Of a DNA stretch of 64,000 bases, positions 1 through 64,000 are shown in pieces. This stretch comes from an uncultured Caldilineaceae bacterium (lineage in GTDB: Bacteria > Chloroflexota > Anaerolineae > Caldilineales > Caldilineaceae). The stretch covers positions 144,722-208,721 of the forward strand of contig OY282381.1 in the NCBI GenBank assembly GCA_958295915.1. Direction: 5' to 3'. Under the pieces are notes generated by a model, which saw nothing but the letters and a program-made list of their open reading frames with translations, had not been told where the DNA came from and ran no database searches. A program made the position numbers and the translations under genes. Every line of letters begins with the position of its first letter. Position 1 is the stretch's first letter.

Positions 1-1052
1 TCGATGCTCAGGGTAAGACAGTTATGCCAGGGCTGATCGATGGACATATTCATGTTTTCTTCGATTTCACCGAAACCGGAATCGAGTACCCCAAAAGCCA
101 GGAAGAACTAGACGCCTATATCGAAACGCGCATGCAGGAAAAGTTTGATGATTTCCTGGCGCACGGCTTTACCAGCATCATGTCGCCCGGAGATTCCTGG
201 CCGACAATTGTGAATGTGCGCGACCGAGTGGCTGCTGGTGAGATCCGCGGGCCACGTATGTTCGTCTCTGGCGGTATTTTTACCGCGCCAGGCAGCCATC
301 CTGCCGAGGGGATCTGTAGTGGCAGTGCGTTCTGCGCCGAGCATGTAGCCGTTGAAGTCGACGATGAAGCATCGGCCCGCGAGTGGGTGCGCAAATATGC
401 CGAGAGCGGAGTCGACCTTCTCAAGATTACCTATGTAGAGCCAGATGAGGAGCCGCTCGGTCCCAAACTTCGGCCGGAGGTGGTGGCCGCTATCATCGAT
501 GAAGCCCATCAGCAGGGGATCCGGGCGCTGGCCCACGCTTGGGATGCGGCGGATGTCAATGATCTGGTCGAGTGGGGGATCGATGGCTTTGTCCACCCAT
601 TTGGCATCACACTCGACGCAGATGGCTCTCTTTTGCAGAGCGCAGGAGAAAAAGGATTGGCTGTCTCGTCTACATTCGCCAGCGCAGCCCTCTTCGCTGC
701 TGACGGCCCTGATCCAGAGCTCGAAATCACTTTATCGAATGTACAAACCGCCATGCGCTATGGTTCGCCCCTGGTCTTTGGCTCCGATATGCCAGGCTTG
801 CCGACGGAGATGGTCTTGTCCGCCGTGATCAGCGCTATGTCCAACATGGGCTTAAGCAATGCCGAAGTCATCCAGGCATCCACGCGCCATACTGCGCAAA
901 GTCTGCTCGCCCAAGATGATTTGGGGACGATTGAACCAGGCAACCTTGCCGACATCATCATCGTGAACGGTGACCCGCTCGAAGACTTGGCTGCTTTAAG
1001 CCAGATCGAAATTGTCATCGCCAACGGGCAGATCGTGGTCGATAATCGTTAA
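1..1052 (+). CDS. Amidohydrolase-family metal-dependent hydrolase, 5' end cut by window edge
   Basis: Frame is open from base 3 (DAQGKTVMPGLIDGHIH). PGLIDGHIH is the HxH metal motif that normally lies 50-60 aa into this family, so the ATG at 24 is internal. C-terminal ADIIIVNGDPLED is also typical. Confidence 0.8.
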   Translation, partial: DAQGKTVMPGLIDGHIHVFFDFTETGIEYPKSQEELDAYIETRMQEKFDDFLAHGFTSIMSPGDSWPTIVNVRDRVAAGEIRGPRMFVSGGIFTAPGSHPAEGICSGSAFCAEHVAVEVDDEASAREWVRKYAESGVDLLKITYVEPDEEPLGPKLRPEVVAAIIDEAHQQGIRALAHAWDAADVNDLVEWGIDGFVHPFGITLDADGSLLQSAGEKGLAVSSTFASAALFAADGPDPELEITLSNVQTAMRYGSPLVFGSDMPGLPTEMVLSAVISAMSNMGLSNAEVIQASTRHTAQSLLAQDDLGTIEPGNLADIIIVNGDPLEDLAALSQIEIVIANGQIVVDNR

Positions 1053-1053
1053 G

Positions 1054-1139
<86 letters not shown>

Positions 1140-1143
1140 GTTC

Positions 1144-1172
1144 ATTGTAGGAAATCGGCCGCCTGGTGTCAA
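1144..1172 (-). promoter_or_regulatory. Sigma70-type promoter for tRNA-Leu (TTGACA-17 nt-TACAAT)
   Basis: Reverse complement of 1167-1172 is TTGACA and of 1144-1149 is TACAAT, with a 17-nt spacer. The predicted start about 7 nt downstream coincides with the mature tRNA 5' end at 1137. Confidence 0.6.
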
Positions 1173-1179
1173 TTCAGTA

Positions 1180-1202
1180 GGGGCTGGCCTTGTGCCAGCC
1201 CC
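1180..1202 (-). terminator. GC-rich hairpin (repeat family F) just 3' of mltG
   Basis: GGGGCTGGC-cttgt-GCCAGCCCC, 9-bp stem, starting 2 nt after the mltG stop. No U-tract follows, so intrinsic-terminator function is uncertain. Confidence 0.4.
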
Positions 1203-1203
1203 C

Positions 1204-2352
1204 TTAGCGGCCCTGATAACGCCGCACATTCTCTACATGTTCAGCATAGGTTAGGGCAAAGACGTGGGCGCCGCTGTCGTCCGCTGTCGCGACAAAATAC
1301 AGATAATCGTGCCGCTCTGGGTACAGAACTGCGCGAAACGCGTCAAGGCCAGGGTTGGCGATAGGGCCGGGCGGAATCCCCTGGTGAATATAGGTATTGT
1401 ACGGGCTGTCTACGCTCTGGTACTCTTCCAGGAAGACCGGTGTCTTCCACCACTGATCACTCGCCTGCTGGTAGCCCATCGCATACTGCACTGTCGGGTC
1501 AGCTTCCAGGCGCATACCCACTTCCAGACGATTCAAATAGACGCCGGCGATGGCCGGACGCTCCGACTCGATGACAGCCTCCCGCTCAACAATACTGGCC
1601 AACACCAGGATGTCATGCAGATCCAGCCTCTTCCTGCCATCGACCATCGCTCGCTCGTACAGCGGCAGAATTTGATCGGCAAAGGCGTCAAGCTGACGAA
1701 CGATCAGGTCGCTCGCCGTCGGATTATTCGCTGGGAGCTGATAGGTGGCGGGAAAAAGGTATCCCTCCAGGCTCGCGCCGACAGGCCGCTCGTTCAGAAA
1801 CGGCCAGCGTTCCGTTGCCACAGAACAACAAGACAGTGTCAATGCCAAGCCACTGAGATCTGGCATTTCCGCTCTACGGCGGTATTCCTGGCCGTCAATC
1901 AACCCGCCAGCGTCTAAGAAATCGGCAATCTGTTCCAGTCGCCACCCTTCGGGAATGGTGATGCGGATGTCGGCGGCCCGATCAGCCTGCAAAATTGCGG
2001 CAATCTCCACAGGCGTCATACTGGCGCGCAGGAAAAATACGCCGGCCTTCAGGCGATGGGCCATGTCCATGGCGCGTACATACGCTTCAAATAACTTCGC
2101 GTCGCGGATCAGACCGGCCTCTGCCAGTTGTTCGGCGATTGCGCGTGCCGGCGTGCCCAGCTCGACATCGAAGCGGAGCGGTCGATCATCGTCAGAAGCG
2201 GGGAGATTCAGGGCCGCGCCATGTTCTCGCAGATAGCGGTTCAGGTCCGCTTCCCGGGTGCAGGCAGCTGGGATCAGCGCGAGAAAAAGGGTGACGATGA
2301 TTAGCTTCCAAAGATTTCTGCGCTGAAGCAGTCTTGGTAGTGGGGACGTCAT
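1204..2352 (-). CDS. mltG: Endolytic murein transglycosylase MltG (YceG family)
   Basis: N-terminal membrane anchor ([17 protein letters not shown]), the YceG signature EGYLFPATY, and the conserved C-terminal region [18 protein letters not shown]. Confidence 0.9.
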
Positions 2353-2361
2353 ATCAATAGG

Positions 2362-2452
2362 ATGAATTCAACGCCAAGACGCAGACGCCGCAAGGACGCA
2401 ATGAACTCCTGCTTTTCCCTTGCGTCTCCGCGCCCTGGCGACATTGCGTTTC
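2362..2452. repeat. Interspersed repeat family A, copy 1 (ATGAATTCAACGCCAAGACGCAGACGCCGCAAGGACGCAATGAA...CCTGGCGACATTGCGTTTC)
   Basis: Near-identical 91-nt direct repeat of 2529-2620. Internally self-complementary (GACGCAATG / CATTGCGT). Confidence 0.9.
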
Positions 2453-2528
2453 TTTCCAACTTGTTGATTGGCATCAGCTTCTCTGGCGCGCAGTATACCA
2501 TTCCAGTCGAAAAAGAATCAATTTCGAG

Positions 2529-2620
2529 ATGAATTCAACGCCAAGACGCAGACGCCGCAAGGACGCAATGAATTTCCTGCTTTTCCCTTGCGTCTCCGCG
2601 CCCTGGCGACATTGCGTTTC
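2529..2620. repeat. Interspersed repeat family A, copy 2
   Basis: Differs from copy 1 at about 3 positions by eye. It accounts for the spurious N-terminal 46 codons of ORF 2529..3698. Confidence 0.9.
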
Positions 2621-2666
2621 ATCTATGCCGTTCTGCTATAATGCTATCTTCAAGAAAGGCATCTTT

Positions 2667-3698
2667 GTGCGAGTACTCATTACCGGAATCGCCGGATTTG
2701 TCGGCTCGACACTGGCGAACCATCTCCTGAACGACAGACGCCGCCAGTCCCAATCTCTGGCAATCCACGGAATCATCCACCGCGCCGACTGGCGCATCCG
2801 ACTTCTGCGGGATAGGCTGCGCCTGCACAAGGGGGACATGCGCAACCCCGCCTGGGTCGATCAGATTGTTGAGACTGTGCGGCCGGATCTCGTCTTCCAC
2901 CTGGCGGCCTGGAGCGATGTGAGGAGGAGTTGGCAACAACCTTGGGCCGCCTACGAGCTCAACATCGGCTGTCAACTGAACCTGCTCGAAGGGCTGCGAC
3001 GCCACGCGCCCGCAGCCCGGGTTATAGTCGTAGCGTCGTCAGAGGTCTACGGCCTGATCCAACCGGCGGACCTGCCCATCGACGAGGACACGCCGCTACG
3101 ACCCAACTCGCCCTACGGAATCAGCAAAGTCGCCCAGGATCTGATGGCCCAGCAGTATTGGTTCAACTTTGGGCTGCCGACCGTGCGTGTGCGCAGCTTC
3201 AACCATATCGGGCCAGGCCAGTCAGACGATTTCGTCGCCAGCGCCTTTGCTCGGCAGATCGCCGAAATCGAAGCCGGACTGCAAGAACCAATAGTGAGAG
3301 TGGGGAATCTGGAAGCCGAGCGCGACTACACCGACGTGCGAGATGTAATCCGTGCCTACTGGCTGGCGGTCCAGCACGGCCTGCCAGGCGCAGTGTACAA
3401 CGTTGGCAGCGGTACAGCGTACCCTGCCCGCCAGTTGCTGGACATTTTGCTGGAACTGAGCGATGTCGATATCGCCGTCATGCAGGACCCGAACCGTCTG
3501 CGCCCCAGTGACGTATCCCGCAGTGTCTGCGATCCCAGAAGGTTGACGAAAGCCACCGGCTGGCAACCAACCATCGACCTCCACCAGAGCCTGGCCGATA
3601 TTCTCCAATTCTGGCGCGGCCAGACACAAGGACACCGGGACAGTGTTGAAGTGCGCGCCTCTGTTGGGCGCGACCCGCCCGACGTTCCGACTGTTTAA
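2667..3698 (+). CDS. NAD-dependent epimerase/dehydratase, probable GDP-4-dehydro-6-deoxy-D-mannose reductase (Rmd-like)
   Basis: Rossmann motif ITGIAGFVGS directly after the in-frame GTG at 2667, catalytic YxxxK (PYGISK), and RSFNHIGPGQ / VGNLEAERDYTDVRD blocks. Sits immediately upstream of gmd. The start is my choice because 2529-2666 is repeat sequence. Confidence 0.65.
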   Translation: MRVLITGIAGFVGSTLANHLLNDRRRQSQSLAIHGIIHRADWRIRLLRDRLRLHKGDMRNPAWVDQIVETVRPDLVFHLAAWSDVRRSWQQPWAAYELNIGCQLNLLEGLRRHAPAARVIVVASSEVYGLIQPADLPIDEDTPLRPNSPYGISKVAQDLMAQQYWFNFGLPTVRVRSFNHIGPGQSDDFVASAFARQIAEIEAGLQEPIVRVGNLEAERDYTDVRDVIRAYWLAVQHGLPGAVYNVGSGTAYPARQLLDILLELSDVDIAVMQDPNRLRPSDVSRSVCDPRRLTKATGWQPTIDLHQSLADILQFWRGQTQGHRDSVEVRASVGRDPPDVPTV

Positions 3699-3734
3699 GA
3701 CCGCGCAATTTTCTACGACAGAGGAGCCAATTTT

Positions 3735-4724
3735 ATGCCCACAGCCCTGATCACCGGCGTTACCGGCCAGGATGGAAGCTATCTGGCCGAGCTGCTACTA
3801 CAACAAGAGTATACCGTCGTCGGCATGGTGCGGCGCACAAGCACCATAAATTTCGACCGCATCAAACACATCCAGAGCCAGATCGAAATCGTCCAGGGTG
3901 ATCTGCTGGATCAGATAAGCCTGATCAACATTTTACAAGAGTACCAGCCCCAGGAAGTCTATAATTTAGCCGCCCAGAGTTTCGTGCCCACCAGTTTCAC
4001 CCAACCGGTGCTGACCGGTGAGTTCACCGCTCTCGGCGTTACCCGCATGTTGGATGCCATCCGCATCGTCGATCCCTCAATCCGCTTCTATCAGGCCAGC
4101 AGCAGCGAAATGTTCGGCAAAGTCCGGGAAGTCCCACAGACCGAACGCACACCCTTCTATCCGCGCAGCCCCTACGGCGTGGCAAAGGTTTACGGCCACT
4201 GGATTACGGTGAACTATCGGGAAAGCTACGGCATCTTTGCCTGTTCCGGCATTCTCTTCAACCATGAAAGCCCCCGACGCGGCCTGGAATTCGTGACCCA
4301 TAAGATCACAAATGGCGTCGCCCGCATCAAACTTGGCCTGAGCCAGGAGCTGCGACTGGGCAATCTGGATGCCCGCCGAGACTGGGGCTACGCGCCGGAT
4401 TATGCGCGCGCCATGTGGCTGATGCTCCAGCAAGACAGACCAGAGGACTATGTGATCGCCACGGGCGAGACCCACAATGTACGGGAGTTCCTTGAAGAAG
4501 CCTTCAGCTATGTGGATCTCGACTGGCAGGAGTTCGTCATCCAGGATGACCATTTCTACCGCCCTGCCGAAGTCGATCTGCTGATCGGCGACGCCTCGAA
4601 AGCAGGCCAGCAACTTGGTTGGGAGCCAACCATCACCTTTGTGGAGCTGGTGCGCTTGATGGTCGACGCCGACATCGAATACTGGGAACGGCGCCTGAAG
4701 CAGGCTGCCGCCATCTCAGCCTGA
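3735..4724 (+). CDS. gmd: GDP-mannose 4,6-dehydratase
   Basis: [33 protein letters not shown] and FNHESPRRG motifs. GAGGAG ribosome site 8 nt upstream. Confidence 0.92.
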
Positions 4725-4989
4725 TAGTACGGCCAGGCCCGCCACCCAGTCCCCTGCATGCCCACAAGCATAACGAACGTGTTGGTTTTTGACATTTCTA
4801 CCGAAAATCAGAGACAATAGATGCACTGTCGAAGGGATCGCAGCGCCCCAGCCGTCACAGACACCGCCAAACCCCTTGACGTTCAGGCCGGATTCAACCT
4901 TCGCGTGGTTCACCTAGCATTTGTGCGCACAATATCCTTCCCAACAGAACAGATGAGTCAGGTTCCCAAGAACGAATTGTAAAATTAGC

Positions 4990-5568
4990 ATGGCCGAAAA
5001 ACTTCGAATCTTCGTCAGCGCAACCAAAGATCTGGAACAGGAACGAGCAGTTGTTGGGCGCATTCTGGCCGAACTGCCTGTACAAGTGGGCGCCGAAATC
5101 CGGCGCAGTCCAGCGGATGGAATCGACTATAATACGCTCTTTGAACTGATCAGCAATGTGGACCGGATCTACTTTCTCTTGGGTCGAGACATCAGCGCGC
5201 CCTTTGGAGCGGAATGGCAGCTTGCCTTGCGCTTGGAGAGGACGATCGTGCCCCTGAAGTTGAAAGGAAGCCGCACCCAGGCCGGACAAGAATTTCTGCG
5301 AATCGCCCACGCGCCCTGGAAAACCTTCCACAACAGCCGACACCTGGGACAACAGATCGGGCTCGACCTCGTCGACACACTCCTCCACCCGGAAAACCGC
5401 TATGGTTTGCAGCTTGTGGAAGTGGAGGCGCTCCAGCAACGCAAACAGGCGTTGCGACAGGGCCTTGTTCAGGGTGTCAGCGACCCCGGCGGAGCGGAAG
5501 GCGGCGGCGTGATCCTCGATCCAGCGGAAGCCCAAGCATTCATCGCTGAAGAACTGGAACAACGCTGA
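4990..5568 (+). CDS. DUF4062-like domain protein (function unknown)
   Basis: N-terminus RIFVSATKDLEQERAVVGRIL ... DRIYFLLGRD ... EWQLA follows the pattern I recall for Pfam DUF4062 (vFiSStf-DL-eER ... D-fv-l-G-rYG ... E---A). Codon usage looks coding. No other domain recognised. Confidence 0.6.
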   Translation: MAEKLRIFVSATKDLEQERAVVGRILAELPVQVGAEIRRSPADGIDYNTLFELISNVDRIYFLLGRDISAPFGAEWQLALRLERTIVPLKLKGSRTQAGQEFLRIAHAPWKTFHNSRHLGQQIGLDLVDTLLHPENRYGLQLVEVEALQQRKQALRQGLVQGVSDPGGAEGGGVILDPAEAQAFIAEELEQR

Positions 5569-5716
5569 CCTTCACTGACGCGAAGAGATGCCGCCCCGCG
5601 CAGATAGCCAGAACCGCAACACCCAATCGATCGGCGACGTGATGCGCGGCGATGCGAAGAACTCCTTATCATCCTATCAATCGAACGAATCTATAAAGTG
5701 CACGGAGCCGGCTTCT

Positions 5717-6322
5717 ATGCGCGGGTCCTACTGTGTAGTGCCTGAGATCGATCCAACGGAAATGCATGCTCTTGCGACCAAGTATGGCAGACCACTTCGT
5801 CGCCGTTATTTCATTGAAGCGGACGCGTATATGCGCGCATATCGCTGGCAAAAGCATCCTCCCGATCGGAGGGGAGAGGTTGTTTTCGCGATTCGCCAGC
5901 CCAATGGCGAAATTCTGCTGCATACAAAACATCGCTACGAGACTCCAATCTATCGTCTACCTACAGGCGGCATCGAACCGAACGAATCGATCGAAGCAGC
6001 ATTGTTCCGCGAGATATCCGAAGAGACCGGACAGAGCGTTTTGCTACGGCGCTTCCTGGGTGTGCTGGACTGTCACTTTCTATGCGAGGGGTCCAGCATG
6101 CCGTTTGTCAGCTATATTTTCTATCTGGAAAGCCAAAATCAGCAGTTGTGCCCTTCTGACAAAGATGAAATCGCAGGCTATCGCACAGTTCCTGTAAACG
6201 GACTTGCCCGCGTCGCGCAATGCCTGCGCGAACTCGACCATGGACGCCGCTGCTGGGGCTACTGGCGCTCCCTGGCCCATGATTTCGTCCACAGCGCCTT
6301 GGCCAACGCGCAATGGCAGTAA
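5717..6322 (+). CDS. Nudix hydrolase
   Basis: Nudix box GGIEPNESIEAALFREISEETGQ. Start is uncertain: ATG 5717 has GGAG 9 nt upstream, and the longest ORF starts at 5588. Confidence 0.8.
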   Translation: MRGSYCVVPEIDPTEMHALATKYGRPLRRRYFIEADAYMRAYRWQKHPPDRRGEVVFAIRQPNGEILLHTKHRYETPIYRLPTGGIEPNESIEAALFREISEETGQSVLLRRFLGVLDCHFLCEGSSMPFVSYIFYLESQNQQLCPSDKDEIAGYRTVPVNGLARVAQCLRELDHGRRCWGYWRSLAHDFVHSALANAQWQ

Positions 6323-6325
6323 AAC

Positions 6326-6354
6326 TCCACATTAACCACAAGATTTGATAGAAT
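6326..6354 (+). promoter_or_regulatory. Possible extended -10 promoter for pheT (TGaTAGAAT)
   Basis: TG at 6346-6347 and TAGAAT at 6349-6354. The -35 (TCCACA) is weak. Confidence 0.3.
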
Positions 6355-6432
6355 CATCTGACGTTCAGGCAATTGAAACCGCCAAAGGCTTTGGTTACAG
6401 CCAAAAGCCGCCTATTTCTTTGAGAGAGCAAA

Positions 6433-9159
6433 ATGCTTGTCCCCCTGTCCTGGCTAAAAGAATACGTTGACATTACGCTTCCTACACCTGAACTGGCGGA
6501 ACGGCTGACCCTTGCCGGCCTGGAAGAAGCGAGCCTTACCCGCACCGGTGATTGGTGGGAAGCGGACAAGATCGTCGTCGGCCAGGTGGTGGCCGTGACG
6601 CCCCACCCACACGCCGACCGCCTTGTGCTGGTGGATGTGCTCCACCAAGCGATCTCAGATGGACAGCAGAATGAGGGCGCGGCCACAACCGCGTTCCCAT
6701 CCCCTACCTCGGCAACGCAATCAGCCTTGCGAGTCGTGACCGGCGCGCCCAATCTATGCGAATTCAGAGGCCGGTCCGTGGCTGCAGGGGATCTGCCGAT
6801 TCTCAAAGTGGCGTTCGCGCGCGCAGGGTCTATGTTGATCGATGCCTATAGCGACGAACAGCCCCGCCCGCTGAAAAGGCTGAAAAAGGCGAAAATCCGC
6901 GGCATTGAATCGCGGGGCATGGTCTGCTCTGAGCGGGAGCTGGGACTAAGCGAGGAGCACGAGGGCATTCTCGTCCTGCCGGAGCAGGCGCCTGTGGGCA
7001 TGCCCTTGCGCCAATATCTGAGCGATGAGATCCTGGAAATCGACCTGACGCCAGATATGGCCCGCTGTCTTTCCCTGTGCGGCATCGCCAGAGAGGCGCA
7101 TGCCCTGACCGGCAGCCCGTTGCGCCTGCCGGAAGATGTAAACAGCGCGCAGGGCGACGATAGCGCCGCAGACTACCTGGCCGCGGAAATCACCGACCCA
7201 ACCCTTTGTCACCGCTTCACCGGTACGCTCATTCGCGATATAGAGATCGGCCCATCGCCGCAATGGATGCAGGAACGATTGACAAAAGCCGGTATGCGTC
7301 CTATCAATAACATCGTCGATAGTACCAACTACGTGATGCTGGAATGGGGTCAGCCCCTCCATGCCTTCGATTACGACCTACTCGTCGCCAGAGCCGAAAG
7401 TATCGGGGAATCGATGCCGACCATACTTGTCCGCACCGCTGGCCAGGGTGAGGAGATCAAAACTCTGGACGACCAGACGCGCAAGCTCGATGAGTCGATG
7501 CTGCTCATCACAGATAAGATCGGCCCAATCGCCATCGCCGGTGTGATGGGCGGCCGAGATACAGAAGTGCATGACGATACCCGCAATATTCTGCTGGAAG
7601 CAGCCACGTTTGACGGCATCAACAACCGACGCACATCCCAGACCCTGAGACTGCATAGTGAAGCCAGCTACCGCTTCACTCGGGGGGTACCGGCAACCCT
7701 GAATGACATGGCCGCCCGTCGCGCCGCTGATCTGATGCGTCAATATGCAGGAGGCCGAGTCGTGCCAGGCATTGTGGATATCTACCCAGTGCCCCAACCG
7801 CAGGTGACAGTCTACACCTCTCAAAGCGATGTGCAGCGCCTACTGGGCATGGACCTGTCGTTGTCAGAGATCGGCGACGCCCTGCGTAAACTCGATTTTG
7901 CCGTTGTAGAACGCGAAGACGTGCCCAAAGATGCGCCGCAACAGGCCTCTCTCGGGCTGGCCCGCGCGGCGGATGAGTCGGTTTTAGCGGCCACCGCGCC
8001 CTGGCACAGGCTGGATATCGCCTTGCCCGCTGACCTGACGGAAGAGGTCGCGCGGGTCGTCGGCTATGATCGGATAGGCGAAACGCTGCTTGATACGGTC
8101 TTGCCGCCTCAACGCCGCAATGCGTTACTGGAGACGGAAGAAACGATCCGCGACATTCTCATCGGTTGCGGCCTGCAAGATACCGTCAACCACACACTCA
8201 CAACGCCGGAAAATCACGATAAACTGCTGGCCATAGACGAGAAGCGCAGCGAATGGTCTGGCAGTGACCCCGAAATCGCGCGCGCCTCCAGATCCCCTTT
8301 CATCGAATTGACAAATCCTCTGTCCCCGGAACGGCGGGCGATGCGTCGCAATCTGATGGTGAGCGCGCTGGAAAACCTGGCCTACAACCAACGATACGCC
8401 GAGCGGTTGGCCGTCTTTGAAATCGGACGGATCTATCGGCCGGAGGACGGTGTCGCGCCTTTGCCGGACGAGGAACGGCGGCTGTGCATCTCCCTGCGCG
8501 GCCCCCGGCGGCCGCTGCAGGCCGACCTGAAATCTGACCCATCGGAAAACGATGTAGACGCATTCGATTTCTTCGATCTGAAAGGCATCATTGAAACGCT
8601 GCTGGACAGGCTTGGGTTCCGCCACAGTGACTATCTGTTCAGCGCGGCGGAGGCCGCGCGCGGCGAAGTAGGGACGCCTGCCTGTGAAGCCAGCTTCGGG
8701 CCCCGCTGCGCTCTGATTTCGCTGCAAGGTGAACACTTGGGGATCGTTGGCGAGTTGCACCCAAGGGTGCGCAACGCCTTTGGGCTGGGGAATGCGCGCG
8801 TGGTGTTGGCGGAAATAAACATCGGGCCGCTGGCGCGTCCGAGCTGGCGGGTCTCACAGATGACGCCGATCAGTGTCTACCCGCCTGTGGTAGAGGATCT
8901 GGCATTTGTGACGCCAGAAGATGTGACCCAGCGCCGATTGCATGATGCGATTGTAGATGGCGGCGGCGATCTGCTGACAGCTGTGGAATTATTCGATATC
9001 TACCGCGGAAAGTCACTGCCCATCGGCTACAAATCCTTGGCCTATCGCGTCACCTACCAGAGCTTGGAGCGCAGTCTGAACGAAAAGAACGTCAACCGGC
9101 TGCGGCAGCGCATCATTCGCACTGTCGAAAAAGCTACGGGCGGCAAGCTGCGTTCCTGA
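6433..9159 (+). CDS. pheT: Phenylalanine--tRNA ligase beta subunit
   Basis: [12 protein letters not shown] start, tRNA-binding domain (HPHADRL ... VVTGAPN), B3/4 and B5 regions, and C-terminal FDX-ACB domain ([14 protein letters not shown] ... FDIYRGK). 908 aa. Confidence 0.93.
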
Positions 9160-9163
9160 GTTC

Positions 9164-9185
9164 GGGGCAGGCCTTGGCCTGCCCC
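9164..9185 (+). terminator. Perfect GC hairpin (family F) 5 nt after the pheT stop
   Basis: GGGGCAGGCC-TT-GGCCTGCCCC, 10-bp stem. No clear U-tract. Confidence 0.45.
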
Positions 9186-9197
9186 TACGAATGTCAA

Positions 9198-9382
9198 AAA
9201 CGGAACGCGCTGTGGCCAGAAGGCGGAGACGCGCTCCTGCCTATCACGGGAATCATAGAATCCTGGTCATTCATTGCGCCTCTGCGTCTTTGCGTTGCAT
9301 TGGTCGTCTTTCCCACCGGCTTCCCCCTGCGCCCCCGCGTCTTTGCGTTGCATTGGTCTTTTCCACCGGCTTCCCCCTGCGC
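9198..9382. repeat. Family A repeat (inverted orientation) plus tandem duplication of its terminal ~50 nt
   Basis: The reverse complement matches 19675-19740 (CAATGAATGACCAGGATT.TATGATTCC.GTGATAGGCAGG). GCGTCTTTGCGTTGCATTGGTC..TTTCCCACCGGCTTCCCCCTGCGC occurs twice (about 9282-9332 and 9335-9382). Confidence 0.85.
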
Positions 9383-10287
9383 ACTTGAAACAGATCCAAG
9401 TCGCCAGCGACAACTGTGGCGGGGAAAACAGACTGGGCCTCGGCCAGAACCGCCTGAGGATGATACCGCCGGCTGATGTGATGGAGCGCCAGCTGCTTCA
9501 CGCCCGCCTTTTGCGCCAGACGAGCCGCCGCCCGGGCGGTGATGTGCCCGTGGCTCTTGGCCATGTCCCGATCCGTTTCCAGGTAGGTCGCTTCGATGGC
9601 CAACAGATCCGCGCCGGCGACAGCTTTGTGAAGAGGTCCGGTGCGGCTGACATCGCCCACAAAACAGAGTTTGGCGCCCTTTTGCGGCTCTCCTAATACC
9701 TCATCCGGTTGAACCGTGCGGCCATTTGACAGGGTTACGGGCCGACCGGCCACCAGTTCTCTCCGTTCAGGCCCGGCAGGAATGCCAAGGGCTTCGGCCT
9801 TCGCGTTGTCAAAAGGAGAGCGGGTCTCCTCCTCAAAGGTGAACCCGAAGCAGCCGGCGCCTCTGTGGGGCACAGAGAACGCAGACAGCGTAAATCCTTT
9901 GCCTTCAAAAAGCGCGCCGACCTCAATAGGGTTGAGGCTGATACCGGCCTGCGGAATGTTGCCAGACCCGAAAACAACTTCCATCAGTCGGTGGACCCGT
10001 GCCAGGGCTGATGCGCCGCCATAGATGTTCAAGGCTTCCAGAGCTTCCCAGTGCCCCAGTGTGCTGGCCAGGCCACCTAATCCCAGGATGTGGTCCAGGT
10101 GACCGTGGGTGAGGAGAATTTTGTCCAGGCGGCGAAAGCCAAGCCCGCTGCGCAAAATCTGGCGCTGGGTGCCTTCACCACAATCGATCAGAAAACGATG
10201 CTCCTGCGCTATCACCAGCGCAGCGGAAAGACCCCGATGAACAGACGGCGCAGAAGCGGATGTGCCGAGGAAAACCAATTCAAACAA
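9271..10287 (-). CDS. rnz: Ribonuclease Z (metallo-beta-lactamase fold)
   Basis: LGTSASAP and the HxHxDH motif [18 protein letters not shown] start. The last ~30 codons are a translation of the family A repeat. Confidence 0.88.
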
Positions 10288-10314
10288 GGAATATTCTCAC
10301 AGTGATTGCAGTGA

Positions 10315-10818
10315 TCAGTTCAATTCGCCAAGACTTTGCAACCTATATGTATGGCTCTCACAATCATACAGCCCCCAGCTCGGCGCGCCGTATCGCCCCA
10401 TCACTTCGCCGGGATTGATCAGCAAACAGGCGCCGATCCGCTCCCAATTCTGCAGATGGTTGTGACCGTAACAGACCAGATCGAAGATGCCGCTTTGCGC
10501 GATGCGCCGAGCAGGTTCCGGGTAATGAATGAGGGCAATCTTCCGGCCGCCGAATTCCAATTCAGCATAGGGTCCGTGTAATGTCACGTGGGAAAAGTCG
10601 GCGGCCACTTGCTGCTGCAAACGTCCGTCGCCGTCGTTGTTGCCCTCCACGATGTGAATTGGACCGGCAAATGACCGCGCTATCTGGGCGACAATGAACG
10701 GCGCTACCAGATCGCCACAGTGCAGCAAGACATCAGCTGCGGCTTCAGAGGCGCCGGCCAGCGCTTTATCCAGATTCCAGATAGTATCATGGCTATCAGC
10801 AAGGATGGCGATTTTCAT
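10315..10818 (-). CDS. Metallophosphoesterase, YfcE/MJ0936 family
   Basis: MKIAILADSHD, HCGDL, GNNDGD and YGHNH motifs. ATG 10818 chosen because 10819-10923 overlaps repeat B1. Confidence 0.85.
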   Translation of the reverse strand: MKIAILADSHDTIWNLDKALAGASEAAADVLLHCGDLVAPFIVAQIARSFAGPIHIVEGNNDGDGRLQQQVAADFSHVTLHGPYAELEFGGRKIALIHYPEPARRIAQSGIFDLVCYGHNHLQNWERIGACLLINPGEVMGRYGAPSWGLYDCESHTYRLQSLGELN

Positions 10819-10849
10819 CAGTTCTCTCCAAGCAGGATTTTGAGCAGGC

Positions 10850-10936
10850 AATTCAGGTTTCGCACGATGCGCAAAGGGTATAGGGCGCGCCACTGTAGGG
10901 CGCGACATCTGCGGCGCGCTCAACCCTCACAAAATT
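10850..10936. repeat. Repeat family B, long form (AATTCAGGTTTCGCACGATGCGC..TAGGGCGCGCC.CTGTAGGGCGCG..CTGCGGCGCGCTCAACCC)
   Basis: Shares termini and core with 21861-21942 and 27780-27865. Confidence 0.85.
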
Positions 10937-11009
10937 TGCTCCTACGTAGTATATCCGACCGGTGTGTTATCGGCAACGGCGCGGCTATGTGGTATACTAT
11001 AGTTTCTGA

Positions 11010-11126
11010 CTGTGATTTTCCTGATTTATCTGATGGACAGGATAAAATCATGGTCAATGCCAACTGTGATTCTCTTGATTCCTCTGATGAACAGGATAAA
11101 ATCTGGGCAACCACAAGGGTCGCCCC
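11010..11126. repeat. Repeat family G (two tandem copies) followed by a family F-type hairpin
   Basis: CTGTGATT..C.TGATT..TCTGATG.ACAGGATAAAATC at 11010-11058 and 11064-11110, with a related copy at 24400-24445. GGGCAACCACAAGGGTCGCCCC is the reverse complement form of 53917-53940. Confidence 0.7.
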
Positions 11127-11143
11127 TGCCGGCCCGGCATCAC

Positions 11144-11197
11144 AATTCGAGTTTCGCACGATGCCCACACTCTGCGGCGCGCTCAGCCCTCAGATTG
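11144..11197. repeat. Repeat family B, short form
   Basis: AATTCGAGTTTCGCACGATGCCCACACTCTGCGGCGCGCTCAGCCCTCAGATTG. Same ends as the long form but lacks the central TAGGGCGCG block. Confidence 0.8.
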
Positions 11198-12199
11198 TGT
11201 TCAGCATTGGTTGCGCTGTCCATTCGCTGGACATTCGCTATCCTCGCCCTGTCCGGCTGTGGGCAAGTCATCACACTTACGCCGATCCCAACGCTGACTC
11301 CGACGGCAACAGTCGCCCCGATCACTGGGCCGAGGCCGCTCGCCACCGCTACGCCGATTCCCTACACGCCGGCGCCGACAGCTACCCCGACAGCAACGCC
11401 CACACTGATCTTCTACACGATCCAGTCAGGTGACACGCTGACTACCATCGCTGGTCGGTACAATGTCACTATCCCCGCGCTGCAAGAAGCGAACGGTATC
11501 CTTGATCCCCGTACCCTACAATCCGGCACGCAATTGGTGATTCCTTCGTTGAACGAGAGTGAAGGATCGACAGCCAACGCCACACCAACACCCACCCCCA
11601 TGCCAATTGCCACACAGAACATCTACTTTAGCTACCCAACCAGTGGCGGTCTGTTGGTTCTGGGCGAAATCCGCAACGAAAGCGGCGATATCCTCGAACA
11701 GGTGCGTGTAGGCGTGACTTTCCTGGACGCGCAAGAAAAAATCTTAGCTGAAGGCGACGGATTAGCAATGCTGGACTTGGTACTGCCGGGAGAAGTGGCC
11801 CCATTCACGATCCTCTTTGCCGAGACGCTGAGCAAGTTTGAACGATACCATATATATCCGCTCAGCGCGGTACCGGCCTATGTAGGCGGATATTATCGGG
11901 ATCTCGTGGTAGAAGATCTGAGAAGAGAGAGGGAACGATACGAATCCTATACGGTCAGGGGAACAGTGCGCAATACCGGCAAGGAAGAAACAGTCAGCTT
12001 GCAGGTGATTCTGACCGCCTACGACTCAATGGACCGGGTAATCGCCACCCGAAAGATCGTGCCGGATCACAATGTTGTGGCCCCGGGCGGCGAGACGACA
12101 TTCACAGCCATTCTGGTGCCGATGGGGGGGCCGGTTGCGCGCATCCACGTCGCGGCCCAGGGCCGCCGATACGCGGTAAACAAGAGAAATGAAGGGTGA
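11195..12199 (+). CDS. LysM-domain lipoprotein
   Basis: Lipobox ILALSGC, Thr/Pro-rich linker, LysM motif YTIQSGDTLTTIAGRYNVTIPALQEANG, and a C-terminal beta-rich domain. Start uncertain: TTG 11195 is my choice, and the longest ORF starts at 11012 inside repeats. Confidence 0.7.
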   Translation: MCSALVALSIRWTFAILALSGCGQVITLTPIPTLTPTATVAPITGPRPLATATPIPYTPAPTATPTATPTLIFYTIQSGDTLTTIAGRYNVTIPALQEANGILDPRTLQSGTQLVIPSLNESEGSTANATPTPTPMPIATQNIYFSYPTSGGLLVLGEIRNESGDILEQVRVGVTFLDAQEKILAEGDGLAMLDLVLPGEVAPFTILFAETLSKFERYHIYPLSAVPAYVGGYYRDLVVEDLRRERERYESYTVRGTVRNTGKEETVSLQVILTAYDSMDRVIATRKIVPDHNVVAPGGETTFTAILVPMGGPVARIHVAAQGRRYAVNKRNEG

Positions 12200-12340
12200 G
12201 AAAAAACCAGTGGTCGATGGAAAGTTTTTCATTTCGAGATTTTCTCGCGCTGGGGAACACTCGCAGTTATCGACGTGTGGTCGGTGGAAAATTTTTCGTT
12301 TCGAGGAACTGCAGTTCACTGACTACTAGCCACTGCAGTT
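12198..12340. repeat. Repeat family C (composite, internally duplicated)
   Basis: CCAGTGGTCGATGGAAAGTTTTTCATTTCGAG and GGTCGGTGGAAAATTTTTCGTTTCGAG, followed by AACTGCAGTTCACTGACTACTAGCCACTGCAGTT. The reverse complement copy is at 20738-20903. Confidence 0.85.
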
Positions 12341-13246
12341 CCTCTGCGCCTCGGCCCAGGCGCGCAAAGGCACGTCATCCTGATCTTTAGTCTGCCAGTA
12401 TTGGGACGATGGAGTGATTTCCGGCGCGCTGCCCAATGGGTTGCCGCCACTTGCCAATGCGCCCAATAACTGCCTGCGGATGGGTGAACTGCGATTGATC
12501 AGCGCCGGATCCTGGCTTATATAGTCGGTGGGACGCAGCCAGCGATAATGATAGCCGATGTGCATAATTTTGCGGATTTTGTCGGATAGATTGGGCCCGA
12601 CGCAGTGCCAGACCGCTGTGCGCCACAGGACCGCCGCGCCAGGGCGCAGGCGCAGTTCCAGCGCTTCGCTGGGATCCACGTTCTGGCCCATCTGCCACAG
12701 TTCATTGGGCGAGCGCAGATGACTGCCCGGCGCCATCCACAGATTGCCGCATTGGGATTCGCTCAGGTCCGACAAGACGTAGAACACTTTGATTTCCATA
12801 AAAGGCAGCCGTCCGTCCAGTGATGGGGCCATGAAAAGGACGTCGCTGGCCAGATCGGGGTGCCAGGTCAGATTGCGGTAACCGACCTTCTGGTCGGCGC
12901 CGTCGCCCACGCCCAATGCGCCGGGCTGCAGGTCTTCAGGGTACGGTGGTCGATAGTCCAGATGGGTGGTGCGGATCTGGATATTCCAGCCGATCGCGTC
13001 CACCACCAACGGCAGCATACGTGGGTGATCGATCAGATCGAGGAAGGCATCGTGATGGGCCAGGGCATTGCGCACGGCAAAGGGGTCATTCGGACCCAAG
13101 CCCTCGAAGCGACGCACGCGTTCCGCCACCTCATCAACGGCCGCCAGCAGCCGCTCCAACTCCGCTTGCGTCAAGAAATTCTCAAGAATGATAAACCCTT
13201 GTTCGTCGAATTCTGCGCGCTGTTGTGGGTTCATGGCAATGGACAC
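12326..13246 (-). CDS. Phytanoyl-CoA dioxygenase (PhyH) family Fe(II)/2-oxoglutarate oxygenase
   Basis: N-terminal FDEQGFIILENFLT and the HxD iron motif WHPD. GTG start with GGAGGG 5 nt upstream. Confidence 0.8.
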   Translation of the reverse strand: MSIAMNPQQRAEFDEQGFIILENFLTQAELERLLAAVDEVAERVRRFEGLGPNDPFAVRNALAHHDAFLDLIDHPRMLPLVVDAIGWNIQIRTTHLDYRPPYPEDLQPGALGVGDGADQKVGYRNLTWHPDLASDVLFMAPSLDGRLPFMEIKVFYVLSDLSESQCGNLWMAPGSHLRSPNELWQMGQNVDPSEALELRLRPGAAVLWRTAVWHCVGPNLSDKIRKIMHIGYHYRWLRPTDYISQDPALINRSSPIRRQLLGALASGGNPLGSAPEITPSSQYWQTKDQDDVPLRAWAEAQRNCSG

Positions 13247-13273
13247 GGCATCCCTCCTGATTTCTGTACTCTC

Positions 13274-14500
13274 TCATAGCCCCCAATGGGCATCGATCGG
13301 ATCCTGGAAAGCGGATCGTGCGCCATTCAGGACCTCATCGACATAGATCACTTCCCCGCTCAGGCCCGACTCGTAAATCGCATCTCCAACCGCGAGCGAG
13401 CGCATCCCCTCCCAGCCGTCGATCTCCGGCGCAGCTCGGTTTCCACGAAGAATTTCCAAGAACTCCCAGATCTCGATGGAGAAGCCGTCGGTAGCGCCGC
13501 CCGGATATAGCAATTCCTCTTCCACAGGGCTCAGGGATGCACGGTGCATCTCTTCCAGTTGACGCATGGTATAGACAGTCCCATCATCACACGCTAGGCG
13601 GGCCGATTCCTTTTGGTCAGGCTTTCGTTCAAACAGATGAAAGATTGAAAAGGAGCCTGCGGTCGTATCCCGCAACGACCCTTGGCTGCCATAGAAGGTC
13701 ACGTTATAGGCCTCTTCGCCAGGGGCAGCCAGACTCCACGCCCACGTGCCGACGAGGCCGCTCTTGAAGGAAAACGTGACGAATACCGTGTCTTCGGGGG
13801 CCGCGGTAAAGGGCAGAGCCGTGCCCGTCTTCAGGGAGCGCAGCTCGGCGTATACTTTTTCAACGTCACCGAAGAAGTAGCGGAGCGAATCGCAGTAATG
13901 AAAGCCACTGTCCAGCACCGGTCCGCCGCCAGACATGAGTTTATCCTGACGCCAACGCACATGTTCGGGAACTGCTTCGCTTCCCACTTTCGGCGGGGAG
14001 GAGGGGGTGCGGTAGTGGTGAAAGAAACTCAGGGGCTTGCCAATCAGACCTGATTCATTGAATACCCAGTGGGCCACCCGCTGGCCCGGTTGACGACGGT
14101 GGGGGGCGGCGGTCGAAAGGAGCCTGCCGGTACGCGCAGCCGTCTCGGCCATCAGGCGACAAGCCTTGACTGTGATGCCAAGTGGCTTTTCACACAGTAC
14201 ATGCAAACCGGCCTCCATGCAGTCCACGGCGATACCATGATGCAGACCGTGGGGGAGACACAGATCCACAGCGTCTACCTGCGCTTCAGCGAGAAGTTCC
14301 TGATGAGTCTGGTAGAGGGCAGGCCGAATGCCAAGTAGCTCCTCCAACATATCCGCCCGCTCTATCGCCGCCTGCTCATTGGCATCGCACAGCGCGGTAA
14401 CGGCGAAATCGCCGCGCCCGCGTTTCTGCAGATCCTGCATAGCAAGCGCGTGGCGTCGCGAGATCCTCCCACAGCCGATAAGGGCCAATCGTATAAGCAT
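13274..14500 (-). CDS. Gfo/Idh/MocA family oxidoreductase
   Basis: Rossmann motif LALIGCGRISRRH and the EKP motif LCEKPLG. Confidence 0.85.
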   Translation of the reverse strand: MLIRLALIGCGRISRRHALAMQDLQKRGRGDFAVTALCDANEQAAIERADMLEELLGIRPALYQTHQELLAEAQVDAVDLCLPHGLHHGIAVDCMEAGLHVLCEKPLGITVKACRLMAETAARTGRLLSTAAPHRRQPGQRVAHWVFNESGLIGKPLSFFHHYRTPSSPPKVGSEAVPEHVRWRQDKLMSGGGPVLDSGFHYCDSLRYFFGDVEKVYAELRSLKTGTALPFTAAPEDTVFVTFSFKSGLVGTWAWSLAAPGEEAYNVTFYGSQGSLRDTTAGSFSIFHLFERKPDQKESARLACDDGTVYTMRQLEEMHRASLSPVEEELLYPGGATDGFSIEIWEFLEILRGNRAAPEIDGWEGMRSLAVGDAIYESGLSGEVIYVDEVLNGARSAFQDPIDAHWGL

Positions 14501-14554
14501 ATCGTGACTTCTCCAGATGGACGATAGGTGCGAACAGAGCTGCGCAGACCAGAT

Positions 14555-15451
14555 TCAGCCTTTGATTCCGGTCAATGTGATGCCTTGCACGAAGGTCTTC
14601 TGCAAAAAGAAGAAGAGTAGAATGATAGGCAGGGTGATCAACACCGAAGCCGCCATCAGCAGACCCCACTCAGCGCCGTACTGTGACCGGTACTCGTAGA
14701 TTCCGAGAGACAATACATATAGTTTCTGATCACTCAGATAGATAAGGGGTCCGATGTAGTCACGCCAGCGAGCAATGAATTCAAAGATAGCCACCGTGGC
14801 CAAAGCTGGTTTGGAGAGAGGCAGAATAATGGAGTAATAGATCTTCAACTCGTGGGCGCCATCAATCCGTGCCGCTTCGGACAACTCCATGGGAATGGTC
14901 ATAAAGAACTGCCGCAACAGAAAGATGTACAGGGCGCCGCCAAACCAATGGGGCACGATGAGAGGCAGCCAGGAGTTTACCCAGTCCAGATTTTTGAAGA
15001 CAATAAACAGCGGAATCATCGTGACCTGAAACGGTAGCATGAGTGTGGCTACGGTCAGGATGAATAGAAAATTGCGGCCGGGCCAAGGAATCCGAGCGAG
15101 GCTGTATGCGACCAAAGAGGAAGAGATCAGAACGCCAATGGTGGCGAGCACTGCAATTGTGATTGTATTGCGCAGATAAAGGAAAAAGGTGATATAGGTG
15201 ACGGCATCTGGGTAGTTGGACCATTGAAGCGGACTCGGAATCAAGACCGGAGGGTAGGAATAAAACTGAACGTCCGGCTTCAGTGAAGTCGATAGCATCC
15301 ACAGAAACGGCACCATGAAGACAAAAGCCGCCGGAATCAGACTGGCATGGATTAAGGCGCTACGGATAACGCCGCGTATGCGCTTGGCCATCAACAGGCT
15401 GGCGCGGTCGTGCGCAATCGTGGGCTGGGCTTTCTGGCTTTCAACCGCCAT
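14555..15451 (-). CDS. Carbohydrate ABC transporter permease (MalG-like)
   Basis: Six predicted TM segments. EAA loop SEAARIDGAHELKIYYSIILPLSKPAL. Confidence 0.9.
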   Translation of the reverse strand: MAVESQKAQPTIAHDRASLLMAKRIRGVIRSALIHASLIPAAFVFMVPFLWMLSTSLKPDVQFYSYPPVLIPSPLQWSNYPDAVTYITFFLYLRNTITIAVLATIGVLISSSLVAYSLARIPWPGRNFLFILTVATLMLPFQVTMIPLFIVFKNLDWVNSWLPLIVPHWFGGALYIFLLRQFFMTIPMELSEAARIDGAHELKIYYSIILPLSKPALATVAIFEFIARWRDYIGPLIYLSDQKLYVLSLGIYEYRSQYGAEWGLLMAASVLITLPIILLFFFLQKTFVQGITLTGIKG

Positions 15452-15452
15452 C

Positions 15453-16436
15453 CTATTCTTCGCCTCCTGCGTAAAAGACCCAAAGACGCGCCGAGCGGAA
15501 GATGATCAGAGTTACGATCAGGGTGAACATGAACAACAGCCATGCCATGGCCGACGCATACCCCATCGTCAGGTATTGGAACGCATTCTTGTAGAGGTAG
15601 ATGGAATAAAACAGCGTCGTGTTGGCAGGGAAACCTGTGCCCCCCGTCATAATATAAGGGATGGCAAAGAAATTCAGCGCGCCGATAATGGATGTCACCA
15701 GATGGAAGAAGATCACTGGTGTCAGAATGGGAACTGTAACATTGCGGAATTTGGATAGGAAGTTGGCGCCGTCTACATCGGCTGCATCGTACAGATCTTG
15801 GGGGACATCCTGCAGACCGGCGAGGTATAAAATGATCTGCTGCCCGATGATCCAAAGCGCAAGCAGAACGAGTGTAGGCTTTGCCCATTGGGCGCATGTG
15901 AGCCAGCAGGGACCACGAACACCCAAAAACCTGAACGGTGTCTCGATCAGCCCGATACGCGGTGTGAATATGAAAACCCAGACCAGGGCCAGAGCGACTT
16001 CCGGCACAAGCGTCGGTAGAAAGTAGATCGTGCGATAGATTACCTGGCCCCGAATCTTGGCATTCAACATCAACGCCAATCCAAAAGCGCAGATGATGGC
16101 CAAAGGAATCGAGACCACCGCGAAGTAAACGGTATTATAGATTGCCGCCCTGAAGTCATCATCATCTGTGAACAGATCGAGGTAGTTATCGAGCCCGATC
16201 CATTGCGGATTCATGACGCCGTTGTACTTGGTAAAGCTATAGTACGCTGACGCCAGGGTCGGGTAAATCCAAAAGACAAGCAGGCCGATAATCCAGGGAG
16301 AGGCAAAGAGCAGACCGTTTATTGTATGGCGCGTCCCTTGAGACCAACGTCTGCGTGGATATTGGACGGGCGAGCCTCCGAGCTTTCCGGAATCGCTTGC
16401 TCGTTCGACAGTAACAGAGGAGAGGGCAATTGCCAT
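15453..16436 (-). CDS. Carbohydrate ABC transporter permease (MalF-like)
   Basis: EAA-type loop LYDAADVDGANFLSKFRNVTVPILTPV. Its stop lies 1 nt from the downstream permease start. Confidence 0.9.
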   Translation of the reverse strand: MAIALSSVTVERASDSGKLGGSPVQYPRRRWSQGTRHTINGLLFASPWIIGLLVFWIYPTLASAYYSFTKYNGVMNPQWIGLDNYLDLFTDDDDFRAAIYNTVYFAVVSIPLAIICAFGLALMLNAKIRGQVIYRTIYFLPTLVPEVALALVWVFIFTPRIGLIETPFRFLGVRGPCWLTCAQWAKPTLVLLALWIIGQQIILYLAGLQDVPQDLYDAADVDGANFLSKFRNVTVPILTPVIFFHLVTSIIGALNFFAIPYIMTGGTGFPANTTLFYSIYLYKNAFQYLTMGYASAMAWLLFMFTLIVTLIIFRSARLWVFYAGGEE

Positions 16437-16482
16437 AAAGGCCTCACGAAGAAACGTATCCTGTTGCGTAAGGAGAAAAGTC

Positions 16483-16510
16483 AGGTAGGGCTATCTATGT
16501 AGCCCTACCT
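16483..16510 (-). other. Intercistronic hairpin between the binding-protein and permease genes
   Basis: AGGTAGGGCTA-tctatg-TAGCCCTACCT, 11-bp stem. The position resembles the mRNA-stabilising hairpins known between malE and malF. Confidence 0.4.
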
Positions 16511-16575
16511 TTCGCTATAGATGCTGAAGAGGCGAGAGAAACGTTTGTTCGCAAAGCGGCTGTGCTCAGCAACGA

Positions 16576-17946
16576 TTAGCTGAAGAAGCCTATTTCCTCG
16601 AGACCCTGATTGATCTCCTCGTCAATATCCATCAGCGCCTGTTCCGGGGACTTCATGCCGTGGGGAATCTCATCACGGAAGGCCTTGACCTGCAGATCCC
16701 ACAACTTGGACCCCAGAGGAATCGGCGGACGGGCATGCGATACAGGGAGTAGATCCATAAATACAGCATGCAACGGATCTTCGCTGAAGAATGGATCCTC
16801 GGCGGCTGTCTTGATCGTGGGAATATGGAAGGTGTCTTTGTTGTACTTCAGCTGCCCTTCGGGTCCGCAGAGGTAAAAACAGGCGTCAAACGCCGCTTCC
16901 ACATCATCATAACCGGTGGGAATTGCCCAACTCCAACCACCTGCCCAACTGGCATGGGGCGCGGGGCCATCCGGGCCTGGCATGGGCACGACGCCATAGT
17001 TGGTGTTGGGCTTATAGCGATGATGCTGGGCTACTTTCCAGTTGCCGCTGCAAGTCATTGCGCTCTGTCCAGTCCAGAAGTAGTCATTCTCACCCCGGCA
17101 GTTCCCGCCAGCACAGGCGGCCAGCATGACGTCGATATCCTCAACGCCGATCTCATCGACAAAGGATTTGACGAACGTCATCGCTTCGATGTTCTTGGGA
17201 TGCGCAAAGGTGATCCGCCTGTCGCTATCCTGGAACTCACCACCGAAGCCAAAGCCCCAGGTATACAGCCATGCCTGATCATAGATCGGGTTAAAGCCAT
17301 AGCGCTCAATTGCGCCAGTGCTGTCGCGAATGGTCAGTGCTTCTGTGGCCGCTCGCAACTCATCCAGATTGGTCGGAGGGGATTCCGGATCGACGCCGGC
17401 TTCGGCCATGGTATCCATGTTGTACCACAAGGCCCGCGTGTCGGTGTCGAATGACAGCGCGTAAATGTCGCCCTTATAGACCGTTTCATCCCAGGCAAAG
17501 TCGAAATAGAGTTCTTTGGTAACGCCGCCCGCTTGGGCAAAATCCGTGATATTGGTAAAGAAGCCCTCATGGGCGAACTGCGGGACGGTAAAGCGGTCGG
17601 CATAATGGAGCGCAGGCGGCGTGCCCCCAGCGACAGCGGTCAAGAGCTTTTCATCTGCCTGGCTGCCCTGAGTCTGGGCAATGTAGACAAACTCGACCTC
17701 CACGCCCATTTCGTTTTTCTCGTTGTAAATGTCGATAATCTCGCGAATCGACTCTTGCGCCAGGTCGGTCATCCGCGACCAGGCTTCCAATTTCTTGACC
17801 TCCTGCATTGGCGCCGCATCACCGTCGCTATCTGCCGGGGCACTCGGCGCAGGCGCGGGGCAAGCCGCCAAAAGCGCGGCGCCGGTTGCCAGCCCTGAAT
17901 ACTGCAAGAAGCGACGGCGCGAAAACCTCTGTTTTTGGGTGTCCAT
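16576..17946 (-). CDS. ABC transporter extracellular solute-binding protein (family 1), Tat/lipoprotein signal
   Basis: RRRFLQYSGLATGAALLAAC (twin-arginine plus lipobox). ATG 17946 preceded by AGGAGGA. Confidence 0.88.
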   Translation of the reverse strand: MDTQKQRFSRRRFLQYSGLATGAALLAACPAPAPSAPADSDGDAAPMQEVKKLEAWSRMTDLAQESIREIIDIYNEKNEMGVEVEFVYIAQTQGSQADEKLLTAVAGGTPPALHYADRFTVPQFAHEGFFTNITDFAQAGGVTKELYFDFAWDETVYKGDIYALSFDTDTRALWYNMDTMAEAGVDPESPPTNLDELRAATEALTIRDSTGAIERYGFNPIYDQAWLYTWGFGFGGEFQDSDRRITFAHPKNIEAMTFVKSFVDEIGVEDIDVMLAACAGGNCRGENDYFWTGQSAMTCSGNWKVAQHHRYKPNTNYGVVPMPGPDGPAPHASWAGGWSWAIPTGYDDVEAAFDACFYLCGPEGQLKYNKDTFHIPTIKTAAEDPFFSEDPLHAVFMDLLPVSHARPPIPLGSKLWDLQVKAFRDEIPHGMKSPEQALMDIDEEINQGLEEIGFFS

Positions 17947-18154
17947 ACAATACATCCTCCTGAGGAAAATACTGATCAGCATTGCGCTGCCCAGGTCGCG
18001 CAAAGCACGATTACGGCGCAGCGACAAGCCAACTGACTAGGTGGTTTTGTCTGACCATCGCGCTACGCTTTGTAGGAGCCGGCGATTCAGACAACAATAG
18101 AAAAACTGTAACGGGTTATGCGCGCAACAGGGGGAAATTGCACTCTCACGGACC

Positions 18155-18183
18155 ATCATACCCACTTTAGCGCAACATGTCAA
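18155..18183 (-). promoter_or_regulatory. Near-consensus sigma70 promoter (TTGACA-17 nt-TATGAT) for the first ABC operon
   Basis: Reverse complement of 18178-18183 is TTGACA and of 18155-18160 is TATGAT. Implies a leader of about 200 nt before the ATG at 17946. Confidence 0.6.
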
Positions 18184-18215
18184 AATCCGCGCTGCATTTC
18201 TAACTCGTATTCCAA

Positions 18216-19619
18216 TCAGCGGGAATGCCGAATTGGCCACGCCGCCACTGCTTCCGCCGGCGCGTTCAACCTCCGCAGATCTTGGATCAACGCATCGTGC
18301 AGGTCGTCCGCTATGTCCATATGATCGCCGATAACGTTCGTCTCGGCCAGAGGGTCGGCCGCCAGATCGTACAATTGTCGCTTCCCGTATGAACCGACAG
18401 GCACGTATGCCCAGCGCTCCGTGTAGACGACCGGCGTCACACAGTTGGCCGGCAGTTTGCCATCCTTCAGCCGCATGTAGGAAGCCGACACGACGCTCTC
18501 GTGGAGCGGAACGCTGCTCTGCCCCCGCAGGAGCGGCGCGAAGGAGCGCCCATGCATCGGTTCCGGCGGCTCCACCTGTACGCCGGCCAGATCCAGCAGC
18601 GTCGGCGCGATGTCTGCCGGGCGCAGAAGGGCATCGACCGTACGGCCGCCTTCCAGCCCCGGCGCCGCCACCAGAAAGGGAATATGGGTGATCTCCGGAT
18701 AGAGGGGCCAGAAGCGGTCATCGTTCTTGTTGATGTTCGACTTGCCCGTGCGGTTGTGTTCGCCCAAACTCATGCCGTGATCCGACATAAAGACGACAAT
18801 CGAGTTGCGCCACAGGTCCAGATCGTCAATTTTCGTCAGGATACGCCCCACCCAACGATCCACCAGTTCCGCCTCCGCGCAGTAGTGCGCGCGCAGATTA
18901 CGCAGTTCCGGCTCTGTGTAGTCGCTGGCTTTGCCGTAGTTGGGATGCAGCATCGGTGGGCCGTCGTAGTCCGGGTCGTAGCGGCGCGCCATATACTCCG
19001 GTGGGTCCCAGGGCTCGTGGGGATCGAAGAAGTCCACCCACAGAAAGAACGGGGTATACTGATCGTTCTCTTCCAGCCACTCGACCGCCAGCTCCGCTGT
19101 ACGAGGCGGAAAGCGGTCGATCTCCCGGTACCAGCGCCGATTGATCCACTTGTGCAGGTCGATGAGGTTACGTCCCTGGAAGTGCTTGCCCACATTGCGC
19201 GTCTTCTCGTCCGCCATCGCCTGTTCTATGGCATGATTCATGCCCAGAAAGTAGGTGTTGCCCTCCTGACCGGACAGGGTGTAGGCCCCGTTGAACCCCT
19301 CAAAGAATGCAGCCCGCATCAAGTGGGGGCAGTCTCCCAGCAGTTGGGTAACATACCCGACTTCGCCAAGAATCTGGGGCAGGTGATTGGGGCTGCTCAG
19401 CCGTCGATCCTGCCAGGGGTACCAGGGCCAGCCCACGCGCCCGGTTGTGAAATCCGTGCGCTGCGGAATCGTCGGGAAGCTGCCCGTATACAGCCGGGAC
19501 AGATCCACACAGCGCGCCGAGAAGCGGTCCAGATGGGGCGTGCGCACGGGCATTTCAGTCGCCCGGTCAAACAGATTGTCGTAACGGAATGTGTCGGAGA
19601 TAATGACGATAATATTCAT
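18216..19619 (-). CDS. Sulfatase-family (alkaline phosphatase superfamily) protein with Thr at the nucleophile position
   Basis: MNIIVIISDTFRYDN. The signature aligns as T-I-P-Q-R-TDFT-T-G-R against the canonical C/S-x-P-x-R-xxxx-T-G-R. AGGAG lies 8 nt upstream of the start. Confidence 0.8.
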   Translation of the reverse strand: MNIIVIISDTFRYDNLFDRATEMPVRTPHLDRFSARCVDLSRLYTGSFPTIPQRTDFTTGRVGWPWYPWQDRRLSSPNHLPQILGEVGYVTQLLGDCPHLMRAAFFEGFNGAYTLSGQEGNTYFLGMNHAIEQAMADEKTRNVGKHFQGRNLIDLHKWINRRWYREIDRFPPRTAELAVEWLEENDQYTPFFLWVDFFDPHEPWDPPEYMARRYDPDYDGPPMLHPNYGKASDYTEPELRNLRAHYCAEAELVDRWVGRILTKIDDLDLWRNSIVVFMSDHGMSLGEHNRTGKSNINKNDDRFWPLYPEITHIPFLVAAPGLEGGRTVDALLRPADIAPTLLDLAGVQVEPPEPMHGRSFAPLLRGQSSVPLHESVVSASYMRLKDGKLPANCVTPVVYTERWAYVPVGSYGKRQLYDLAADPLAETNVIGDHMDIADDLHDALIQDLRRLNAPAEAVAAWPIRHSR

Positions 19620-19645
19620 TCGATGCGCTCCTAAATTGCCTCAGG

Positions 19646-19752
19646 ATGAATGCAAGGCACAGATGCAGACGCCGCAGAAACGCAATGAATGACCAGGATT
19701 TGTATGATTCCTGTGATAGGCAGGGGTGCGTCCTGGCGACATTGCGTTTCTT
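19646..19752. repeat. Repeat family A, long variant
   Basis: Same ends as 2362-2452 (ATGAAT..GCAGACGCCGCA..ACGCAATGAA ... CCTGGCGACATTGCGTTTC). The different central block is shared with 9228-9290 (reverse complement). Confidence 0.85.
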
Positions 19753-19758
19753 GCGCGC

Positions 19759-20724
19759 CTATACGGTCAGAATGTCCGGCCCCTCGACGGCGGCAGCCTG
19801 TGCCAACGCGCCAGACGTCGCCAACTCGCCCATAGTAGCGAATGCGGCGCCTGGCTGCCGGCCTACATGCTCCGACACGGCATCGATCAGGCGAAAGGTA
19901 TGCTCATAATCGTCGGCAAGGCCATGGGTGTGCATTAACATGACGACAATCGGGCTTTCCTTGCTGATTCGGTCCAGGTCTTTCCGCGCCAATTCGATGA
20001 ATTCGGCGCTGCGCTGCCCGGCGCCGCGCCAGTTGTATTCGTTTATGATCGGCGCCTCGATGATACCCTCATACCAACGATAGGGCTGGCGTGGAATCGC
20101 AATCCTCTGTTCGGTATTCCCGCCAGTCGATTTCTGTTTGATGTGATTTGCATGATTGCGCTCATACCTCTCTACCCAGTCTTGCGTAAGCTTTCCACTG
20201 TTGTGAGGCAGATGCGCATAGCCGCTGCCGCTGATATACATACAGGTGTGATAGCCAATGCCGACTTCACGCAGGGCGGCAAACATGGGCTTGGAGATGG
20301 CCCCGCACGGCGCGCGAAATACGGTCGGGTCTACGCCCAGTTCGCGTGTGAAAATCTCCATTCCTTCTTCAATGCGCGCGCGCAAGTTGGCTAAGGTGTA
20401 GCGCGGCATCAACTCGTCGCGACGCTGGTCGAAGTCGGATTGGAGCGTCGGCAAAATCGCGGTCGCTGGCCAGGCGGGGGGTCCGAACTCGTAGCAGTCC
20501 GCATGGGTCAGGCCGTGCAGTTGCAGGTCGTGCCCAGCATCGCGCGCGGCGATAAGCGCCTCTTTCCATTCAGAAGAAAGAGGTTTGTCGCCGGGTTTGG
20601 GTATGGTGAACCAGGTAGACCCCAGTCCACGCGAACTAAAGAACTGACACGCGCGGCGCAACGATTCCACCATTTTGCTGCCGCCCGAACCGGCATCATC
20701 AATACTCCATACGTAGGTTGTCAT
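19759..20724 (-). CDS. Polysaccharide deacetylase-like / DUF2334-like protein
   Basis: WSIDDAG ... LQLHGLTH pattern resembles a divalent-metal deacetylase fold. Assignment rests on weak motif memory only. Confidence 0.5.
   Translation of the reverse strand: MTTYVWSIDDAGSGGSKMVESLRRACQFFSSRGLGSTWFTIPKPGDKPLSSEWKEALIAARDAGHDLQLHGLTHADCYEFGPPAWPATAILPTLQSDFDQRRDELMPRYTLANLRARIEEGMEIFTRELGVDPTVFRAPCGAISKPMFAALREVGIGYHTCMYISGSGYAHLPHNSGKLTQDWVERYERNHANHIKQKSTGGNTEQRIAIPRQPYRWYEGIIEAPIINEYNWRGAGQRSAEFIELARKDLDRISKESPIVVMLMHTHGLADDYEHTFRLIDAVSEHVGRQPGAAFATMGELATSGALAQAAAVEGPDILTV
20142..20170. repeat. Repeat family H copy inside a CDS
   Basis: TGTGATTTGCATGATTGCGCTCATACCTC matches 26122-26150 at 25 of 29 positions by eye, and matches 31765-31793. 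Confidence 0.75.
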
Positions 20725-20737
20725 GGCTGCCCCTTTC

Positions 20738-20903
20738 TACTGCGGTTTTTAGTAGTCAGTTGCCAGGGGTCGATGAACTGCAGTTACTCGAAACGAAAAA
20801 CTTTCCACCGACCACACGCCGATAGCTGCGAGCGTTCTCCAGCGCGAGCAAATCTCGAAACGGAAAACTTTCCACTGACCACTGGCAACCGGTTTTTTCT
20901 CTC
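20738..20903. repeat. Repeat family C (reverse complement of 12198-12340)
   Basis: AACTGCAGTTACTCGAAACGAAAAACTTTCCACCGACC ... CTCGAAACGGAAAACTTTCCACTGACCACTGG. Confidence 0.85.
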
Positions 20904-20917
20904 TCCTCGATCTGCGG

Positions 20918-21778
20918 CTACCCTTTCATCGCGCCGACCGTAAGACCCTCCAGGAAATACCGCTGCAAGAATATGAAGACAACTATGAGCGGGATCACGC
21001 TGAGAAACGCGGCGGCTGAGGTGATGCCGTAGTTCACCTGAAATTCGCTACGCAACAGAGCCAGGCCCAAGGGTAGCGTATAGAGATTCTTATTGTTGAG
21101 CACCACCAAGGGCCAGACCAGGTTGTTCCACTGCGCCGTGAAGACGACAATCGACAGGGTCGCCAGCGCCGGCGTCGACAGTGGCATGATTATGCGCCAG
21201 AAGACACCAAAATCGGAGCAGCCGTCGATACGCGCGGCATGTTCAAGCTCTACGGGCAGAGTCTGCATAAATTGACGCAACAGGAAAACGCCAAGCACAT
21301 TGGCCAATGAGGGAATAATGAGTCCGCCATAGGAATTCAGCAGCCCCAACTGGTTGGTAATGAGGAAGGCCGGGATCAGCAGCAGCGCGCCGGGGATCAT
21401 AATGGTAGCCAGCATCAGGCCGAATAGCAGGTCGCGGCCCCAGAATTGTTTCTTGGCAAACGCGTAGGCTGCGAGGGCATCGATCAACACGGTGCCCAGG
21501 GTTACGAGCGCCGCGACCAGGATGGTGTTGATGAACCAGGTGCTGAAGGGCAGTTCCCCCAGGATGTATGTATAGTTGTCCCACACAAACTGCTCTGGAA
21601 TCAGCCGCGGCGGGATCGATATGAGCGTATAGGTCTCCTTAAAGGAGGAGGCAAAAATGTAGAGGTAGGGGCCTAGCATGACGATCGCCAATGCGGTCAA
21701 AAGCGCGTAGATGAGCGCTGCCTGAGGCAGAATGCTGGTTGTTTTCCGCCATCTACGTCTCAGCCTGTCTTGCGTCAT
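20918..21778 (-). CDS. Carbohydrate ABC transporter permease (MalG-like)
   Basis: EAA loop EHAARIDGCSDFGVFWRIIMPLSTPAL. Confidence 0.9.
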   Translation of the reverse strand: MTQDRLRRRWRKTTSILPQAALIYALLTALAIVMLGPYLYIFASSFKETYTLISIPPRLIPEQFVWDNYTYILGELPFSTWFINTILVAALVTLGTVLIDALAAYAFAKKQFWGRDLLFGLMLATIMIPGALLLIPAFLITNQLGLLNSYGGLIIPSLANVLGVFLLRQFMQTLPVELEHAARIDGCSDFGVFWRIIMPLSTPALATLSIVVFTAQWNNLVWPLVVLNNKNLYTLPLGLALLRSEFQVNYGITSAAAFLSVIPLIVVFIFLQRYFLEGLTVGAMKG

Positions 21779-21785
21779 GGTATTA

Positions 21786-21840
21786 TTCCTTGCGCGTCGG
21801 GGAACAGTCCCGGCTGCGTCCTGGCGACATTGCGTTTCTT
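21786..21840. repeat. Repeat family A, partial copy (3' end)
   Basis: TGCGTCCTGGCGACATTGCGTTTCTT is identical to the family A terminus. Confidence 0.7.
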
Positions 21841-21860
21841 TTCAATCGGCGCCCTTCTAC

Positions 21861-21942
21861 ATTTTCGGGCTTCGCACGATGCGCCCAAGTTGAATTGCGG
21901 GGCGCTGTAGGGCGCGACCTGCGGGGCGCTCAACCCGAATCG
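21861..21942. repeat. Repeat family B, long form, overlapping the stop of permease 21930..22859
   Basis: TTCGGGCTTCGCACGATGCGC...CTGTAGGGCGCGACCTGCGGGGCGCTCAACCCGAATCG. The permease ends ..GDSG-stop inside the element terminus. Confidence 0.85.
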
Positions 21943-22859
21943 CCTAATACGCGCATCTGAACAAACGAAATAGGCATGATGATAAGCAACAATACCACAC
22001 CCATGGCCGCGGCCATGCCCACTTGACCGTAGCGGAAAGCGTGATTGTAAATGTACCAGACGATGGTCGCTGTGGAATGCACGGGGCCGCCATTGGTGAG
22101 TACAAACACAGTATCGAAGAGCTGAAAGGCCCAGATAGTCCCCATAACCACTGAGAATAGAATCACGGGGCGCATCAGGGGGATCGTCACGCGGGTGGCG
22201 ACCTGCCAGGCAGAAGCCCCATCGATCCGCGCGGCTTCGTGCAGTTCCTCTGGAACGCCCAACATGGCGGCCAGGAAGAGAATAATATGGAAGCCAATCC
22301 CGCGCCACCACTCCACCAGCAGGATTCCATACAGGGCCACGCTTGGATTTGACAGCCAGTAGATCTCAGGGATGCCAACGAGACCCAGCAAATAGGTCAG
22401 GATGCCGTAGCGGGGCGCCAATATGTAGCTCCAGATCTGAGCTGTGGCCGCCGCCGATGCCAATAAGGGAAAAAAGACCACCGCCCGAAAGAAATCTTTG
22501 AAACGCACCAGTCTGTTTCCGATCAGAAAGGCCAGCGCCAGCGCGGTGATCACCGTGATCGGCACCACCGATACTGTATATTGGAGGGAGTTCCTGAATA
22601 CCTGGAGCGTGATATTATCTGTTGTCAGGCTGGCATAGTTTTGAAAGCCGACAAAGGGTTTCACGGGTGAGACCAGGTCGCCGCGCAGCAGGGAGAGCCA
22701 AAGCGCCCAGAAAAACGGACCGATGTTGAAGATGGCGAACAGCGCCACAAAGGGCAGGATGAAGAGGTAGGCTGTGAGGTTGCGTCTGACGGCTGAACGT
22801 TGCCAGAATCGCACACGCTCTATGTTACTCTGTTTTGAAGGCACGGTGGCTGAAGTCAT
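21930..22859 (-). CDS. Carbohydrate ABC transporter permease (MalF-like)
   Basis: EAA loop HEAARIDGASAWQVATRVTIPLMRPV. Confidence 0.9.
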   Translation of the reverse strand: MTSATVPSKQSNIERVRFWQRSAVRRNLTAYLFILPFVALFAIFNIGPFFWALWLSLLRGDLVSPVKPFVGFQNYASLTTDNITLQVFRNSLQYTVSVVPITVITALALAFLIGNRLVRFKDFFRAVVFFPLLASAAATAQIWSYILAPRYGILTYLLGLVGIPEIYWLSNPSVALYGILLVEWWRGIGFHIILFLAAMLGVPEELHEAARIDGASAWQVATRVTIPLMRPVILFSVVMGTIWAFQLFDTVFVLTNGGPVHSTATIVWYIYNHAFRYGQVGMAAAMGVVLLLIIMPISFVQMRVLGDSG

Positions 22860-22873
22860 GTCAAAGGCGCCCT

Positions 22874-23000
22874 ATCAAATTGCAGTGGCTAGTGACCAGT
22901 GGCCAGAAACTGCAGTTTTTAGTTGCCAGTTTCTACTAATCAGTGAACTGCAGTGACTCGAAACTAAAAACTTTCCACTGATCACTGGGCCACTGCGATC
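22874..23000. repeat. Repeat family C
   Basis: AACTGCAGTGACTCGAAACTAAAAACTTTCCACTGATCACTGGGCCACTGC. Confidence 0.8.
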
Positions 23001-23001
23001 G

Positions 23002-24342
23002 TTACGCTCCTTCTTCTTCTTTGAGCAGGTCGTTGAGCTGAACCACCAGATCTTCCACTGCTTCTTCAACAGAGCGTTGGCCCAGAAGGAAGGATTCGAT
23101 CGACGTGCTCTCGATATCCCAGAACTTGAAAATCCAGCTGCGATAGGGCCAGAAGAAGGTGTACTGCAGCGTGTCCTGCGCGGTGGTCAACACCTCGTCA
23201 TCAGGATAGAAGTTGACGGAGGGCGCCACACTCATAAAGCCCAGGCAGCCGATCCAGGAGGTAAGCAACTCAGGCGTGACCAGGCATTGGATCACAGTCC
23301 AGGCTTCCTGGGGATGCGCGGTCTTGTTGGCGATGGCCAACATGCCCACACCGCCGTAACAGGCGCGGCCACGCGGCCCTTCTGCTGGCCCTGTGGCCAT
23401 ACGCGCCGCTCCCAGTCGGAATTCAGGCTTTTCGCTACGCACGGAGTTGGCAAAGACATTCTGGGCGGTGATCATGCCCACTTTGTCGTCACGGAAATAG
23501 CCTCCCACACCCGGCTCCTGTCCTGAGATCGCGCCCGGCATCGCGATTTCATATTCATGGTAGAGAGCATTCAGGAAATTCCAACCTTCTAAGGCTTCGG
23601 GCGAGTTCACTATACATTCGGTCAAGTCATCATTGAACCAATGTCCGCCAAAGCGACGCGGCCATTGGCTGTTCTCGTGCCAATCTTTGGGCGCGCTGGC
23701 AAAGCCATAAACGTCCTCGCCCAGTGCGGTGATCGCCTGGGCATGGCTCAGGAAATCTTCAACTGTGTCCGGCGGTGTATCGGGGTCGAGGCCGGCCTGT
23801 TCAAAGAGATCCTTGTTCCAGAACAGGTTGGAACCGCCAATGATCCAGGGGAAGGAGTAGGTTGTGCCATCGTAGGTGCCGGGCTCCCAGGCGCGATCAT
23901 AGAAGAAAGAGCGGTCGAAATCGCTGGCATCGATCATGTCGTCCAGCGCCATGATGTGGCCGGCGTTCACAAAGCGTGGGAACGACTCTGTCTGGTAGCT
24001 CACATCTGGCCCGGCATCGGCTGCAAAGGCCGCGGTGAACTTCTCGTTGTACTGTCCCCATGGGATCTCACTGAAGTCCACGCTAATCTCCGGACGCATC
24101 TCTTGGAGCATATCCAGGGTGGGTTGGGCGCACAGTTTTGTCTCGTCCCCGGCTGCCTTGTGGGGACCCTTCCACATGGTAAGTGTGATGACCTCCATTG
24201 CCGGCGCTTCCTCGCCCGCGTCTGTCGCCGCCGGCGCCGCCGGCGCGCAGCCGGCCAGACCAGCGCCAACTGTTGCCACACCGGCTGCAGTGGCTGTGCG
24301 AACCAGAAACTCGCGACGGGAAAAAGTTGTGCTTGTAGCCAT
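23002..24342 (-). CDS. ABC transporter extracellular solute-binding protein (family 1), Tat/lipoprotein signal
   Basis: MATSTTFSRREFLVRTATAAGVATVGAGLAGC. ATG 24342 has GGAGGA about 8 nt upstream. Confidence 0.88.
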   Translation of the reverse strand: MATSTTFSRREFLVRTATAAGVATVGAGLAGCAPAAPAATDAGEEAPAMEVITLTMWKGPHKAAGDETKLCAQPTLDMLQEMRPEISVDFSEIPWGQYNEKFTAAFAADAGPDVSYQTESFPRFVNAGHIMALDDMIDASDFDRSFFYDRAWEPGTYDGTTYSFPWIIGGSNLFWNKDLFEQAGLDPDTPPDTVEDFLSHAQAITALGEDVYGFASAPKDWHENSQWPRRFGGHWFNDDLTECIVNSPEALEGWNFLNALYHEYEIAMPGAISGQEPGVGGYFRDDKVGMITAQNVFANSVRSEKPEFRLGAARMATGPAEGPRGRACYGGVGMLAIANKTAHPQEAWTVIQCLVTPELLTSWIGCLGFMSVAPSVNFYPDDEVLTTAQDTLQYTFFWPYRSWIFKFWDIESTSIESFLLGQRSVEEAVEDLVVQLNDLLKEEEGA

Positions 24343-24399
24343 AAGGGAATCCTCCTCGGCTTTTTGGTTAGGCGACGTCGATTCGCCACCACGGATGAG

Positions 24400-24445
24400 T
24401 GGTTTGGATGATGGACAGGATGAAATCATGGTCAAATCCTGGATA
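24400..24445. repeat. Repeat family G copy
   Basis: GATGATGGACAGGATGAAATCATGGTCAA compared with 11030-11058. Confidence 0.6.
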
Positions 24446-24483
24446 ATCATAGTCGATACTCACATGAAGCATAGTTGGCGTTG

Positions 24484-25800
24484 TTACGCGATTACGTCCA
24501 GCACTCGATTCAACCCTTCGATTGTTTCCTCCACATCTTCATTGGTCAGTAACGGGCTGATATTCAGATGCACGGCGCGCGCCAACAAGTCCAGGCTGCG
24601 CGGGCACATATCTGGCCGGTATTCGATCTCGCGCTTTGCCCAGCGCCAGGGGCCACCGGCAGCCGTCCACGTGCGCTGGTTGATAATCGGTACCCAGTGG
24701 GCATAGACATGATAATCGATCTGGTCTGGTGTATAGAGCACGCCGGCGCCGATATTTTCTGCCTGCAGCGCCTCTGCCACTGCCGCCGCTTTGGCTGGGC
24801 TATCCATGAAGAAGATGGTGGCGATAGCTGTGTCTCCCTCCGGGTCCGCCAGCTCGCGAAAGCCGATACGCCTGCGTTGGGCCACATCCTCTATGCCTGC
24901 TTTGAGCATCCGCTTGCGTTGGCGCATGTCGTCTAACAGCCCATCCAGCCTACGCAACTGCACAAGCGCTACCGCGGCCAGAAGCTCTGGCATCCGGTAA
25001 TTGACGCCGCATAGCAGTTCATCCGCCTCAAACTCCAGCTTGAAGGCGCCGATAACGTCGTGATACATATGCGTGCGTTTCCAGGTCTTTTGATCATCGG
25101 TGAGCACCATGCCGCCTTCGCCAGACGTGATGATCTTGTTGAACTGAAGGCTGAAGCAGCCCACATCGCCAAACGTACCCAGAGAGCGCCCCTTGTAGCT
25201 GGCGCCGTTCGCCTGGGCCACGTCCTCTATCACTTTTAGCCCGCGCTTGTTCGCCACGGCCATCAGTTCATCCATTCGGCAGGGCGCGCCGCGCATGTGC
25301 ACGGGCATTATCGCCTTGGTGTAGGGCGTTATCTTGCGCTCTACATCGATCGGGTCGAGCAGGAGCGTCTCATCGACTTCCGCGATCACGGGAATACCGC
25401 CGACTGCGATGACAGCGGCGGCTGATGCGATCCAGGTGTAGGCTGGCACAATCACTTCATCACCTGGCCCGATGCCAATGCCCTGCAGGCCGCAGGTCAG
25501 CGCCGCTGTGCCGGAAGTTACGGCAATGGCATGGCGCGCGCCTTTCTTCTCGGCAAACGCTTGTTCCAGCTCGCTGACTTTAGACGAAGCCTCATCGGGG
25601 CCGTAATAACGAAAGAGGCGTTTGGCGCGCAATACATCCAGCACCGCCTGCTCCTCTTCTTCGGCAATGGCCATGCCCCCAGGATACATCGGTGGATCGG
25701 GATTCTGTTTGGCGGGTGTGCCGCCATGGATAGCCAATTCGGGTTTCGCACGATGCGCGCTGTGCTCAGCCCTCAATTTGTAATCTGGCGTTTGCGTCAT
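24484..25800 (-). CDS. DegT/DnrJ/EryC1/StrS-family PLP-dependent aminotransferase
   Basis: AIHGGTPAK N-terminal block, GDEVIVPAYTW, and FSLQFNKIITSGEGG (PLP lysine). ATG 25800 has GGAG upstream. Codons 7-21 are repeat B sequence. Confidence 0.85.
   Translation of the reverse strand: MTQTPDYKLRAEHSAHRAKPELAIHGGTPAKQNPDPPMYPGGMAIAEEEEQAVLDVLRAKRLFRYYGPDEASSKVSELEQAFAEKKGARHAIAVTSGTAALTCGLQGIGIGPGDEVIVPAYTWIASAAAVIAVGGIPVIAEVDETLLLDPIDVERKITPYTKAIMPVHMRGAPCRMDELMAVANKRGLKVIEDVAQANGASYKGRSLGTFGDVGCFSLQFNKIITSGEGGMVLTDDQKTWKRTHMYHDVIGAFKLEFEADELLCGVNYRMPELLAAVALVQLRRLDGLLDDMRQRKRMLKAGIEDVAQRRRIGFRELADPEGDTAIATIFFMDSPAKAAAVAEALQAENIGAGVLYTPDQIDYHVYAHWVPIINQRTWTAAGGPWRWAKREIEYRPDMCPRSLDLLARAVHLNISPLLTNEDVEETIEGLNRVLDVIA
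25736..25780. repeat. Repeat family B, short form, inside the annotated 5' end of the aminotransferase gene
   Basis: AATTCGGGTTTCGCACGATGCGCGCTGTGCTCAGCCCTCAATTTG. Confidence 0.8.
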
Positions 25801-25840
25801 CGATCTTCTCCTTGAACTCCTACCTGTACTGCGGTGGTTA

Positions 25841-25890
25841 GCAAGGGCAGGCCTTGCGCCTACCACTGATCACTGGCTGATCTCACTGGG
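25841..25890. repeat. Family F-like hairpin plus family C fragment
   Basis: GCAAGG-gcagg-CCTTGC followed by CTACCACTGATCACTGGCTGATCTCACTGG. Confidence 0.6.
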
Positions 25891-27769
25891 GTTTCGCCGT
25901 CTCCACATATACATAATAGGCGCCCAACTCCTCTCCATCCTCCAACTCAAACCATGTCTGCAGATGCGTCGCGCCTGCGGGTAACCACAGGGTGAAGACG
26001 ATGCCGGCGTCGTTGGGGTTTACCGATGTGGAGGCTACCTGGCCGGCGATGGCAATGCGGGCGGCGGCGACGGGCAGGGCTACGCCTCCGCCCCAATCTA
26101 TTTGATGTTTCAGCTGTTCGGTGTGATTTGTGTAATTGCGCTCATACTTCAGCGCCTCTCTGGGGCCGCCTGTTTCCACACCCAAATCGATACGCAGTTG
26201 GCTGAAAGGCGTCGGCTCAGCGCCCGGCAACCCCGCTGTGATCGGCGCGTCCTCTTCCAGGGGCCAGCGGCGCAGGGTAAATTGGTACGTCCCCGCCTCT
26301 ACAACCTCCACCTCCCAATGGCCGTTACAGATCAGACCCTGGCGGACGAGGCTTTGGTTCCAGGCACATTCGCACTCTTCGTTGCGCCAGTCGTGGGTGT
26401 TCAGCCGCAGGCGGGACGCGGCCGGGCCGCCGATGGAAATGGGGATCTCTTCGTCAAACTGTCGGGAGACTTTCTCCCACCAGTCCTCGTAGGCCGCACG
26501 CAGCTCTGTCACTACGTGCGGATGTCCGGCGGCCAGATCCCGGCGCTGCTGTGGATCTAGTTTGATGTCGTATAACTCCTGACCGTTCACGAGCCGCCAG
26601 CGGTCGGTCATCACCGCGCTTTTGCGCCACTTCACCGGGTTCGCCAAGCGTTGGGAATCGGTGACCAGCGCACGCTCTGGCAGTGTTGGCGATTCTGGGC
26701 AGGCCTTGTGTCCGCTCCGGGCCACCCTTGTGGTTGCCCCTACCTCCCCCCGCATCAGCGCCGCCAGACTGCGTCCATCGAAATCGCAGGCGCGGGGATA
26801 CTCCAGACTGCACAATTCGATGAGCGTCGGCAGAATATCCACATTGGCCGTCACCTGCCCTATGTCCCGGCCTGTGTCGAAGCCCCCGGCGGGCCAGTGC
26901 AAAAAGAACGGTACCCGGTGGCCGCCATCGTATTCAGAGCCTTTCTTTCCTCGCATCCCCGCGTTGAAGCCACTGACAACATACTGGTCCTCGTCCACCT
27001 CCACGCCGCCGGCGGAGCCGTTATCGGTCATAAAGATAAAAATCGTATTCTCCGCCAGGCCCAACTCGGCAAGCCGACGGCGCAGCCCAGCTACGTTCTC
27101 GTCGATGTTCGCCAGCATGCCGTAGAAGTTGGCCCGCTCCTGATGGGGTGTCAACGGCACATACGGATCGCTGTAGCGGGGGGCTACCAGGTGGGGCGAA
27201 TGGGGCGCATTTGTGGAAATGTAGCAAAAGAAGGGCATCTCCTGATTGCGCTCGATGAACTTCAGCGCCTCCTGAAACCAGATATCTGTGCAGTAGCCAA
27301 CGAAGCGTGCATGTCGCTGGCCATCCCAGTAGCTGTCATCAAAATAGTTGTTGCCCCAGTAGTCCGGAGTCTGGCCGACGCCGCCTCCGCCGTGAACCAC
27401 CACCGTCTCAAAACCTCGGTCCTGGGGACGATAGGGCGCGGTGTCGCCCAGATGCCACTTGCCGAAGATGCCGGTGGCGTAGCCTGTGTGGCGGAAGAAA
27501 TCGGCCATGCTGATCTCATTGGCGCGCAACAGGGAACGTCCGCCGATTGTGTGCCACACGCCGGTGCTGTTGGCGTAGTGGCCGGTCAGCAGTCCGGCAC
27601 GCGTCGGCGCGCAGGTCGGCCCCACGTGATAATCGGTCAGGCGTACACTGCATGCGTGCAGCGCGTCGATATGCGGTGTCTTCACCACGGGATTGCCGTG
27701 GCAGGAAAGATCGCCATATCCCTGATCATCCGTGAGGACGAATACCACGTTGGGATGGTCGCGCTTCAC
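25883..27769 (-). CDS. Arylsulfatase-family sulfatase (Cys-type) with a C-terminal extra domain
   Basis: VVFVLTDDQGYGD, canonical formylglycine signature C-A-P-T-R-AGLLTG, and GKWHLG. GTG start, no signal peptide seen. Confidence 0.9.
   Translation of the reverse strand: MKRDHPNVVFVLTDDQGYGDLSCHGNPVVKTPHIDALHACSVRLTDYHVGPTCAPTRAGLLTGHYANSTGVWHTIGGRSLLRANEISMADFFRHTGYATGIFGKWHLGDTAPYRPQDRGFETVVVHGGGGVGQTPDYWGNNYFDDSYWDGQRHARFVGYCTDIWFQEALKFIERNQEMPFFCYISTNAPHSPHLVAPRYSDPYVPLTPHQERANFYGMLANIDENVAGLRRRLAELGLAENTIFIFMTDNGSAGGVEVDEDQYVVSGFNAGMRGKKGSEYDGGHRVPFFLHWPAGGFDTGRDIGQVTANVDILPTLIELCSLEYPRACDFDGRSLAALMRGEVGATTRVARSGHKACPESPTLPERALVTDSQRLANPVKWRKSAVMTDRWRLVNGQELYDIKLDPQQRRDLAAGHPHVVTELRAAYEDWWEKVSRQFDEEIPISIGGPAASRLRLNTHDWRNEECECAWNQSLVRQGLICNGHWEVEVVEAGTYQFTLRRWPLEEDAPITAGLPGAEPTPFSQLRIDLGVETGGPREALKYERNYTNHTEQLKHQIDWGGGVALPVAAARIAIAGQVASTSVNPNDAGIVFTLWLPAGATHLQTWFELEDGEELGAYYVYVETAKPQ
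26122..26150. repeat. Repeat family H copy inside a CDS
   Basis: TGTGATTTGTGTAATTGCGCTCATACTTC, translated YERNYTNHT in the sulfatase. Confidence 0.75.
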
Positions 27770-27779
27770 GTTTCACGCC

Positions 27780-27865
27780 GATTCGGGCTGCGCACGATGC
27801 GCGAAGGTTGTAGGGCGCGCGCCTGTAGGGCGCGCCATCTGCGGGCGTCTTCAGACCTCACATTG
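27780..27865. repeat. Repeat family B, long form
   Basis: GATTCGGGCTGCGCACGATGCGCGAAGGTTGTAGGGCGCGCGCCTGTAGGGCGCGCCATCTGCGGGCG... It fills the spacer between the PhyH and sulfatase genes and contains the PhyH stop codon. Confidence 0.85.
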
Positions 27866-28619
27866 CCCATGGTCTCTCCCTCTCCCCAAAGTTCATCTCG
27901 GTGTCCGTCCCTCGCACAATCACGGCCTTCCAGCGGTCTCCAAAGGAGTTGACGTCCGCTTGGCGCACCCATGTGGGCACGTAGCGCAGGGTCAGGCCAC
28001 AGCGCCGCCTTTGCGATCGATTGGGCAGGCTGCCGTGAATCAGCGTGCCGTCATGGATGGATATCTGACCGGCCCGCAAGGGCAGATCCACTGCACTGGC
28101 TGCTTGCGCCGGCGTCATGTGGACCTCCTGATTGACGCTGAGGAGATTGCCCACCTGCTGGGCTTTGCCGTGCTCTAACACGCCGGAAACGTGTGTGCTG
28201 GGGATCACCTGCATACAGCCATTTTCTACATCGCTGTTGTCGACAGCGTACCAGGCCGTGATGGCCAACGGCGGCTCCAAGCCCCAAAACGTCACGTCCT
28301 GATGCCAGGCGACAAAGGCCTCCGCCTGATCGCCTTCGCCGTATTTATTAAAGAAGTGGGTCGCCAGCAGCAAAACATTCGGACCGATCAGAGCTTCGAT
28401 GGCGTCCAGAATCGTGGGGTGTGTGGCAAGCTCCCAGATGAACTTCTTCTCAAAATGATAGTCCACCAGACCGATCTGGGCCGTTTCCGTGCCCACCCGG
28501 GCTTCCAAATCATCAAAGGCCTGACGGTAGCGGGTTACCTGTGGTTCTTCGATCACATCGATGGCGTTGAGATAGCCGTCCCGCTTATATGCCTCGACCT
28601 GTGCAGCGGAAAGGGTCAT
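27858..28619 (-). CDS. Phytanoyl-CoA dioxygenase (PhyH) family Fe(II)/2-oxoglutarate oxygenase
   Basis: AYKRDGYLNAIDVI and the HxD motif WHQD. ATG 28619 preceded by AAGGAGGAAAT. Confidence 0.82.
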   Translation of the reverse strand: MTLSAAQVEAYKRDGYLNAIDVIEEPQVTRYRQAFDDLEARVGTETAQIGLVDYHFEKKFIWELATHPTILDAIEALIGPNVLLLATHFFNKYGEGDQAEAFVAWHQDVTFWGLEPPLAITAWYAVDNSDVENGCMQVIPSTHVSGVLEHGKAQQVGNLLSVNQEVHMTPAQAASAVDLPLRAGQISIHDGTLIHGSLPNRSQRRRCGLTLRYVPTWVRQADVNSFGDRWKAVIVRGTDTEMNFGERERPWAM

Positions 28620-28805
28620 GATTTCCTCCTTGGCAGAAATAGACTTGTCACCTTCTGAGAATACCGCCAGTACGCCGGGAATGCAAGATGACAGAATGGG
28701 AGGAATGGGCTGCAAAGCTGTCGGAGATATGATATACTTAGCATCAGGAACGATAGAAACCCTCTTTCATGGCACTTGGCGCCTGAATCGGATGAGGAGA
28801 ACGTC

Positions 28806-29240
28806 ATGGCAGAAAACCGACAACCCGGCTGGGTCACAGATCACATTCGCCGCTATCTCGCATCCAATGGTGAGGACGGACATATCTGGAACGATGTGCC
28901 GACACTGTTGCTGACCACCACCGGCCGACGCACAGGCAAGCCGCGCACCACACCGCTCATCTACAGCAAGGCCGAAAGCCTTCGAGACGGTGACAGCTAT
29001 GTGGTCATCGCCTCCCGCGGCGGCGCGCGCCATCACCCGTCCTGGTATCTCAATCTGGTCGAGACGCCTGCCGTGCAGGTACAGGTTGGCGCAGAATGCT
29101 TCGATGCCACGGCCCGCACCGCTACAACAGAAGAAAAGCAGCCTCTGTGGGATCGTATGGCGGCGATCTGGCCCGCGTACAACGACTACCAGGCCAAAAC
29201 CGATCGCGATATTCCTGTCGTTATTCTGGAACGGGTCTGA
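28806..29240 (+). CDS. Deazaflavin (F420)-dependent nitroreductase-family oxidoreductase
   Basis: LLTTTGRRTGKPRTTPLIY, HPSWYLNL and IPVVILERV blocks. GAGGAG 6 nt upstream of ATG 28806. Confidence 0.8.
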   Translation: MAENRQPGWVTDHIRRYLASNGEDGHIWNDVPTLLLTTTGRRTGKPRTTPLIYSKAESLRDGDSYVVIASRGGARHHPSWYLNLVETPAVQVQVGAECFDATARTATTEEKQPLWDRMAAIWPAYNDYQAKTDRDIPVVILERV

Positions 29241-29286
29241 CCGATTGCGGCCTCGTTGACGCGCCTTGCGTCAGCAAGAAGCGAAT

Positions 29287-30093
29287 ATGAACCGATCCTC
29301 AGTCAGCAGTCAGCGCACTGTCCAACATGCGTCTCCCGTTGCCCGCTCCTTCCATCTCCCCACTCCCGTCGCCATCCGCGCTGTCGAGACCGACAACTAC
29401 CGTACGAAAACCTTCGTGCTCGACGCGAGCTTGGACGCGGAGCCAGGTCAGTTTGTGATGGCCTGGCTGCCACGCTTCGATGAGAAGCCCTTTTCCCTGG
29501 TCGATGCCGACCCGGTTACGCTGATGATCACAGCGGTCGGACCGTTCACCCGCCTGCTCCACGAAAAGCGCCCGGGGCATTCTCTCTGGCTTCGGGGGCC
29601 GTTCGGCAATGGTTATCGGGCGCCTCGGCCAGGACTGCGCGTAGCTCTGGTGGGCGGAGGCTATGGAGTGGCCCCTTTGCTATGGCTGGCCCGGAGCTGT
29701 CGGCAGCGGATGGCTGCGCTGACTGTTGTGATCGGCGCGGCCACAGCCGCAGATCTGTTGTGCGCTGAGCGCTTCTCCCCGTTGCTGGAAACGTCTGCAG
29801 GCGGCGACGCAGCGCGGGCGCTTCTCCTCTGCACGGAGGACGGCAGCGCGGGTCTGACCGGGCGGGTTACCGATGTTCTGACAACTCGGTTGGCCGCAGG
29901 CGAGATCGATCTGATCTGCGCTTGTGGCCCTCACGGCATGCTGGCCGCTCTCGATCGCCTGGGCGAAGACTATGGCGTCCCGCGGCAGCTTTCCTGGGAA
30001 GCGTATATGCGTTGCGGCATTGGTATCTGCGGCTCCTGCGAACACGATGGCAAGGTGCTGTGCCTGGACGGGCCGGTGTTGCAACATGGATAG
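29287..30093 (+). CDS. PyrK-like FAD/NAD-binding iron-sulfur electron-transfer protein
   Basis: PGQFVMAWLP, GGGYGVAPL and the 2Fe-2S cluster motif CGIGICGSCEHDG. No pyrD or gltD-like partner in the window. Confidence 0.75.
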   Translation: MNRSSVSSQRTVQHASPVARSFHLPTPVAIRAVETDNYRTKTFVLDASLDAEPGQFVMAWLPRFDEKPFSLVDADPVTLMITAVGPFTRLLHEKRPGHSLWLRGPFGNGYRAPRPGLRVALVGGGYGVAPLLWLARSCRQRMAALTVVIGAATAADLLCAERFSPLLETSAGGDAARALLLCTEDGSAGLTGRVTDVLTTRLAAGEIDLICACGPHGMLAALDRLGEDYGVPRQLSWEAYMRCGIGICGSCEHDGKVLCLDGPVLQHG

Positions 30094-30165
30094 GGACGTT
30101 ACCCGAGTATCCCACGTCAACAGCCAGGGTTGGTAGCGAAGTTGGGCAGGCACAAGGCCGGCCCC

Positions 30166-31272
30166 CTACCACTGGCCAGTGATCGGTTCTGGCGTCAACT
30201 CCGCGGCTGCGGGCAGGCCGTGGGCAGGCGTGGCGTTGCGGATGCCGTCGAGAACCGCGGCGGTGACTACGTCGGCGGCTATAGCCCCAAGCAGGCTCAA
30301 TTCGAAGGGAGAATCCAGGGTAGCGGTTGCCAGGGCAAATAGACAGTCGCCGTCGTAGAGCGTATGGGCCGGACGAGTTGTGCGACTGACACCGGTCTGG
30401 GCCATCTGCGCCAATTTTGTGGCTTCGGATTTATTGAGGGAAAGATTGGTGGCGATGACCCCGATTGTCGTATTTTCCTGCATTGGGTAAGAAGCTGACG
30501 GCTTGGCGTCCCGCGCGGACTGGGCCGCAGAGTCTCCTCCAGTTGAATGGCGCAACGATGCCTGAAAGCTGGGAGGTTGCGCCATCCAAGGCGGTGGTCG
30601 AAAGAAGAAGGAGTCGAAACGCGCGGCGGCCACGGATACACTATCCACCAGCCGCCCGCTTTCCGGGTCCCGGGAGCCGGCCACCAGTTCTGCCCGCGCC
30701 GGATCCACTACATCGCCGAATGCGTTCACCGCCACCGCGGCGGCCACCACCGCGCCGCCGGGCAGGGCCACTGATGCCTGGCCCAAACCGCCCCGGGTGG
30801 CGTTCACCGTTCCCAACACTTTGCCCACCGTGCAGCCGACGCCCGCGCCGACAGAGCCGCGGCTGCCGTTCGCCGTGGTGGCGGTCTCGCAGGCAGCGTA
30901 GGCATCCTGCTGGGTTGGGTAGACAGTAGAGCCGGCAAACCCCAAATCATAAAGAATTGCCGCCGGCACGATCGGCACAGGCGCGGCCGGCGTCGGCCAA
31001 CCATAGCCCTGTTCAGCCAGCCAACAGACAACCCCATGAGCAGCCCCCAGTCCGTAGGCCGAGCCGCCGCTGAGGAGGATGCCGTGAACCTGATCCACGC
31101 GATTTATCGGATTGAGCAGCGCGGTTTCGCGAGTGCCAGGGGCCGAGCCGCGCACATCCACGCCGCAACAAGCGCCCTCCGGCGCCAAAACGACCGTGCA
31201 GCCGGTGCCGTGGAGGAGATCCGACCAATGCCCGACCAGCAGGCCGGGCACGTCTGCAAGAGCATTATTCAC
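30166..31272 (-). CDS. P1/S58 family peptidase (DmpA-like aminopeptidase)
   Basis: GLLVGHWSD, GCTVVLAPEG, DVRGSAPGTRE and LSGGSAYGL. GTG start. Confidence 0.82.
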   Translation of the reverse strand: MNNALADVPGLLVGHWSDLLHGTGCTVVLAPEGACCGVDVRGSAPGTRETALLNPINRVDQVHGILLSGGSAYGLGAAHGVVCWLAEQGYGWPTPAAPVPIVPAAILYDLGFAGSTVYPTQQDAYAACETATTANGSRGSVGAGVGCTVGKVLGTVNATRGGLGQASVALPGGAVVAAAVAVNAFGDVVDPARAELVAGSRDPESGRLVDSVSVAAARFDSFFFRPPPWMAQPPSFQASLRHSTGGDSAAQSARDAKPSASYPMQENTTIGVIATNLSLNKSEATKLAQMAQTGVSRTTRPAHTLYDGDCLFALATATLDSPFELSLLGAIAADVVTAAVLDGIRNATPAHGLPAAAELTPEPITGQW

Positions 31273-31732
31273 CGCTCGCCATTCTCGTGGTCACTTGCCT
31301 TTTCAGATAGGCCATGAGAACGTGGAGGGCGCGCAGGCGCTGTGGAGAGATCGCTTCATGCAGGCCGAGGAGGTAGTGAATGTCGTCCGGTGTGTGCAAC
31401 AGCTCATCTGGAGATACGCGGGACAGCCCTTCCTGCACGACCGCTGCGTAGCCCCGTACCGTCGGGGCTTCTCTCGGCACATCGATGTAAATATGCACGC
31501 CGGCATCGATGATTTCAACAAAGAGAAAGATCGGCGTCTGACATTCGTGAACCTGCTCCATCTGATCCCGGGCTTCGTGAAGAAAATCCGGCAGATCCGG
31601 CATATTCATGGAAAAGTCGAGCAGGTATTCCAAGCGCTCCCGCGGGTCCATAGAGCGGAACTCTTCAATAATCTCTCGTAGGGACGGTGGAGTCCGTTCG
31701 ATCTTTTCTTCAAGCGTGAGGTTGAAATCCAT
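31265..31732 (-). CDS. sufE: SufE-family sulfur acceptor protein
   Basis: Active-site context VHECQTPIFLF and a conserved C-terminal helix region. Confidence 0.75.
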   Translation of the reverse strand: MDFNLTLEEKIERTPPSLREIIEEFRSMDPRERLEYLLDFSMNMPDLPDFLHEARDQMEQVHECQTPIFLFVEIIDAGVHIYIDVPREAPTVRGYAAVVQEGLSRVSPDELLHTPDDIHYLLGLHEAISPQRLRALHVLMAYLKRQVTTRMASGE

Positions 31733-31764
31733 ACAATTTCGTTATTGTTTCTTTATTTGGCAAT

Positions 31765-31793
31765 TGAATTTCGTATGATTGCGCTCATGCCTC
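31765..31793. repeat. Repeat family H copy, intergenic
   Basis: TTGAATTTCGTATGATTGCGCTCATGCCTC. Confidence 0.6.
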
Positions 31794-31855
31794 GGCAGAT
31801 CGGTTCTTGCCTCAGTCTTCTGTCAGTATTGGGCCTATTTTGAGCGTCTGACGTA

Positions 31856-32281
31856 TCATGGCAAGATCGACAGCAGGTCTTGCAGCAGCGGGATGGCAAT
31901 GCCGGCAATGCCGAAACCCAGCATCCACTTCAACAAGCGCAATTCCGACTTCACGGCTGCCACATCGCTTTGCAGTTCAGATCTCAGACCCGTCATATCG
32001 CTTTGCAGTTCAGATCTCAGACCCGTCATATCACTTTGCAGTTCAGCTTTCAGACCCGCCATATCGCTTTTCAGCTCAGCTTTCAGACCCGCCATATCGC
32101 TTTTCAGCTCAGCTTTCAGACCCGCCATATCGCTTTTCAGCTCAGCTTTCAACGCCTGCATGTCGGTCTTCAACGCCTGCATGTCGGTCTTTAACGCCTG
32201 CATGTCGGCCTTGGTCGCCAGATGTTCGTAGGCGCCCTCGATGCGGGCAATGCGTTCCCCGTCCGCTGTTCTTTGTGTCAT
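31856..32281 (-). CDS. Tail-anchored coiled-coil repeat protein (paralog of 50405..50884)
   Basis: ERIARIEGAYEHLATKADMQ head, 3 x DMQALKT heptads, about 7 x 11-residue LKAELKSDMAG units, and a C-terminal TM LKWMLGFGIAGIAIPLLQDLLSILP. Confidence 0.8.
   Translation of the reverse strand: MTQRTADGERIARIEGAYEHLATKADMQALKTDMQALKTDMQALKAELKSDMAGLKAELKSDMAGLKAELKSDMAGLKAELQSDMTGLRSELQSDMTGLRSELQSDVAAVKSELRLLKWMLGFGIAGIAIPLLQDLLSILP
31964..32212. repeat. Coding tandem repeats: about six 33-nt units then three 21-nt units
   Basis: The unit ATCGCTTTGCAGTTCAGATCTCAGACCCGTCAT and variants, then CAACGCCTGCATGTCGGTCTT x3. Confidence 0.9.
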
Positions 32282-32492
32282 TGTCGCGAGTCGCCCTTCA
32301 TTTCATTGGTAAGGCTGCTTGCAGCCCGTTCCCAGGCTTTCCGCGCCGCCGCAGGCGAGACATACATAGCCGTTGCGCCAGGAGGTCGGTCGCTTGTGTC
32401 GTGTCCGAATATGACGAACGACCAGCGCATGCCCCGCCCCTGCTTCACCAGCCCGGAGCAGGGCGCACCCAGCAGCACGGGCGCCGCCTGAT

Positions 32493-32696
32493 TCAGGCAG
32501 CCTTCGAGCGTTTGAGGACCGGCAGGCCGTTCTTGCTCTCGGACACTTCATAGCCTTCCGGTACAGCATCCAGCGCGTCCTCCTTCACCTCTTTGGCGAA
32601 AAAGTAGAGAGTCTGTTGGCGGCCATTACGCAGGGTTGTTTCCCGGGAATGCAGGTAGTAGGTGTTGCCCCTTGAGTTTGTATGCGCGTACGCCAT
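32493..32696 (-). CDS. Small conserved-looking hypothetical protein (67 aa)
   Basis: MAYAHTNSRGNTYYLHSRE...LYFFAKE...EGYEVSESKNGLPVLKR. GGAG upstream of ATG 32696. Confidence 0.55.
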   Translation of the reverse strand: MAYAHTNSRGNTYYLHSRETTLRNGRQQTLYFFAKEVKEDALDAVPEGYEVSESKNGLPVLKRSKAA

Positions 32697-32872
32697 GGGA
32701 GGCTCCTTTCCTCTGACTCTGTGCAATCATCGACTTCGGTATTCTTGAGAACCTTGCGTCTGATGGTTCCGATTCGGTGCGAACTTTGGGTGATGTGTTT
32801 CAGTCGCGGTTATCTTATTCGCTCAGCAATTGTAATCCATCTATCAAAAAAACAAAAATGTCGCCCATTTCT

Positions 32873-33676
32873 TTACAGGGGAGGATGCTGCTTCACGGAT
32901 CGGGTGGCGATGTATGTATCGGTAAAGTCTGCCGGCGGCTGCCCCTCCCAACGATCTTCATAAAAACCGGTCAACACGAAACCGGCGTCGAGCTGGCCGG
33001 CGATCTGGTCGGTGAGCGTGTGGCCGAACTCCAGAGCCTCACTGGCACGAATATACGCCTGCCGTTCTGCCTCTGGAATACTAATGAGATCTGAATAGGG
33101 AAGTTTGTGGCGCACATCCAGGATGCCGTCATCGATCTTCTGTTGATCGAAAAGAAATAGTACGGGATTGACAAACCCCGCGAGCAGGACACCGCCGGGC
33201 TTCAGCACACGAGAACACTCCCGCCACAGTGGGCGCACATCCGGGATGAAAAGATTCGAGCAAGGGTTGACGATCAGATCGAAATGCCGATCGGCAAAGA
33301 CGCGCAGATCCCGCATATCCCCTTCGACGGTGGCCAGCGTCAGACTTTCCCTGGCGGCCACGTAGCGGTCCTGGGCGAGCTGCCGGGGCGAATTGTCGAG
33401 AACGGTCACACGCGCGCCGACACTTTCCCCGGCGGCGGCCAGCAGGGGCCCCTGCTGGCCGCCGCCGGACGCCAAACAGAGAATCTCAGCGCCGGTAAAA
33501 TCTGGGAACCAATCCCGAGGCGTCGCTTTCGTTGGGGTCAGGTTGATCTGCCAGGCGCCCCGCCGAGCCTTCGAAATCGCCATCATCCCTACGGGAATCG
33601 TCCACTGACTTTTTCGATCGACCGCTAGATCCCAAGCATCCCGGTTATGGGAACGAATATCTATAGATTGTTCCAT
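32873..33676 (-). CDS. Class I SAM-dependent methyltransferase
   Basis: Motif [17 protein letters not shown] and post-I VTVLDNS. Confidence 0.85.
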
Positions 33677-33691
33677 GAATCCCTACATGGT

Positions 33692-34618
33692 TCACCTGTC
33701 TCCCGCCTCTTCTTCCCCTTTCAAACTCTTGCGGTAGGGGGGCGGCGCTTCATCGTTCTGTTGCCTACTCGTTCTGTTGCCTACTCTTTCCAGCGCGCTC
33801 TTTCGGCGCGCGGACCGCTCCTGTTGGATCTGTTCACTCATGCCTGGGAGCGGCCCTTCCCGCATGACGCAGATGATCTCTGCCAGAATGCAGACGGCGA
33901 TCTCCGCTGGGGTGATGGCGCCTATGTCGATACCGATGGGCGCGCGTACGCGGTCGAACTTCGACGCCGGAATGCTCCGCTCCGTTTCCAGTAGTTCAAA
34001 GACCGCGCGGATGCGTCGTCGGCTGCCGATCATTCCCAGATAGGCCACAGGATCATCTACTACTTCCAGTAGGCAGTCGATGTCGTGCTGGTGTCCTCGG
34101 GTGACGAGGACGAGAGAGGTGTCGTTGTCGAAAACGGGTCTACCCTGGCGCAGTTCGTCAAGCATCGGGCGGAACGGCCCGGCCACCACCCGGTCAGCGG
34201 TCGGGAAACGAGCGGGATGGGCATATTGGGGGCGATCATCCAAGACTGTCACCAGAAAGTCGCAGGTCTTGGCCATAGAGGCCAAGGGCACGGCGATGTG
34301 CCCGGCCCCGGCAATGATCAGATGGGGTGGTCGCGCCTGCACCTCCGCAAACGCTGTAAAATTGCCGTTCTCCAAGGCATAATGGAACTGTCGATGTGTC
34401 TTCCCCGCTATCGCGTTGCGTGCATCGGCGAAAACGGAACGACTCTGTTCGCCTAGGCCCAGATCCCCCACCGGGCAGCGTTCTGGCTGGGGCCAGACGA
34501 CAGCATGGCGGCTCACGGCTTGGGCATAGACGCCATCGCCGGCGGTGATAGTGACGAGTGCCACAGATTCTCTTTGTTCGACCGCATCGATCAGTGCCTG
34601 GAGCACCTGTTTCTGCAT
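33692..34618 (-). CDS. XdhC/CoxI-family molybdoenzyme maturation protein (N-terminal plus Rossmann domains)
   Basis: VALVTITAGDG N-terminal domain and IIAGAGHIAVPLA Rossmann domain. Confidence 0.8.
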   Translation of the reverse strand: MQKQVLQALIDAVEQRESVALVTITAGDGVYAQAVSRHAVVWPQPERCPVGDLGLGEQSRSVFADARNAIAGKTHRQFHYALENGNFTAFAEVQARPPHLIIAGAGHIAVPLASMAKTCDFLVTVLDDRPQYAHPARFPTADRVVAGPFRPMLDELRQGRPVFDNDTSLVLVTRGHQHDIDCLLEVVDDPVAYLGMIGSRRRIRAVFELLETERSIPASKFDRVRAPIGIDIGAITPAEIAVCILAEIICVMREGPLPGMSEQIQQERSARRKSALERVGNRTSRQQNDEAPPPYRKSLKGEEEAGDR

Positions 34619-34686
34619 GATTATTCTGACTATCCTGATTCGTGGATGCCGAGCGTGAAACGGGTGCGCTCAGCATCATTTGCGTT

Positions 34687-34715
34687 TAGGCACGTACCGA
34701 TCTAAGTGCTAGAAT
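34687..34715 (+). promoter_or_regulatory. Extended -10 promoter for the TerC gene (TAGGCA-17 nt-TGcTAGAAT)
   Basis: TG at 34707-34708 and TAGAAT at 34710-34715. Supports ATG 34784 as the start. Confidence 0.45.
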
Positions 34716-34783
34716 CCGTCATGATCAGGATATTTTTCAGCCCACCCTTCCTTCTCCAGGCGCAAGGGGTTAAGGAACGCCCG

Positions 34784-35560
34784 ATGGAACTTTTACACGC
34801 CGAAAACTTGGTCGCTCTGCTGACTCTTGTGCTGTTGGAGATCGTTCTAGGCATCGACAATGTGATTTTTATTGCGATCTTGAGCGGCAAACTGCCCCCG
34901 GAGCAGCAGGGCCGGGCCCGTTCCATAGGGATTGGGCTGGCTGTGGTAACCCGCATAGCGCTGCTGTTCAGCATCACGTGGATTATGCGGCTGACCCAAC
35001 CGCTGTTTTCTCCCTTCGCTCATGAAATCTCCGGGCGGGATCTGATTCTGCTGATCGGCGGCCTCTTTCTGATCGGCAAAAGCACATTTGAAATTCACGA
35101 AAAATTGGAAGCGCCGGAACAGGGCAGCGCAACCAAGGCGGCCGCAACGTTCGTATCTGTCATCACACAGATTATACTTATCGACATTGTTTTCTCACTG
35201 GATTCGGTTATCACAGCAGTGGGGATCTCAGGCAATCTCTGGGTGATGGCGCCAGCAGTGATCATTGCCGCTGCGGTGATGCTCTTCTTTGCTGGACCGA
35301 TCGCTGCCTACGTTGAACGCCATCCGACGATGAAAATTCTGGCGTTGGCCTTTCTGATCCTCATCGGATTCCTGCTGGTGTTGGAAGGCTGGCTCCACAA
35401 AACAGTTGAGGATCTGCATCTGAAAAACTATGCCTATTTTGCCATGGCATTTTCTATCATTGTAGAGATGATCAACATACGCGTGCGCGAAAAATCCCAA
35501 CCGGTTCACCTGCACAGCCGCTTGGCGACAAAGCCGCCTAGCGACCTCGAACGGCAGTGA
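34784..35560 (+). CDS. TerC-family integral membrane protein
   Basis: LEIVLGIDNVIFIA and a second DSVITAVG repeat, with multiple TM segments. Confidence 0.88.
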   Translation: MELLHAENLVALLTLVLLEIVLGIDNVIFIAILSGKLPPEQQGRARSIGIGLAVVTRIALLFSITWIMRLTQPLFSPFAHEISGRDLILLIGGLFLIGKSTFEIHEKLEAPEQGSATKAAATFVSVITQIILIDIVFSLDSVITAVGISGNLWVMAPAVIIAAAVMLFFAGPIAAYVERHPTMKILALAFLILIGFLLVLEGWLHKTVEDLHLKNYAYFAMAFSIIVEMINIRVREKSQPVHLHSRLATKPPSDLERQ

Positions 35561-35596
35561 TGCTGAGTGGCCCAGAGGGCGCGCCCCGCTTTGCGA

Positions 35597-35968
35597 TCAG
35601 CGGTGCATTCCGAATTCGGAATTGGTCGATTCCGAATTGGGCGTATCCACTTCCTCCCCCCAGCGCTCGATGAACACATCCATCACGCCACCGCAGACAC
35701 CCAGGCTATTCATAGAGATATCTTCGGTCAAGTCCACGTGAACTGTGCGTGGAAGCCCGTTCTCAATTACGTCCAGCCCGGCGCGGATCACATCCGCCTC
35801 GCCGCAACCTCCGCCGACCGTACCCACATGCCGGCCAAGTGGATGGATGAGCATCTTTGCGCCCACTTCCCTGGGCACAGAGCCTTTGGCATCCACAATT
35901 GTGGCCACGGCGACGGTCTGCTTCTCGTCCAACATTTTCTGCAAATACTGATAGATTGTTGCTGCCAA
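35597..35968 (-). CDS. XdhC N-terminal-domain-only protein
   Basis: VAVATIVDAKGSVPREVGAKML ... GTVGGGCGE ... GGVMDVFIE. TTG start. Confidence 0.75.
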   Translation of the reverse strand: MAATIYQYLQKMLDEKQTVAVATIVDAKGSVPREVGAKMLIHPLGRHVGTVGGGCGEADVIRAGLDVIENGLPRTVHVDLTEDISMNSLGVCGGVMDVFIERWGEEVDTPNSESTNSEFGMHR

Positions 35969-35977
35969 GGTAGTCCC

Positions 35978-36730
35978 CTATCCTCTTTTCTCAAACTCCT
36001 CCCGCAATGCGTCGTATTCTGCAGGCACATCCATATCCCGGCGGATGCTGTCAGTGTCCAACGCCACGTAGACGATCTCCTCGCTGTAGCGATTCAGCAG
36101 ATCCCGTAATGATTGTTCTTTTCCCAGCGTCAGCAGCGCCGGCCACAACCAACGCGGCAAGTAAACAGGGTGTCCCCGTCGTCGATTGTGGCTGGGAATC
36201 ACGACCGCTGCGGGCTTTGTCTGAGCCTCGACGATGATCTGGTGGATCACACTTGCAGGCATATGCGGCTGATCGCCCAGGGCCAGCAGCGCGCCACTGG
36301 CTGACGCCTGCCCGTCGAGTAGCGCTTGAATCCCCACCTGATAGGAACGCAACATTTCATGGCGCGCGTAGTCGGGATTGGGGACAACCCAAGCCGGTCC
36401 AGCGGCCAGATGGTCTGCGACTTCAGCGGCGCGATGCCCGGTAATCACCAACACCGGCGTCGCGCCGCCGCGGGCAAGCGCATCCACGACAGACTCGATG
36501 ACCGTCCTGCTATCCCAGGGCAGTAGCGGCTTGAAACGCCCCATACGTCGGCTGAATCCGGCGGCCGCTACGACCGCGGCCACTGGCAACTCGGACGGCG
36601 CAACCTCCCATCGGCCTGATGATTGGGGGAACCCAGTCAAATCGTCCACCTTTGTTCTCCGGCCCAACCAACGCTCGCTACTGGCATCCATATATTCAGT
36701 ATACCACACGATTTCTACTCTGCTATCCAT
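35978..36730 (-). CDS. MobA/MocA-like molybdenum cofactor nucleotidyltransferase
   Basis: AAAGFSRRMGRFKPLLPW and ALGDQP motifs. Has an N-terminal extension of about 50 aa, so the true start may be further in. Confidence 0.75.
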   Translation of the reverse strand: MDSRVEIVWYTEYMDASSERWLGRRTKVDDLTGFPQSSGRWEVAPSELPVAAVVAAAGFSRRMGRFKPLLPWDSRTVIESVVDALARGGATPVLVITGHRAAEVADHLAAGPAWVVPNPDYARHEMLRSYQVGIQALLDGQASASGALLALGDQPHMPASVIHQIIVEAQTKPAAVVIPSHNRRRGHPVYLPRWLWPALLTLGKEQSLRDLLNRYSEEIVYVALDTDSIRRDMDVPAEYDALREEFEKRG

Positions 36731-36780
36731 TCTCCCCCAGGAATTCGCGCGCCACCTGTATAGAGTGCTATACTCTTTGT

Positions 36781-37551
36781 ATGCAGGATTCAGTTCCCAC
36801 CTCGTCTAATAACAGGTCTAAACGCATGGACGCAGCCCGCCGGTACGATCTGACGACGGATCCGATCTTTTATGTTACCTGCGGGCTTTTTGCCCTACTC
36901 ACAACAGTTCTGCCTGCCGCTATGGGGCAGCCGAATTTCCTGCCGATTGCGCAGACCTTGGCCCTCACTATTTTTCTAGCGATTCCTCTGCGCCGGGGAA
37001 GGGTGGACCGGGGGATCCGGGCGCTCATCGTATGGTTGACCCTGCAACTGCTGATCATGATTGTAGGCACTGCGCTGCTGCCGCGGGTCTTTGAGCGGGC
37101 GATCCATGATGGTTTTGGCTATCACAGGGCGCTGATAGAGTGGTCTGTTACCGGTCGGGGGCTCCCCGGCTGGCTTCTGCATAGCCCGTTGTCCCGACTT
37201 GGCGAAATCGTCGGCGTTTTGCTGGGCAGCCTGCTTTCGGCTGGCCTGGTCGGACTCTGGTTTCTCTTGCGCGCGCTGAATCAGTTCGGCTATGCGGCGG
37301 GACGTATGGCCCTGGAGACCTCGCCAGGGCTTCTACTAGGCCTGATGCCCTGGCGGCTGGTCACATTCGCCGGCTATGTCGGTTTCATATCTTTGCTGGC
37401 CCAGCCGCTATTGAACAACAACTGGAGTCCCATTTTCTATCTTACACACCAGCGCCGTCTGGTACTCACGTCCACAACTCTTATTGCTCTCGGCCTGCTG
37501 TTGGAACTGATGCTGCCAGGGCTGTGGCGGATCCTCTGGGCGCCGCCTTGA
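36781..37551 (+). CDS. Hypothetical multi-pass membrane protein
   Basis: Five to six hydrophobic segments and no recognised motif. ATG 36781 chosen over the longer ORF at 36619, which overlaps the divergent gene. Confidence 0.55.
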
Positions 37552-37642
37552 GCTATCGGCCGTGTGGGGCCTATCTGACCGCCGCGCCGCGCAAGAGAAT
37601 GCAAGGCACAGATAAGGTGTACCGTCCCATATCACCTCTCCT

Positions 37643-40600
37643 ATGCTTCGTATCAAACGAGTCGTCATAAAAGGGTTCAAGACATTTGCCCAGCAAACGG
37701 AGTTCGTCTTCGATCCGGGCGTGACAGCAATCGTCGGGCCAAACGGCAGCGGCAAGAGCAATGTGGCCGATGCCGTTCGCTGGTGTCTGGGCGAACAAAG
37801 TTTCGGCTTGCTACGCTCGAAGAAAACTGTCGATGTAATCTTCTCCGGCAGTGACAAACGAGCCAGACTGGGCATGGCAATGGTGAGCCTTGTGCTGGAC
37901 AACAGCGCTGGCGAACTCCACATCGACTTCAGCGAGGTGGAGATCACCCGTCGGGCCTACCGGGATGGGGACAATGAATATCTGCTCAACGGCCAGCGGG
38001 CGCGTTTGCAAGACATCACCCAACTTCTAGCCCCTGGTGGGCTGGGCAAACGTATGTATGCCGTGATCGGCCAGGGGTTGATCGACAGGGCGCTCAACCT
38101 GAAGCCGGAGGAACGACGCGCGCTTTTTGAAGAGGCTGCTGGCATCACCGGCTATCAGCAGAAGCGCGCCGCCGCCCTGCGCCGGTTGGAGGCCACACAG
38201 CAAAACCTTGAACGGGCGCATGATATCCTCACAGAACTCTCGCCCCGGCTACACTACCTTAAGCGTCAGGCCGATCGCGCGCGGGAGCGGCAACAGGTGG
38301 AAACAGATCTGAAAGACCTGCTCCATACCTGGTACGGCTACCGTTGGCGCCGCGCCCTTACGAGGCTGCAAGAGGCCCGCCTGAAGGTTCAACAGGACGA
38401 GCGCGCCACCCAAAATCGCCTCCAGCGCCTGGCTGATGTCACCGCCCTCATCGGCTCCCTGCGCGCCCGCCGGACCAGCCTTCGGGTCAAACTGAATGAG
38501 CGGCGCCTGATCATCAGCGCCTGCGGCCAGCAGGCCGAGGAAGTGAGTCGCCGTCTGGCCGTGACCCAAGAACGTCACCGGCAGACCGTCGCCCGACACA
38601 AGGAACAGAAAAGAGAATGCAGCGAACTGCGCACGGAGCGAAAGGCCATCGAAGCTCGCCTGACGATCCTCGGCGCAGAAGTGGAAGAGGCTCAGAACCT
38701 ACGCCACGAGAGTCAGAATGCGCTGGAGCGTCTGCAAAGCCGGCTGTCTGAACGGAAGCGAGAGCAGAGCGTCTACCAGCAGCGCCGGCGGGAGACGGAG
38801 AACGCTCTACATGAGATCGAGAAGCGTATCACCGACCGGCGCAGCCGGCTGGAACAGCTGGCCGAACGCCGGGATACTATGAAGCGGACGCTGGCTCAGG
38901 CACAGGAACGAATTTCCGCAGCCCAGCAAGCTGCGGACCACGCGGCCGCCACCCTATCTACGGCAGAGGCGGATAGCGTGGAACACGGCGCGCAGCTAGA
39001 AGAGACCCAGAGCGCAATCGCTGCCCCCACACAGCGGATCGCGGCGCTTGACAGCGCCCTCTGGAAGGAGGAAGAGGGCCGGCAACAGGCGGAGCGGGAC
39101 GTTGTGCGGATACAGACTCGACTCGATCTCTTGCAACCCCTCCTGCATGAAAAATCTTATGCCAGCGGTGTGCGCTCAGTTTTACAGGCCTCTCAGAGCG
39201 GCGAACTGAATGGAATTCTGGGCACTGTCGCTTCTCAACTCTACGTGCCGGCCCGACTGGAACGGGCGATTGAGGTGGCATTGGGAGGGGCATTGCAGAA
39301 TGTGATCACACGCACATGGCAGGATGCGCAGGATGCCATCGAACAGTTGAAGCGTTCCGCAGGCGGACGCGCAACATTTCTACCTCTGGATCGGCTGCGG
39401 GCCGGCGAGCCGATTCCGGCGCCCAAACAGGCCGGCATTCAGGGCAATGCCAAAGAGTTAGTCAACTTCTGCCCCCACGTAGCTCCGGCCATGGAGCAAC
39501 TTTTGCAGCGAGTGTGGATCGCCGACGATTTGACCGCGGCCCGTCAGGCGCTGGATACACATGCGGACGCCAGGCGCCCTGGGCGCCGCGCCAACGCCGC
39601 CAAGAAGGCTTCATCGTCCCAAGGAAGATGGAAGGGCGCGCTGTCCCAGCCGACGGTCGTTACCCTCGACGGTGAAATTATACGGCCTGGCGGCGCGGTC
39701 ACCGGCGGCAACGACAACCGCAAGCGGCAGGGCTCAGTGCTGGCCAGGGAGCGAGAAATGCGAGAGTTGCCGCTCAGGTTGGCGCGGGCCACAGAAAAGG
39801 TTCGCCTGGCTGCGGACAACGCCCTTGCCATCCGCCGACAGATCGAAGAACAACGGCAGCTTCGGGATGCTTTGGAAGAGCGGAGAAATGGGCTTCTCCA
39901 CGCGGCTCGACAGCGGCAAGAGACGCTGGAACAGATCAGGTTGACAGCAGCCCAGGCCCGACAGGCAGCCAATTGGCACACACAGCTATTCATCCAATCC
40001 CAGCAAAACCTTGCCGAACTGAAGCCCCAGGAGGAGGAGTTGCAAAGGGAGCTGAATGAGCTCATTGCCTCTCGCCAGGCCGCGCGCCACCGGGCCAGGT
40101 TGGCAGAACAGGCGAACCCATTCCCCCGACTCGATGCGTTGCTGCGCCAGTTGGCGGACCTACGCGCGGCGGCGGCCGAAGCCCAGGGCCACCTGAACAG
40201 CCGTCGCGCGGTTCTGGCGGAGCAGCGGCACACACTGGAACGGACCGACAGCCAATTCCAATCAAAATCCCAGCGTTTGGATGATCTGCGGCAGGAGACG
40301 GGGCGGCTTCTTGAGGAGATCGAGGAGATCTCTGTGGGCGAGCGCTCGTTGCGTGCGGAGATCTCCCGCCTGCAGCAGGAGATAGAGCCATTCGAGACGG
40401 AACTCCAGCAGTTGGAGGCAGAGCAGGCGCAGGCAGAGGCAGAAGAACGCCCAATGCAGCAGTTGCTCCGTCAGGACGAAACAACCCGGAATCTGTCCCT
40501 GCTCGCCCTGCGGCGCGCGGAAGATCGGCTGGAAAATCTGCGCCGCGAGATTCGCCAGGATTTCGGCCTGGCTGAGTTGGAAGAAGTAGAAGAATTGGCC

Positions 40601-41329
40601 TGTCAACCGCCCTTGTCTTTGCAGGCATTGGTGACCCAACTGCCGATCGTGGATCAGCTGCCGCCAGGATTGGACGATGAGGTGAGCGAGACCCGCGCCC
40701 GGTTACGGCGCTTGAACAATGTCAATACGGAAGCGCCGAAAGAGTACGAACAGGCGGCGGAACGCCATCGCTTTCTTCAGATACAAGCGGATGATCTGGA
40801 GAAGGCAGCCCGTGACGTACGCCTGGTCATCCGGGAGTTGGATGTCCGCATGGAACGGGAGCTGCGCCGGACATTTGACGCTGTCTCCAGTGAGTTCGCG
40901 CATTTCTTCAGACTGCTTCTTCAGGGAGGTACGGCCCAACTTTCGATCACCGATCCAGACGATATCCTCAACACTGGTATCGAAATCGTGGCCCGTCCGC
41001 CAGGCAAGCGCCCTCAAAGCCTGGAGCTGCTTTCTGGCGGTGAACGTTCCCTGACAGCCTGTGCCCTGGTGTTTGCCATCCTGCGAGTCAGTCCAACACC
41101 GTTCTGTGTGCTGGACGAAGTGGACGCGACTCTGGATGAGGCCAACGTGGACCGCTTCCGAGTGGCGCTGGAAACCCTAAGCTCTCATACCCAATTCATT
41201 CTGATTACCCACAACCGGCGCACTCTCGAAGGGGCGAACAGCATTTACGGCATTACAATGGGTGACGATGGCGTCAGTCGGGTGATCAGCCTGCGGCTGG
41301 ACGGTGACCAAATGGTGGAAACCAGCTAG
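37643..41329 (+). CDS. smc: Chromosome segregation protein SMC
   Basis: Walker [10 protein letters not shown], long coiled coils, a hinge, signature [10 protein letters not shown] and Walker [13 protein letters not shown]. 1228 aa. Confidence 0.95.
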
Positions 41330-41361
41330 CTGCGGAGCCGACGCCCACAATCGCCATGTAT

Positions 41362-41430
41362 CAGAAATTAGGAATTATTCAATTCATAATTCATAATTCA
41401 TAATTCGTAATTTGTGATTCGTAATTGACC
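41362..41430. repeat. AT-rich repeat family E (GAAATTAGGAATTATTCAATTCATAATTCATAATTCATAATTCGTAATTTGTGATTCGTAATT)
   Basis: Array of ATAATTCRT-like 9-mers immediately upstream of the gene at 41445. A second copy lies at 44763-44805. Confidence 0.8.
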
Positions 41431-41444
41431 AACGGAGCGTGGAG

Positions 41445-43091
41445 ATGAACAGAGTACATCCACTGATTCGAGTGGGCGGCCCGATTTTGGGCGTTCTCAT
41501 TCTCATTTATGTGATCAACGCCGGTGTAAGAAGATTCCAGGCGGATTTGAAAGCGGCCAGTGATGCCGAACGAGTGGCAACGCTGGCCGCCGCGGCCCAG
41601 TCGGAAGCTGAATCTGAAACAGAAACGCCCTCTTCCACAGCCCCGCCACAGGTCGAATCTACACAAGAAGAAGCCGTTACAGAGAGGGTCTTCTTCCTCC
41701 AGCCGACCGACCGCGCCACGGTTTCGTCACCACTGGAGATCGTGATGGAGGCCACCGGGCTGGTGGTCGAACCATCCGGCGAAGTGAATGAGGGGGCCGG
41801 GCACTTTCACATTCTTGTGGACACGGATTTCACGCCTGCGGGCGAAGTCATCATCACTGACGAACAGCATCTCCACTTTGGCAAAGGCCAATTGACCGCC
41901 ACCCTCGACCTGACGCCCGGCGAGCACACGCTGCGCTTGCAGTTCGCCGACGGCGCGCACACCGCCTTGGAGGGCGCGCAGTTCCAGGACACGATCACCG
42001 TCTTTGTGGAAGAGAGCGCGGCTCAGCAATCCGTGCGCTTTGTCCAGCCGACCGACCGCGCCACGGTTTCGTCACCGCTGGAGATCGTGATGGAGGCCAC
42101 CGGGCTGGTGGTCGAACCATCCGGCGAAGTGAATGAGGGGGCTGGACATTTCCACATTCTCGTGGACACGGATTTCACGCCTGCGGGCGAAGTCATCATC
42201 ACTGACGAACAGCATCTCCACTTTGGCAAAGGCCAATTGACCGCCACCCTCGACCTGGCGCCCGGCGAGCACACGCTGCGCTTGCAGTTCGCCGACGGCG
42301 CGCACACCGCCTTGGAGGGCGCGCAGTTCCAGGACACGATCACCGTCTTTGTGGAAGAGAGCGCGGCTCAGCAATCCGTGCGCTTTGTCCAGCCGACCGA
42401 CCGCGCCACGGTTTCGTCACCGCTGGAGATCGTGATGGAGGCCACCGGGCTGGTGGTCGAACCATCCGGCGAAGTGCGCGAGGGGGCTGGACATTTCCAC
42501 ATTCTTGTGGACACGGATTTCACGCCTGCGGGCGAAATCATCATCACTGACGAACAGCATCTCCACTTTGGCAAAGGCCAATTGACCGCCACCCTTGACC
42601 TGACGCCCGGCGAGCACACGCTGCGCTTGCAGTTCGCCGACGGCGCGCACACTGCCTTGGAGGGAGATGTCTATCGCGATCAGATTGTGATTGTAGTCAG
42701 CGCAGAGAGCCAGACCGAGACCGCTGGACAAGAACAAGCGCCCGTTGAATCTCTGCCGCAAGAGATAATCGATCTGGCCATCGCCGCTATGATCAAGACC
42801 GGCTGTAATAGCTGCCACATCACCCCTGGGCTGCCTAATGCGGCCGCCACCATGCTTGGCCCCGATCAGTCGAACATGGGCGTAGTGGCTGGTAGCCGCA
42901 TAGATGGCTATACAGCAGAGGAGTACATTCGCGAGTCGATTCTGTTGCCAAGCGCATTCATCGCTCCGGAATGTCCGATGGGGGTGGGGATGTGTCTCGA
43001 AGTAATGCCCCAGAATTACGGCGATCTGCTCACCGTGGAAGAATTGGACGCCATCGTCGCCTATTTGTTGACGCTCAAGTCTGAGCCGTAG
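41445..43091 (+). CDS. Membrane-anchored protein with 3 x DUF4399-like repeats and a C-terminal class I cytochrome c domain
   Basis: N-terminal TM. Three 115-aa units containing GAGHFHILVD. C-terminal heme motif CNSCH with downstream EVMPQNYG and AIVAYLLTLK. Confidence 0.8.
   Translation: MNRVHPLIRVGGPILGVLILIYVINAGVRRFQADLKAASDAERVATLAAAAQSEAESETETPSSTAPPQVESTQEEAVTERVFFLQPTDRATVSSPLEIVMEATGLVVEPSGEVNEGAGHFHILVDTDFTPAGEVIITDEQHLHFGKGQLTATLDLTPGEHTLRLQFADGAHTALEGAQFQDTITVFVEESAAQQSVRFVQPTDRATVSSPLEIVMEATGLVVEPSGEVNEGAGHFHILVDTDFTPAGEVIITDEQHLHFGKGQLTATLDLAPGEHTLRLQFADGAHTALEGAQFQDTITVFVEESAAQQSVRFVQPTDRATVSSPLEIVMEATGLVVEPSGEVREGAGHFHILVDTDFTPAGEIIITDEQHLHFGKGQLTATLDLTPGEHTLRLQFADGAHTALEGDVYRDQIVIVVSAESQTETAGQEQAPVESLPQEIIDLAIAAMIKTGCNSCHITPGLPNAAATMLGPDQSNMGVVAGSRIDGYTAEEYIRESILLPSAFIAPECPMGVGMCLEVMPQNYGDLLTVEELDAIVAYLLTLKSEP
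41688..42722 (+). repeat. Three tandem 345-nt coding repeats, near identical
   Basis: Units start at 41688, 42033 and 42378. Units 1 and 2 differ at only about 10-15 positions by eye. Confidence 0.92.
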
Positions 43092-43158
43092 GCGTGTAGG
43101 GTCGGCGTCTCGCGCCTGCCCATTTCACTCGGTATAAAACGTATACCCAATCGAAAAA

Positions 43159-43205
43159 GTCCCCGGCGCTGCAACAAGCAGGCGCCGGGGACTTTGATTG
43201 CTTTT
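43159..43205. terminator. Bidirectional intrinsic terminator
   Basis: AAAAA-GTCCCCGGCGC-loop(12)-GCGCCGGGGAC-TTTGATTGCTTTTC, located between convergent genes. Confidence 0.75.
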
Positions 43206-43249
43206 CATCCCCTCGGATATTTGAGGAGTTCAAATTGGAAAGCAAGGAT

Positions 43250-43277
43250 TAGGGGGGCAATCCCTGTGGTTGCCCGC
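43250..43277. repeat. Family F variant hairpin (GGGGGCAATCCCTGTGGTTGCCC)
   Basis: Same motif as 53914-53943 and as 11105-11126 (reverse complement). Abuts the stop of ORF 43278..43496. Confidence 0.6.
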
Positions 43278-43496
43278 TTATCCTGACATTATCACCAAAA
43301 AGAGCACCCTGAGGAAACCAATTGAGCTAATGATGCTCACTGCCATAGCCAGGAAAAACTTCGGGCTGTATTTGTGCCTGCCGGGTTGAACCCTGCGCGC
43401 CTTCACCGGCAGCAGAGATCTCGAGCTACTCTGACTTTTTTTTGGCTTAAAGCGCTGATGGGCGCGGCGCTGAATAGCGGCGTTAAACGTCATCAT
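43278..43496 (-). CDS. Hypothetical small membrane protein (72 aa)
   Basis: Strong GGAGGG site just upstream of the ATG. Basic N-terminus followed by one TM segment. No homology recognised. Confidence 0.45.
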   Translation of the reverse strand: MMTFNAAIQRRAHQRFKPKKSQSSSRSLLPVKARRVQPGRHKYSPKFFLAMAVSIISSIGFLRVLFLVIMSG

Positions 43497-43633
43497 TGCC
43501 CTCCTCTCTATGCGCCTCTTCCTTATCCTGTTCTCTTATTGCCGTTCTAGTATACACGATCGGCGCTCGCCTGTCTATAGAACAACCGTTCTATCTTCCA
43601 CAACAACGACTATGCAAGCGTGAATTGTCTGGC

Positions 43634-43948
43634 TCAATACTGCCAGGGATCCTCCTCTTCCGGCATCTCCTCTTCATCGTCAGCGAAATCCGGGTCGCCG
43701 TCATCTACGCCGTATAGACTCTCGTCCATGTCATCCTCGAAGATCGATTCATCATCCACCCATTCCAAATCCAATTCGTCGTCCTCGTCTTCAGTCTCTG
43801 CTACGACCGACAACAGCTCATCGGCCAGTTCGATCTCATCAAAAGTAATACAGGACAGAGTTGCCAGGTCCAACTCGATTTCATCGGCGTCACACCAACC
43901 ATTCATCCAAAAGCTACAGCGCTCCTGCGGGCAGCGCACCCGGCTCAT
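43634..43948 (-). CDS. DUF1540-like Cys-motif protein with a highly acidic tail
   Basis: VRCPQERCSFWMNGWCDADEIELD...LSCITF fits the C-x4-C-x7-C-x-A-x2-I ... C-x-TF pattern I recall for DUF1540. The C-terminal 60 aa are about 50% Asp/Glu. GGGAGGG lies 6 nt upstream of ATG 43948. Confidence 0.6.
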   Translation of the reverse strand: MSRVRCPQERCSFWMNGWCDADEIELDLATLSCITFDEIELADELLSVVAETEDEDDELDLEWVDDESIFEDDMDESLYGVDDGDPDFADDEEEMPEEEDPWQY

Positions 43949-44299
43949 TCGGTTCCCTCCCATATAACGACCGGACTCAACAGTTTGATACTATCGAGTA
44001 TAGCACATTTTTTCGGGTCGTCAACCGTTTTCGAAGAATAGCCGCCAGGTAGATGCGCTCTGTACGCCGCGCTACGGCGGGAGGCTCTGGCACTATGATA
44101 TACTATTGTCACTTCATACTACAGTCGCGACCCGGGGTATTTATCCGTAACCGGTACTGCAACCCCACAGCCGACTCGTGCGTAATGGAGTACAGACAGC
44201 CGCGCCTGGCTGTCAATCTGAGGACAACGGCGTCTGACAGGCTATTACTGACAGACTATTACTGGCGAATTCATTCACAAACCGTTCAAGGTGACAAAC

Positions 44300-44668
44300 A
44301 TGGGTACAGTCGGCAATATTATATGGCTCATTTTCGGCGGTCTGATCGTCGGGCTGGTGTATATCTTTGGTGGGATGCTGCTTTGCATTACAATCATCGG
44401 CATTCCCTTCGGGCTGCAATCGATGAAACTCGGCGTTGCTACCTTCGCGCCTTTTGGCAAGGAAGTTGTCGAGGTGAGCGATGCAAACAGCACGTTGCGC
44501 GTTCTTTTCAATCTGCTGTGGCTGGTGCTGTTCGGCTGGGAGATTGCGCTGGCGCATCTGTTCTCAGCGCTGGTTCTCACTATCACAATTGTGGGAATCC
44601 CCTTCGCCAAACAGCATATCAAGCTGATCCCGCTCTCCCTCTTCCCGTTCGGGCGCCATCTACAATAG
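44300..44668 (+). CDS. yccF: YccF-family inner membrane protein
   Basis: Duplicated IIGIPFG / IVGIPFA motifs. Start is either ATG 44300 or GTG 44291. Confidence 0.85.
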   Translation: MGTVGNIIWLIFGGLIVGLVYIFGGMLLCITIIGIPFGLQSMKLGVATFAPFGKEVVEVSDANSTLRVLFNLLWLVLFGWEIALAHLFSALVLTITIVGIPFAKQHIKLIPLSLFPFGRHLQ

Positions 44669-44762
44669 ATCATTACAATAGACCATTACAATAGACCATT
44701 CGCAAATCTCTACGCATTTTCGCTTTGGTTCTCTCCAGATTTTTCATGCTCCCCGCGCCTAC

Positions 44763-44805
44763 CGAAATTAGGAATTGTTCAATTCGTAATTCATAATTCG
44801 TATGG
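44763..44805. repeat. AT-rich repeat family E, second copy, upstream of the mrp operon
   Basis: CGAAATTAGGAATTGTTCAATTCGTAATTCATAATTCGTATGG. Confidence 0.8.
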
Positions 44806-44847
44806 GTGCAATGATGGCATACAGTCAAGGAGTGGTTTGAACAGAGA

Positions 44848-47385
44848 ATGTTAGCAGCGTCCATCGGTCTCTTGCTGACAAGCGGATTGATCCTCTACCT
44901 GTTGCGCCCGGAGCGGCGTGCGTGGGCCGGCTGGTTGGCCGCGCTGCCACCGCTGGCGGTCACCGTCTGGCAGGTGGATGTATCCGCTGCGTCAGTTTTC
45001 GGCTGGGGCGCCGCGGCAAAGCCAAGCCTTCTTGATCTACAGAATGGCGCAATCCAGGCTGAACGGTACAACTGGGTCGAAAGCCTGGGGATGGTTCTTT
45101 CCTTCCGCCTGGATGGCCTTTCTCTCCTTTTTGGGCTGATCATCACCGGCATCGGCGCTGTGGTTGCCCTCTACACCCACTACTATCTGGAAAACGACGA
45201 GCGCCAAGGCTATTTCTACCTGTCTCTGTTCGCGTTTATGGCCTCGATGTTAGGGATAGTCTGGGCGGACAATCTGCTGACTCTTTTCGTATTTTGGGAA
45301 GGCACCAGCGTCACCAGCTATCTGCTCATCGGCTACAGCCATCAATCGGCAGCTGCCAGAGGCGGCGCGCGCAACGCCTTCATCATCACCGCGGCCGGTG
45401 GGCTGGCTCTGCTGGTGGGTCTGATTCTGTTGGGACAGGAGGCCGGCAGCTATACGATCAGCGCGATCATCAGCCGCCCTGGGCTGACCGACTCACCGCT
45501 CTATCCGGCCATTCTGATTCTGATTCTGCTGGGCGCGTTCACAAAGTCCGCCCAATTTCCCTTTCACTGGTGGCTGCCCGGGGCAATGGCCGCGCCAACG
45601 CCTGCCAGCGCCTATCTGCACTCGGCCACCATGGTGAAGGCCGGCATCTATCTTCTGGCCCGCCTGCACCCAGCTCTCAGCGACTCCCCACTGTGGCTAT
45701 GGGCGCTTCTCGTCTGTGGCGGCATTACGATGCTTCTGGGCGCGGTCATTGCCATCCGCCATTGGGATATGAAAGCCCTGCTGGCCTATGCCACGGTCAG
45801 CCAACTGGGCATCCTCACCACCTTGCTGGCCTTCCGCAGCGAGGCTGCGCTGCTTGCAGTCGTCGCCGGCGTCTTGGCCCATGCGCTCTACAAAGGGCCT
45901 CTCTTTCTGGTAGCGGGCATCGTCGATCACGCTACCGGCAGCAGGGATTTGAGGCGACTGGCCGGCCTGTGGCGCGCGTTGCCCCTCACGTCCGCTGTAG
46001 CCATTTTTGCGGGGCTGTCCATGGCCGGTTTTCCGCCGCTCTTTGGTTTCGTCACCAAAGAGGCCCTGTTGGAAGGGTTCCTGAAAGCAGGCGAGCACGG
46101 AGACGCGGCCGGCTGGGTCGCCCTTGGCGCCGCAGTCATAGCAGGGGCGTTTGCCGTCGCATACAGCCTGACACTCCTATGGGAAGCGTTTCTACGGCCA
46201 GATGTCGCCGACGACCAGGGAGATGCGCCGCTGACGCCGGCGGGACGCCTGCGGGCCCAGGGGGTCCAAGTCCACCACGCGCCGGCCGCGCCGTTCGTCG
46301 CCGCGCCGCTGGTTCTGGTGGCGTGTGGGACGGTAGCGCCCTTTGTTTTGCAACCATTGGCTGCTCTGATTACGCCAGCTGCGGCAGCCATCTACGGCGG
46401 ACCTGTGCAAAAATATGTGGCTCTCTGGCATGGATTTACGCCGGCGTTGCTGCTAAGCCTGTTCGCCATTGCCCTGGGTGTCGGGCTGTTTCTTAACAGA
46501 TCCTTCCTGCGCCGGGCGTTGAACCTGCTACCCGATGGGCTACGGGGCGTTGTGTTGTTCCAAAACATCCTGGACGGCATCTACGCGTTGGGCCAGATTA
46601 CCGCCCGGTTTTCACAGGGCTACACATTGGCTACGCAGGTGGCCATCGTTCTGCTTGCGGCCTTTGTGCCGGTGGTAGCGGCCCTGCGCTACATCCCCTT
46701 GAACGCCCTGATGCCGGCAAAGGAGCCGTCTCTGGGGGCGCCGGAGACGATTCTGGTTTTGCTGACGGTCGTGTCGGCCTACGTCACGGTGCGGGCCCGC
46801 ACGCGATTGGGCGCAATCATCAGCCTGGGCGTTGTCGGCGTCACTGTGACGCTGTTTTACATTTTCTTCAGCGCGCCGGATCTGGCGCTGACACAGTTGC
46901 TGATCGAAGTGCTGACCCTCGTGCTACTGGTGCTGGTATTTACGAAATTGCCGCCCGATACGCGGCCGCCCATGCAGAGGATAAAACAGGCGCGCACTAT
47001 ACTGGTGGCGCTCGCCGCCGGCGCCTTCGGCTTTTTTCTCGTGCTGTTCAATAGCAGCGAGGCCATGCAGGCTGCGCAGTCCATCAGCGGATACTTTCTG
47101 GAAAATGCTGTGCCCGGCGGCCACGGCGCCAATGTAGTCAATGTCATACTGGTTGATTTCCGTGGTTTCGATACAATGGGCGAAATCACCGTCTTGGCCC
47201 TGGCGGCTCTCGGCGGCTATGCGCTGCTGCATGCCCCACGCGTGCATCTGCCGGACGAAAAGCAGTCGAGACGCCTGCGCGCCCAAGGAGGGTCTGCAAT
47301 CGCAGGCGGCTCGCCTGCGATTGCAGACCCTGCAAAAGAGGAAATGGAAGAAGAACCCACAAACCTATCTGCCAATTCGGGCTGA
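44848..47385 (+). CDS. mrpA: Na+/H+ antiporter subunit A (MrpA/MnhA)
   Basis: NuoL-like proton-pumping domain (WEGTSVTSYLLIGY) plus a C-terminal MrpB-like domain. First gene of a seven-gene mrp cluster. Confidence 0.92.
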   Translation: MLAASIGLLLTSGLILYLLRPERRAWAGWLAALPPLAVTVWQVDVSAASVFGWGAAAKPSLLDLQNGAIQAERYNWVESLGMVLSFRLDGLSLLFGLIITGIGAVVALYTHYYLENDERQGYFYLSLFAFMASMLGIVWADNLLTLFVFWEGTSVTSYLLIGYSHQSAAARGGARNAFIITAAGGLALLVGLILLGQEAGSYTISAIISRPGLTDSPLYPAILILILLGAFTKSAQFPFHWWLPGAMAAPTPASAYLHSATMVKAGIYLLARLHPALSDSPLWLWALLVCGGITMLLGAVIAIRHWDMKALLAYATVSQLGILTTLLAFRSEAALLAVVAGVLAHALYKGPLFLVAGIVDHATGSRDLRRLAGLWRALPLTSAVAIFAGLSMAGFPPLFGFVTKEALLEGFLKAGEHGDAAGWVALGAAVIAGAFAVAYSLTLLWEAFLRPDVADDQGDAPLTPAGRLRAQGVQVHHAPAAPFVAAPLVLVACGTVAPFVLQPLAALITPAAAAIYGGPVQKYVALWHGFTPALLLSLFAIALGVGLFLNRSFLRRALNLLPDGLRGVVLFQNILDGIYALGQITARFSQGYTLATQVAIVLLAAFVPVVAALRYIPLNALMPAKEPSLGAPETILVLLTVVSAYVTVRARTRLGAIISLGVVGVTVTLFYIFFSAPDLALTQLLIEVLTLVLLVLVFTKLPPDTRPPMQRIKQARTILVALAAGAFGFFLVLFNSSEAMQAAQSISGYFLENAVPGGHGANVVNVILVDFRGFDTMGEITVLALAALGGYALLHAPRVHLPDEKQSRRLRAQGGSAIAGGSPAIADPAKEEMEEEPTNLSANSG

Positions 47386-47425
47386 GCGCGCCGCAGGGTT
47401 TGCGCAGCGTGCGAAGCCCGAATTC
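47374..47425. repeat. Repeat family B, short form, inverted, containing the mrpA stop codon
   Basis: AATTCGGGCTGAGCGCGCCGCAGGGTTTGCGCAGCGTGCGAAGCCCGAATTC. 12-nt terminal inverted repeats. Confidence 0.85.
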
Positions 47426-47445
47426 TGAATCGCTGAGTCTCTATC

Positions 47446-47973
47446 ATGCCGGAACTTTATCTCCGTCTGTTGAATCGCATCCTGACACCTGTCCTACTGC
47501 TGCTGGCTCTCTTCCTGCTGCTGCGCGGACACAACCTGCCCGGTGGCGGATTCATCGCCGGGCTGATGGCGGCATCCGCCTTTGAGCTGCAGATTTTGAG
47601 CCGTGGGCATGAAACGGTTCGCCAAGCGATCGGCCCGTACCTCAACAGCGCGATTGGATTGGGGCTGGGGGTTGCCATCTGCTCTGGAATCGCCGGACTG
47701 CTGGAAGGCACTTTCTTCAAAGGCGTGTGGGTTAACCTGCGTCTGCCCCTATTGGGCCAAGTGGATATCGGCACACCGCTACTCTTTGATCTGGGGGTAT
47801 TTCTTATTGTGGTAAGTGTAACGACTTTCTATCTTCTTGGCCTCAGCCGGGCCTCGGACGGCGCCATCTCCCAGCTTTCGGGCGCGGTTGCGGACGCGCC
47901 GTTCGATGCAGACAGCGTCGGGGAAGGAGAGGCAGCCACAGGGGTTGCCCCTAGAGGAAGGGCCGAATCATGA
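47446..47973 (+). CDS. mrpB: Na+/H+ antiporter subunit B (MrpB/MnhB)
   Basis: [16 protein letters not shown] motif. The C-terminal tail contains repeat D. Confidence 0.9.
47854..47906 (+). repeat. Palindromic repeat family D, copy 1 (in-frame in mrpB)
   Basis: TCGGACGGCGCCATCTCCCAGCTTTCGGGCGCGGTTGCGGACGCGCCGTTCGA. Confidence 0.9.
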
Positions 47974-48503
47974 TTGCCTTACTCCTCGCGATTGCGGTCG
48001 GAAGCCTCTTTGCGTCTGGCGCATATATGATAATGCGAAGAGGACAGATCAAGCTGATCCTCGGCCTCGGACTGTTGAGTCACGGCGTCAATTTGCTGCT
48101 GTTCGGTTCAGGCGCTCTGACGATGGGGCGTCCGCCAATCTTTCTGGACAAAAAAAAGTACGCCGAGACCCTGGCGACGGTCGTCCCGGCGGATCCTCTG
48201 CCCCAAGCCCTGATCCTGACAGCCATAGTCATCAGCTTCGGTATTACTGCCTTCGTGATCGTGTTGATCAACCGCAGGCATACCATCACCGCCACGGACG
48301 TCGTGCATGGCGAGCTTGTGCCTCTGCTGCGGGAAGGGGATCCCTTCGACTTCAGCGAATCTCAGGACACTGACGAGTACGACTGGCTGGCCTATGAGGT
48401 GGATGAGGTCTATGATAGCGACGAATCGCTGACTGGCTCAACACAGCGGCCGACATCGGAGATCGACGAATCCGAGGCTATGAAAAGGGTCGACTACCGA
48501 TGA
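47970..48503 (+). CDS. mrpC: Na+/H+ antiporter subunit C (MrpC/MnhC, NuoK-like)
   Basis: [18 protein letters not shown] overlap with mrpB. About 60-aa acidic C-terminal extension. Confidence 0.9.
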
Positions 48504-50125
48504 ACCTGAGTGCCATGTTGAATGGCGCGTCCGCAACCGCGCCCGAAAGCTGGGAGATGGCGCTATCCAACCTGCTGGCTGCGCCGGTCGCCATTCCCCT
48601 CCTGACGGCTGCCCTCATTCTGCTCTTCGCCCGTTGGGGAGGCCGACGGCGCATCCGTCTGCAAGGCGTCCTTACGGGGCTGGCCCTATTCCTCAATCTG
48701 GCGGTTGCCTTATTCCTGTTTCAGGCGACCGCGGGACGGGGCGAACGATTCGTTCTACAGATGGGAGCATGGTCGGCGCCCTTTGGCATCACCGTCTATG
48801 GCGACGGCCTCTCGGCCACGCTCTTGTTGCTGACGGCGCTGGTAGCGATGGCTGTATATCCATTCGCTGTCGCCACAATCGACTACCACCGGGAGCGGAT
48901 GGGCTTTTACCCCTTGTATCTGTTACTTCTGATGGGTGTCAACGGAGCGTTCTTGGCGGGTGATCTCTTCAATCTGTATGTGTTCTTTGAGGTGCTGCTG
49001 ATGGCGAGCTTCGTGCTGCTGACGGTCGGGGCGCAGCCAGCCCAGACGAACAGTGGAATTCGTTACGTTGTCCTCAATTTGCTGGCATCGACGGTGTTCT
49101 TAGTCGCTGCCGGGGTCGCATACGGCACTTTGGGCACGCTCAATATGGCCCAGATCGCGCAGCGGTTGCCGCTGGCTTCTGCGGCAGTGCGCACGGTCTT
49201 CGCCGGTCTGTTGCTGGTTGGATTCGGCAGCAAGGCCGCTATCTTTCCGCTCTTCTTCTGGCTGCCGTCCAGCTACCACACGCCACCGCCGGCGGTCACA
49301 GCTCTGTTTGGCGGGTTGCTGACAAAAGTCGGCGTGTATACGCTCTTTCGTAGCTATACGCTCTTCTTCCCCGATCTGCTCATCGACTGGCAGCAGCCGC
49401 TGCTGACTTTGGCCGGGGCGACGATGCTCGTGGGCGCGCTCGGCGCGCTGGCCCAGCCGGGGATCCGTCGGCTGCTCAGCTTTCACATCATTAGCCATGT
49501 AGGCTTTATGCTGATGGGCCTCGCGGTCGCGCTGAGCGGCAATCAGTTGGCCATCGGCTTCGGTCTGGCGGCCGCAGTGCTGTACCTCTGTCATCATATG
49601 ATCGTCAAGACGGCGCTGATCATGGCTGGGGGGGCGGTGGAACTCTATATGGGCAGCGACCGCTTGGCTTCCATCGGTGGGCTGGTGACTCGACAGCCTT
49701 TTCTGGCATTTCTCTTTTTCCTGGCCGCTATCTCACTGGCCGGCATTCCCCCTTTCAGCGGCTTCGTGAGCAAATTGAGTCTGTTGCAGATCACCCTGGA
49801 TACGCGACACTGGCTGGTGTCGGGTGTAAGCGTCTTCGCCAGCCTCTTGACTATGATCAATATGATACGCCTCTGGCGGGAGTCTTTCTGGGGTGAGTAT
49901 AAACGGCCAGGCCGGATCCCATCCCGCATCTTGCAGAGCAAAGCCCGTCAGTGGCTCATGCTGACTCCAATCGCCGTGCTTGTATTGCTCAGCCTCGGTC
50001 TGGGCATTCTGGGAGAGCCGGCCTTCCGGTTGACAACGCGGGTGGCGCAGCAGGCATTGGATCGCCAAGCGTACATCGAAGCGGTAAGACCAGCGGCTAG
50101 TGACCCATGGTCGGTGAAACGATGA
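48500..50125 (+). CDS. mrpD: Na+/H+ antiporter subunit D (MrpD/MnhD, NuoN/M-like)
   Basis: ATGA overlap with mrpC. Typical proton-pump TM core (FFWLPSSYHTPPPAVTALF). Confidence 0.92.
   Translation: MNLSAMLNGASATAPESWEMALSNLLAAPVAIPLLTAALILLFARWGGRRRIRLQGVLTGLALFLNLAVALFLFQATAGRGERFVLQMGAWSAPFGITVYGDGLSATLLLLTALVAMAVYPFAVATIDYHRERMGFYPLYLLLLMGVNGAFLAGDLFNLYVFFEVLLMASFVLLTVGAQPAQTNSGIRYVVLNLLASTVFLVAAGVAYGTLGTLNMAQIAQRLPLASAAVRTVFAGLLLVGFGSKAAIFPLFFWLPSSYHTPPPAVTALFGGLLTKVGVYTLFRSYTLFFPDLLIDWQQPLLTLAGATMLVGALGALAQPGIRRLLSFHIISHVGFMLMGLAVALSGNQLAIGFGLAAAVLYLCHHMIVKTALIMAGGAVELYMGSDRLASIGGLVTRQPFLAFLFFLAAISLAGIPPFSGFVSKLSLLQITLDTRHWLVSGVSVFASLLTMINMIRLWRESFWGEYKRPGRIPSRILQSKARQWLMLTPIAVLVLLSLGLGILGEPAFRLTTRVAQQALDRQAYIEAVRPAASDPWSVKR
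48518..48570 (-). repeat. Palindromic repeat family D, copy 2 (inverted, in-frame in mrpD codons 7-24)
   Basis: TTGAATGGCGCGTCCGCAACCGCGCCCGAAAGCTGGGAGATGGCGCTATCCAA is the reverse complement form of copy 1. Confidence 0.9.
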
Positions 50126-50232
50126 AGAATGTAACGCAAAGGCGATGAGGAAGAATACAACGCAAAGGCGCAGAGACGCAAAGGACGCAAGGAACCCCCT
50201 GGAAACATCTTGGCTGCTTTGCGTTAAAAATT
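50126..50232. repeat. Family A-like repeat (ACGCAAAGG-rich) after mrpD
   Basis: AACGCAAAGGCGCAGAGACGCAAAGGACGCAAGGAA ... CTTTGCGTT. Confidence 0.6.
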
Positions 50233-50404
50233 CATCATCCCCATCTTGAGACGCACCCATTCCGTATTCATGGTTACGCAGTAGTTGACAAAGCAGGTAG
50301 AATAAGAGAATAAGGGCAGGATGTGAAAGATCGACTTCTACAGCGCCTCTTCCGAGCAGAGGCGCAAGTCAACCTCCTCTCTGACCGGTCAGGAGACTAA
50401 ACCT

Positions 50405-50884
50405 ATGGCAACGACAGCGGCGCCCGCCTCCCTGGAAGAACGCATCGCACGGCTGGAAGCGCAACGCAACGCCCCGATGCCCACTGAACGCCTCGCCCGC
50501 ATCGAAGGCGCGTACGAACACCTGGCAACCAAAGCCGATCTGCAGACCGTCAAGGCGGATATCGCAACCGTCAAGGCGGATATAGCAACTGTCAAGTCGG
50601 AGCTACAAGGAGAGATAGCAGCCGTCAAGGCGGATATAGCAACTGTCAAGTCGGAGCTACAAGGAGATATTGCAGCCGTCAGGTCGGAACTGCAAGGGGA
50701 TATCGCAGCCGTCAGGTCGGATATCGCAACTGTCAAGTCGGAGCTACAAGGAGAGATGGCGGATGTTCGCGTCACTGTGCAGGCCGTCCAATCGGAACAG
50801 AGAGCGCTCAAGTGGATGATGGGCATCGGGATTGCAGGCATTCTGTTCCCGCTGCTCCGTGACCTCCTGGCGCAGTTGCCCTAG
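50405..50884 (+). CDS. Tail-anchored coiled-coil repeat protein (paralog of 31856..32281) inserted between mrpD and mrpE
   Basis: RLARIEGAYEHLATKADLQ head, VKADIAT heptads and VKSELQGEIAA hendecads, and a C-terminal TM LKWMMGIGIAGILFPLLRDLLAQLP. AGGAGA ribosome site. Confidence 0.82.
   Translation: MATTAAPASLEERIARLEAQRNAPMPTERLARIEGAYEHLATKADLQTVKADIATVKADIATVKSELQGEIAAVKADIATVKSELQGDIAAVRSELQGDIAAVRSDIATVKSELQGEMADVRVTVQAVQSEQRALKWMMGIGIAGILFPLLRDLLAQLP
50549..50764. repeat. Coding tandem repeats of 21-nt and 33-nt units
   Basis: GTCAAGGCGGATATCGCAACC x2, then GTCAAGTCGGAGCTACAAGGAGAGATAGCAGCC and variants. Confidence 0.88.
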
Positions 50885-50924
50885 CCAACACACCCTAGCC
50901 ACTGATCACTGCAGTTACTGACTT
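50883..50924. repeat. Repeat family C fragment between the coiled-coil gene and mrpE
   Basis: CTAGCCACTGATCACTGCAGTTACTGAC. Confidence 0.65.
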
Positions 50925-51563
50925 ATGCAGCGTCTCCTTGTGCTTAATCTGTTCATTTCACTGCTATGGCCGATTCTGAACGGTGACCACTCATTGCGCG
51001 CGCTGCTCATCGGTTTCATCTTAGGTTTTGTTCTGCTGTCGATTGTGCAACGGAAGTACGGGTACTATACACTGAAACTTTTCAGATTCACCGCCTATGT
51101 CCTGTATGCGATCCTGCAAAGCAACCTGCGGTTGGCCGCGATAGTGCTTGCCAACGCCTTGCGCTCTACATCCAGCCTGCGCCCGGGCATTGTAGCCGTG
51201 CCGCTTGCGTTGACCAATCCTTTGGATATTACAGTGTTGGCATCGATCATCACCCTGACACCTGGCACCTTAAGCGTTGATTTAGACGAGAATGTTCACG
51301 GGCATATTTGGCCCTACAACGGGTCGGACGCCGCAACCTCCCAGCTTTCGGGCGCGGTTGCGGACGCGCCGTCCGATTCTGACGACGAACTGGTGGAGGC
51401 AAAAGCGGACGGCGGCGCGCTTCAGCATCCGAAACTGCTGCTTGTCCACACCGTACATATCGTCGAGCCAAAGGCGTTCCGGGCAGAAATCAAACACAAC
51501 TTCGAACGCCCGATCCTGGAGCTGCGGTGGCTTCTTGAAGAGTTGGATGCCGCGGACATGTGA
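50925..51563 (+). CDS. mrpE: Na+/H+ antiporter subunit E (MrpE/MnhE)
   Basis: LNLFISLLWPILNG and ITLTPGTLSVDL motifs. About 45-aa internal insertion containing repeat D. Confidence 0.88.
   Translation: MQRLLVLNLFISLLWPILNGDHSLRALLIGFILGFVLLSIVQRKYGYYTLKLFRFTAYVLYAILQSNLRLAAIVLANALRSTSSLRPGIVAVPLALTNPLDITVLASIITLTPGTLSVDLDENVHGHIWPYNGSDAATSQLSGAVADAPSDSDDELVEAKADGGALQHPKLLLVHTVHIVEPKAFRAEIKHNFERPILELRWLLEELDAADM
51324..51376 (+). repeat. Palindromic repeat family D, copy 3 (in-frame in mrpE)
   Basis: TCGGACGCCGCAACCTCCCAGCTTTCGGGCGCGGTTGCGGACGCGCCGTCCGA. Confidence 0.9.
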
Positions 51564-51579
51564 GGAAAAACAAGCAACG

Positions 51580-51981
51580 ATGAGCAACGAACTTTTCGAA
51601 CTGAGCCTGGGTGTACTGATGACACTGCTGACATTTTCCCTGCTGCTCTGCTTCTGGCGGCTGCTGCGCGGGCCGAACATCCCCAACCAGACAGTCGCAT
51701 TCGATCTGATCTCGATCCATGCGGTCGGCATTTTTGTTCTGTTTGCCGTGACCAGCCGGTCGTATGTTCTGTTAGAAGGTGCGATCATCACAGCAGTGCT
51801 CGGATTTCTGGGCACGATGATGTTTGCCCGCGCCTTGGAACGCTCCCCCCACACGAGATGGTTGGAACGCCAGACCAAAGGGGAGGAGTACTCATCTCCC
51901 GACCCGACCATCAGGGGCAACATGCAGGCGAGACGCCTGCGTTCCCCGGTAGAAAGGCGCTTCAATGGACCCGTTGACTAA
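51580..51981 (+). CDS. mrpF: Na+/H+ antiporter subunit F (MrpF/MnhF)
   Basis: LLCFWRLLRGPNIPNQTVAFDLI motif. ATG 51580 lies within the longer ORF 51292..51981. About 40-aa C-terminal extension. Confidence 0.85.
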   Translation: MSNELFELSLGVLMTLLTFSLLLCFWRLLRGPNIPNQTVAFDLISIHAVGIFVLFAVTSRSYVLLEGAIITAVLGFLGTMMFARALERSPHTRWLERQTKGEEYSSPDPTIRGNMQARRLRSPVERRFNGPVD

Positions 51982-52354
51982 GAACCTGATCGTCATTCTC
52001 CTCGCTACCATCGGTACGTTCTTTCTACTCATCAGTAGCCTTGGCATACTGCGGTTGCCGGATGTATTTACGCGAATGCACGCGGCCGGCACGGCTTCGA
52101 CACTGGGAATCAGTTGCCTGCTGCTGGCGACTGGGGTCTACTTTCTTGAGGATGGGCAGATGTTCCGTATGATCGCGCTGATCATACTTTTCTTTGTGAC
52201 AGCGCCCATCGCCACCACAACGATGGCCAGAGCCGCCTATCGCATGAGCGACTCTGACCAATTTTTGCTTGCGCATGACGATCTGGCCGCGCTTTCCGAT
52301 CAGGATTTTCAGGATGAAAGGATGAGTGACGGCCCGCAGGCCAGTGTACAATGA
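51965..52354 (+). CDS. mrpG: Na+/H+ antiporter subunit G (MrpG/MnhG)
   Basis: LGILRLPDVFTRMHAAGTASTLG motif. Confidence 0.9.
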   Translation: MDPLTKNLIVILLATIGTFFLLISSLGILRLPDVFTRMHAAGTASTLGISCLLLATGVYFLEDGQMFRMIALIILFFVTAPIATTTMARAAYRMSDSDQFLLAHDDLAALSDQDFQDERMSDGPQASVQ

Positions 52355-53916
52355 CTCAGAACGACCTGATTCTCGCAATCGATCTGGGCAGCTCCTCCAT
52401 ACGGGCGTCCGCCTACCAGACGAACGGCGAACGACTGGAAGACGTGTCGGCGTATCGGTACACGCAACAGGCTGCCGACGGCACATTTGATCCCTATACC
52501 GTCACGGAACTCGCAGAGCAGGTGGTCAGTGAATGTCTGGAACGGGTACGGGCGTTGCGCGGCGAGTATCGCTTTCTGGCAGTTGCGTGGACCAGCTTCG
52601 CCATGAGCTGGGTCGGGGTAAATAGTAGCGGTCAGCCGGTCACACCTGTGTACACCTACGCCGACACCCGCAGCGGGCCTTATGCGGATAGATTGCAGCG
52701 GGAATTGGAACAAGAAGGCGCTTTCGACAGCACATGCCGACGCACAGGCACACCGATTCACAGCGCGTACGCGCCGGCGCAACTGCTCCGACTGGCAAGC
52801 GAAGAGCCCGAGCGGCTCGCGCGAGTCGCCTTTTGGCAGACTCTTGCCTCTCACCTGTTGGCCCGCTGGCAGGGCCGTCCCTTTGCGCCTATCAGCAGCA
52901 GTGAAGCCGGCTGGACAGGACTGTTGAATCGCGATATGTATTCCTGGGATGCGGAACTTGTGCGGCGGATCGATCTTGGCCGAGAGAGTTTGCCTTCTAT
53001 TATTGACTATGCGAAATATACGCATAGTCTAGCCGATCCTTGGGCCAAGCGCTGGCCGGAATTGGCGCAGGCGCCTTTCCTCCTGGCAGTGGGTGATGGC
53101 GTCGGCGCCAATCTCGGCAGCGGCTGTACAGACAACCGTCGCATCGCCCTGACCATCGGCACGACCGCAGCCATGCGGGTAGTCATCCCCATAGCGGAGA
53201 GGAGCTCTCAGCCTGGCGCTCAGATCGACTTCGGTAGGGACGTCCCTTGTGGGCAGCCCGACGCGAGCGATCCTGTACTGGAGGCACCTGCCGGGCTATG
53301 GAGCTACCCCATCGACAGTAGCCGTTGGCTCCTGGGCGGCGCCTTGACCGATGGCGGGTCTCTCTACTCTTGGCTACACGAAATATTGGCGGTGGAAGAT
53401 AGCGATGCGCTGTTGGCGAGGGCCGCGCGGTTGGCGCCAGACGCACACGGACTGACCATTCTACCTTTTTTGCGCGGAGAGCGCGCGCCTGGCTGGGCCA
53501 CCGAAGCCACTCTCACGATCAGCGGAATGACGCCGGCGACGACTCCAGCCCACATCATCCGGGCGACCTTCGAGGCAATCGCCTTCCGCTTCCGCCTGAT
53601 TTACGATCTACTCAGGCCCTATCTTGCCCCTGACAGTGAAATCGTCGCCAGTGGCGGCGCGCTCCAAGAGAACGGTCTATGGCGACAAATTCTGGCGGAT
53701 GTTCTGCAGACGCCGGTGCATCTGGTTGATGTGGATGAGGCTACCAGTCGCGGCGCGGCGATTCTGGCTCTGCAAGCGCTGAATCTTCCGCAGCCACCAC
53801 TTCCGCCAACCATACACACTGCCATGCCCGACAAACAGGCGGGCAAACGATATGAGGCGGCGACGCGCCGTCAGGAGGAACTCTACCGGCGAGTCATAGG
53901 CGTTCCATACCCGTAG
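52351..53916 (+). CDS. FGGY-family carbohydrate kinase (gluconokinase/xylulokinase-like)
   Basis: LAIDLGSSSIRAS phosphate-1 motif and GGALTDGGS. ATGA overlap with the mrpG stop. Confidence 0.85.
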   Translation: MTQNDLILAIDLGSSSIRASAYQTNGERLEDVSAYRYTQQAADGTFDPYTVTELAEQVVSECLERVRALRGEYRFLAVAWTSFAMSWVGVNSSGQPVTPVYTYADTRSGPYADRLQRELEQEGAFDSTCRRTGTPIHSAYAPAQLLRLASEEPERLARVAFWQTLASHLLARWQGRPFAPISSSEAGWTGLLNRDMYSWDAELVRRIDLGRESLPSIIDYAKYTHSLADPWAKRWPELAQAPFLLAVGDGVGANLGSGCTDNRRIALTIGTTAAMRVVIPIAERSSQPGAQIDFGRDVPCGQPDASDPVLEAPAGLWSYPIDSSRWLLGGALTDGGSLYSWLHEILAVEDSDALLARAARLAPDAHGLTILPFLRGERAPGWATEATLTISGMTPATTPAHIIRATFEAIAFRFRLIYDLLRPYLAPDSEIVASGGALQENGLWRQILADVLQTPVHLVDVDEATSRGAAILALQALNLPQPPLPPTIHTAMPDKQAGKRYEAATRRQEELYRRVIGVPYP

Positions 53917-53943
53917 GGGCAAAACCCTTGTGGTTGCCCGTAG
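53914..53943. repeat. Family F variant hairpin containing the kinase stop codon
   Basis: GTAGGGGCAAAACCCTTGTGGTTGCCCGTAG. Confidence 0.6.
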
Positions 53944-54029
53944 CTGATTCGGAACGTCGCTGGCGCTTCGGGCGGGAGCGCGAACCTTCGCGCCCTTCGC
54001 CGTAGCGCACTTCTGTTCACATTGACAGG

Positions 54030-55256
54030 TTAATCCCCTGCCACTCTGGACATCGCCCCGATTGCGACGGAAGAGGCGTTTTTGCGGCATATATACAGCG
54101 CAACCACCGTTAGAACCCCATAGACGACCGTCGTTATGCCAAACACGCCTCGCATTCCAAACCAGACGGCGGCGGCGGCCCCCAACATCGGCGCCACCAT
54201 GCGCCCGGCTGAGTTGACGCTGTTGCTCAGCCCGAAAGTTGTGCCATGGGCGCCTTGGGGCGTTCGCATATTCAGGAGCGCGCTGGTAGCGGGCATTATG
54301 GCGCCGGCGCTGATACCGGTCAGTGCCTGCAGGAAAACCAGTTGCCAGGCGTTGACGACAAAGGCCTGCGGCAGATAGACAAGCACGGCAAAGAGAGAAC
54401 CGGCCAGCAACACTTTTTCATGGCCGACGCGATCACTCAGCCGCCCCAGATAGATGGCGCTGACTGAACCGAGGGCAGCTTTGGCGCCCATACTCAGGCC
54501 GGTTATGGTAGCGGCGCCTTCGCTGGAAGACAGCAACATCACAAAAAACAGGGCGGTGATGGGCAAAGTAACCGACCGCCCCAGGCTTTGCAGAAACGAG
54601 ACGGAGTACAGTGACGCTATATCCGGCACACGCAGCAGATTGCGATACCCAGACCAGAAATCGATCCGCTCCTGAGCTGGCGGGGGCTCGAACTCCTCCT
54701 CCACCCAGAAGATGATCGCGACCCCGGCCAGACCCAGGGCCACACCTGTCAGCCAGAAGCTGGCCCGGAAGCCAAAGGCTTCGCCAATCACGCCGCCGAT
54801 CAGCGGACCGACCGCCACACCTATCCACGTGCCGGTCTGGACCAGGCCAAGGGCCTCACCGGACTTCTCTCGGGGGGTGGAGGCGGCCACCAGCGCGCTG
54901 GTGGCTGAGACAACACCGGTCAACAGCCCCTGCACTGTGCGTATCAACACCAGTTGTTCGGCATTTTGCGCGAAGCCCATCAGCACGACCATCAAGGCGC
55001 CGCCCAGGCTGGCGCGTATGAGCATCGGTTTGCGGCCGTAACGGTCGGCGATAACGCCCCATAGGGGGGACGACAACATCATTGTGACGGCCTGGGAGGA
55101 GAAGACCAGCCCCGACCAAAAGGCTACGGAGCCTTTTGTCGCCACGCCCAGTTCGGCCACGTAGAGCGGTAAAAAGGGAAAGACGAGACTGAACCCGGCG
55201 ACCGAGAGGATCTGCACGGCGCATAAAATGTATAGATTACGTCGCCACTTCTCCAT
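54030..55256 (-). CDS. MFS transporter
   Basis: Twelve TM-like segments and the loop 2-3 motif GVIADRYGRKPML. ATG 55256, with an alternative GTG at 55268. Confidence 0.88.
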   Translation of the reverse strand: MEKWRRNLYILCAVQILSVAGFSLVFPFLPLYVAELGVATKGSVAFWSGLVFSSQAVTMMLSSPLWGVIADRYGRKPMLIRASLGGALMVVLMGFAQNAEQLVLIRTVQGLLTGVVSATSALVAASTPREKSGEALGLVQTGTWIGVAVGPLIGGVIGEAFGFRASFWLTGVALGLAGVAIIFWVEEEFEPPPAQERIDFWSGYRNLLRVPDIASLYSVSFLQSLGRSVTLPITALFFVMLLSSSEGAATITGLSMGAKAALGSVSAIYLGRLSDRVGHEKVLLAGSLFAVLVYLPQAFVVNAWQLVFLQALTGISAGAIMPATSALLNMRTPQGAHGTTFGLSNSVNSAGRMVAPMLGAAAAVWFGMRGVFGITTVVYGVLTVVALYICRKNASSVAIGAMSRVAGD

Positions 55257-55404
55257 AACCGTTCCCACTCATCGCGCACTTATTGACGATGAATCCCGGC
55301 TAAATCGCTTTTGTAAACCGCTAAAGTAAAGGACAGAGTCTATGCTACCACACGACAAGACAATGGACAAATGACATCTAAATGAACATCTAGCAGCCGG
55401 GTCT

Positions 55405-56487
55405 TCAAACTACCTGCTGCGCCAGGAGCGCGAGTAGACCGAGAGTGATGTTGTAGGAAGCGTGCGCAATGGCGCAGGTTGTGGTATTAAAACGTATCCG
55501 CAGCAGGCCCAATAGCAGTCCAACGATCAACACAGCCAGCGTAGACAGGGTGATGCCGTACTGGCTATGGATGAGAGCAAAGAGGAGACTGGTGAATATC
55601 AAACCAAAGCGGGGCTGCAGCGCGCCGCGGAAGAGCGTTTCTTCGCCGATGCCGGCAGCCAGACCCAATGTAAGGATACCCGGAATCGAACTCATCAGCG
55701 ACCCGAACAGTACTTCCGACAGGCGTTCGACGTTTTCATCCGGCCTTAGCCCGACCGCGGATGCGCCGGCTTCCAGCAGGAGGATGACAGCGACAGAGAG
55801 CAGACCAGCGCCCACGCCGATACCGATCTCGACGGGGCCTGGGATGACGAGGCCGAGCCGTTCTAACGACTGCAACCACTTGCGACGGGTCAGCCAGCCG
55901 ACGCCGATCAGCGCCCACAAGGCGAATGTCAGTTGTTGCGCCCACAGAGATGCCAGCAGCGAAGCGCTATCGGTAGAGCTTCCTTCAGCTTCAGTTAGAT
56001 TTGCCAAAGTGTCCAAGCCGATGGCGAGCGTGAACGTCAGATTGATGACGATCAGCATCACGAATGAGAGGGCGACCGCATGTACGGCGCTCCGGGGATC
56101 GATGGGGATCAGCCTGGCGAAACGACGACGCACAGGTGGGAGCAGGAGTAGCAGAGCGGCCAGGGCCGGCGCCCACAGGCTGACCCCGAGCCTGTCCAAG
56201 TTGTCCAGGATGAACAGGATATCATCGGACTGCGCGGCGCCCTGGCTGCTCAGAATGTCCAAGATGTCTGCTCGGTCGCCGCTGATGTTCATAAGCAGGC
56301 CGAGCGCCTGTAGCAGCACGCCGCATGCTGCCAGACCGCCGAAGATGACAAGATGCAGTAGGTAGGTAAGCCCGGCCAGCGCGCTTTCGCGATCGCCGGC
56401 CAGCCGACGCGTATCGGCAAGATTTGCCAGAAAGATAATCAAGATAAAGGGAACGAATAGCAGCACTGTGGTTACGCTTTCAAACAT
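55405..56487 (-). CDS. CPBP-family intramembrane glutamic endopeptidase (CAAX protease-like)
   Basis: GIGEETLFRG, FALIHSQ and AHASYN motifs in the C-terminal third. ATG 56487, with an alternative GTG at 56517. Confidence 0.85.
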   Translation of the reverse strand: MFESVTTVLLFVPFILIIFLANLADTRRLAGDRESALAGLTYLLHLVIFGGLAACGVLLQALGLLMNISGDRADILDILSSQGAAQSDDILFILDNLDRLGVSLWAPALAALLLLLPPVRRRFARLIPIDPRSAVHAVALSFVMLIVINLTFTLAIGLDTLANLTEAEGSSTDSASLLASLWAQQLTFALWALIGVGWLTRRKWLQSLERLGLVIPGPVEIGIGVGAGLLSVAVILLLEAGASAVGLRPDENVERLSEVLFGSLMSSIPGILTLGLAAGIGEETLFRGALQPRFGLIFTSLLFALIHSQYGITLSTLAVLIVGLLLGLLRIRFNTTTCAIAHASYNITLGLLALLAQQVV

Positions 56488-56593
56488 GATAGCGTTTGCC
56501 CCTGCATTGCATGCCACTACTCCGCAGCTTTAGATGGAGTCATGGCAGAAATAAACGATTCAGTTGTCTGTTTCTGGCGCGCGGGACCAGAAA

Positions 56594-56622
56594 TAGACAA
56601 ATGGGCTGAAATTTCTTAGAAT
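56594..56622 (+). promoter_or_regulatory. Sigma70-type promoter for ppk (TAGACA-17 nt-TAGAAT) with an adjacent inverted repeat
   Basis: TAGACA at 56594-56599 and TAGAAT at 56617-56622. The inverted repeat TTTCTGG-9 nt-CCAGAAA (56571-56593) abuts the -35 and could be an operator. Confidence 0.5.
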
Positions 56623-56687
56623 AGATGGGACCTCCGCGAGTATGTGTAGCGCAATGCCCCCTGAAAAGCAAGTTGGAGACAGAGCCG

Positions 56688-59021
56688 ATGAATTCTTATG
56701 CCTATCGATTTGACGAAGAGACGGAGTATCCACCGACTGTCGAACAGTTGATTGCCGGTGAATCGGCGACGATCGATGCGGCCATGGTCTCAGAATGGAG
56801 CGCAAGGCCATCATCCGATACGACGATGCCGCCGGTCGCCGCCTACCCCTCCCTGTCTACCCCGCTGACCAGCCTCTCGTTGGATGATTTGGCGGAATCA
56901 CCAGCCATCTACAACCGGGAGTTGAGTTGGCTGGATTTCAACTGGCGCGTCTTGTACGAAGCCCTCGATGCGCGCAACCCGCTCCTGGAACGGCTCAAGT
57001 TCATCGCCATCACCAGCAGCAATCTGGACGAATTCTTCCGCAAGCGGGTCGGTGGGCTGAAACGACAGCAGGCTGCAGGCGTTGCCAATCTGACACTCCA
57101 CGGCTGGACGCCGGACTATCAGATACAGCTCATTTCACGGCACGTCCACGCCATGGTTCAGTGTCAGACCCATGCGCTCCTGACAGATATCCTGCCCGGG
57201 TTACGCCAGGAGGGTATGCGCATCATCGCCTACGACGAACTGTCCGCTCCACAGCAGGAGGAGATGGCGGCATTCTTCCGCAGGGAAATCTACCCGATCC
57301 TGACGCCCCTGGCTGTGGATCCAGGCCATCCATTCCCGTTTATCAGCAACCTCAGCCTCAATCTGGCCGTAGAGATGCGGGACCCGGTCAGCCATGAGAT
57401 CCGGTTCGCCAGGGTCAAGGCGCCGTCGAACCGGGCCCGTTGGGTGACGGTAAACGACTCTCTCGATTTCGTGCCGTTGGAGCAGGTGATTACCCACAAT
57501 CTAGCCATGCTGTTCCCAGGGATGGAACTGATCGCCACCTATCCCTTCCGTGTGACCCGCAACGCGGATATCGTCCGCAGCGAAGAAGAGGCTGATGACC
57601 TGCTGGCGATGATCAGCGAAGAGTTGCGCGAACGGCGCTTTGCGCCAATCGTGCGGCTGGAAGTGGCTGAATCGATGCCGGACGACATCCGCGCGATACT
57701 GATGCAGGAGATGGCACTGCATCAGACCGATGTGTATCACCATGATGGGCCACTGGGTATGGCCGATCTGTTTCCGCTTGCCGATGTCAATTTACCCCAC
57801 CTGAAGCATGAGCCTTGGATGCCGCAGACCCATCCGGCCTTCTCCGGCATCGGCGGCCAGACCCGCCCCGCCGACATCTTCTCAATTATCCGAAAGGGAG
57901 ATGTGCTGGTCCATCATCCCTACCACAACTTTGCCACCAGCACACAGACATTTCTTGAGGCGGCGGCCAGGGATCCACAGGCGCTGGCGATCAAACAGAC
58001 CCTGTACCGCACGAGCGCCGATTCTCCGGTGGGGCGGGCCCTGATCCAGGCGGCGGAACGGGGCAAGCAGGTGGCTGTGCTGGTGGAATTGAAGGCCCGC
58101 TTCGATGAGGAGCGCAACATTGAATGGGCGCGCACACTGGAGGACGCTGGCGTTCACGTGGCTTATGGGCTTGTCGGGCTGAAGACCCATACTAAAACGA
58201 CCCTCGTCGTGCGAGAGGAAGAAGACGGGCTGCAAGTGTACGCCCACATCGGCACGGGCAACTACAATCCGAAGACGGCCGGCCTATACACGGATTTGGG
58301 ACTGCTGACAGCCCGTCCGGAGATCGGCGCCGATCTGATGGATCTGTTCAACTTTCTGACGGGATACAGCCGCCAACGCCACTATCGACGGCTGCTTGTC
58401 GCGCCGGTCAATATGCGAGATCGGTTCGTGGAACTGATCGACACGGAAGCGGCCCACGCGCTGGCCGGTCGGTCTGCCTGCATCATCGCCAAGATGAATG
58501 GGCTGGACGACCCGGTGATCGTGCGAGCGCTCTATCGGGCAAGTCAGGCCGGCGTCCGGATTCGTCTGATTGTACGGGGCAACTGTCGTATCCGTCCCGG
58601 TATCCCTGGTATCAGCGAGAATATCGAAGTCATCAGCGTCATTGGACGTTTTCTGGAGCACCACCGCATCTACTATTTCGCCAATGATGGCACGCCTCTG
58701 TATTTCATTGGCAGCGCCGACTGGATGTCCCGCAACCTGGTTGCGCGCGTAGAGGCGATCGTCCCAGTAGAGGAGCCGGCCCTGCAGGAACAGTTGCAGC
58801 GAATCCTGACGAGCTGCCTGGCGGACCGACGCCAGGCGTGGCTGATGCAGGCGGACAGTCTGTACCGCCGGCGGGACGAACCGTCAGGCGCCGACGATCC
58901 AGAGGCTGACAGGCCGGCAATGACAGCGACCCGCATCGAACGCGGCCCGGAACATGTCGCCTGCCTGTACGGCTCCCAACAGGCTCTGATGGACTGGACC
59001 CTACAGCCGGGACAGATATAG
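56688..59021 (+). CDS. ppk: Polyphosphate kinase 1
   Basis: [15 protein letters not shown] and the autophosphorylated His context [11 protein letters not shown], plus two PLD-like C-terminal domains. GGAG upstream of ATG 56688. Confidence 0.93.
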
Positions 59022-59318
59022 ATAGTCCCCTTCTACAGATAGCCCCCTTCCCCCTATAGTCCCGATACCAGCCCCCGTCGCCGCGGCTGTCCTGGCTGCG
59101 GCCAGTCTTTCTTCTGCCCGGCTTCACCACGCCTCAATCTCCCGCATCTTTCAGGGTTTTCGCTGTTAAGTCGCCGATCTGAGTACAAGAGGGCGATCGT
59201 GATCAAAGTCATATGACCTTTTCTATGACTATTGACACTATACGGTATGACTGCTTGCACACTATACTCTTTTGCAATCAGAAGCTATGGAAGTGGGCTG
59301 TTTGACCAAGGGACTCCG

Positions 59319-61556
59319 ATGATATTCAGAAATCTGATGCAAAGGTCTACCCGCAATAGCCTGACCTGTCTTGGAATCGCCATCAGCGTGGCCGCGGTGA
59401 TTGCCCTGGGCACGATCGCAAAAGAACTCTCCCCCGATGCAATCCTGACCGAGAACACCGATCTACTGGTCACCCAAGCAGGCGCAATCGATCCTGGTCT
59501 GAGCAGCCTGGACGAAACGATCGGCGCCCGCTTGCAGGCCCTGCCCGGTGTGAACTATGTGGAGAAGATCGTCTACAGATGGATTATGACGGAGGAATTG
59601 CCCCTTTTCCGCGTCTTCGGCTATGAGATTTTCAGTACGAAGATGGCGCACTACCGCATAGTCGAGGGCAAAGCGATCAGTAAGCCGGGACAAATTATTC
59701 TTGGCCGGCAAGCGAGCGAAATGTTCGCTATTTACCTGGGAGACAATCTGCGCATCTCCGGGACGCCCTATCGCGTCGTCGGCATCTATGAGACGGGCCA
59801 GAGTATGGAAGATGCGGGCGGGGTGCTGGCGCTGGAGGATGCCCAAACTGTCGCGCAGTTCAAGCGCGAAGTCAGCTTCTTCGAGATTGCTCTGCATCAG
59901 GACGCGGATATAGATGCCGTGACCGAACGCATCGAATCCCTGGATTTGAACTTGCTGATCAGCACAACCAACGACCAGAAAACTGAACAGCGTTTCAGCC
60001 AGTTTGTGCAGGGCGTCGCCCGGGGCATCGCCGCCCTCGCCATACTCATCGGCAGCCTGGGCGTGATGAACGCAATGATAATGAGTGTGCGGGAACGCAC
60101 CAGAGAGATCGGCACGCTGAGCGCTCTGGGCTGGAGCCGTTGGCGGATCGTGTGGATGATTTTGGGCGAATCTGTGACGCTGAGTGGGGCCGGCGGGATC
60201 GTCGGCATTTTCCTGGGGGCGGGCCTGGTCAAACTGGCCGGCGCAGTGACCGGAATGGCTATCCTGCTTTCTGGCGTCAGCCTGTTTACAGCGGCCATGT
60301 TTACCCAAGGGATGCTGACAGCCATGGTTCTGGGTCTGGTGGGCGGCGTCTATCCGGCCTGGCGGGCCGCCGGCCTGCGGCCCGTGGAAGCGCTCTCCTA
60401 CGAAGGGGGCGCAGGCGCAGCGTCGGATTCCAAAGAGGCGCTGAGCCGGGTCGGCGGTCAGAGCTTCCGCAACCTGTGGCGGCGGCGTGACCGCACCCTT
60501 CTGGCCGCGGCCGGCATCGGTATCGGCATAGCCATGCCTGTGATGCTGGGCGGCCTCACCGCTGGCATGATCAGACAGGTGAACGGTCTGGCCGGCAGCG
60601 GCAGTCTTGGCAACATTACCGTCATGCAGCGGGACGTTCCGAATCTACTTACAAGCCATATCGATGAGCGGCTCGCGCGCCAGATTCAGGCTATGCCGCA
60701 GGTGGAATCGGTCAGCCCGATGGTGATGGGGGTTATGCTGACGCCGGAACTGCCGATGTTCGCCATTCAGGGACTGGATCCCAACGGCGCGGCCATGGAT
60801 CATTACAAACTGACAGCTGGACAGTGGGGGCGACGACCCAATGAGATTGTTATCGGCAACAAAGCGTCCGAATCTTACGATCTGAATCTGGGCGACACCA
60901 TGACCCTGTACAACAGCCGCTACAAGGTCGTCGGCATCTACGAGACCGGTGTCGCCTGGGAAGAGGTCGGGGGCATTCTGGCATTGCGGGAATCCCAGCG
61001 GCTGTTGAGTAGCCCGCGCACTGTCAGCTTTCTGTTTGTCAATGTGAAAGACCCTTCTCTGGCGGAGCCGGTGCTGAACGAGATCAACCGGCGCTTCCCG
61101 GAGACGCGGGCCAGCATCAGCAGCAAGTTTGCCCAGAACACCAATACCATCGCCACGATGCAGGCAATTGCCAGATCTGTCGGTATGCTGGCGCTGATCA
61201 TAGGCGGGATCGTCATCGCCAATACGATGATCATGTCGATCTACGAACGCACCCGCGAGATCGGCACCCTGCAGGCGCTGGGTTGGCCGGGCAAGCGCAT
61301 TCTTACGCAGATCATGCAGGAAAGTCTGCTGCTGTGTCTGCTGGCGGCCTTGCTAGGCTGCTTCGGCGGCGTCCTGCTTCTCAATGGTATGGCCGACGTT
61401 CCTTTCGCAGGCAACTTCATGCTGCGCCCTGCCTGGGAGCCGCCCACGTTCGTTTCTGCGGTCGCGCTTACCCTCATTCTGGGGCTATTGGGCGGGTTTT
61501 ACCCGGCCTGGCGGGCCAGTCGCCTGCAACCGGTGGAGGCGCTGCGGTATGAGTAG
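59319..61556 (+). CDS. ABC transporter permease with two FtsX/MacB-type domains
   Basis: Two MacB periplasmic-domain plus FtsX four-helix modules (RERTREIGTLSALGW and YERTREIGTLQALGW; both end PVEAL.YE). Confidence 0.88.
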   Translation: MIFRNLMQRSTRNSLTCLGIAISVAAVIALGTIAKELSPDAILTENTDLLVTQAGAIDPGLSSLDETIGARLQALPGVNYVEKIVYRWIMTEELPLFRVFGYEIFSTKMAHYRIVEGKAISKPGQIILGRQASEMFAIYLGDNLRISGTPYRVVGIYETGQSMEDAGGVLALEDAQTVAQFKREVSFFEIALHQDADIDAVTERIESLDLNLLISTTNDQKTEQRFSQFVQGVARGIAALAILIGSLGVMNAMIMSVRERTREIGTLSALGWSRWRIVWMILGESVTLSGAGGIVGIFLGAGLVKLAGAVTGMAILLSGVSLFTAAMFTQGMLTAMVLGLVGGVYPAWRAAGLRPVEALSYEGGAGAASDSKEALSRVGGQSFRNLWRRRDRTLLAAAGIGIGIAMPVMLGGLTAGMIRQVNGLAGSGSLGNITVMQRDVPNLLTSHIDERLARQIQAMPQVESVSPMVMGVMLTPELPMFAIQGLDPNGAAMDHYKLTAGQWGRRPNEIVIGNKASESYDLNLGDTMTLYNSRYKVVGIYETGVAWEEVGGILALRESQRLLSSPRTVSFLFVNVKDPSLAEPVLNEINRRFPETRASISSKFAQNTNTIATMQAIARSVGMLALIIGGIVIANTMIMSIYERTREIGTLQALGWPGKRILTQIMQESLLLCLLAALLGCFGGVLLLNGMADVPFAGNFMLRPAWEPPTFVSAVALTLILGLLGGFYPAWRASRLQPVEALRYE

Positions 61557-61684
61557 ATCGAAATTATTGGATTTGCAGGGATCAAGGCAGGATATCCTGC
61601 ATCTTCCTGTCAATCCTTACATCCCGATCGGATTTGTCTGGCTACCTAACAAACCAAGTTACGATTGAAAAAGGACTGCTCCCC

Positions 61685-62755
61685 ATGAGAGAACCAATCA
61701 TTCGCACGGAAAATCTGACGAAAATCTATGGCAGCGGCGAGACGGCTACACGCACGCTCAACGGGCTTACAGTCGAAGTGCAGACCGGCGAATTTGTGGC
61801 TGTGATGGGTCCCAGCGGCTGCGGAAAGAGCACACTGCTCAACATGCTGGGCGCGCTGGACCAGCCGACCGAGGGCCGGGTATGGGTAGCCGGAGAAGAC
61901 CTGTCCACGCTGAAAAATGTGGCTCGCTTCCGCGCGCAGCATGTGGGATTCGTTTTCCAGTTGCACAATCTGCTGCCGACCCTGACCGCTCAGGAAAACG
62001 TGGAAGTTCCCATGCAGGGACAGAAGTACAGCCGCAAGGAAGGCAAAGAACGATCTTCTCATCTGTTGGAGCTGGTGGGCTTGGCGGACCGCCGCAGTTA
62101 TCTGCCCAACCAACTGTCCGGCGGGCAGCGGCAGCGGGTGGCGATTGCGCGTGCACTGGCCAATGAGCCTGCCTTGATTCTGGCCGATGAGCCGACCGGC
62201 GCCCTGGACAGCCACAGCAGCGAAGACATTCTTGCGCTGCTGGCTGAGTTGAACCGAACGCAACACACGTCCATCGTTGTCGTCACGCACAACCATCGAA
62301 TCGCTCAGGCAACCCGGCGCATCCTTCGCATGCAGGATGGACGCCTCGTGGACGACCACCGTGTCACTGACCCGCTGGAAGAGGACTTACGGATATTCGC
62401 TCAAAGTCAGTGCGGTCAGGCTCTGCTGAGTCACAACCGGCTCCCACGACTCGGAAGCGCCACTGCTGAAAATGCGGATCTGACTGCGCTGCGACGACTT
62501 CTGCAGACGTATAGTGACGGCAAACCCGCAGAACAGGAGGCGACGGCGCCCCAACCGGCGCCCACAGGCAATATGATACCCCAGCCCGTTCATCGTTCAG
62601 CCACTCCCAACCAACCAGGCTGGATACAGCAGAGGCATCAACCACCACATCAGCGGCCCGTCAGAAGAGGATTTGTGCGGATGCTCACCCAAAGTCAGCT
62701 CGGTCAAACGCTGCTGGGGGGAATAACCGGCCTTTCCCCACGACTCGAAAATTGA
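61685..62755 (+). CDS. ABC transporter ATP-binding protein (MacB/LolD-like) with a ~130-aa low-complexity C-terminal extension
   Basis: Walker [10 protein letters not shown], signature [15 protein letters not shown] and Walker [12 protein letters not shown]. The tail contains a direct DNA repeat. Confidence 0.88.
62395..62458. repeat. Repeat family I, copy 1 (inside the ATPase tail)
   Basis: CTCAAAGTCAGTGCGGTCAGGCTCTGCTGAG..AACCGG..CCCACGACTCGGAA, repeated at 62681-62750. Confidence 0.75.
62681..62750. repeat. Repeat family I, copy 2 (end of the ATPase ORF)
   Basis: CCCAAAGTCAGCTCGGTCAAACGCTGCTGGG..AACCGG..CCCACGACTCGAAA. The ORF stops 5 nt later. Confidence 0.75.
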
Positions 62756-62762
62756 TTCTGGC

Positions 62763-63200
62763 CTGGTAACCGCGCAGACAGTTTTGAGTGATCCGCCAGG
62801 GATAGTTCAAATGTCCTCTGAGGACGCAAGTGAACATTTGTAGCGGTCGACCCTCTGGTCTCCTGACCATCTCCGATGACATCCCTCGCGGCAGACGGCG
62901 CCAGCACATAGACGCTCTGGCCAACGAAACAATGGAGCGCCTCGCCGCGCTCTTTCCCCCGGAGAAGCGCTGTCCGTAGCGCTTCCGCTCATCGCCGGCA
63001 GTTACGTTCTGTCGGCATTGAAATGAGCACTCTCTACAGTAGTTTTCTCTCGCTTGTTATCAAATTGCTTGCGCCTGGCGATGAATTGGTAGCGATCACG
63101 CCAGGCAGTTTCTGCAATGGCTTCTATTGCAAGCCGTTTCGGGAACGATTGCTTGGCGAAATAAATCTGAGGCAAATTCACGTTGCCGCAACGTATATCC
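62763..63200 (+). pseudogene. Decayed fragment of an N6-adenine DNA methyltransferase (Eco57I/TaqI-like gamma class)
   Basis: 63023-63190 reads LYSSFLSLVIKLLAPGDELVAITPGSFCNGFYCKPFRERLLGEINLRQIHV, which matches my memory of the LY.AF..L...LL.PGGELV.ITPRSFCNGPYF.PFR......L..IHV block downstream of motif IV. In another frame, 62787-62840 reads SDPPGIVQMSSEDAS (degenerate NPPYFKLSKED-like). Multiple stops and frameshifts, and no catalytic N-terminus. Confidence 0.45.
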
Positions 63201-63218
63201 CGCACATCCACACACAGC

Positions 63219-63247
63219 TTGACAGAAGTCGAGTGCGCGTATATAAT
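63219..63247 (+). promoter_or_regulatory. Perfect consensus sigma70 promoter TTGACA-17 nt-TATAAT
   Basis: TTGACA at 63219-63224 and TATAAT at 63242-63247. The ATG at 63255 lies 8 nt after the -10, implying a leaderless or near-leaderless mRNA. Confidence 0.7.
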
Positions 63248-63254
63248 TTTAGTT

Positions 63255-63971
63255 ATGCCTAAAAATTACTCTTCCGAAGTCAACAATCCCCTCTCCTCCA
63301 ATCATGAGGACTACCTGAAGGCGATCTACCTTCTGGAAGCGCGCGGGGAACAGGTCACCAACTCAGCCCTTTCCCAATACATCGGCTTGGCGCCGGCATC
63401 GGCCACCAATATGGTAAAGAAACTGGCGCAAATGGGTCTGGTGGATTATCGGCCCTATCAGAGCGTAGCCCTGACTGAAACCGGGAAACGGGTCGCGTTG
63501 GAGATATTGCGACATCATCGCTTGCTGGAGCTTTTCCTGCACAAAACGTTGGATATCCCCTGGGAGCGGGTGCATGAAGAGGCCGAGCGTTTGGAACACG
63601 TGATCAGCGAGGCTCTGGAGGATGCCATTGCCGCGTCCTTGGGATATCCGAAGGTAGACCCGCATGGGGATCCGATTCCGTCCAAAAATGGCGAAATCAG
63701 CCATGCGCCCAGTCACCCCCTTTCCACAGCCGAAGCAGGCCACACATATAGGCTGGTGCGGGTCTTGAGCCAGGACACTGAGCGTCTGGCCTATCTGGGG
63801 CGGCTCGGTCTGCGTCTCGATGTGGAGATACACTTGCGGGAACAGGCTCCCTTTGATGGTCCTGTGCTGGTGGAAGTCGATGGCGAGGCGCATGCTTTGG
63901 CCATTGATATGGCGGCTCTTCTGCAAGTCGTGCCGTTGTCAGAAGAGTACAGCGCGTTGTCAGGAAACTGA
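63255..63971 (+). CDS. DtxR/MntR-family metal-dependent transcriptional regulator with a C-terminal FeoA/SH3-like domain
   Basis: EDYLKAIYLL, wHTH SALSQYIGLAPASATNMVKKL, metal-site helix RHHRLLELFL ... EAERLEHV, and DPHGDPIP. Confidence 0.9.
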   Translation: MPKNYSSEVNNPLSSNHEDYLKAIYLLEARGEQVTNSALSQYIGLAPASATNMVKKLAQMGLVDYRPYQSVALTETGKRVALEILRHHRLLELFLHKTLDIPWERVHEEAERLEHVISEALEDAIAASLGYPKVDPHGDPIPSKNGEISHAPSHPLSTAEAGHTYRLVRVLSQDTERLAYLGRLGLRLDVEIHLREQAPFDGPVLVEVDGEAHALAIDMAALLQVVPLSEEYSALSGN

Positions 63972-64000
63972 CATCATGCTGTCATACAATTGGCTCTTGG

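Follow-up and report, generated by a model that had tools for sequence, protein, structure and literature searches.

An in-frame palindromic mini-repeat in six unrelated genes of a Caldilineaceae chromosome

Repeat copies and host genes

The window, that is, the whole 64-kb stretch of DNA that was analysed, contains an mrp operon in which an earlier note, made from the sequence alone, had pointed out a 53-nt palindrome lying in frame in mrpB, mrpD and mrpE. Pfam gives the gene identities named there (MnhB, Proton_antipo_M, MNHE and the remaining Mrp subunits). The 53-mer lies at 47854-47906 on the plus strand exactly as described; the plus-strand copy at 51324-51376 differs from it at 4 positions, and the reverse-complement copy at 48518-48570 at 5, all of them at the ends. 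The host frames are kept open, and the peptides that had been read from them are present in the translations. A search for further copies added three that the note does not contain (c4, c6 and c5), again in unrelated genes; a lack of further copies, which the note had named as refuting, is thereby disproved. The 64 kb therefore hold at least six copies, each in a different, unrelated protein gene, as units of 47-54 nt and one remnant. All six are intragenic single units within 35 kb, three of them in one operon (mrp). The copies are as follows.

c1: 47854-47906, plus strand; 53/54-nt form in the MrpB C-terminal tail (residues 137-154), past the last TM helix
c2: 48516-48569, minus strand; exact 54-bp insertion, codons 6-23 of mrpD; element core 48518-48570
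c3: 51324-51376, plus strand; 53/54-nt form in the middle of a variable, predicted-disordered MrpE loop (residues 134-151)
c4: 30543-30589, minus strand; 47-nt form without GGACGC; stem of 14 bp; in a variable loop of the peptidase S58 gene
c5: 36591-36610, plus strand; exact 20-nt left-end remnant TCGGACGGCGCAACCTCCCA (left arm and start of the loop)
c6: 16362-16408, plus strand; 47-nt form, strongly diverged, in codons 10-25 of a minus-strand ABC permease gene

The host genes are as follows.

mrpB: 47446-47973, plus strand; 175 aa; host of c1
mrpD: 48500-50125, plus strand; 541 aa as called in public collections; host of c2
mrpE: 50925-51563, plus strand; 212 aa; host of c3
Peptidase S58 (P1 family) gene: 30166-31272, minus strand; 17 aa longer than its nearest homologues; host of c4
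MocA/NTP_transf_3-like gene: 35978-36649, minus strand; host of c5
ABC transporter permease gene (BPD_transp_1): 15453-16436, minus strand; host of c6

The copies always sit in floppy protein tails or loops. The MrpB tail extends past the end of the solved MrpB structures, the MrpE loop is variable across Caldilineaceae and has pLDDT < 50 over residues 123-168, and the S58 loop that hosts c4 varies in length among homologues. The MocA-like and permease genes have unconserved N-terminal extensions; that of the permease exceeds the best representatives by 12-21 aa, and that of the MocA-like gene contains c5, which reads WEVAPSE. The start of the latter gene is probably the GTG at 36649, as placed by alignment to the start of its L020 orthologue.

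The Mrp subunits had been noted as longer than usual. This is correct for B, C, D and E, but the repeat is not the reason: relatives without it have an MrpB of 173, an MrpC of 179, an MrpD of 552 and an MrpE of 213 aa. Judged from these sequences, longer subunits characterise the Caldilineaceae as a whole and do not result from the repeat; MrpF owes its additional residues to a lost stop codon. Likewise, the ~45-aa stretch that had been taken for an insertion in MrpE is a variable loop common to dozens of Caldilineaceae MrpE proteins (~214 aa), of which the repeat covers 18 residues.

Hairpin structure and DNA-level nature of the repeat

The repeat is a hairpin in which the two ends (TYGGAY...RTYCRA) form a stem of 11-14 bp around a long loop of 19-25 nt with the conserved motif CTCC.AGCTTTC.GG. 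It occurs in two length forms, 47/48 nt and 53/54 nt, the loop of the longer one having an additional hexamer in its 3' half, and the units are 60-73% G+C. The 11-nt terminal inverted repeats described earlier are real, since 94-95% of the stem cells pair as against 29-48% when the partner columns are slid, and the internal GGCGCG/CGCGCC stem is also seen in the sequence. Six of the 14 stem pairs are changed on both sides (compensatory changes); neither the pairing nor the double-change value was reached by any of 500 shuffles. In particular, the stem letters of c6 differ, all 14 of its pairs are kept, and the loop motif is retained as CTCC.AGCTTTC.GG.ATCG. The RNA folding that had been proposed as a check gives local folds of about -21 to -33 kcal/mol.

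Two types of ends, which differ by two CG-to-TA double changes, are distributed among the copies as a mosaic: c2 and c4 have TTGGAT/ATTCAAC, and c1, c3 and c5 have TCGGAC. This implies either further, unsampled copies or recombination between copies.

The 31-nt core CCCAGCTTTCGGGCGCGGTTGCGGACGCGCC is identical in c1, c2 and c3 and had no match in 100 dinucleotide-preserving shuffles. The E-values are 1e-12 to 1e-18 with nhmmer (four copies) and 1e-13 to 1e-18 with a covariance model (five copies). The six copies are read in four combinations of frame and orientation (SDGAISQL..., WMAQPPSF..., ...ESWEMALS and ...SGKLGGSPVQ): c4 uses another reading frame (peptide WMAQPPSFQASLRHST), and c6, which reads ERASDSGKLGGSPVQ in the permease gene, represents the fourth combination. 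The repeat is therefore a DNA-level repeat rather than a protein motif, and the earlier argument against a shared protein motif is upheld. Note that all six frames are open in 7% of random 53-mers of the window, so that such openness is ordinary here.

Filled and empty sites in relatives

Five relatives, whose MrpD is ~92% identical, read M(N/A)(L/V)SANLLA at the N-terminus, where the window has exactly 54 extra bases; their empty site is GAGCG-CCA-AYCT, with nothing between. The empty site in these five proves that the mrpD copy arose by the recent insertion of a discrete block, exactly 54 bp long. The segment had been suspected to be a lineage-specific insertion, and in mrpD it is just that, a clean 18 codons absent from the five relatives. 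An equally valid placement of the insertion is 48513-48566, with CCA (TGG on the element strand) present at both junctions. The empty site, TTGGCGC, resembles an element end, and the junction microhomology is 3 nt. Apart from the 3-nt TGG/CCA repeat at c2, defined against the empty site, TGG also flanks c4; no target-site duplication is evident at c1, c3 or c6, and none is consistent across copies. The inserted copy contains an in-frame ATG at 48557. At its other end, the mrpD product is ~29 aa shorter at the C-terminus than those of relatives.

The situation in mrpB is different. All relatives have colinear sequence at the position of c1, 48-65% identical; c1 matches their tails at 22-30 of 46 positions, and the tails match one another at 22-31 of 46, so that the mrpB segment is no genome-specific insertion as had been supposed. 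The earlier note took homologous residues in orthologues to speak against insertion; this applies in part to the mrpB copy. The mrpB copy behaves like ordinary orthologous coding sequence. The relatives' tails keep partial stems, with no consensus structure emerging across the orthologous tails, and they share with c4 both the lack of GGACGC and a GGCAT motif. Since the relatives carry homologous, decayed sequence at this position, c1 is the oldest copy, and the mrpB-tail locus is possibly the source of the family.

Outside the window, a pattern scan of 185,579 GTDB species genomes and searches of JGI metagenomes, viral contigs and plasmids gave only chance matches. In ~150 kb of relatives' DNA, no copy was found except one borderline hairpin.

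Origin and spread of the repeat

We think it probable that the repeat is a lineage-specific, non-autonomous palindromic mini-repeat of a 5.06-Mb Caldilineaceae (Chloroflexota) chromosome that persists in frame in disordered protein segments. As demonstrated for mrpD, new sites would receive the unit as one discrete block. Since the unit length is divisible by three and the frames used are free of stops, a copy in a disordered segment would add only 16-18 residues and be tolerated. N-terminal extensions, C-terminal tails and variable loops, which are poorly constrained, would be the tolerated landing sites, and copies elsewhere have presumably been lost. The element codes for nothing and would have to be mobilised in trans, either by an enzyme encoded elsewhere and specific for the hairpin or its ends, or in the course of repair or replication by the copying of hairpins. 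Against this reading, the Pfam scan found no transposase or RAYT gene among the 39 ORFs of the window, and no target-site duplication is consistent across copies. The mrpB-tail copy is ancient and orthologous to the relatives' sequence, and the young mrpD and mrpE copies, which share the 31-nt core of c1, would descend from that lineage. Most likely, the repeat has no cellular function and is selfish or neutral DNA, whose side effects may include new peptide linkers, strong mRNA hairpins and intra-operon repeats able to recombine.

The presence of three copies in one operon, and of all copies within 35 kb, could also mean local copying. A second reading, which we regard as possible but unlikely, is that the repeat is no transposable family: microhomology of the GC-rich arms would have primed replication template switching or ectopic gene conversion, by which a native hairpin of the mrpB tail was copied a few times into neighbouring genes, without a dedicated enzyme and only in this part of the chromosome. 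The similarity of c1 to the relatives' mrpB tails, equal to that among the tails, agrees with this, as do the two features shared by c4 and those tails, the c2 and c3 cores identical to that of c1 at distances of 0.6 and 3.4 kb, and the inverted orientation of c2, which is expected from template switching. The element-like empty site in mrpD with its 3-nt microhomology, and the lack of copies in relatives and public collections and of a transposase in the window, point the same way. However, the ends of c2 are TTGGAT/ATTCAAC, as in c4, whereas c1 has TCGGAC/GTTCGAT; therefore, c2 is no direct copy of c1. In addition, the stem of c6, 31 kb away in an unrelated operon, is wholly different yet paired, which argues for a long independent history under structural constraint, and the same discrete block ends recur at five places.

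A related idea, which we consider rather doubtful, is that the family was born from host coding sequence, the mrpB-tail hairpin having become, in this lineage alone, a template for copies in other genes, the integration of which was guided by similarity between its arms and the targets (TCNGAY or TTGGCGC-like). The left ends at mrpB and mrpE coincide with pre-existing Ser-Asp codons; together with the element-like empty site in mrpD, this leaves room for homology-guided copying. If true, a mobile protein-coding palindrome would have arisen de novo here, and the proteins of a free-living bacterium would be seeded with new disordered linkers by this route.

It is very improbable that selection keeps the hairpins as functional structures, RNA or DNA, of the mrp operon, for example as signals for translation or processing or, through pairing of c1 with c2 across mrpC, as an RNase III site. 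Three copies do share the operon, the relatives' mrpB tails keep partial stems, and a 49-bp duplex between c1 and c2 is possible, at -115.5 kcal/mol compared with -51 for the two local hairpins together. Nevertheless, copies also occur in unrelated genes and on both strands, with c2, c5 and c6 antisense to their hosts, the orthologous mrpB tails have no common fold, and the operon of five relatives lacks the mrpD and mrpE copies. Furthermore, no copy reaches the gathering score of any Rfam family, the whole window matching only one tRNA (1054-1137), and an intrinsic terminator scan of 44000-53000 lists no copy, the flanks being without T runs. Finally, a protein-level linker motif, held by peptide selection or spread via domain shuffling, would account for the nearly identical 18 residues of the forward copies in MrpB and MrpE, but is effectively refuted by the frame data, one DNA sequence giving unrelated peptides, while synonymous positions are unchanged across the 31-nt core and the peptides sit in segments unconserved among homologues.

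Comparison with known systems

The likeness to Rickettsia palindromic elements (RPE) that had been proposed is supported by a palindromic repeat lying in frame in six unrelated genes, by the hairpin and by the mrpD insertion as against five empty sites. RPE (RPE-1 etc.; Ogata et al. 2000, 2002) are ~100-150 bp long and found in AT-rich, reduced, obligate intracellular alphaproteobacteria, and RPE-1 encodes one conserved peptide (PMC10969869). Like RPE, our probable mini-repeat is a non-autonomous palindrome that lies in frame in unrelated housekeeping genes and adds a peptide where the protein tolerates it, has no transposase in cis and varies in presence among related genomes. Unlike RPE, its unit is GC-rich and only 47-54 bp, its readings span at least four frames, its host has a 5-Mb Chloroflexota genome of the free-living type, and one copy is orthologous to the relatives' native coding sequence. 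Because length and base composition differ, homology to RPE is unlikely. The species-genome scan mentioned above, expected to include Rickettsia, gave chance matches only.

Rickettsia is not the only precedent: in-frame insertions of MITE, RPE and REP are documented, and intragenic REPs, ERIC, BOX and others have been described (PMC10969869, PMC3733652). Intragenic REPs tagged with GTAG or CGTC (Di Nocera et al. 2013) include RPE-4/-6 of R. conorii and examples in Opitutus terrae (PMC3733652). Both they and the Caldilineaceae repeat are short stem-loops (REP stem, 5-13 bp) that occur occasionally in genes, often N- or C-terminally, as tolerated insertions. REPs, mobilised by RAYT, are imperfect palindromes of 20-40 nt that carry a GTAG or CGTC tag at one end. 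In contrast to REPs, which lie mainly outside genes, frequently downstream and as inverted pairs, the six copies are intragenic and single, have a long, sequence-conserved loop and lack a conserved terminal GTAG/CGTC tag, and no RAYT was seen. GTAG or CTAC occurs in no copy; GACG/CGTC occurs in c1 and c3, not terminally, and is absent from c4.

Among the bacterial MITEs that have been reviewed are Correia/NEMIS, ERIC, BOX, RUP and Anabaena MITEs (PMC10969869). The repeat resembles MITEs in its terminal inverted repeats (arms of 11-14 nt), its small size, its non-autonomy and its occasional in-frame fusion with host ORFs. MITEs are ~100-400 bp in size, whereas the Caldilineaceae repeat is shorter and its target-site duplication inconsistent; no parent IS with matching ends was identified among the 39 window ORFs.

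The repeat is best read as behaving like RPE or an intragenic REP while belonging to neither family, with length and composition setting it apart from RPE. It is a new and very small example of selfish DNA within genes, which is known best from Rickettsia, and is not new in kind. Palindromic selfish DNA in reading frames is thus found beyond reduced intracellular genomes such as that of Rickettsia: here it occupies a GC-rich Chloroflexota chromosome of 5 Mb, as an unusually small unit of 16-18 codons. The filled and empty mrpD sites and the decayed mrpB orthologues make a tractable case for the origin of such an element, its choice of targets and the gain of disordered linkers. Annotators should be aware that, in these genomes, an N-terminal extension or a loop 'insertion' may be derived from a repeat. 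The direct and inverted copies within one operon could also drive rearrangements.

Copies of the element in the window

The window carries a complete mrp operon, identified with Pfam on the window ORFs, and three of its genes contain the palindromic element (copies c1, c2 and c3). The position and letters of the 53-mer that an earlier note had read in mrpB were confirmed, together with the mrpE copy, which has 4 mismatches to the 53-mer, and the reverse-complement copy in mrpD, which has 5 mismatches, every one of them in the terminal arms. The peptides given for these copies are present in the gene translations. c1, c2 and c3 are identical over a 31-nt core, which had 0 matches in 100 dinucleotide-preserving shuffles of the window. 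Further copies were looked for in the window, and three were found (c4, c5 and c6).

Copies of the element, with the method that found c4-c6, and genes of the mrp operon (Pfam)
16362-16408 (+): c6, codons 10-25 of an ABC permease gene (minus strand); covariance model
30543-30589 (-): c4, inside a peptidase S58 gene; repeat finding and 16-nt core search
36591-36610 (+): c5, exact 20-nt left-end remnant; arm-motif search
44848-47385: mrpA
47446-47973: mrpB, host of c1
47854-47906 (+): c1
47970-48503: mrpC
48500-50125: mrpD, host of c2
48518-48570 (-): c2
50925-51563: mrpE, host of c3
51324-51376 (+): c3
51580-51981: mrpF
51965-52354: mrpG

c4 is a 47-nt form without the hexamer GGACGC; it has a 14-bp stem and is translated in another frame, giving WMAQPPSFQASLRHST. 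c5 falls within the N-terminal extension encoded by a minus-strand MocA/NTP_transf_3-like gene and reads WEVAPSE there. A covariance model based on the four full-length copies detected c6 (E ~1e-3); when the model was rebuilt with c6 included, E became ~7e-13, a value that is partly circular. Despite its different stem letters, c6 keeps 14/14 stem pairs and the loop motif CTCC.AGCTTTC.GG.ATCG. Two other covariance-model candidates, 19806-19859 and 20262-20315 (model R1), were lost with the improved model R2.

In total, the window contains six copies in six genes, several of them unrelated. A shared protein motif is excluded, because the six copies are read in four frame/orientation combinations.

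Structure of the element

The repeat is a discrete DNA unit defined by a hairpin. Its arms, TYGGAY(R)GCGC... and ...GCGCCRTYCRA, form 11 bp (long form) or 14 bp (short form) and enclose a loop of ~19 nt whose sequence is conserved. An additional hexamer in the long form, GTTGCG-GACGCG, resembles a tandem duplication that has diverged. When the five full copies are aligned, standard pairs fill 94% of the cells and both sides change in 6/14 pairs, values that were reached by 0/500 shuffles but that come from an alignment fitted to the model; when the 3' partner is slid, pairing is 29-48%. Two CG-to-UA double changes divide the end types already in the four-copy MAFFT alignment. End type 1 (TCGGAC/GTYCGAT) is found in c1, c3 and c5, and end type 2 (TTGGAT/ATTCAAC) in c2 and c4. 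The ends of c2 are thus of the c4 type and its interior of the c1 type, so it cannot be a simple copy of c1. Judging from the end types, there must be further copies not yet sampled, or recombination among the copies.

Non-Watson-Crick stem positions in c1, c2, c4 and c6 are mostly G-T on the forward strand of the element (one shared position and three more in c6), with only one such position on the reverse strand; this hints weakly that the forward single strand is the constrained one. The presence of six open frames was rejected as a sign of selection: it is true of c1 and c3, but also of 7% of 53-mers drawn at random from the window.

Filled and empty sites in mrpD

We compared the syntenic mrp loci of five relatives (L006, L007, L023, L024 and L025), with an MrpD identity of ~92% in L006 and L007. 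In 5/5 relatives the MrpD N-terminus reads M(N/A)(L/V)SANLLA and the DNA reads GAGCG-CCA-AYCT, and the window mrpD has exactly 54 additional bases at that point, with CCA at both junctions. The ortholog alignment thus bears out the proposal that the mrpD segment is a lineage-specific insertion, and c2 is proven to be a recent in-frame insertion.

If translation begins at the retained ATGA overlap at 48500, c2 would add 18 residues to MrpD; the form starting at 48500 is the one in public protein collections. In addition, c2 supplies an in-frame ATG at 48557, giving MALSNLLAAPV, a near-ancestral N-terminus (MALSANLLAAPV). The Leu codon (CTA) is a change specific to c2 that disrupts one stem pair, and it may reflect selection on the peptide.

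An old copy in mrpB

In mrpB, the same proposal of a lineage-specific insertion failed: the alignment places colinear homologous sequence (SDGAxLxxxGxAAP...), without the hexamer, exactly at the c1 position in all relatives. c1 is identical to the relatives' mrpB tails at 22-30/46 positions, and the tails are identical to each other at 22-31/46 (shuffle p <=0.002). c4, which lies in a non-homologous gene, is identical to the tails at 20-27/46 positions and has GGCAT and the lack of the hexamer in common with them. Since the relatives' tails are as like c1 as they are like each other, and c4 is like them too, c1 is old and orthologous, and all members of the family are its homologues. The MrpB tail of L025 (L025 4662-4691) is 16 aa shorter and reads TCGGACAGCGCGGCGTCCGAT, that is, both element arms abutting with no loop, as though it had been lost by deletion or had not been inserted at all. 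RNAalifold gave no consensus structure for the orthologous mrpB tails and the copies together, and the relatives' tails, used as queries in their own loci, found no extra copies.

Host protein segments

Every copy lies in an unconserved or disordered protein segment. Homologues of MrpE and the S58 protein that carry names belong to Caldilineaceae or Chloroflexi. The ~45-aa insertion described in MrpE is not an insertion peculiar to the window: the ~44-aa SVDL-LLVH segment is a variable loop in dozens of ~214-aa Caldilineaceae MrpEs, and it is missing from more distant homologues and from the solved Bacillus and Anoxybacillus structures. AlphaFold2 gives pLDDT <50 for MrpE residues 123-168. c3 occupies 18 residues of this loop, with a peptide that is absent from relatives. 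For the S58 gene we compared loci from three relatives (L020-L022); c4 lies in a variable-length loop after FRPP, and the nearest homologues are 17 aa shorter than the window protein. When the DNA of the closest relatives was compared, the loops holding c3 in mrpE and c4 in the S58 gene both proved too variable for a clean empty site to be defined. Alignments of the ABC permease with its best representatives (~50% identity) begin 12-21 residues later than the window protein, which is consistent with, but not proof of, an N-terminus produced by insertion.

The extra length of the Mrp subunits is not tied to the repeat, since in relatives without it MrpB, C, D and E have 173, 179, 552 and 213 aa. 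Nor does the length of MrpF (51580-51981), 133 aa vs 103 aa in four relatives, come from the repeat: the ancestral stop after ...ERQxKxDE is gone, leaving a 30-aa read-through tail that overlaps the mrpG start.

Distribution

Degenerate core patterns (23 nt in the genome scan) had 5 matches among 185,579 species genomes and 10 among JGI metagenomes, which were rejected as real copies because their flanks are dissimilar and their number is the chance expectation; viral contigs and plasmids had 0 matches. nhmmer and the covariance model found no copies in ~150 kb of relatives' DNA, except one borderline hairpin. This hairpin, TTGGGCGTCGC...GCGGCGCCCAACTGG, is intergenic (L023 378-429, minus strand), upstream of a 103-aa gene, and scores ~21 bits (E about 0.005-0.008, covariance model); it was not counted as a copy, but could be distantly related to the family. 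When six-frame element peptides were compared with 5.8 billion proteins, only the source-genome MrpE and MrpB passed E<=10; note that this search is insensitive and uninformative on copy number, as the exact 18-aa MrpD match failed the same threshold. The expansion of the element in its present form is specific to the window's lineage.

Origin of the copies

The family would be non-autonomous, moved in trans or by a repair or replication process that copies hairpins; copies that broke frames or landed in structured regions would have been removed by selection, and the mrpB locus would hold the oldest copy, probably the source lineage. Pfam scans found no transposase among the 39 window ORFs. 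The main rival is purely local templated copying out of mrpB, with no mobile-element machinery. All copies lie within 35 kb, the target sites are similar to the element arms, and copies were found nowhere else, as local copying would have it, but the ends of c2 are c4-type, and c6 is deeply diverged with its structure still kept. The element is unlikely to act as a regulatory RNA: its copies occur in both orientations with respect to the host mRNA and are absent from relatives. Terminator and Rfam RNA readings are ruled out: no copy has an Rfam match or terminator-like features.

Relation to known elements

The likeness to Rickettsia palindromic elements (RPEs) drawn in the earlier note holds functionally and extends to the intragenic REPs of Di Nocera et al. 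(PMC10969869, PMC3733652). The element belongs to neither group: its length and composition differ from those of RPEs, and, unlike REPs, it lacks the GTAG/CGTC tag and is not mainly extragenic, with no RAYT gene seen in the window. For Caldilineaceae and Chloroflexi, our literature searches gave no description of such elements; only GTAG REPs are mentioned for the phylum. We therefore file the element as a new sequence family in a new phylum, unusually small, within an already known kind.

Possible consequences and other repeats

c1 and c2 (47856-47904 with 48520-48568) form inverted 49-nt repeats, 94% complementary, with all of mrpC enclosed between them. Paired as RNA, they have a predicted energy of -115.5 kcal/mol and might be an RNase III substrate; in DNA, the same pair could mediate inversion, and the direct repeats c1 and c3, separated by 3.4 kb, could bring about a deletion.

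Between mrpD and mrpE there is a window-specific insertion of ~0.8 kb (50126-50924), where the five relatives have only 80-117 nt; it costs the MrpD C-terminus ~29 aa. At its start is a palindromic AACGCAAAGG...CTTTGCGTT repeat from a different family, also present at 2361, 2528 and 19645, and it contains an ORF (50405-50884) for a 159-aa protein with a coiled coil of 11-aa repeats and a C-terminal TM helix. A 141-aa paralogue of this protein, with 33-nt tandem repeats, is encoded at 31856-32281 (-); the start RIEGAYEHLATKAD and the tail LKWM.G.GIAGI...LL.DLL are common to both. In addition, a second family of small repeats, TTCGGGYTTCGCACGATGCGC...GCGGCGCGCTCA, has an inverted copy that covers the stop codon of mrpA and the spacer before mrpB (47379-47428), and other copies near 10846, 11140, 21858, 25732 and 27776. 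The mrp operon has therefore been hit by at least three distinct families of repeats. At 41439-43091, three tandem 345-nt repeats, 91-100% identical, correspond to three DUF4399 domains in one 550-aa ORF.
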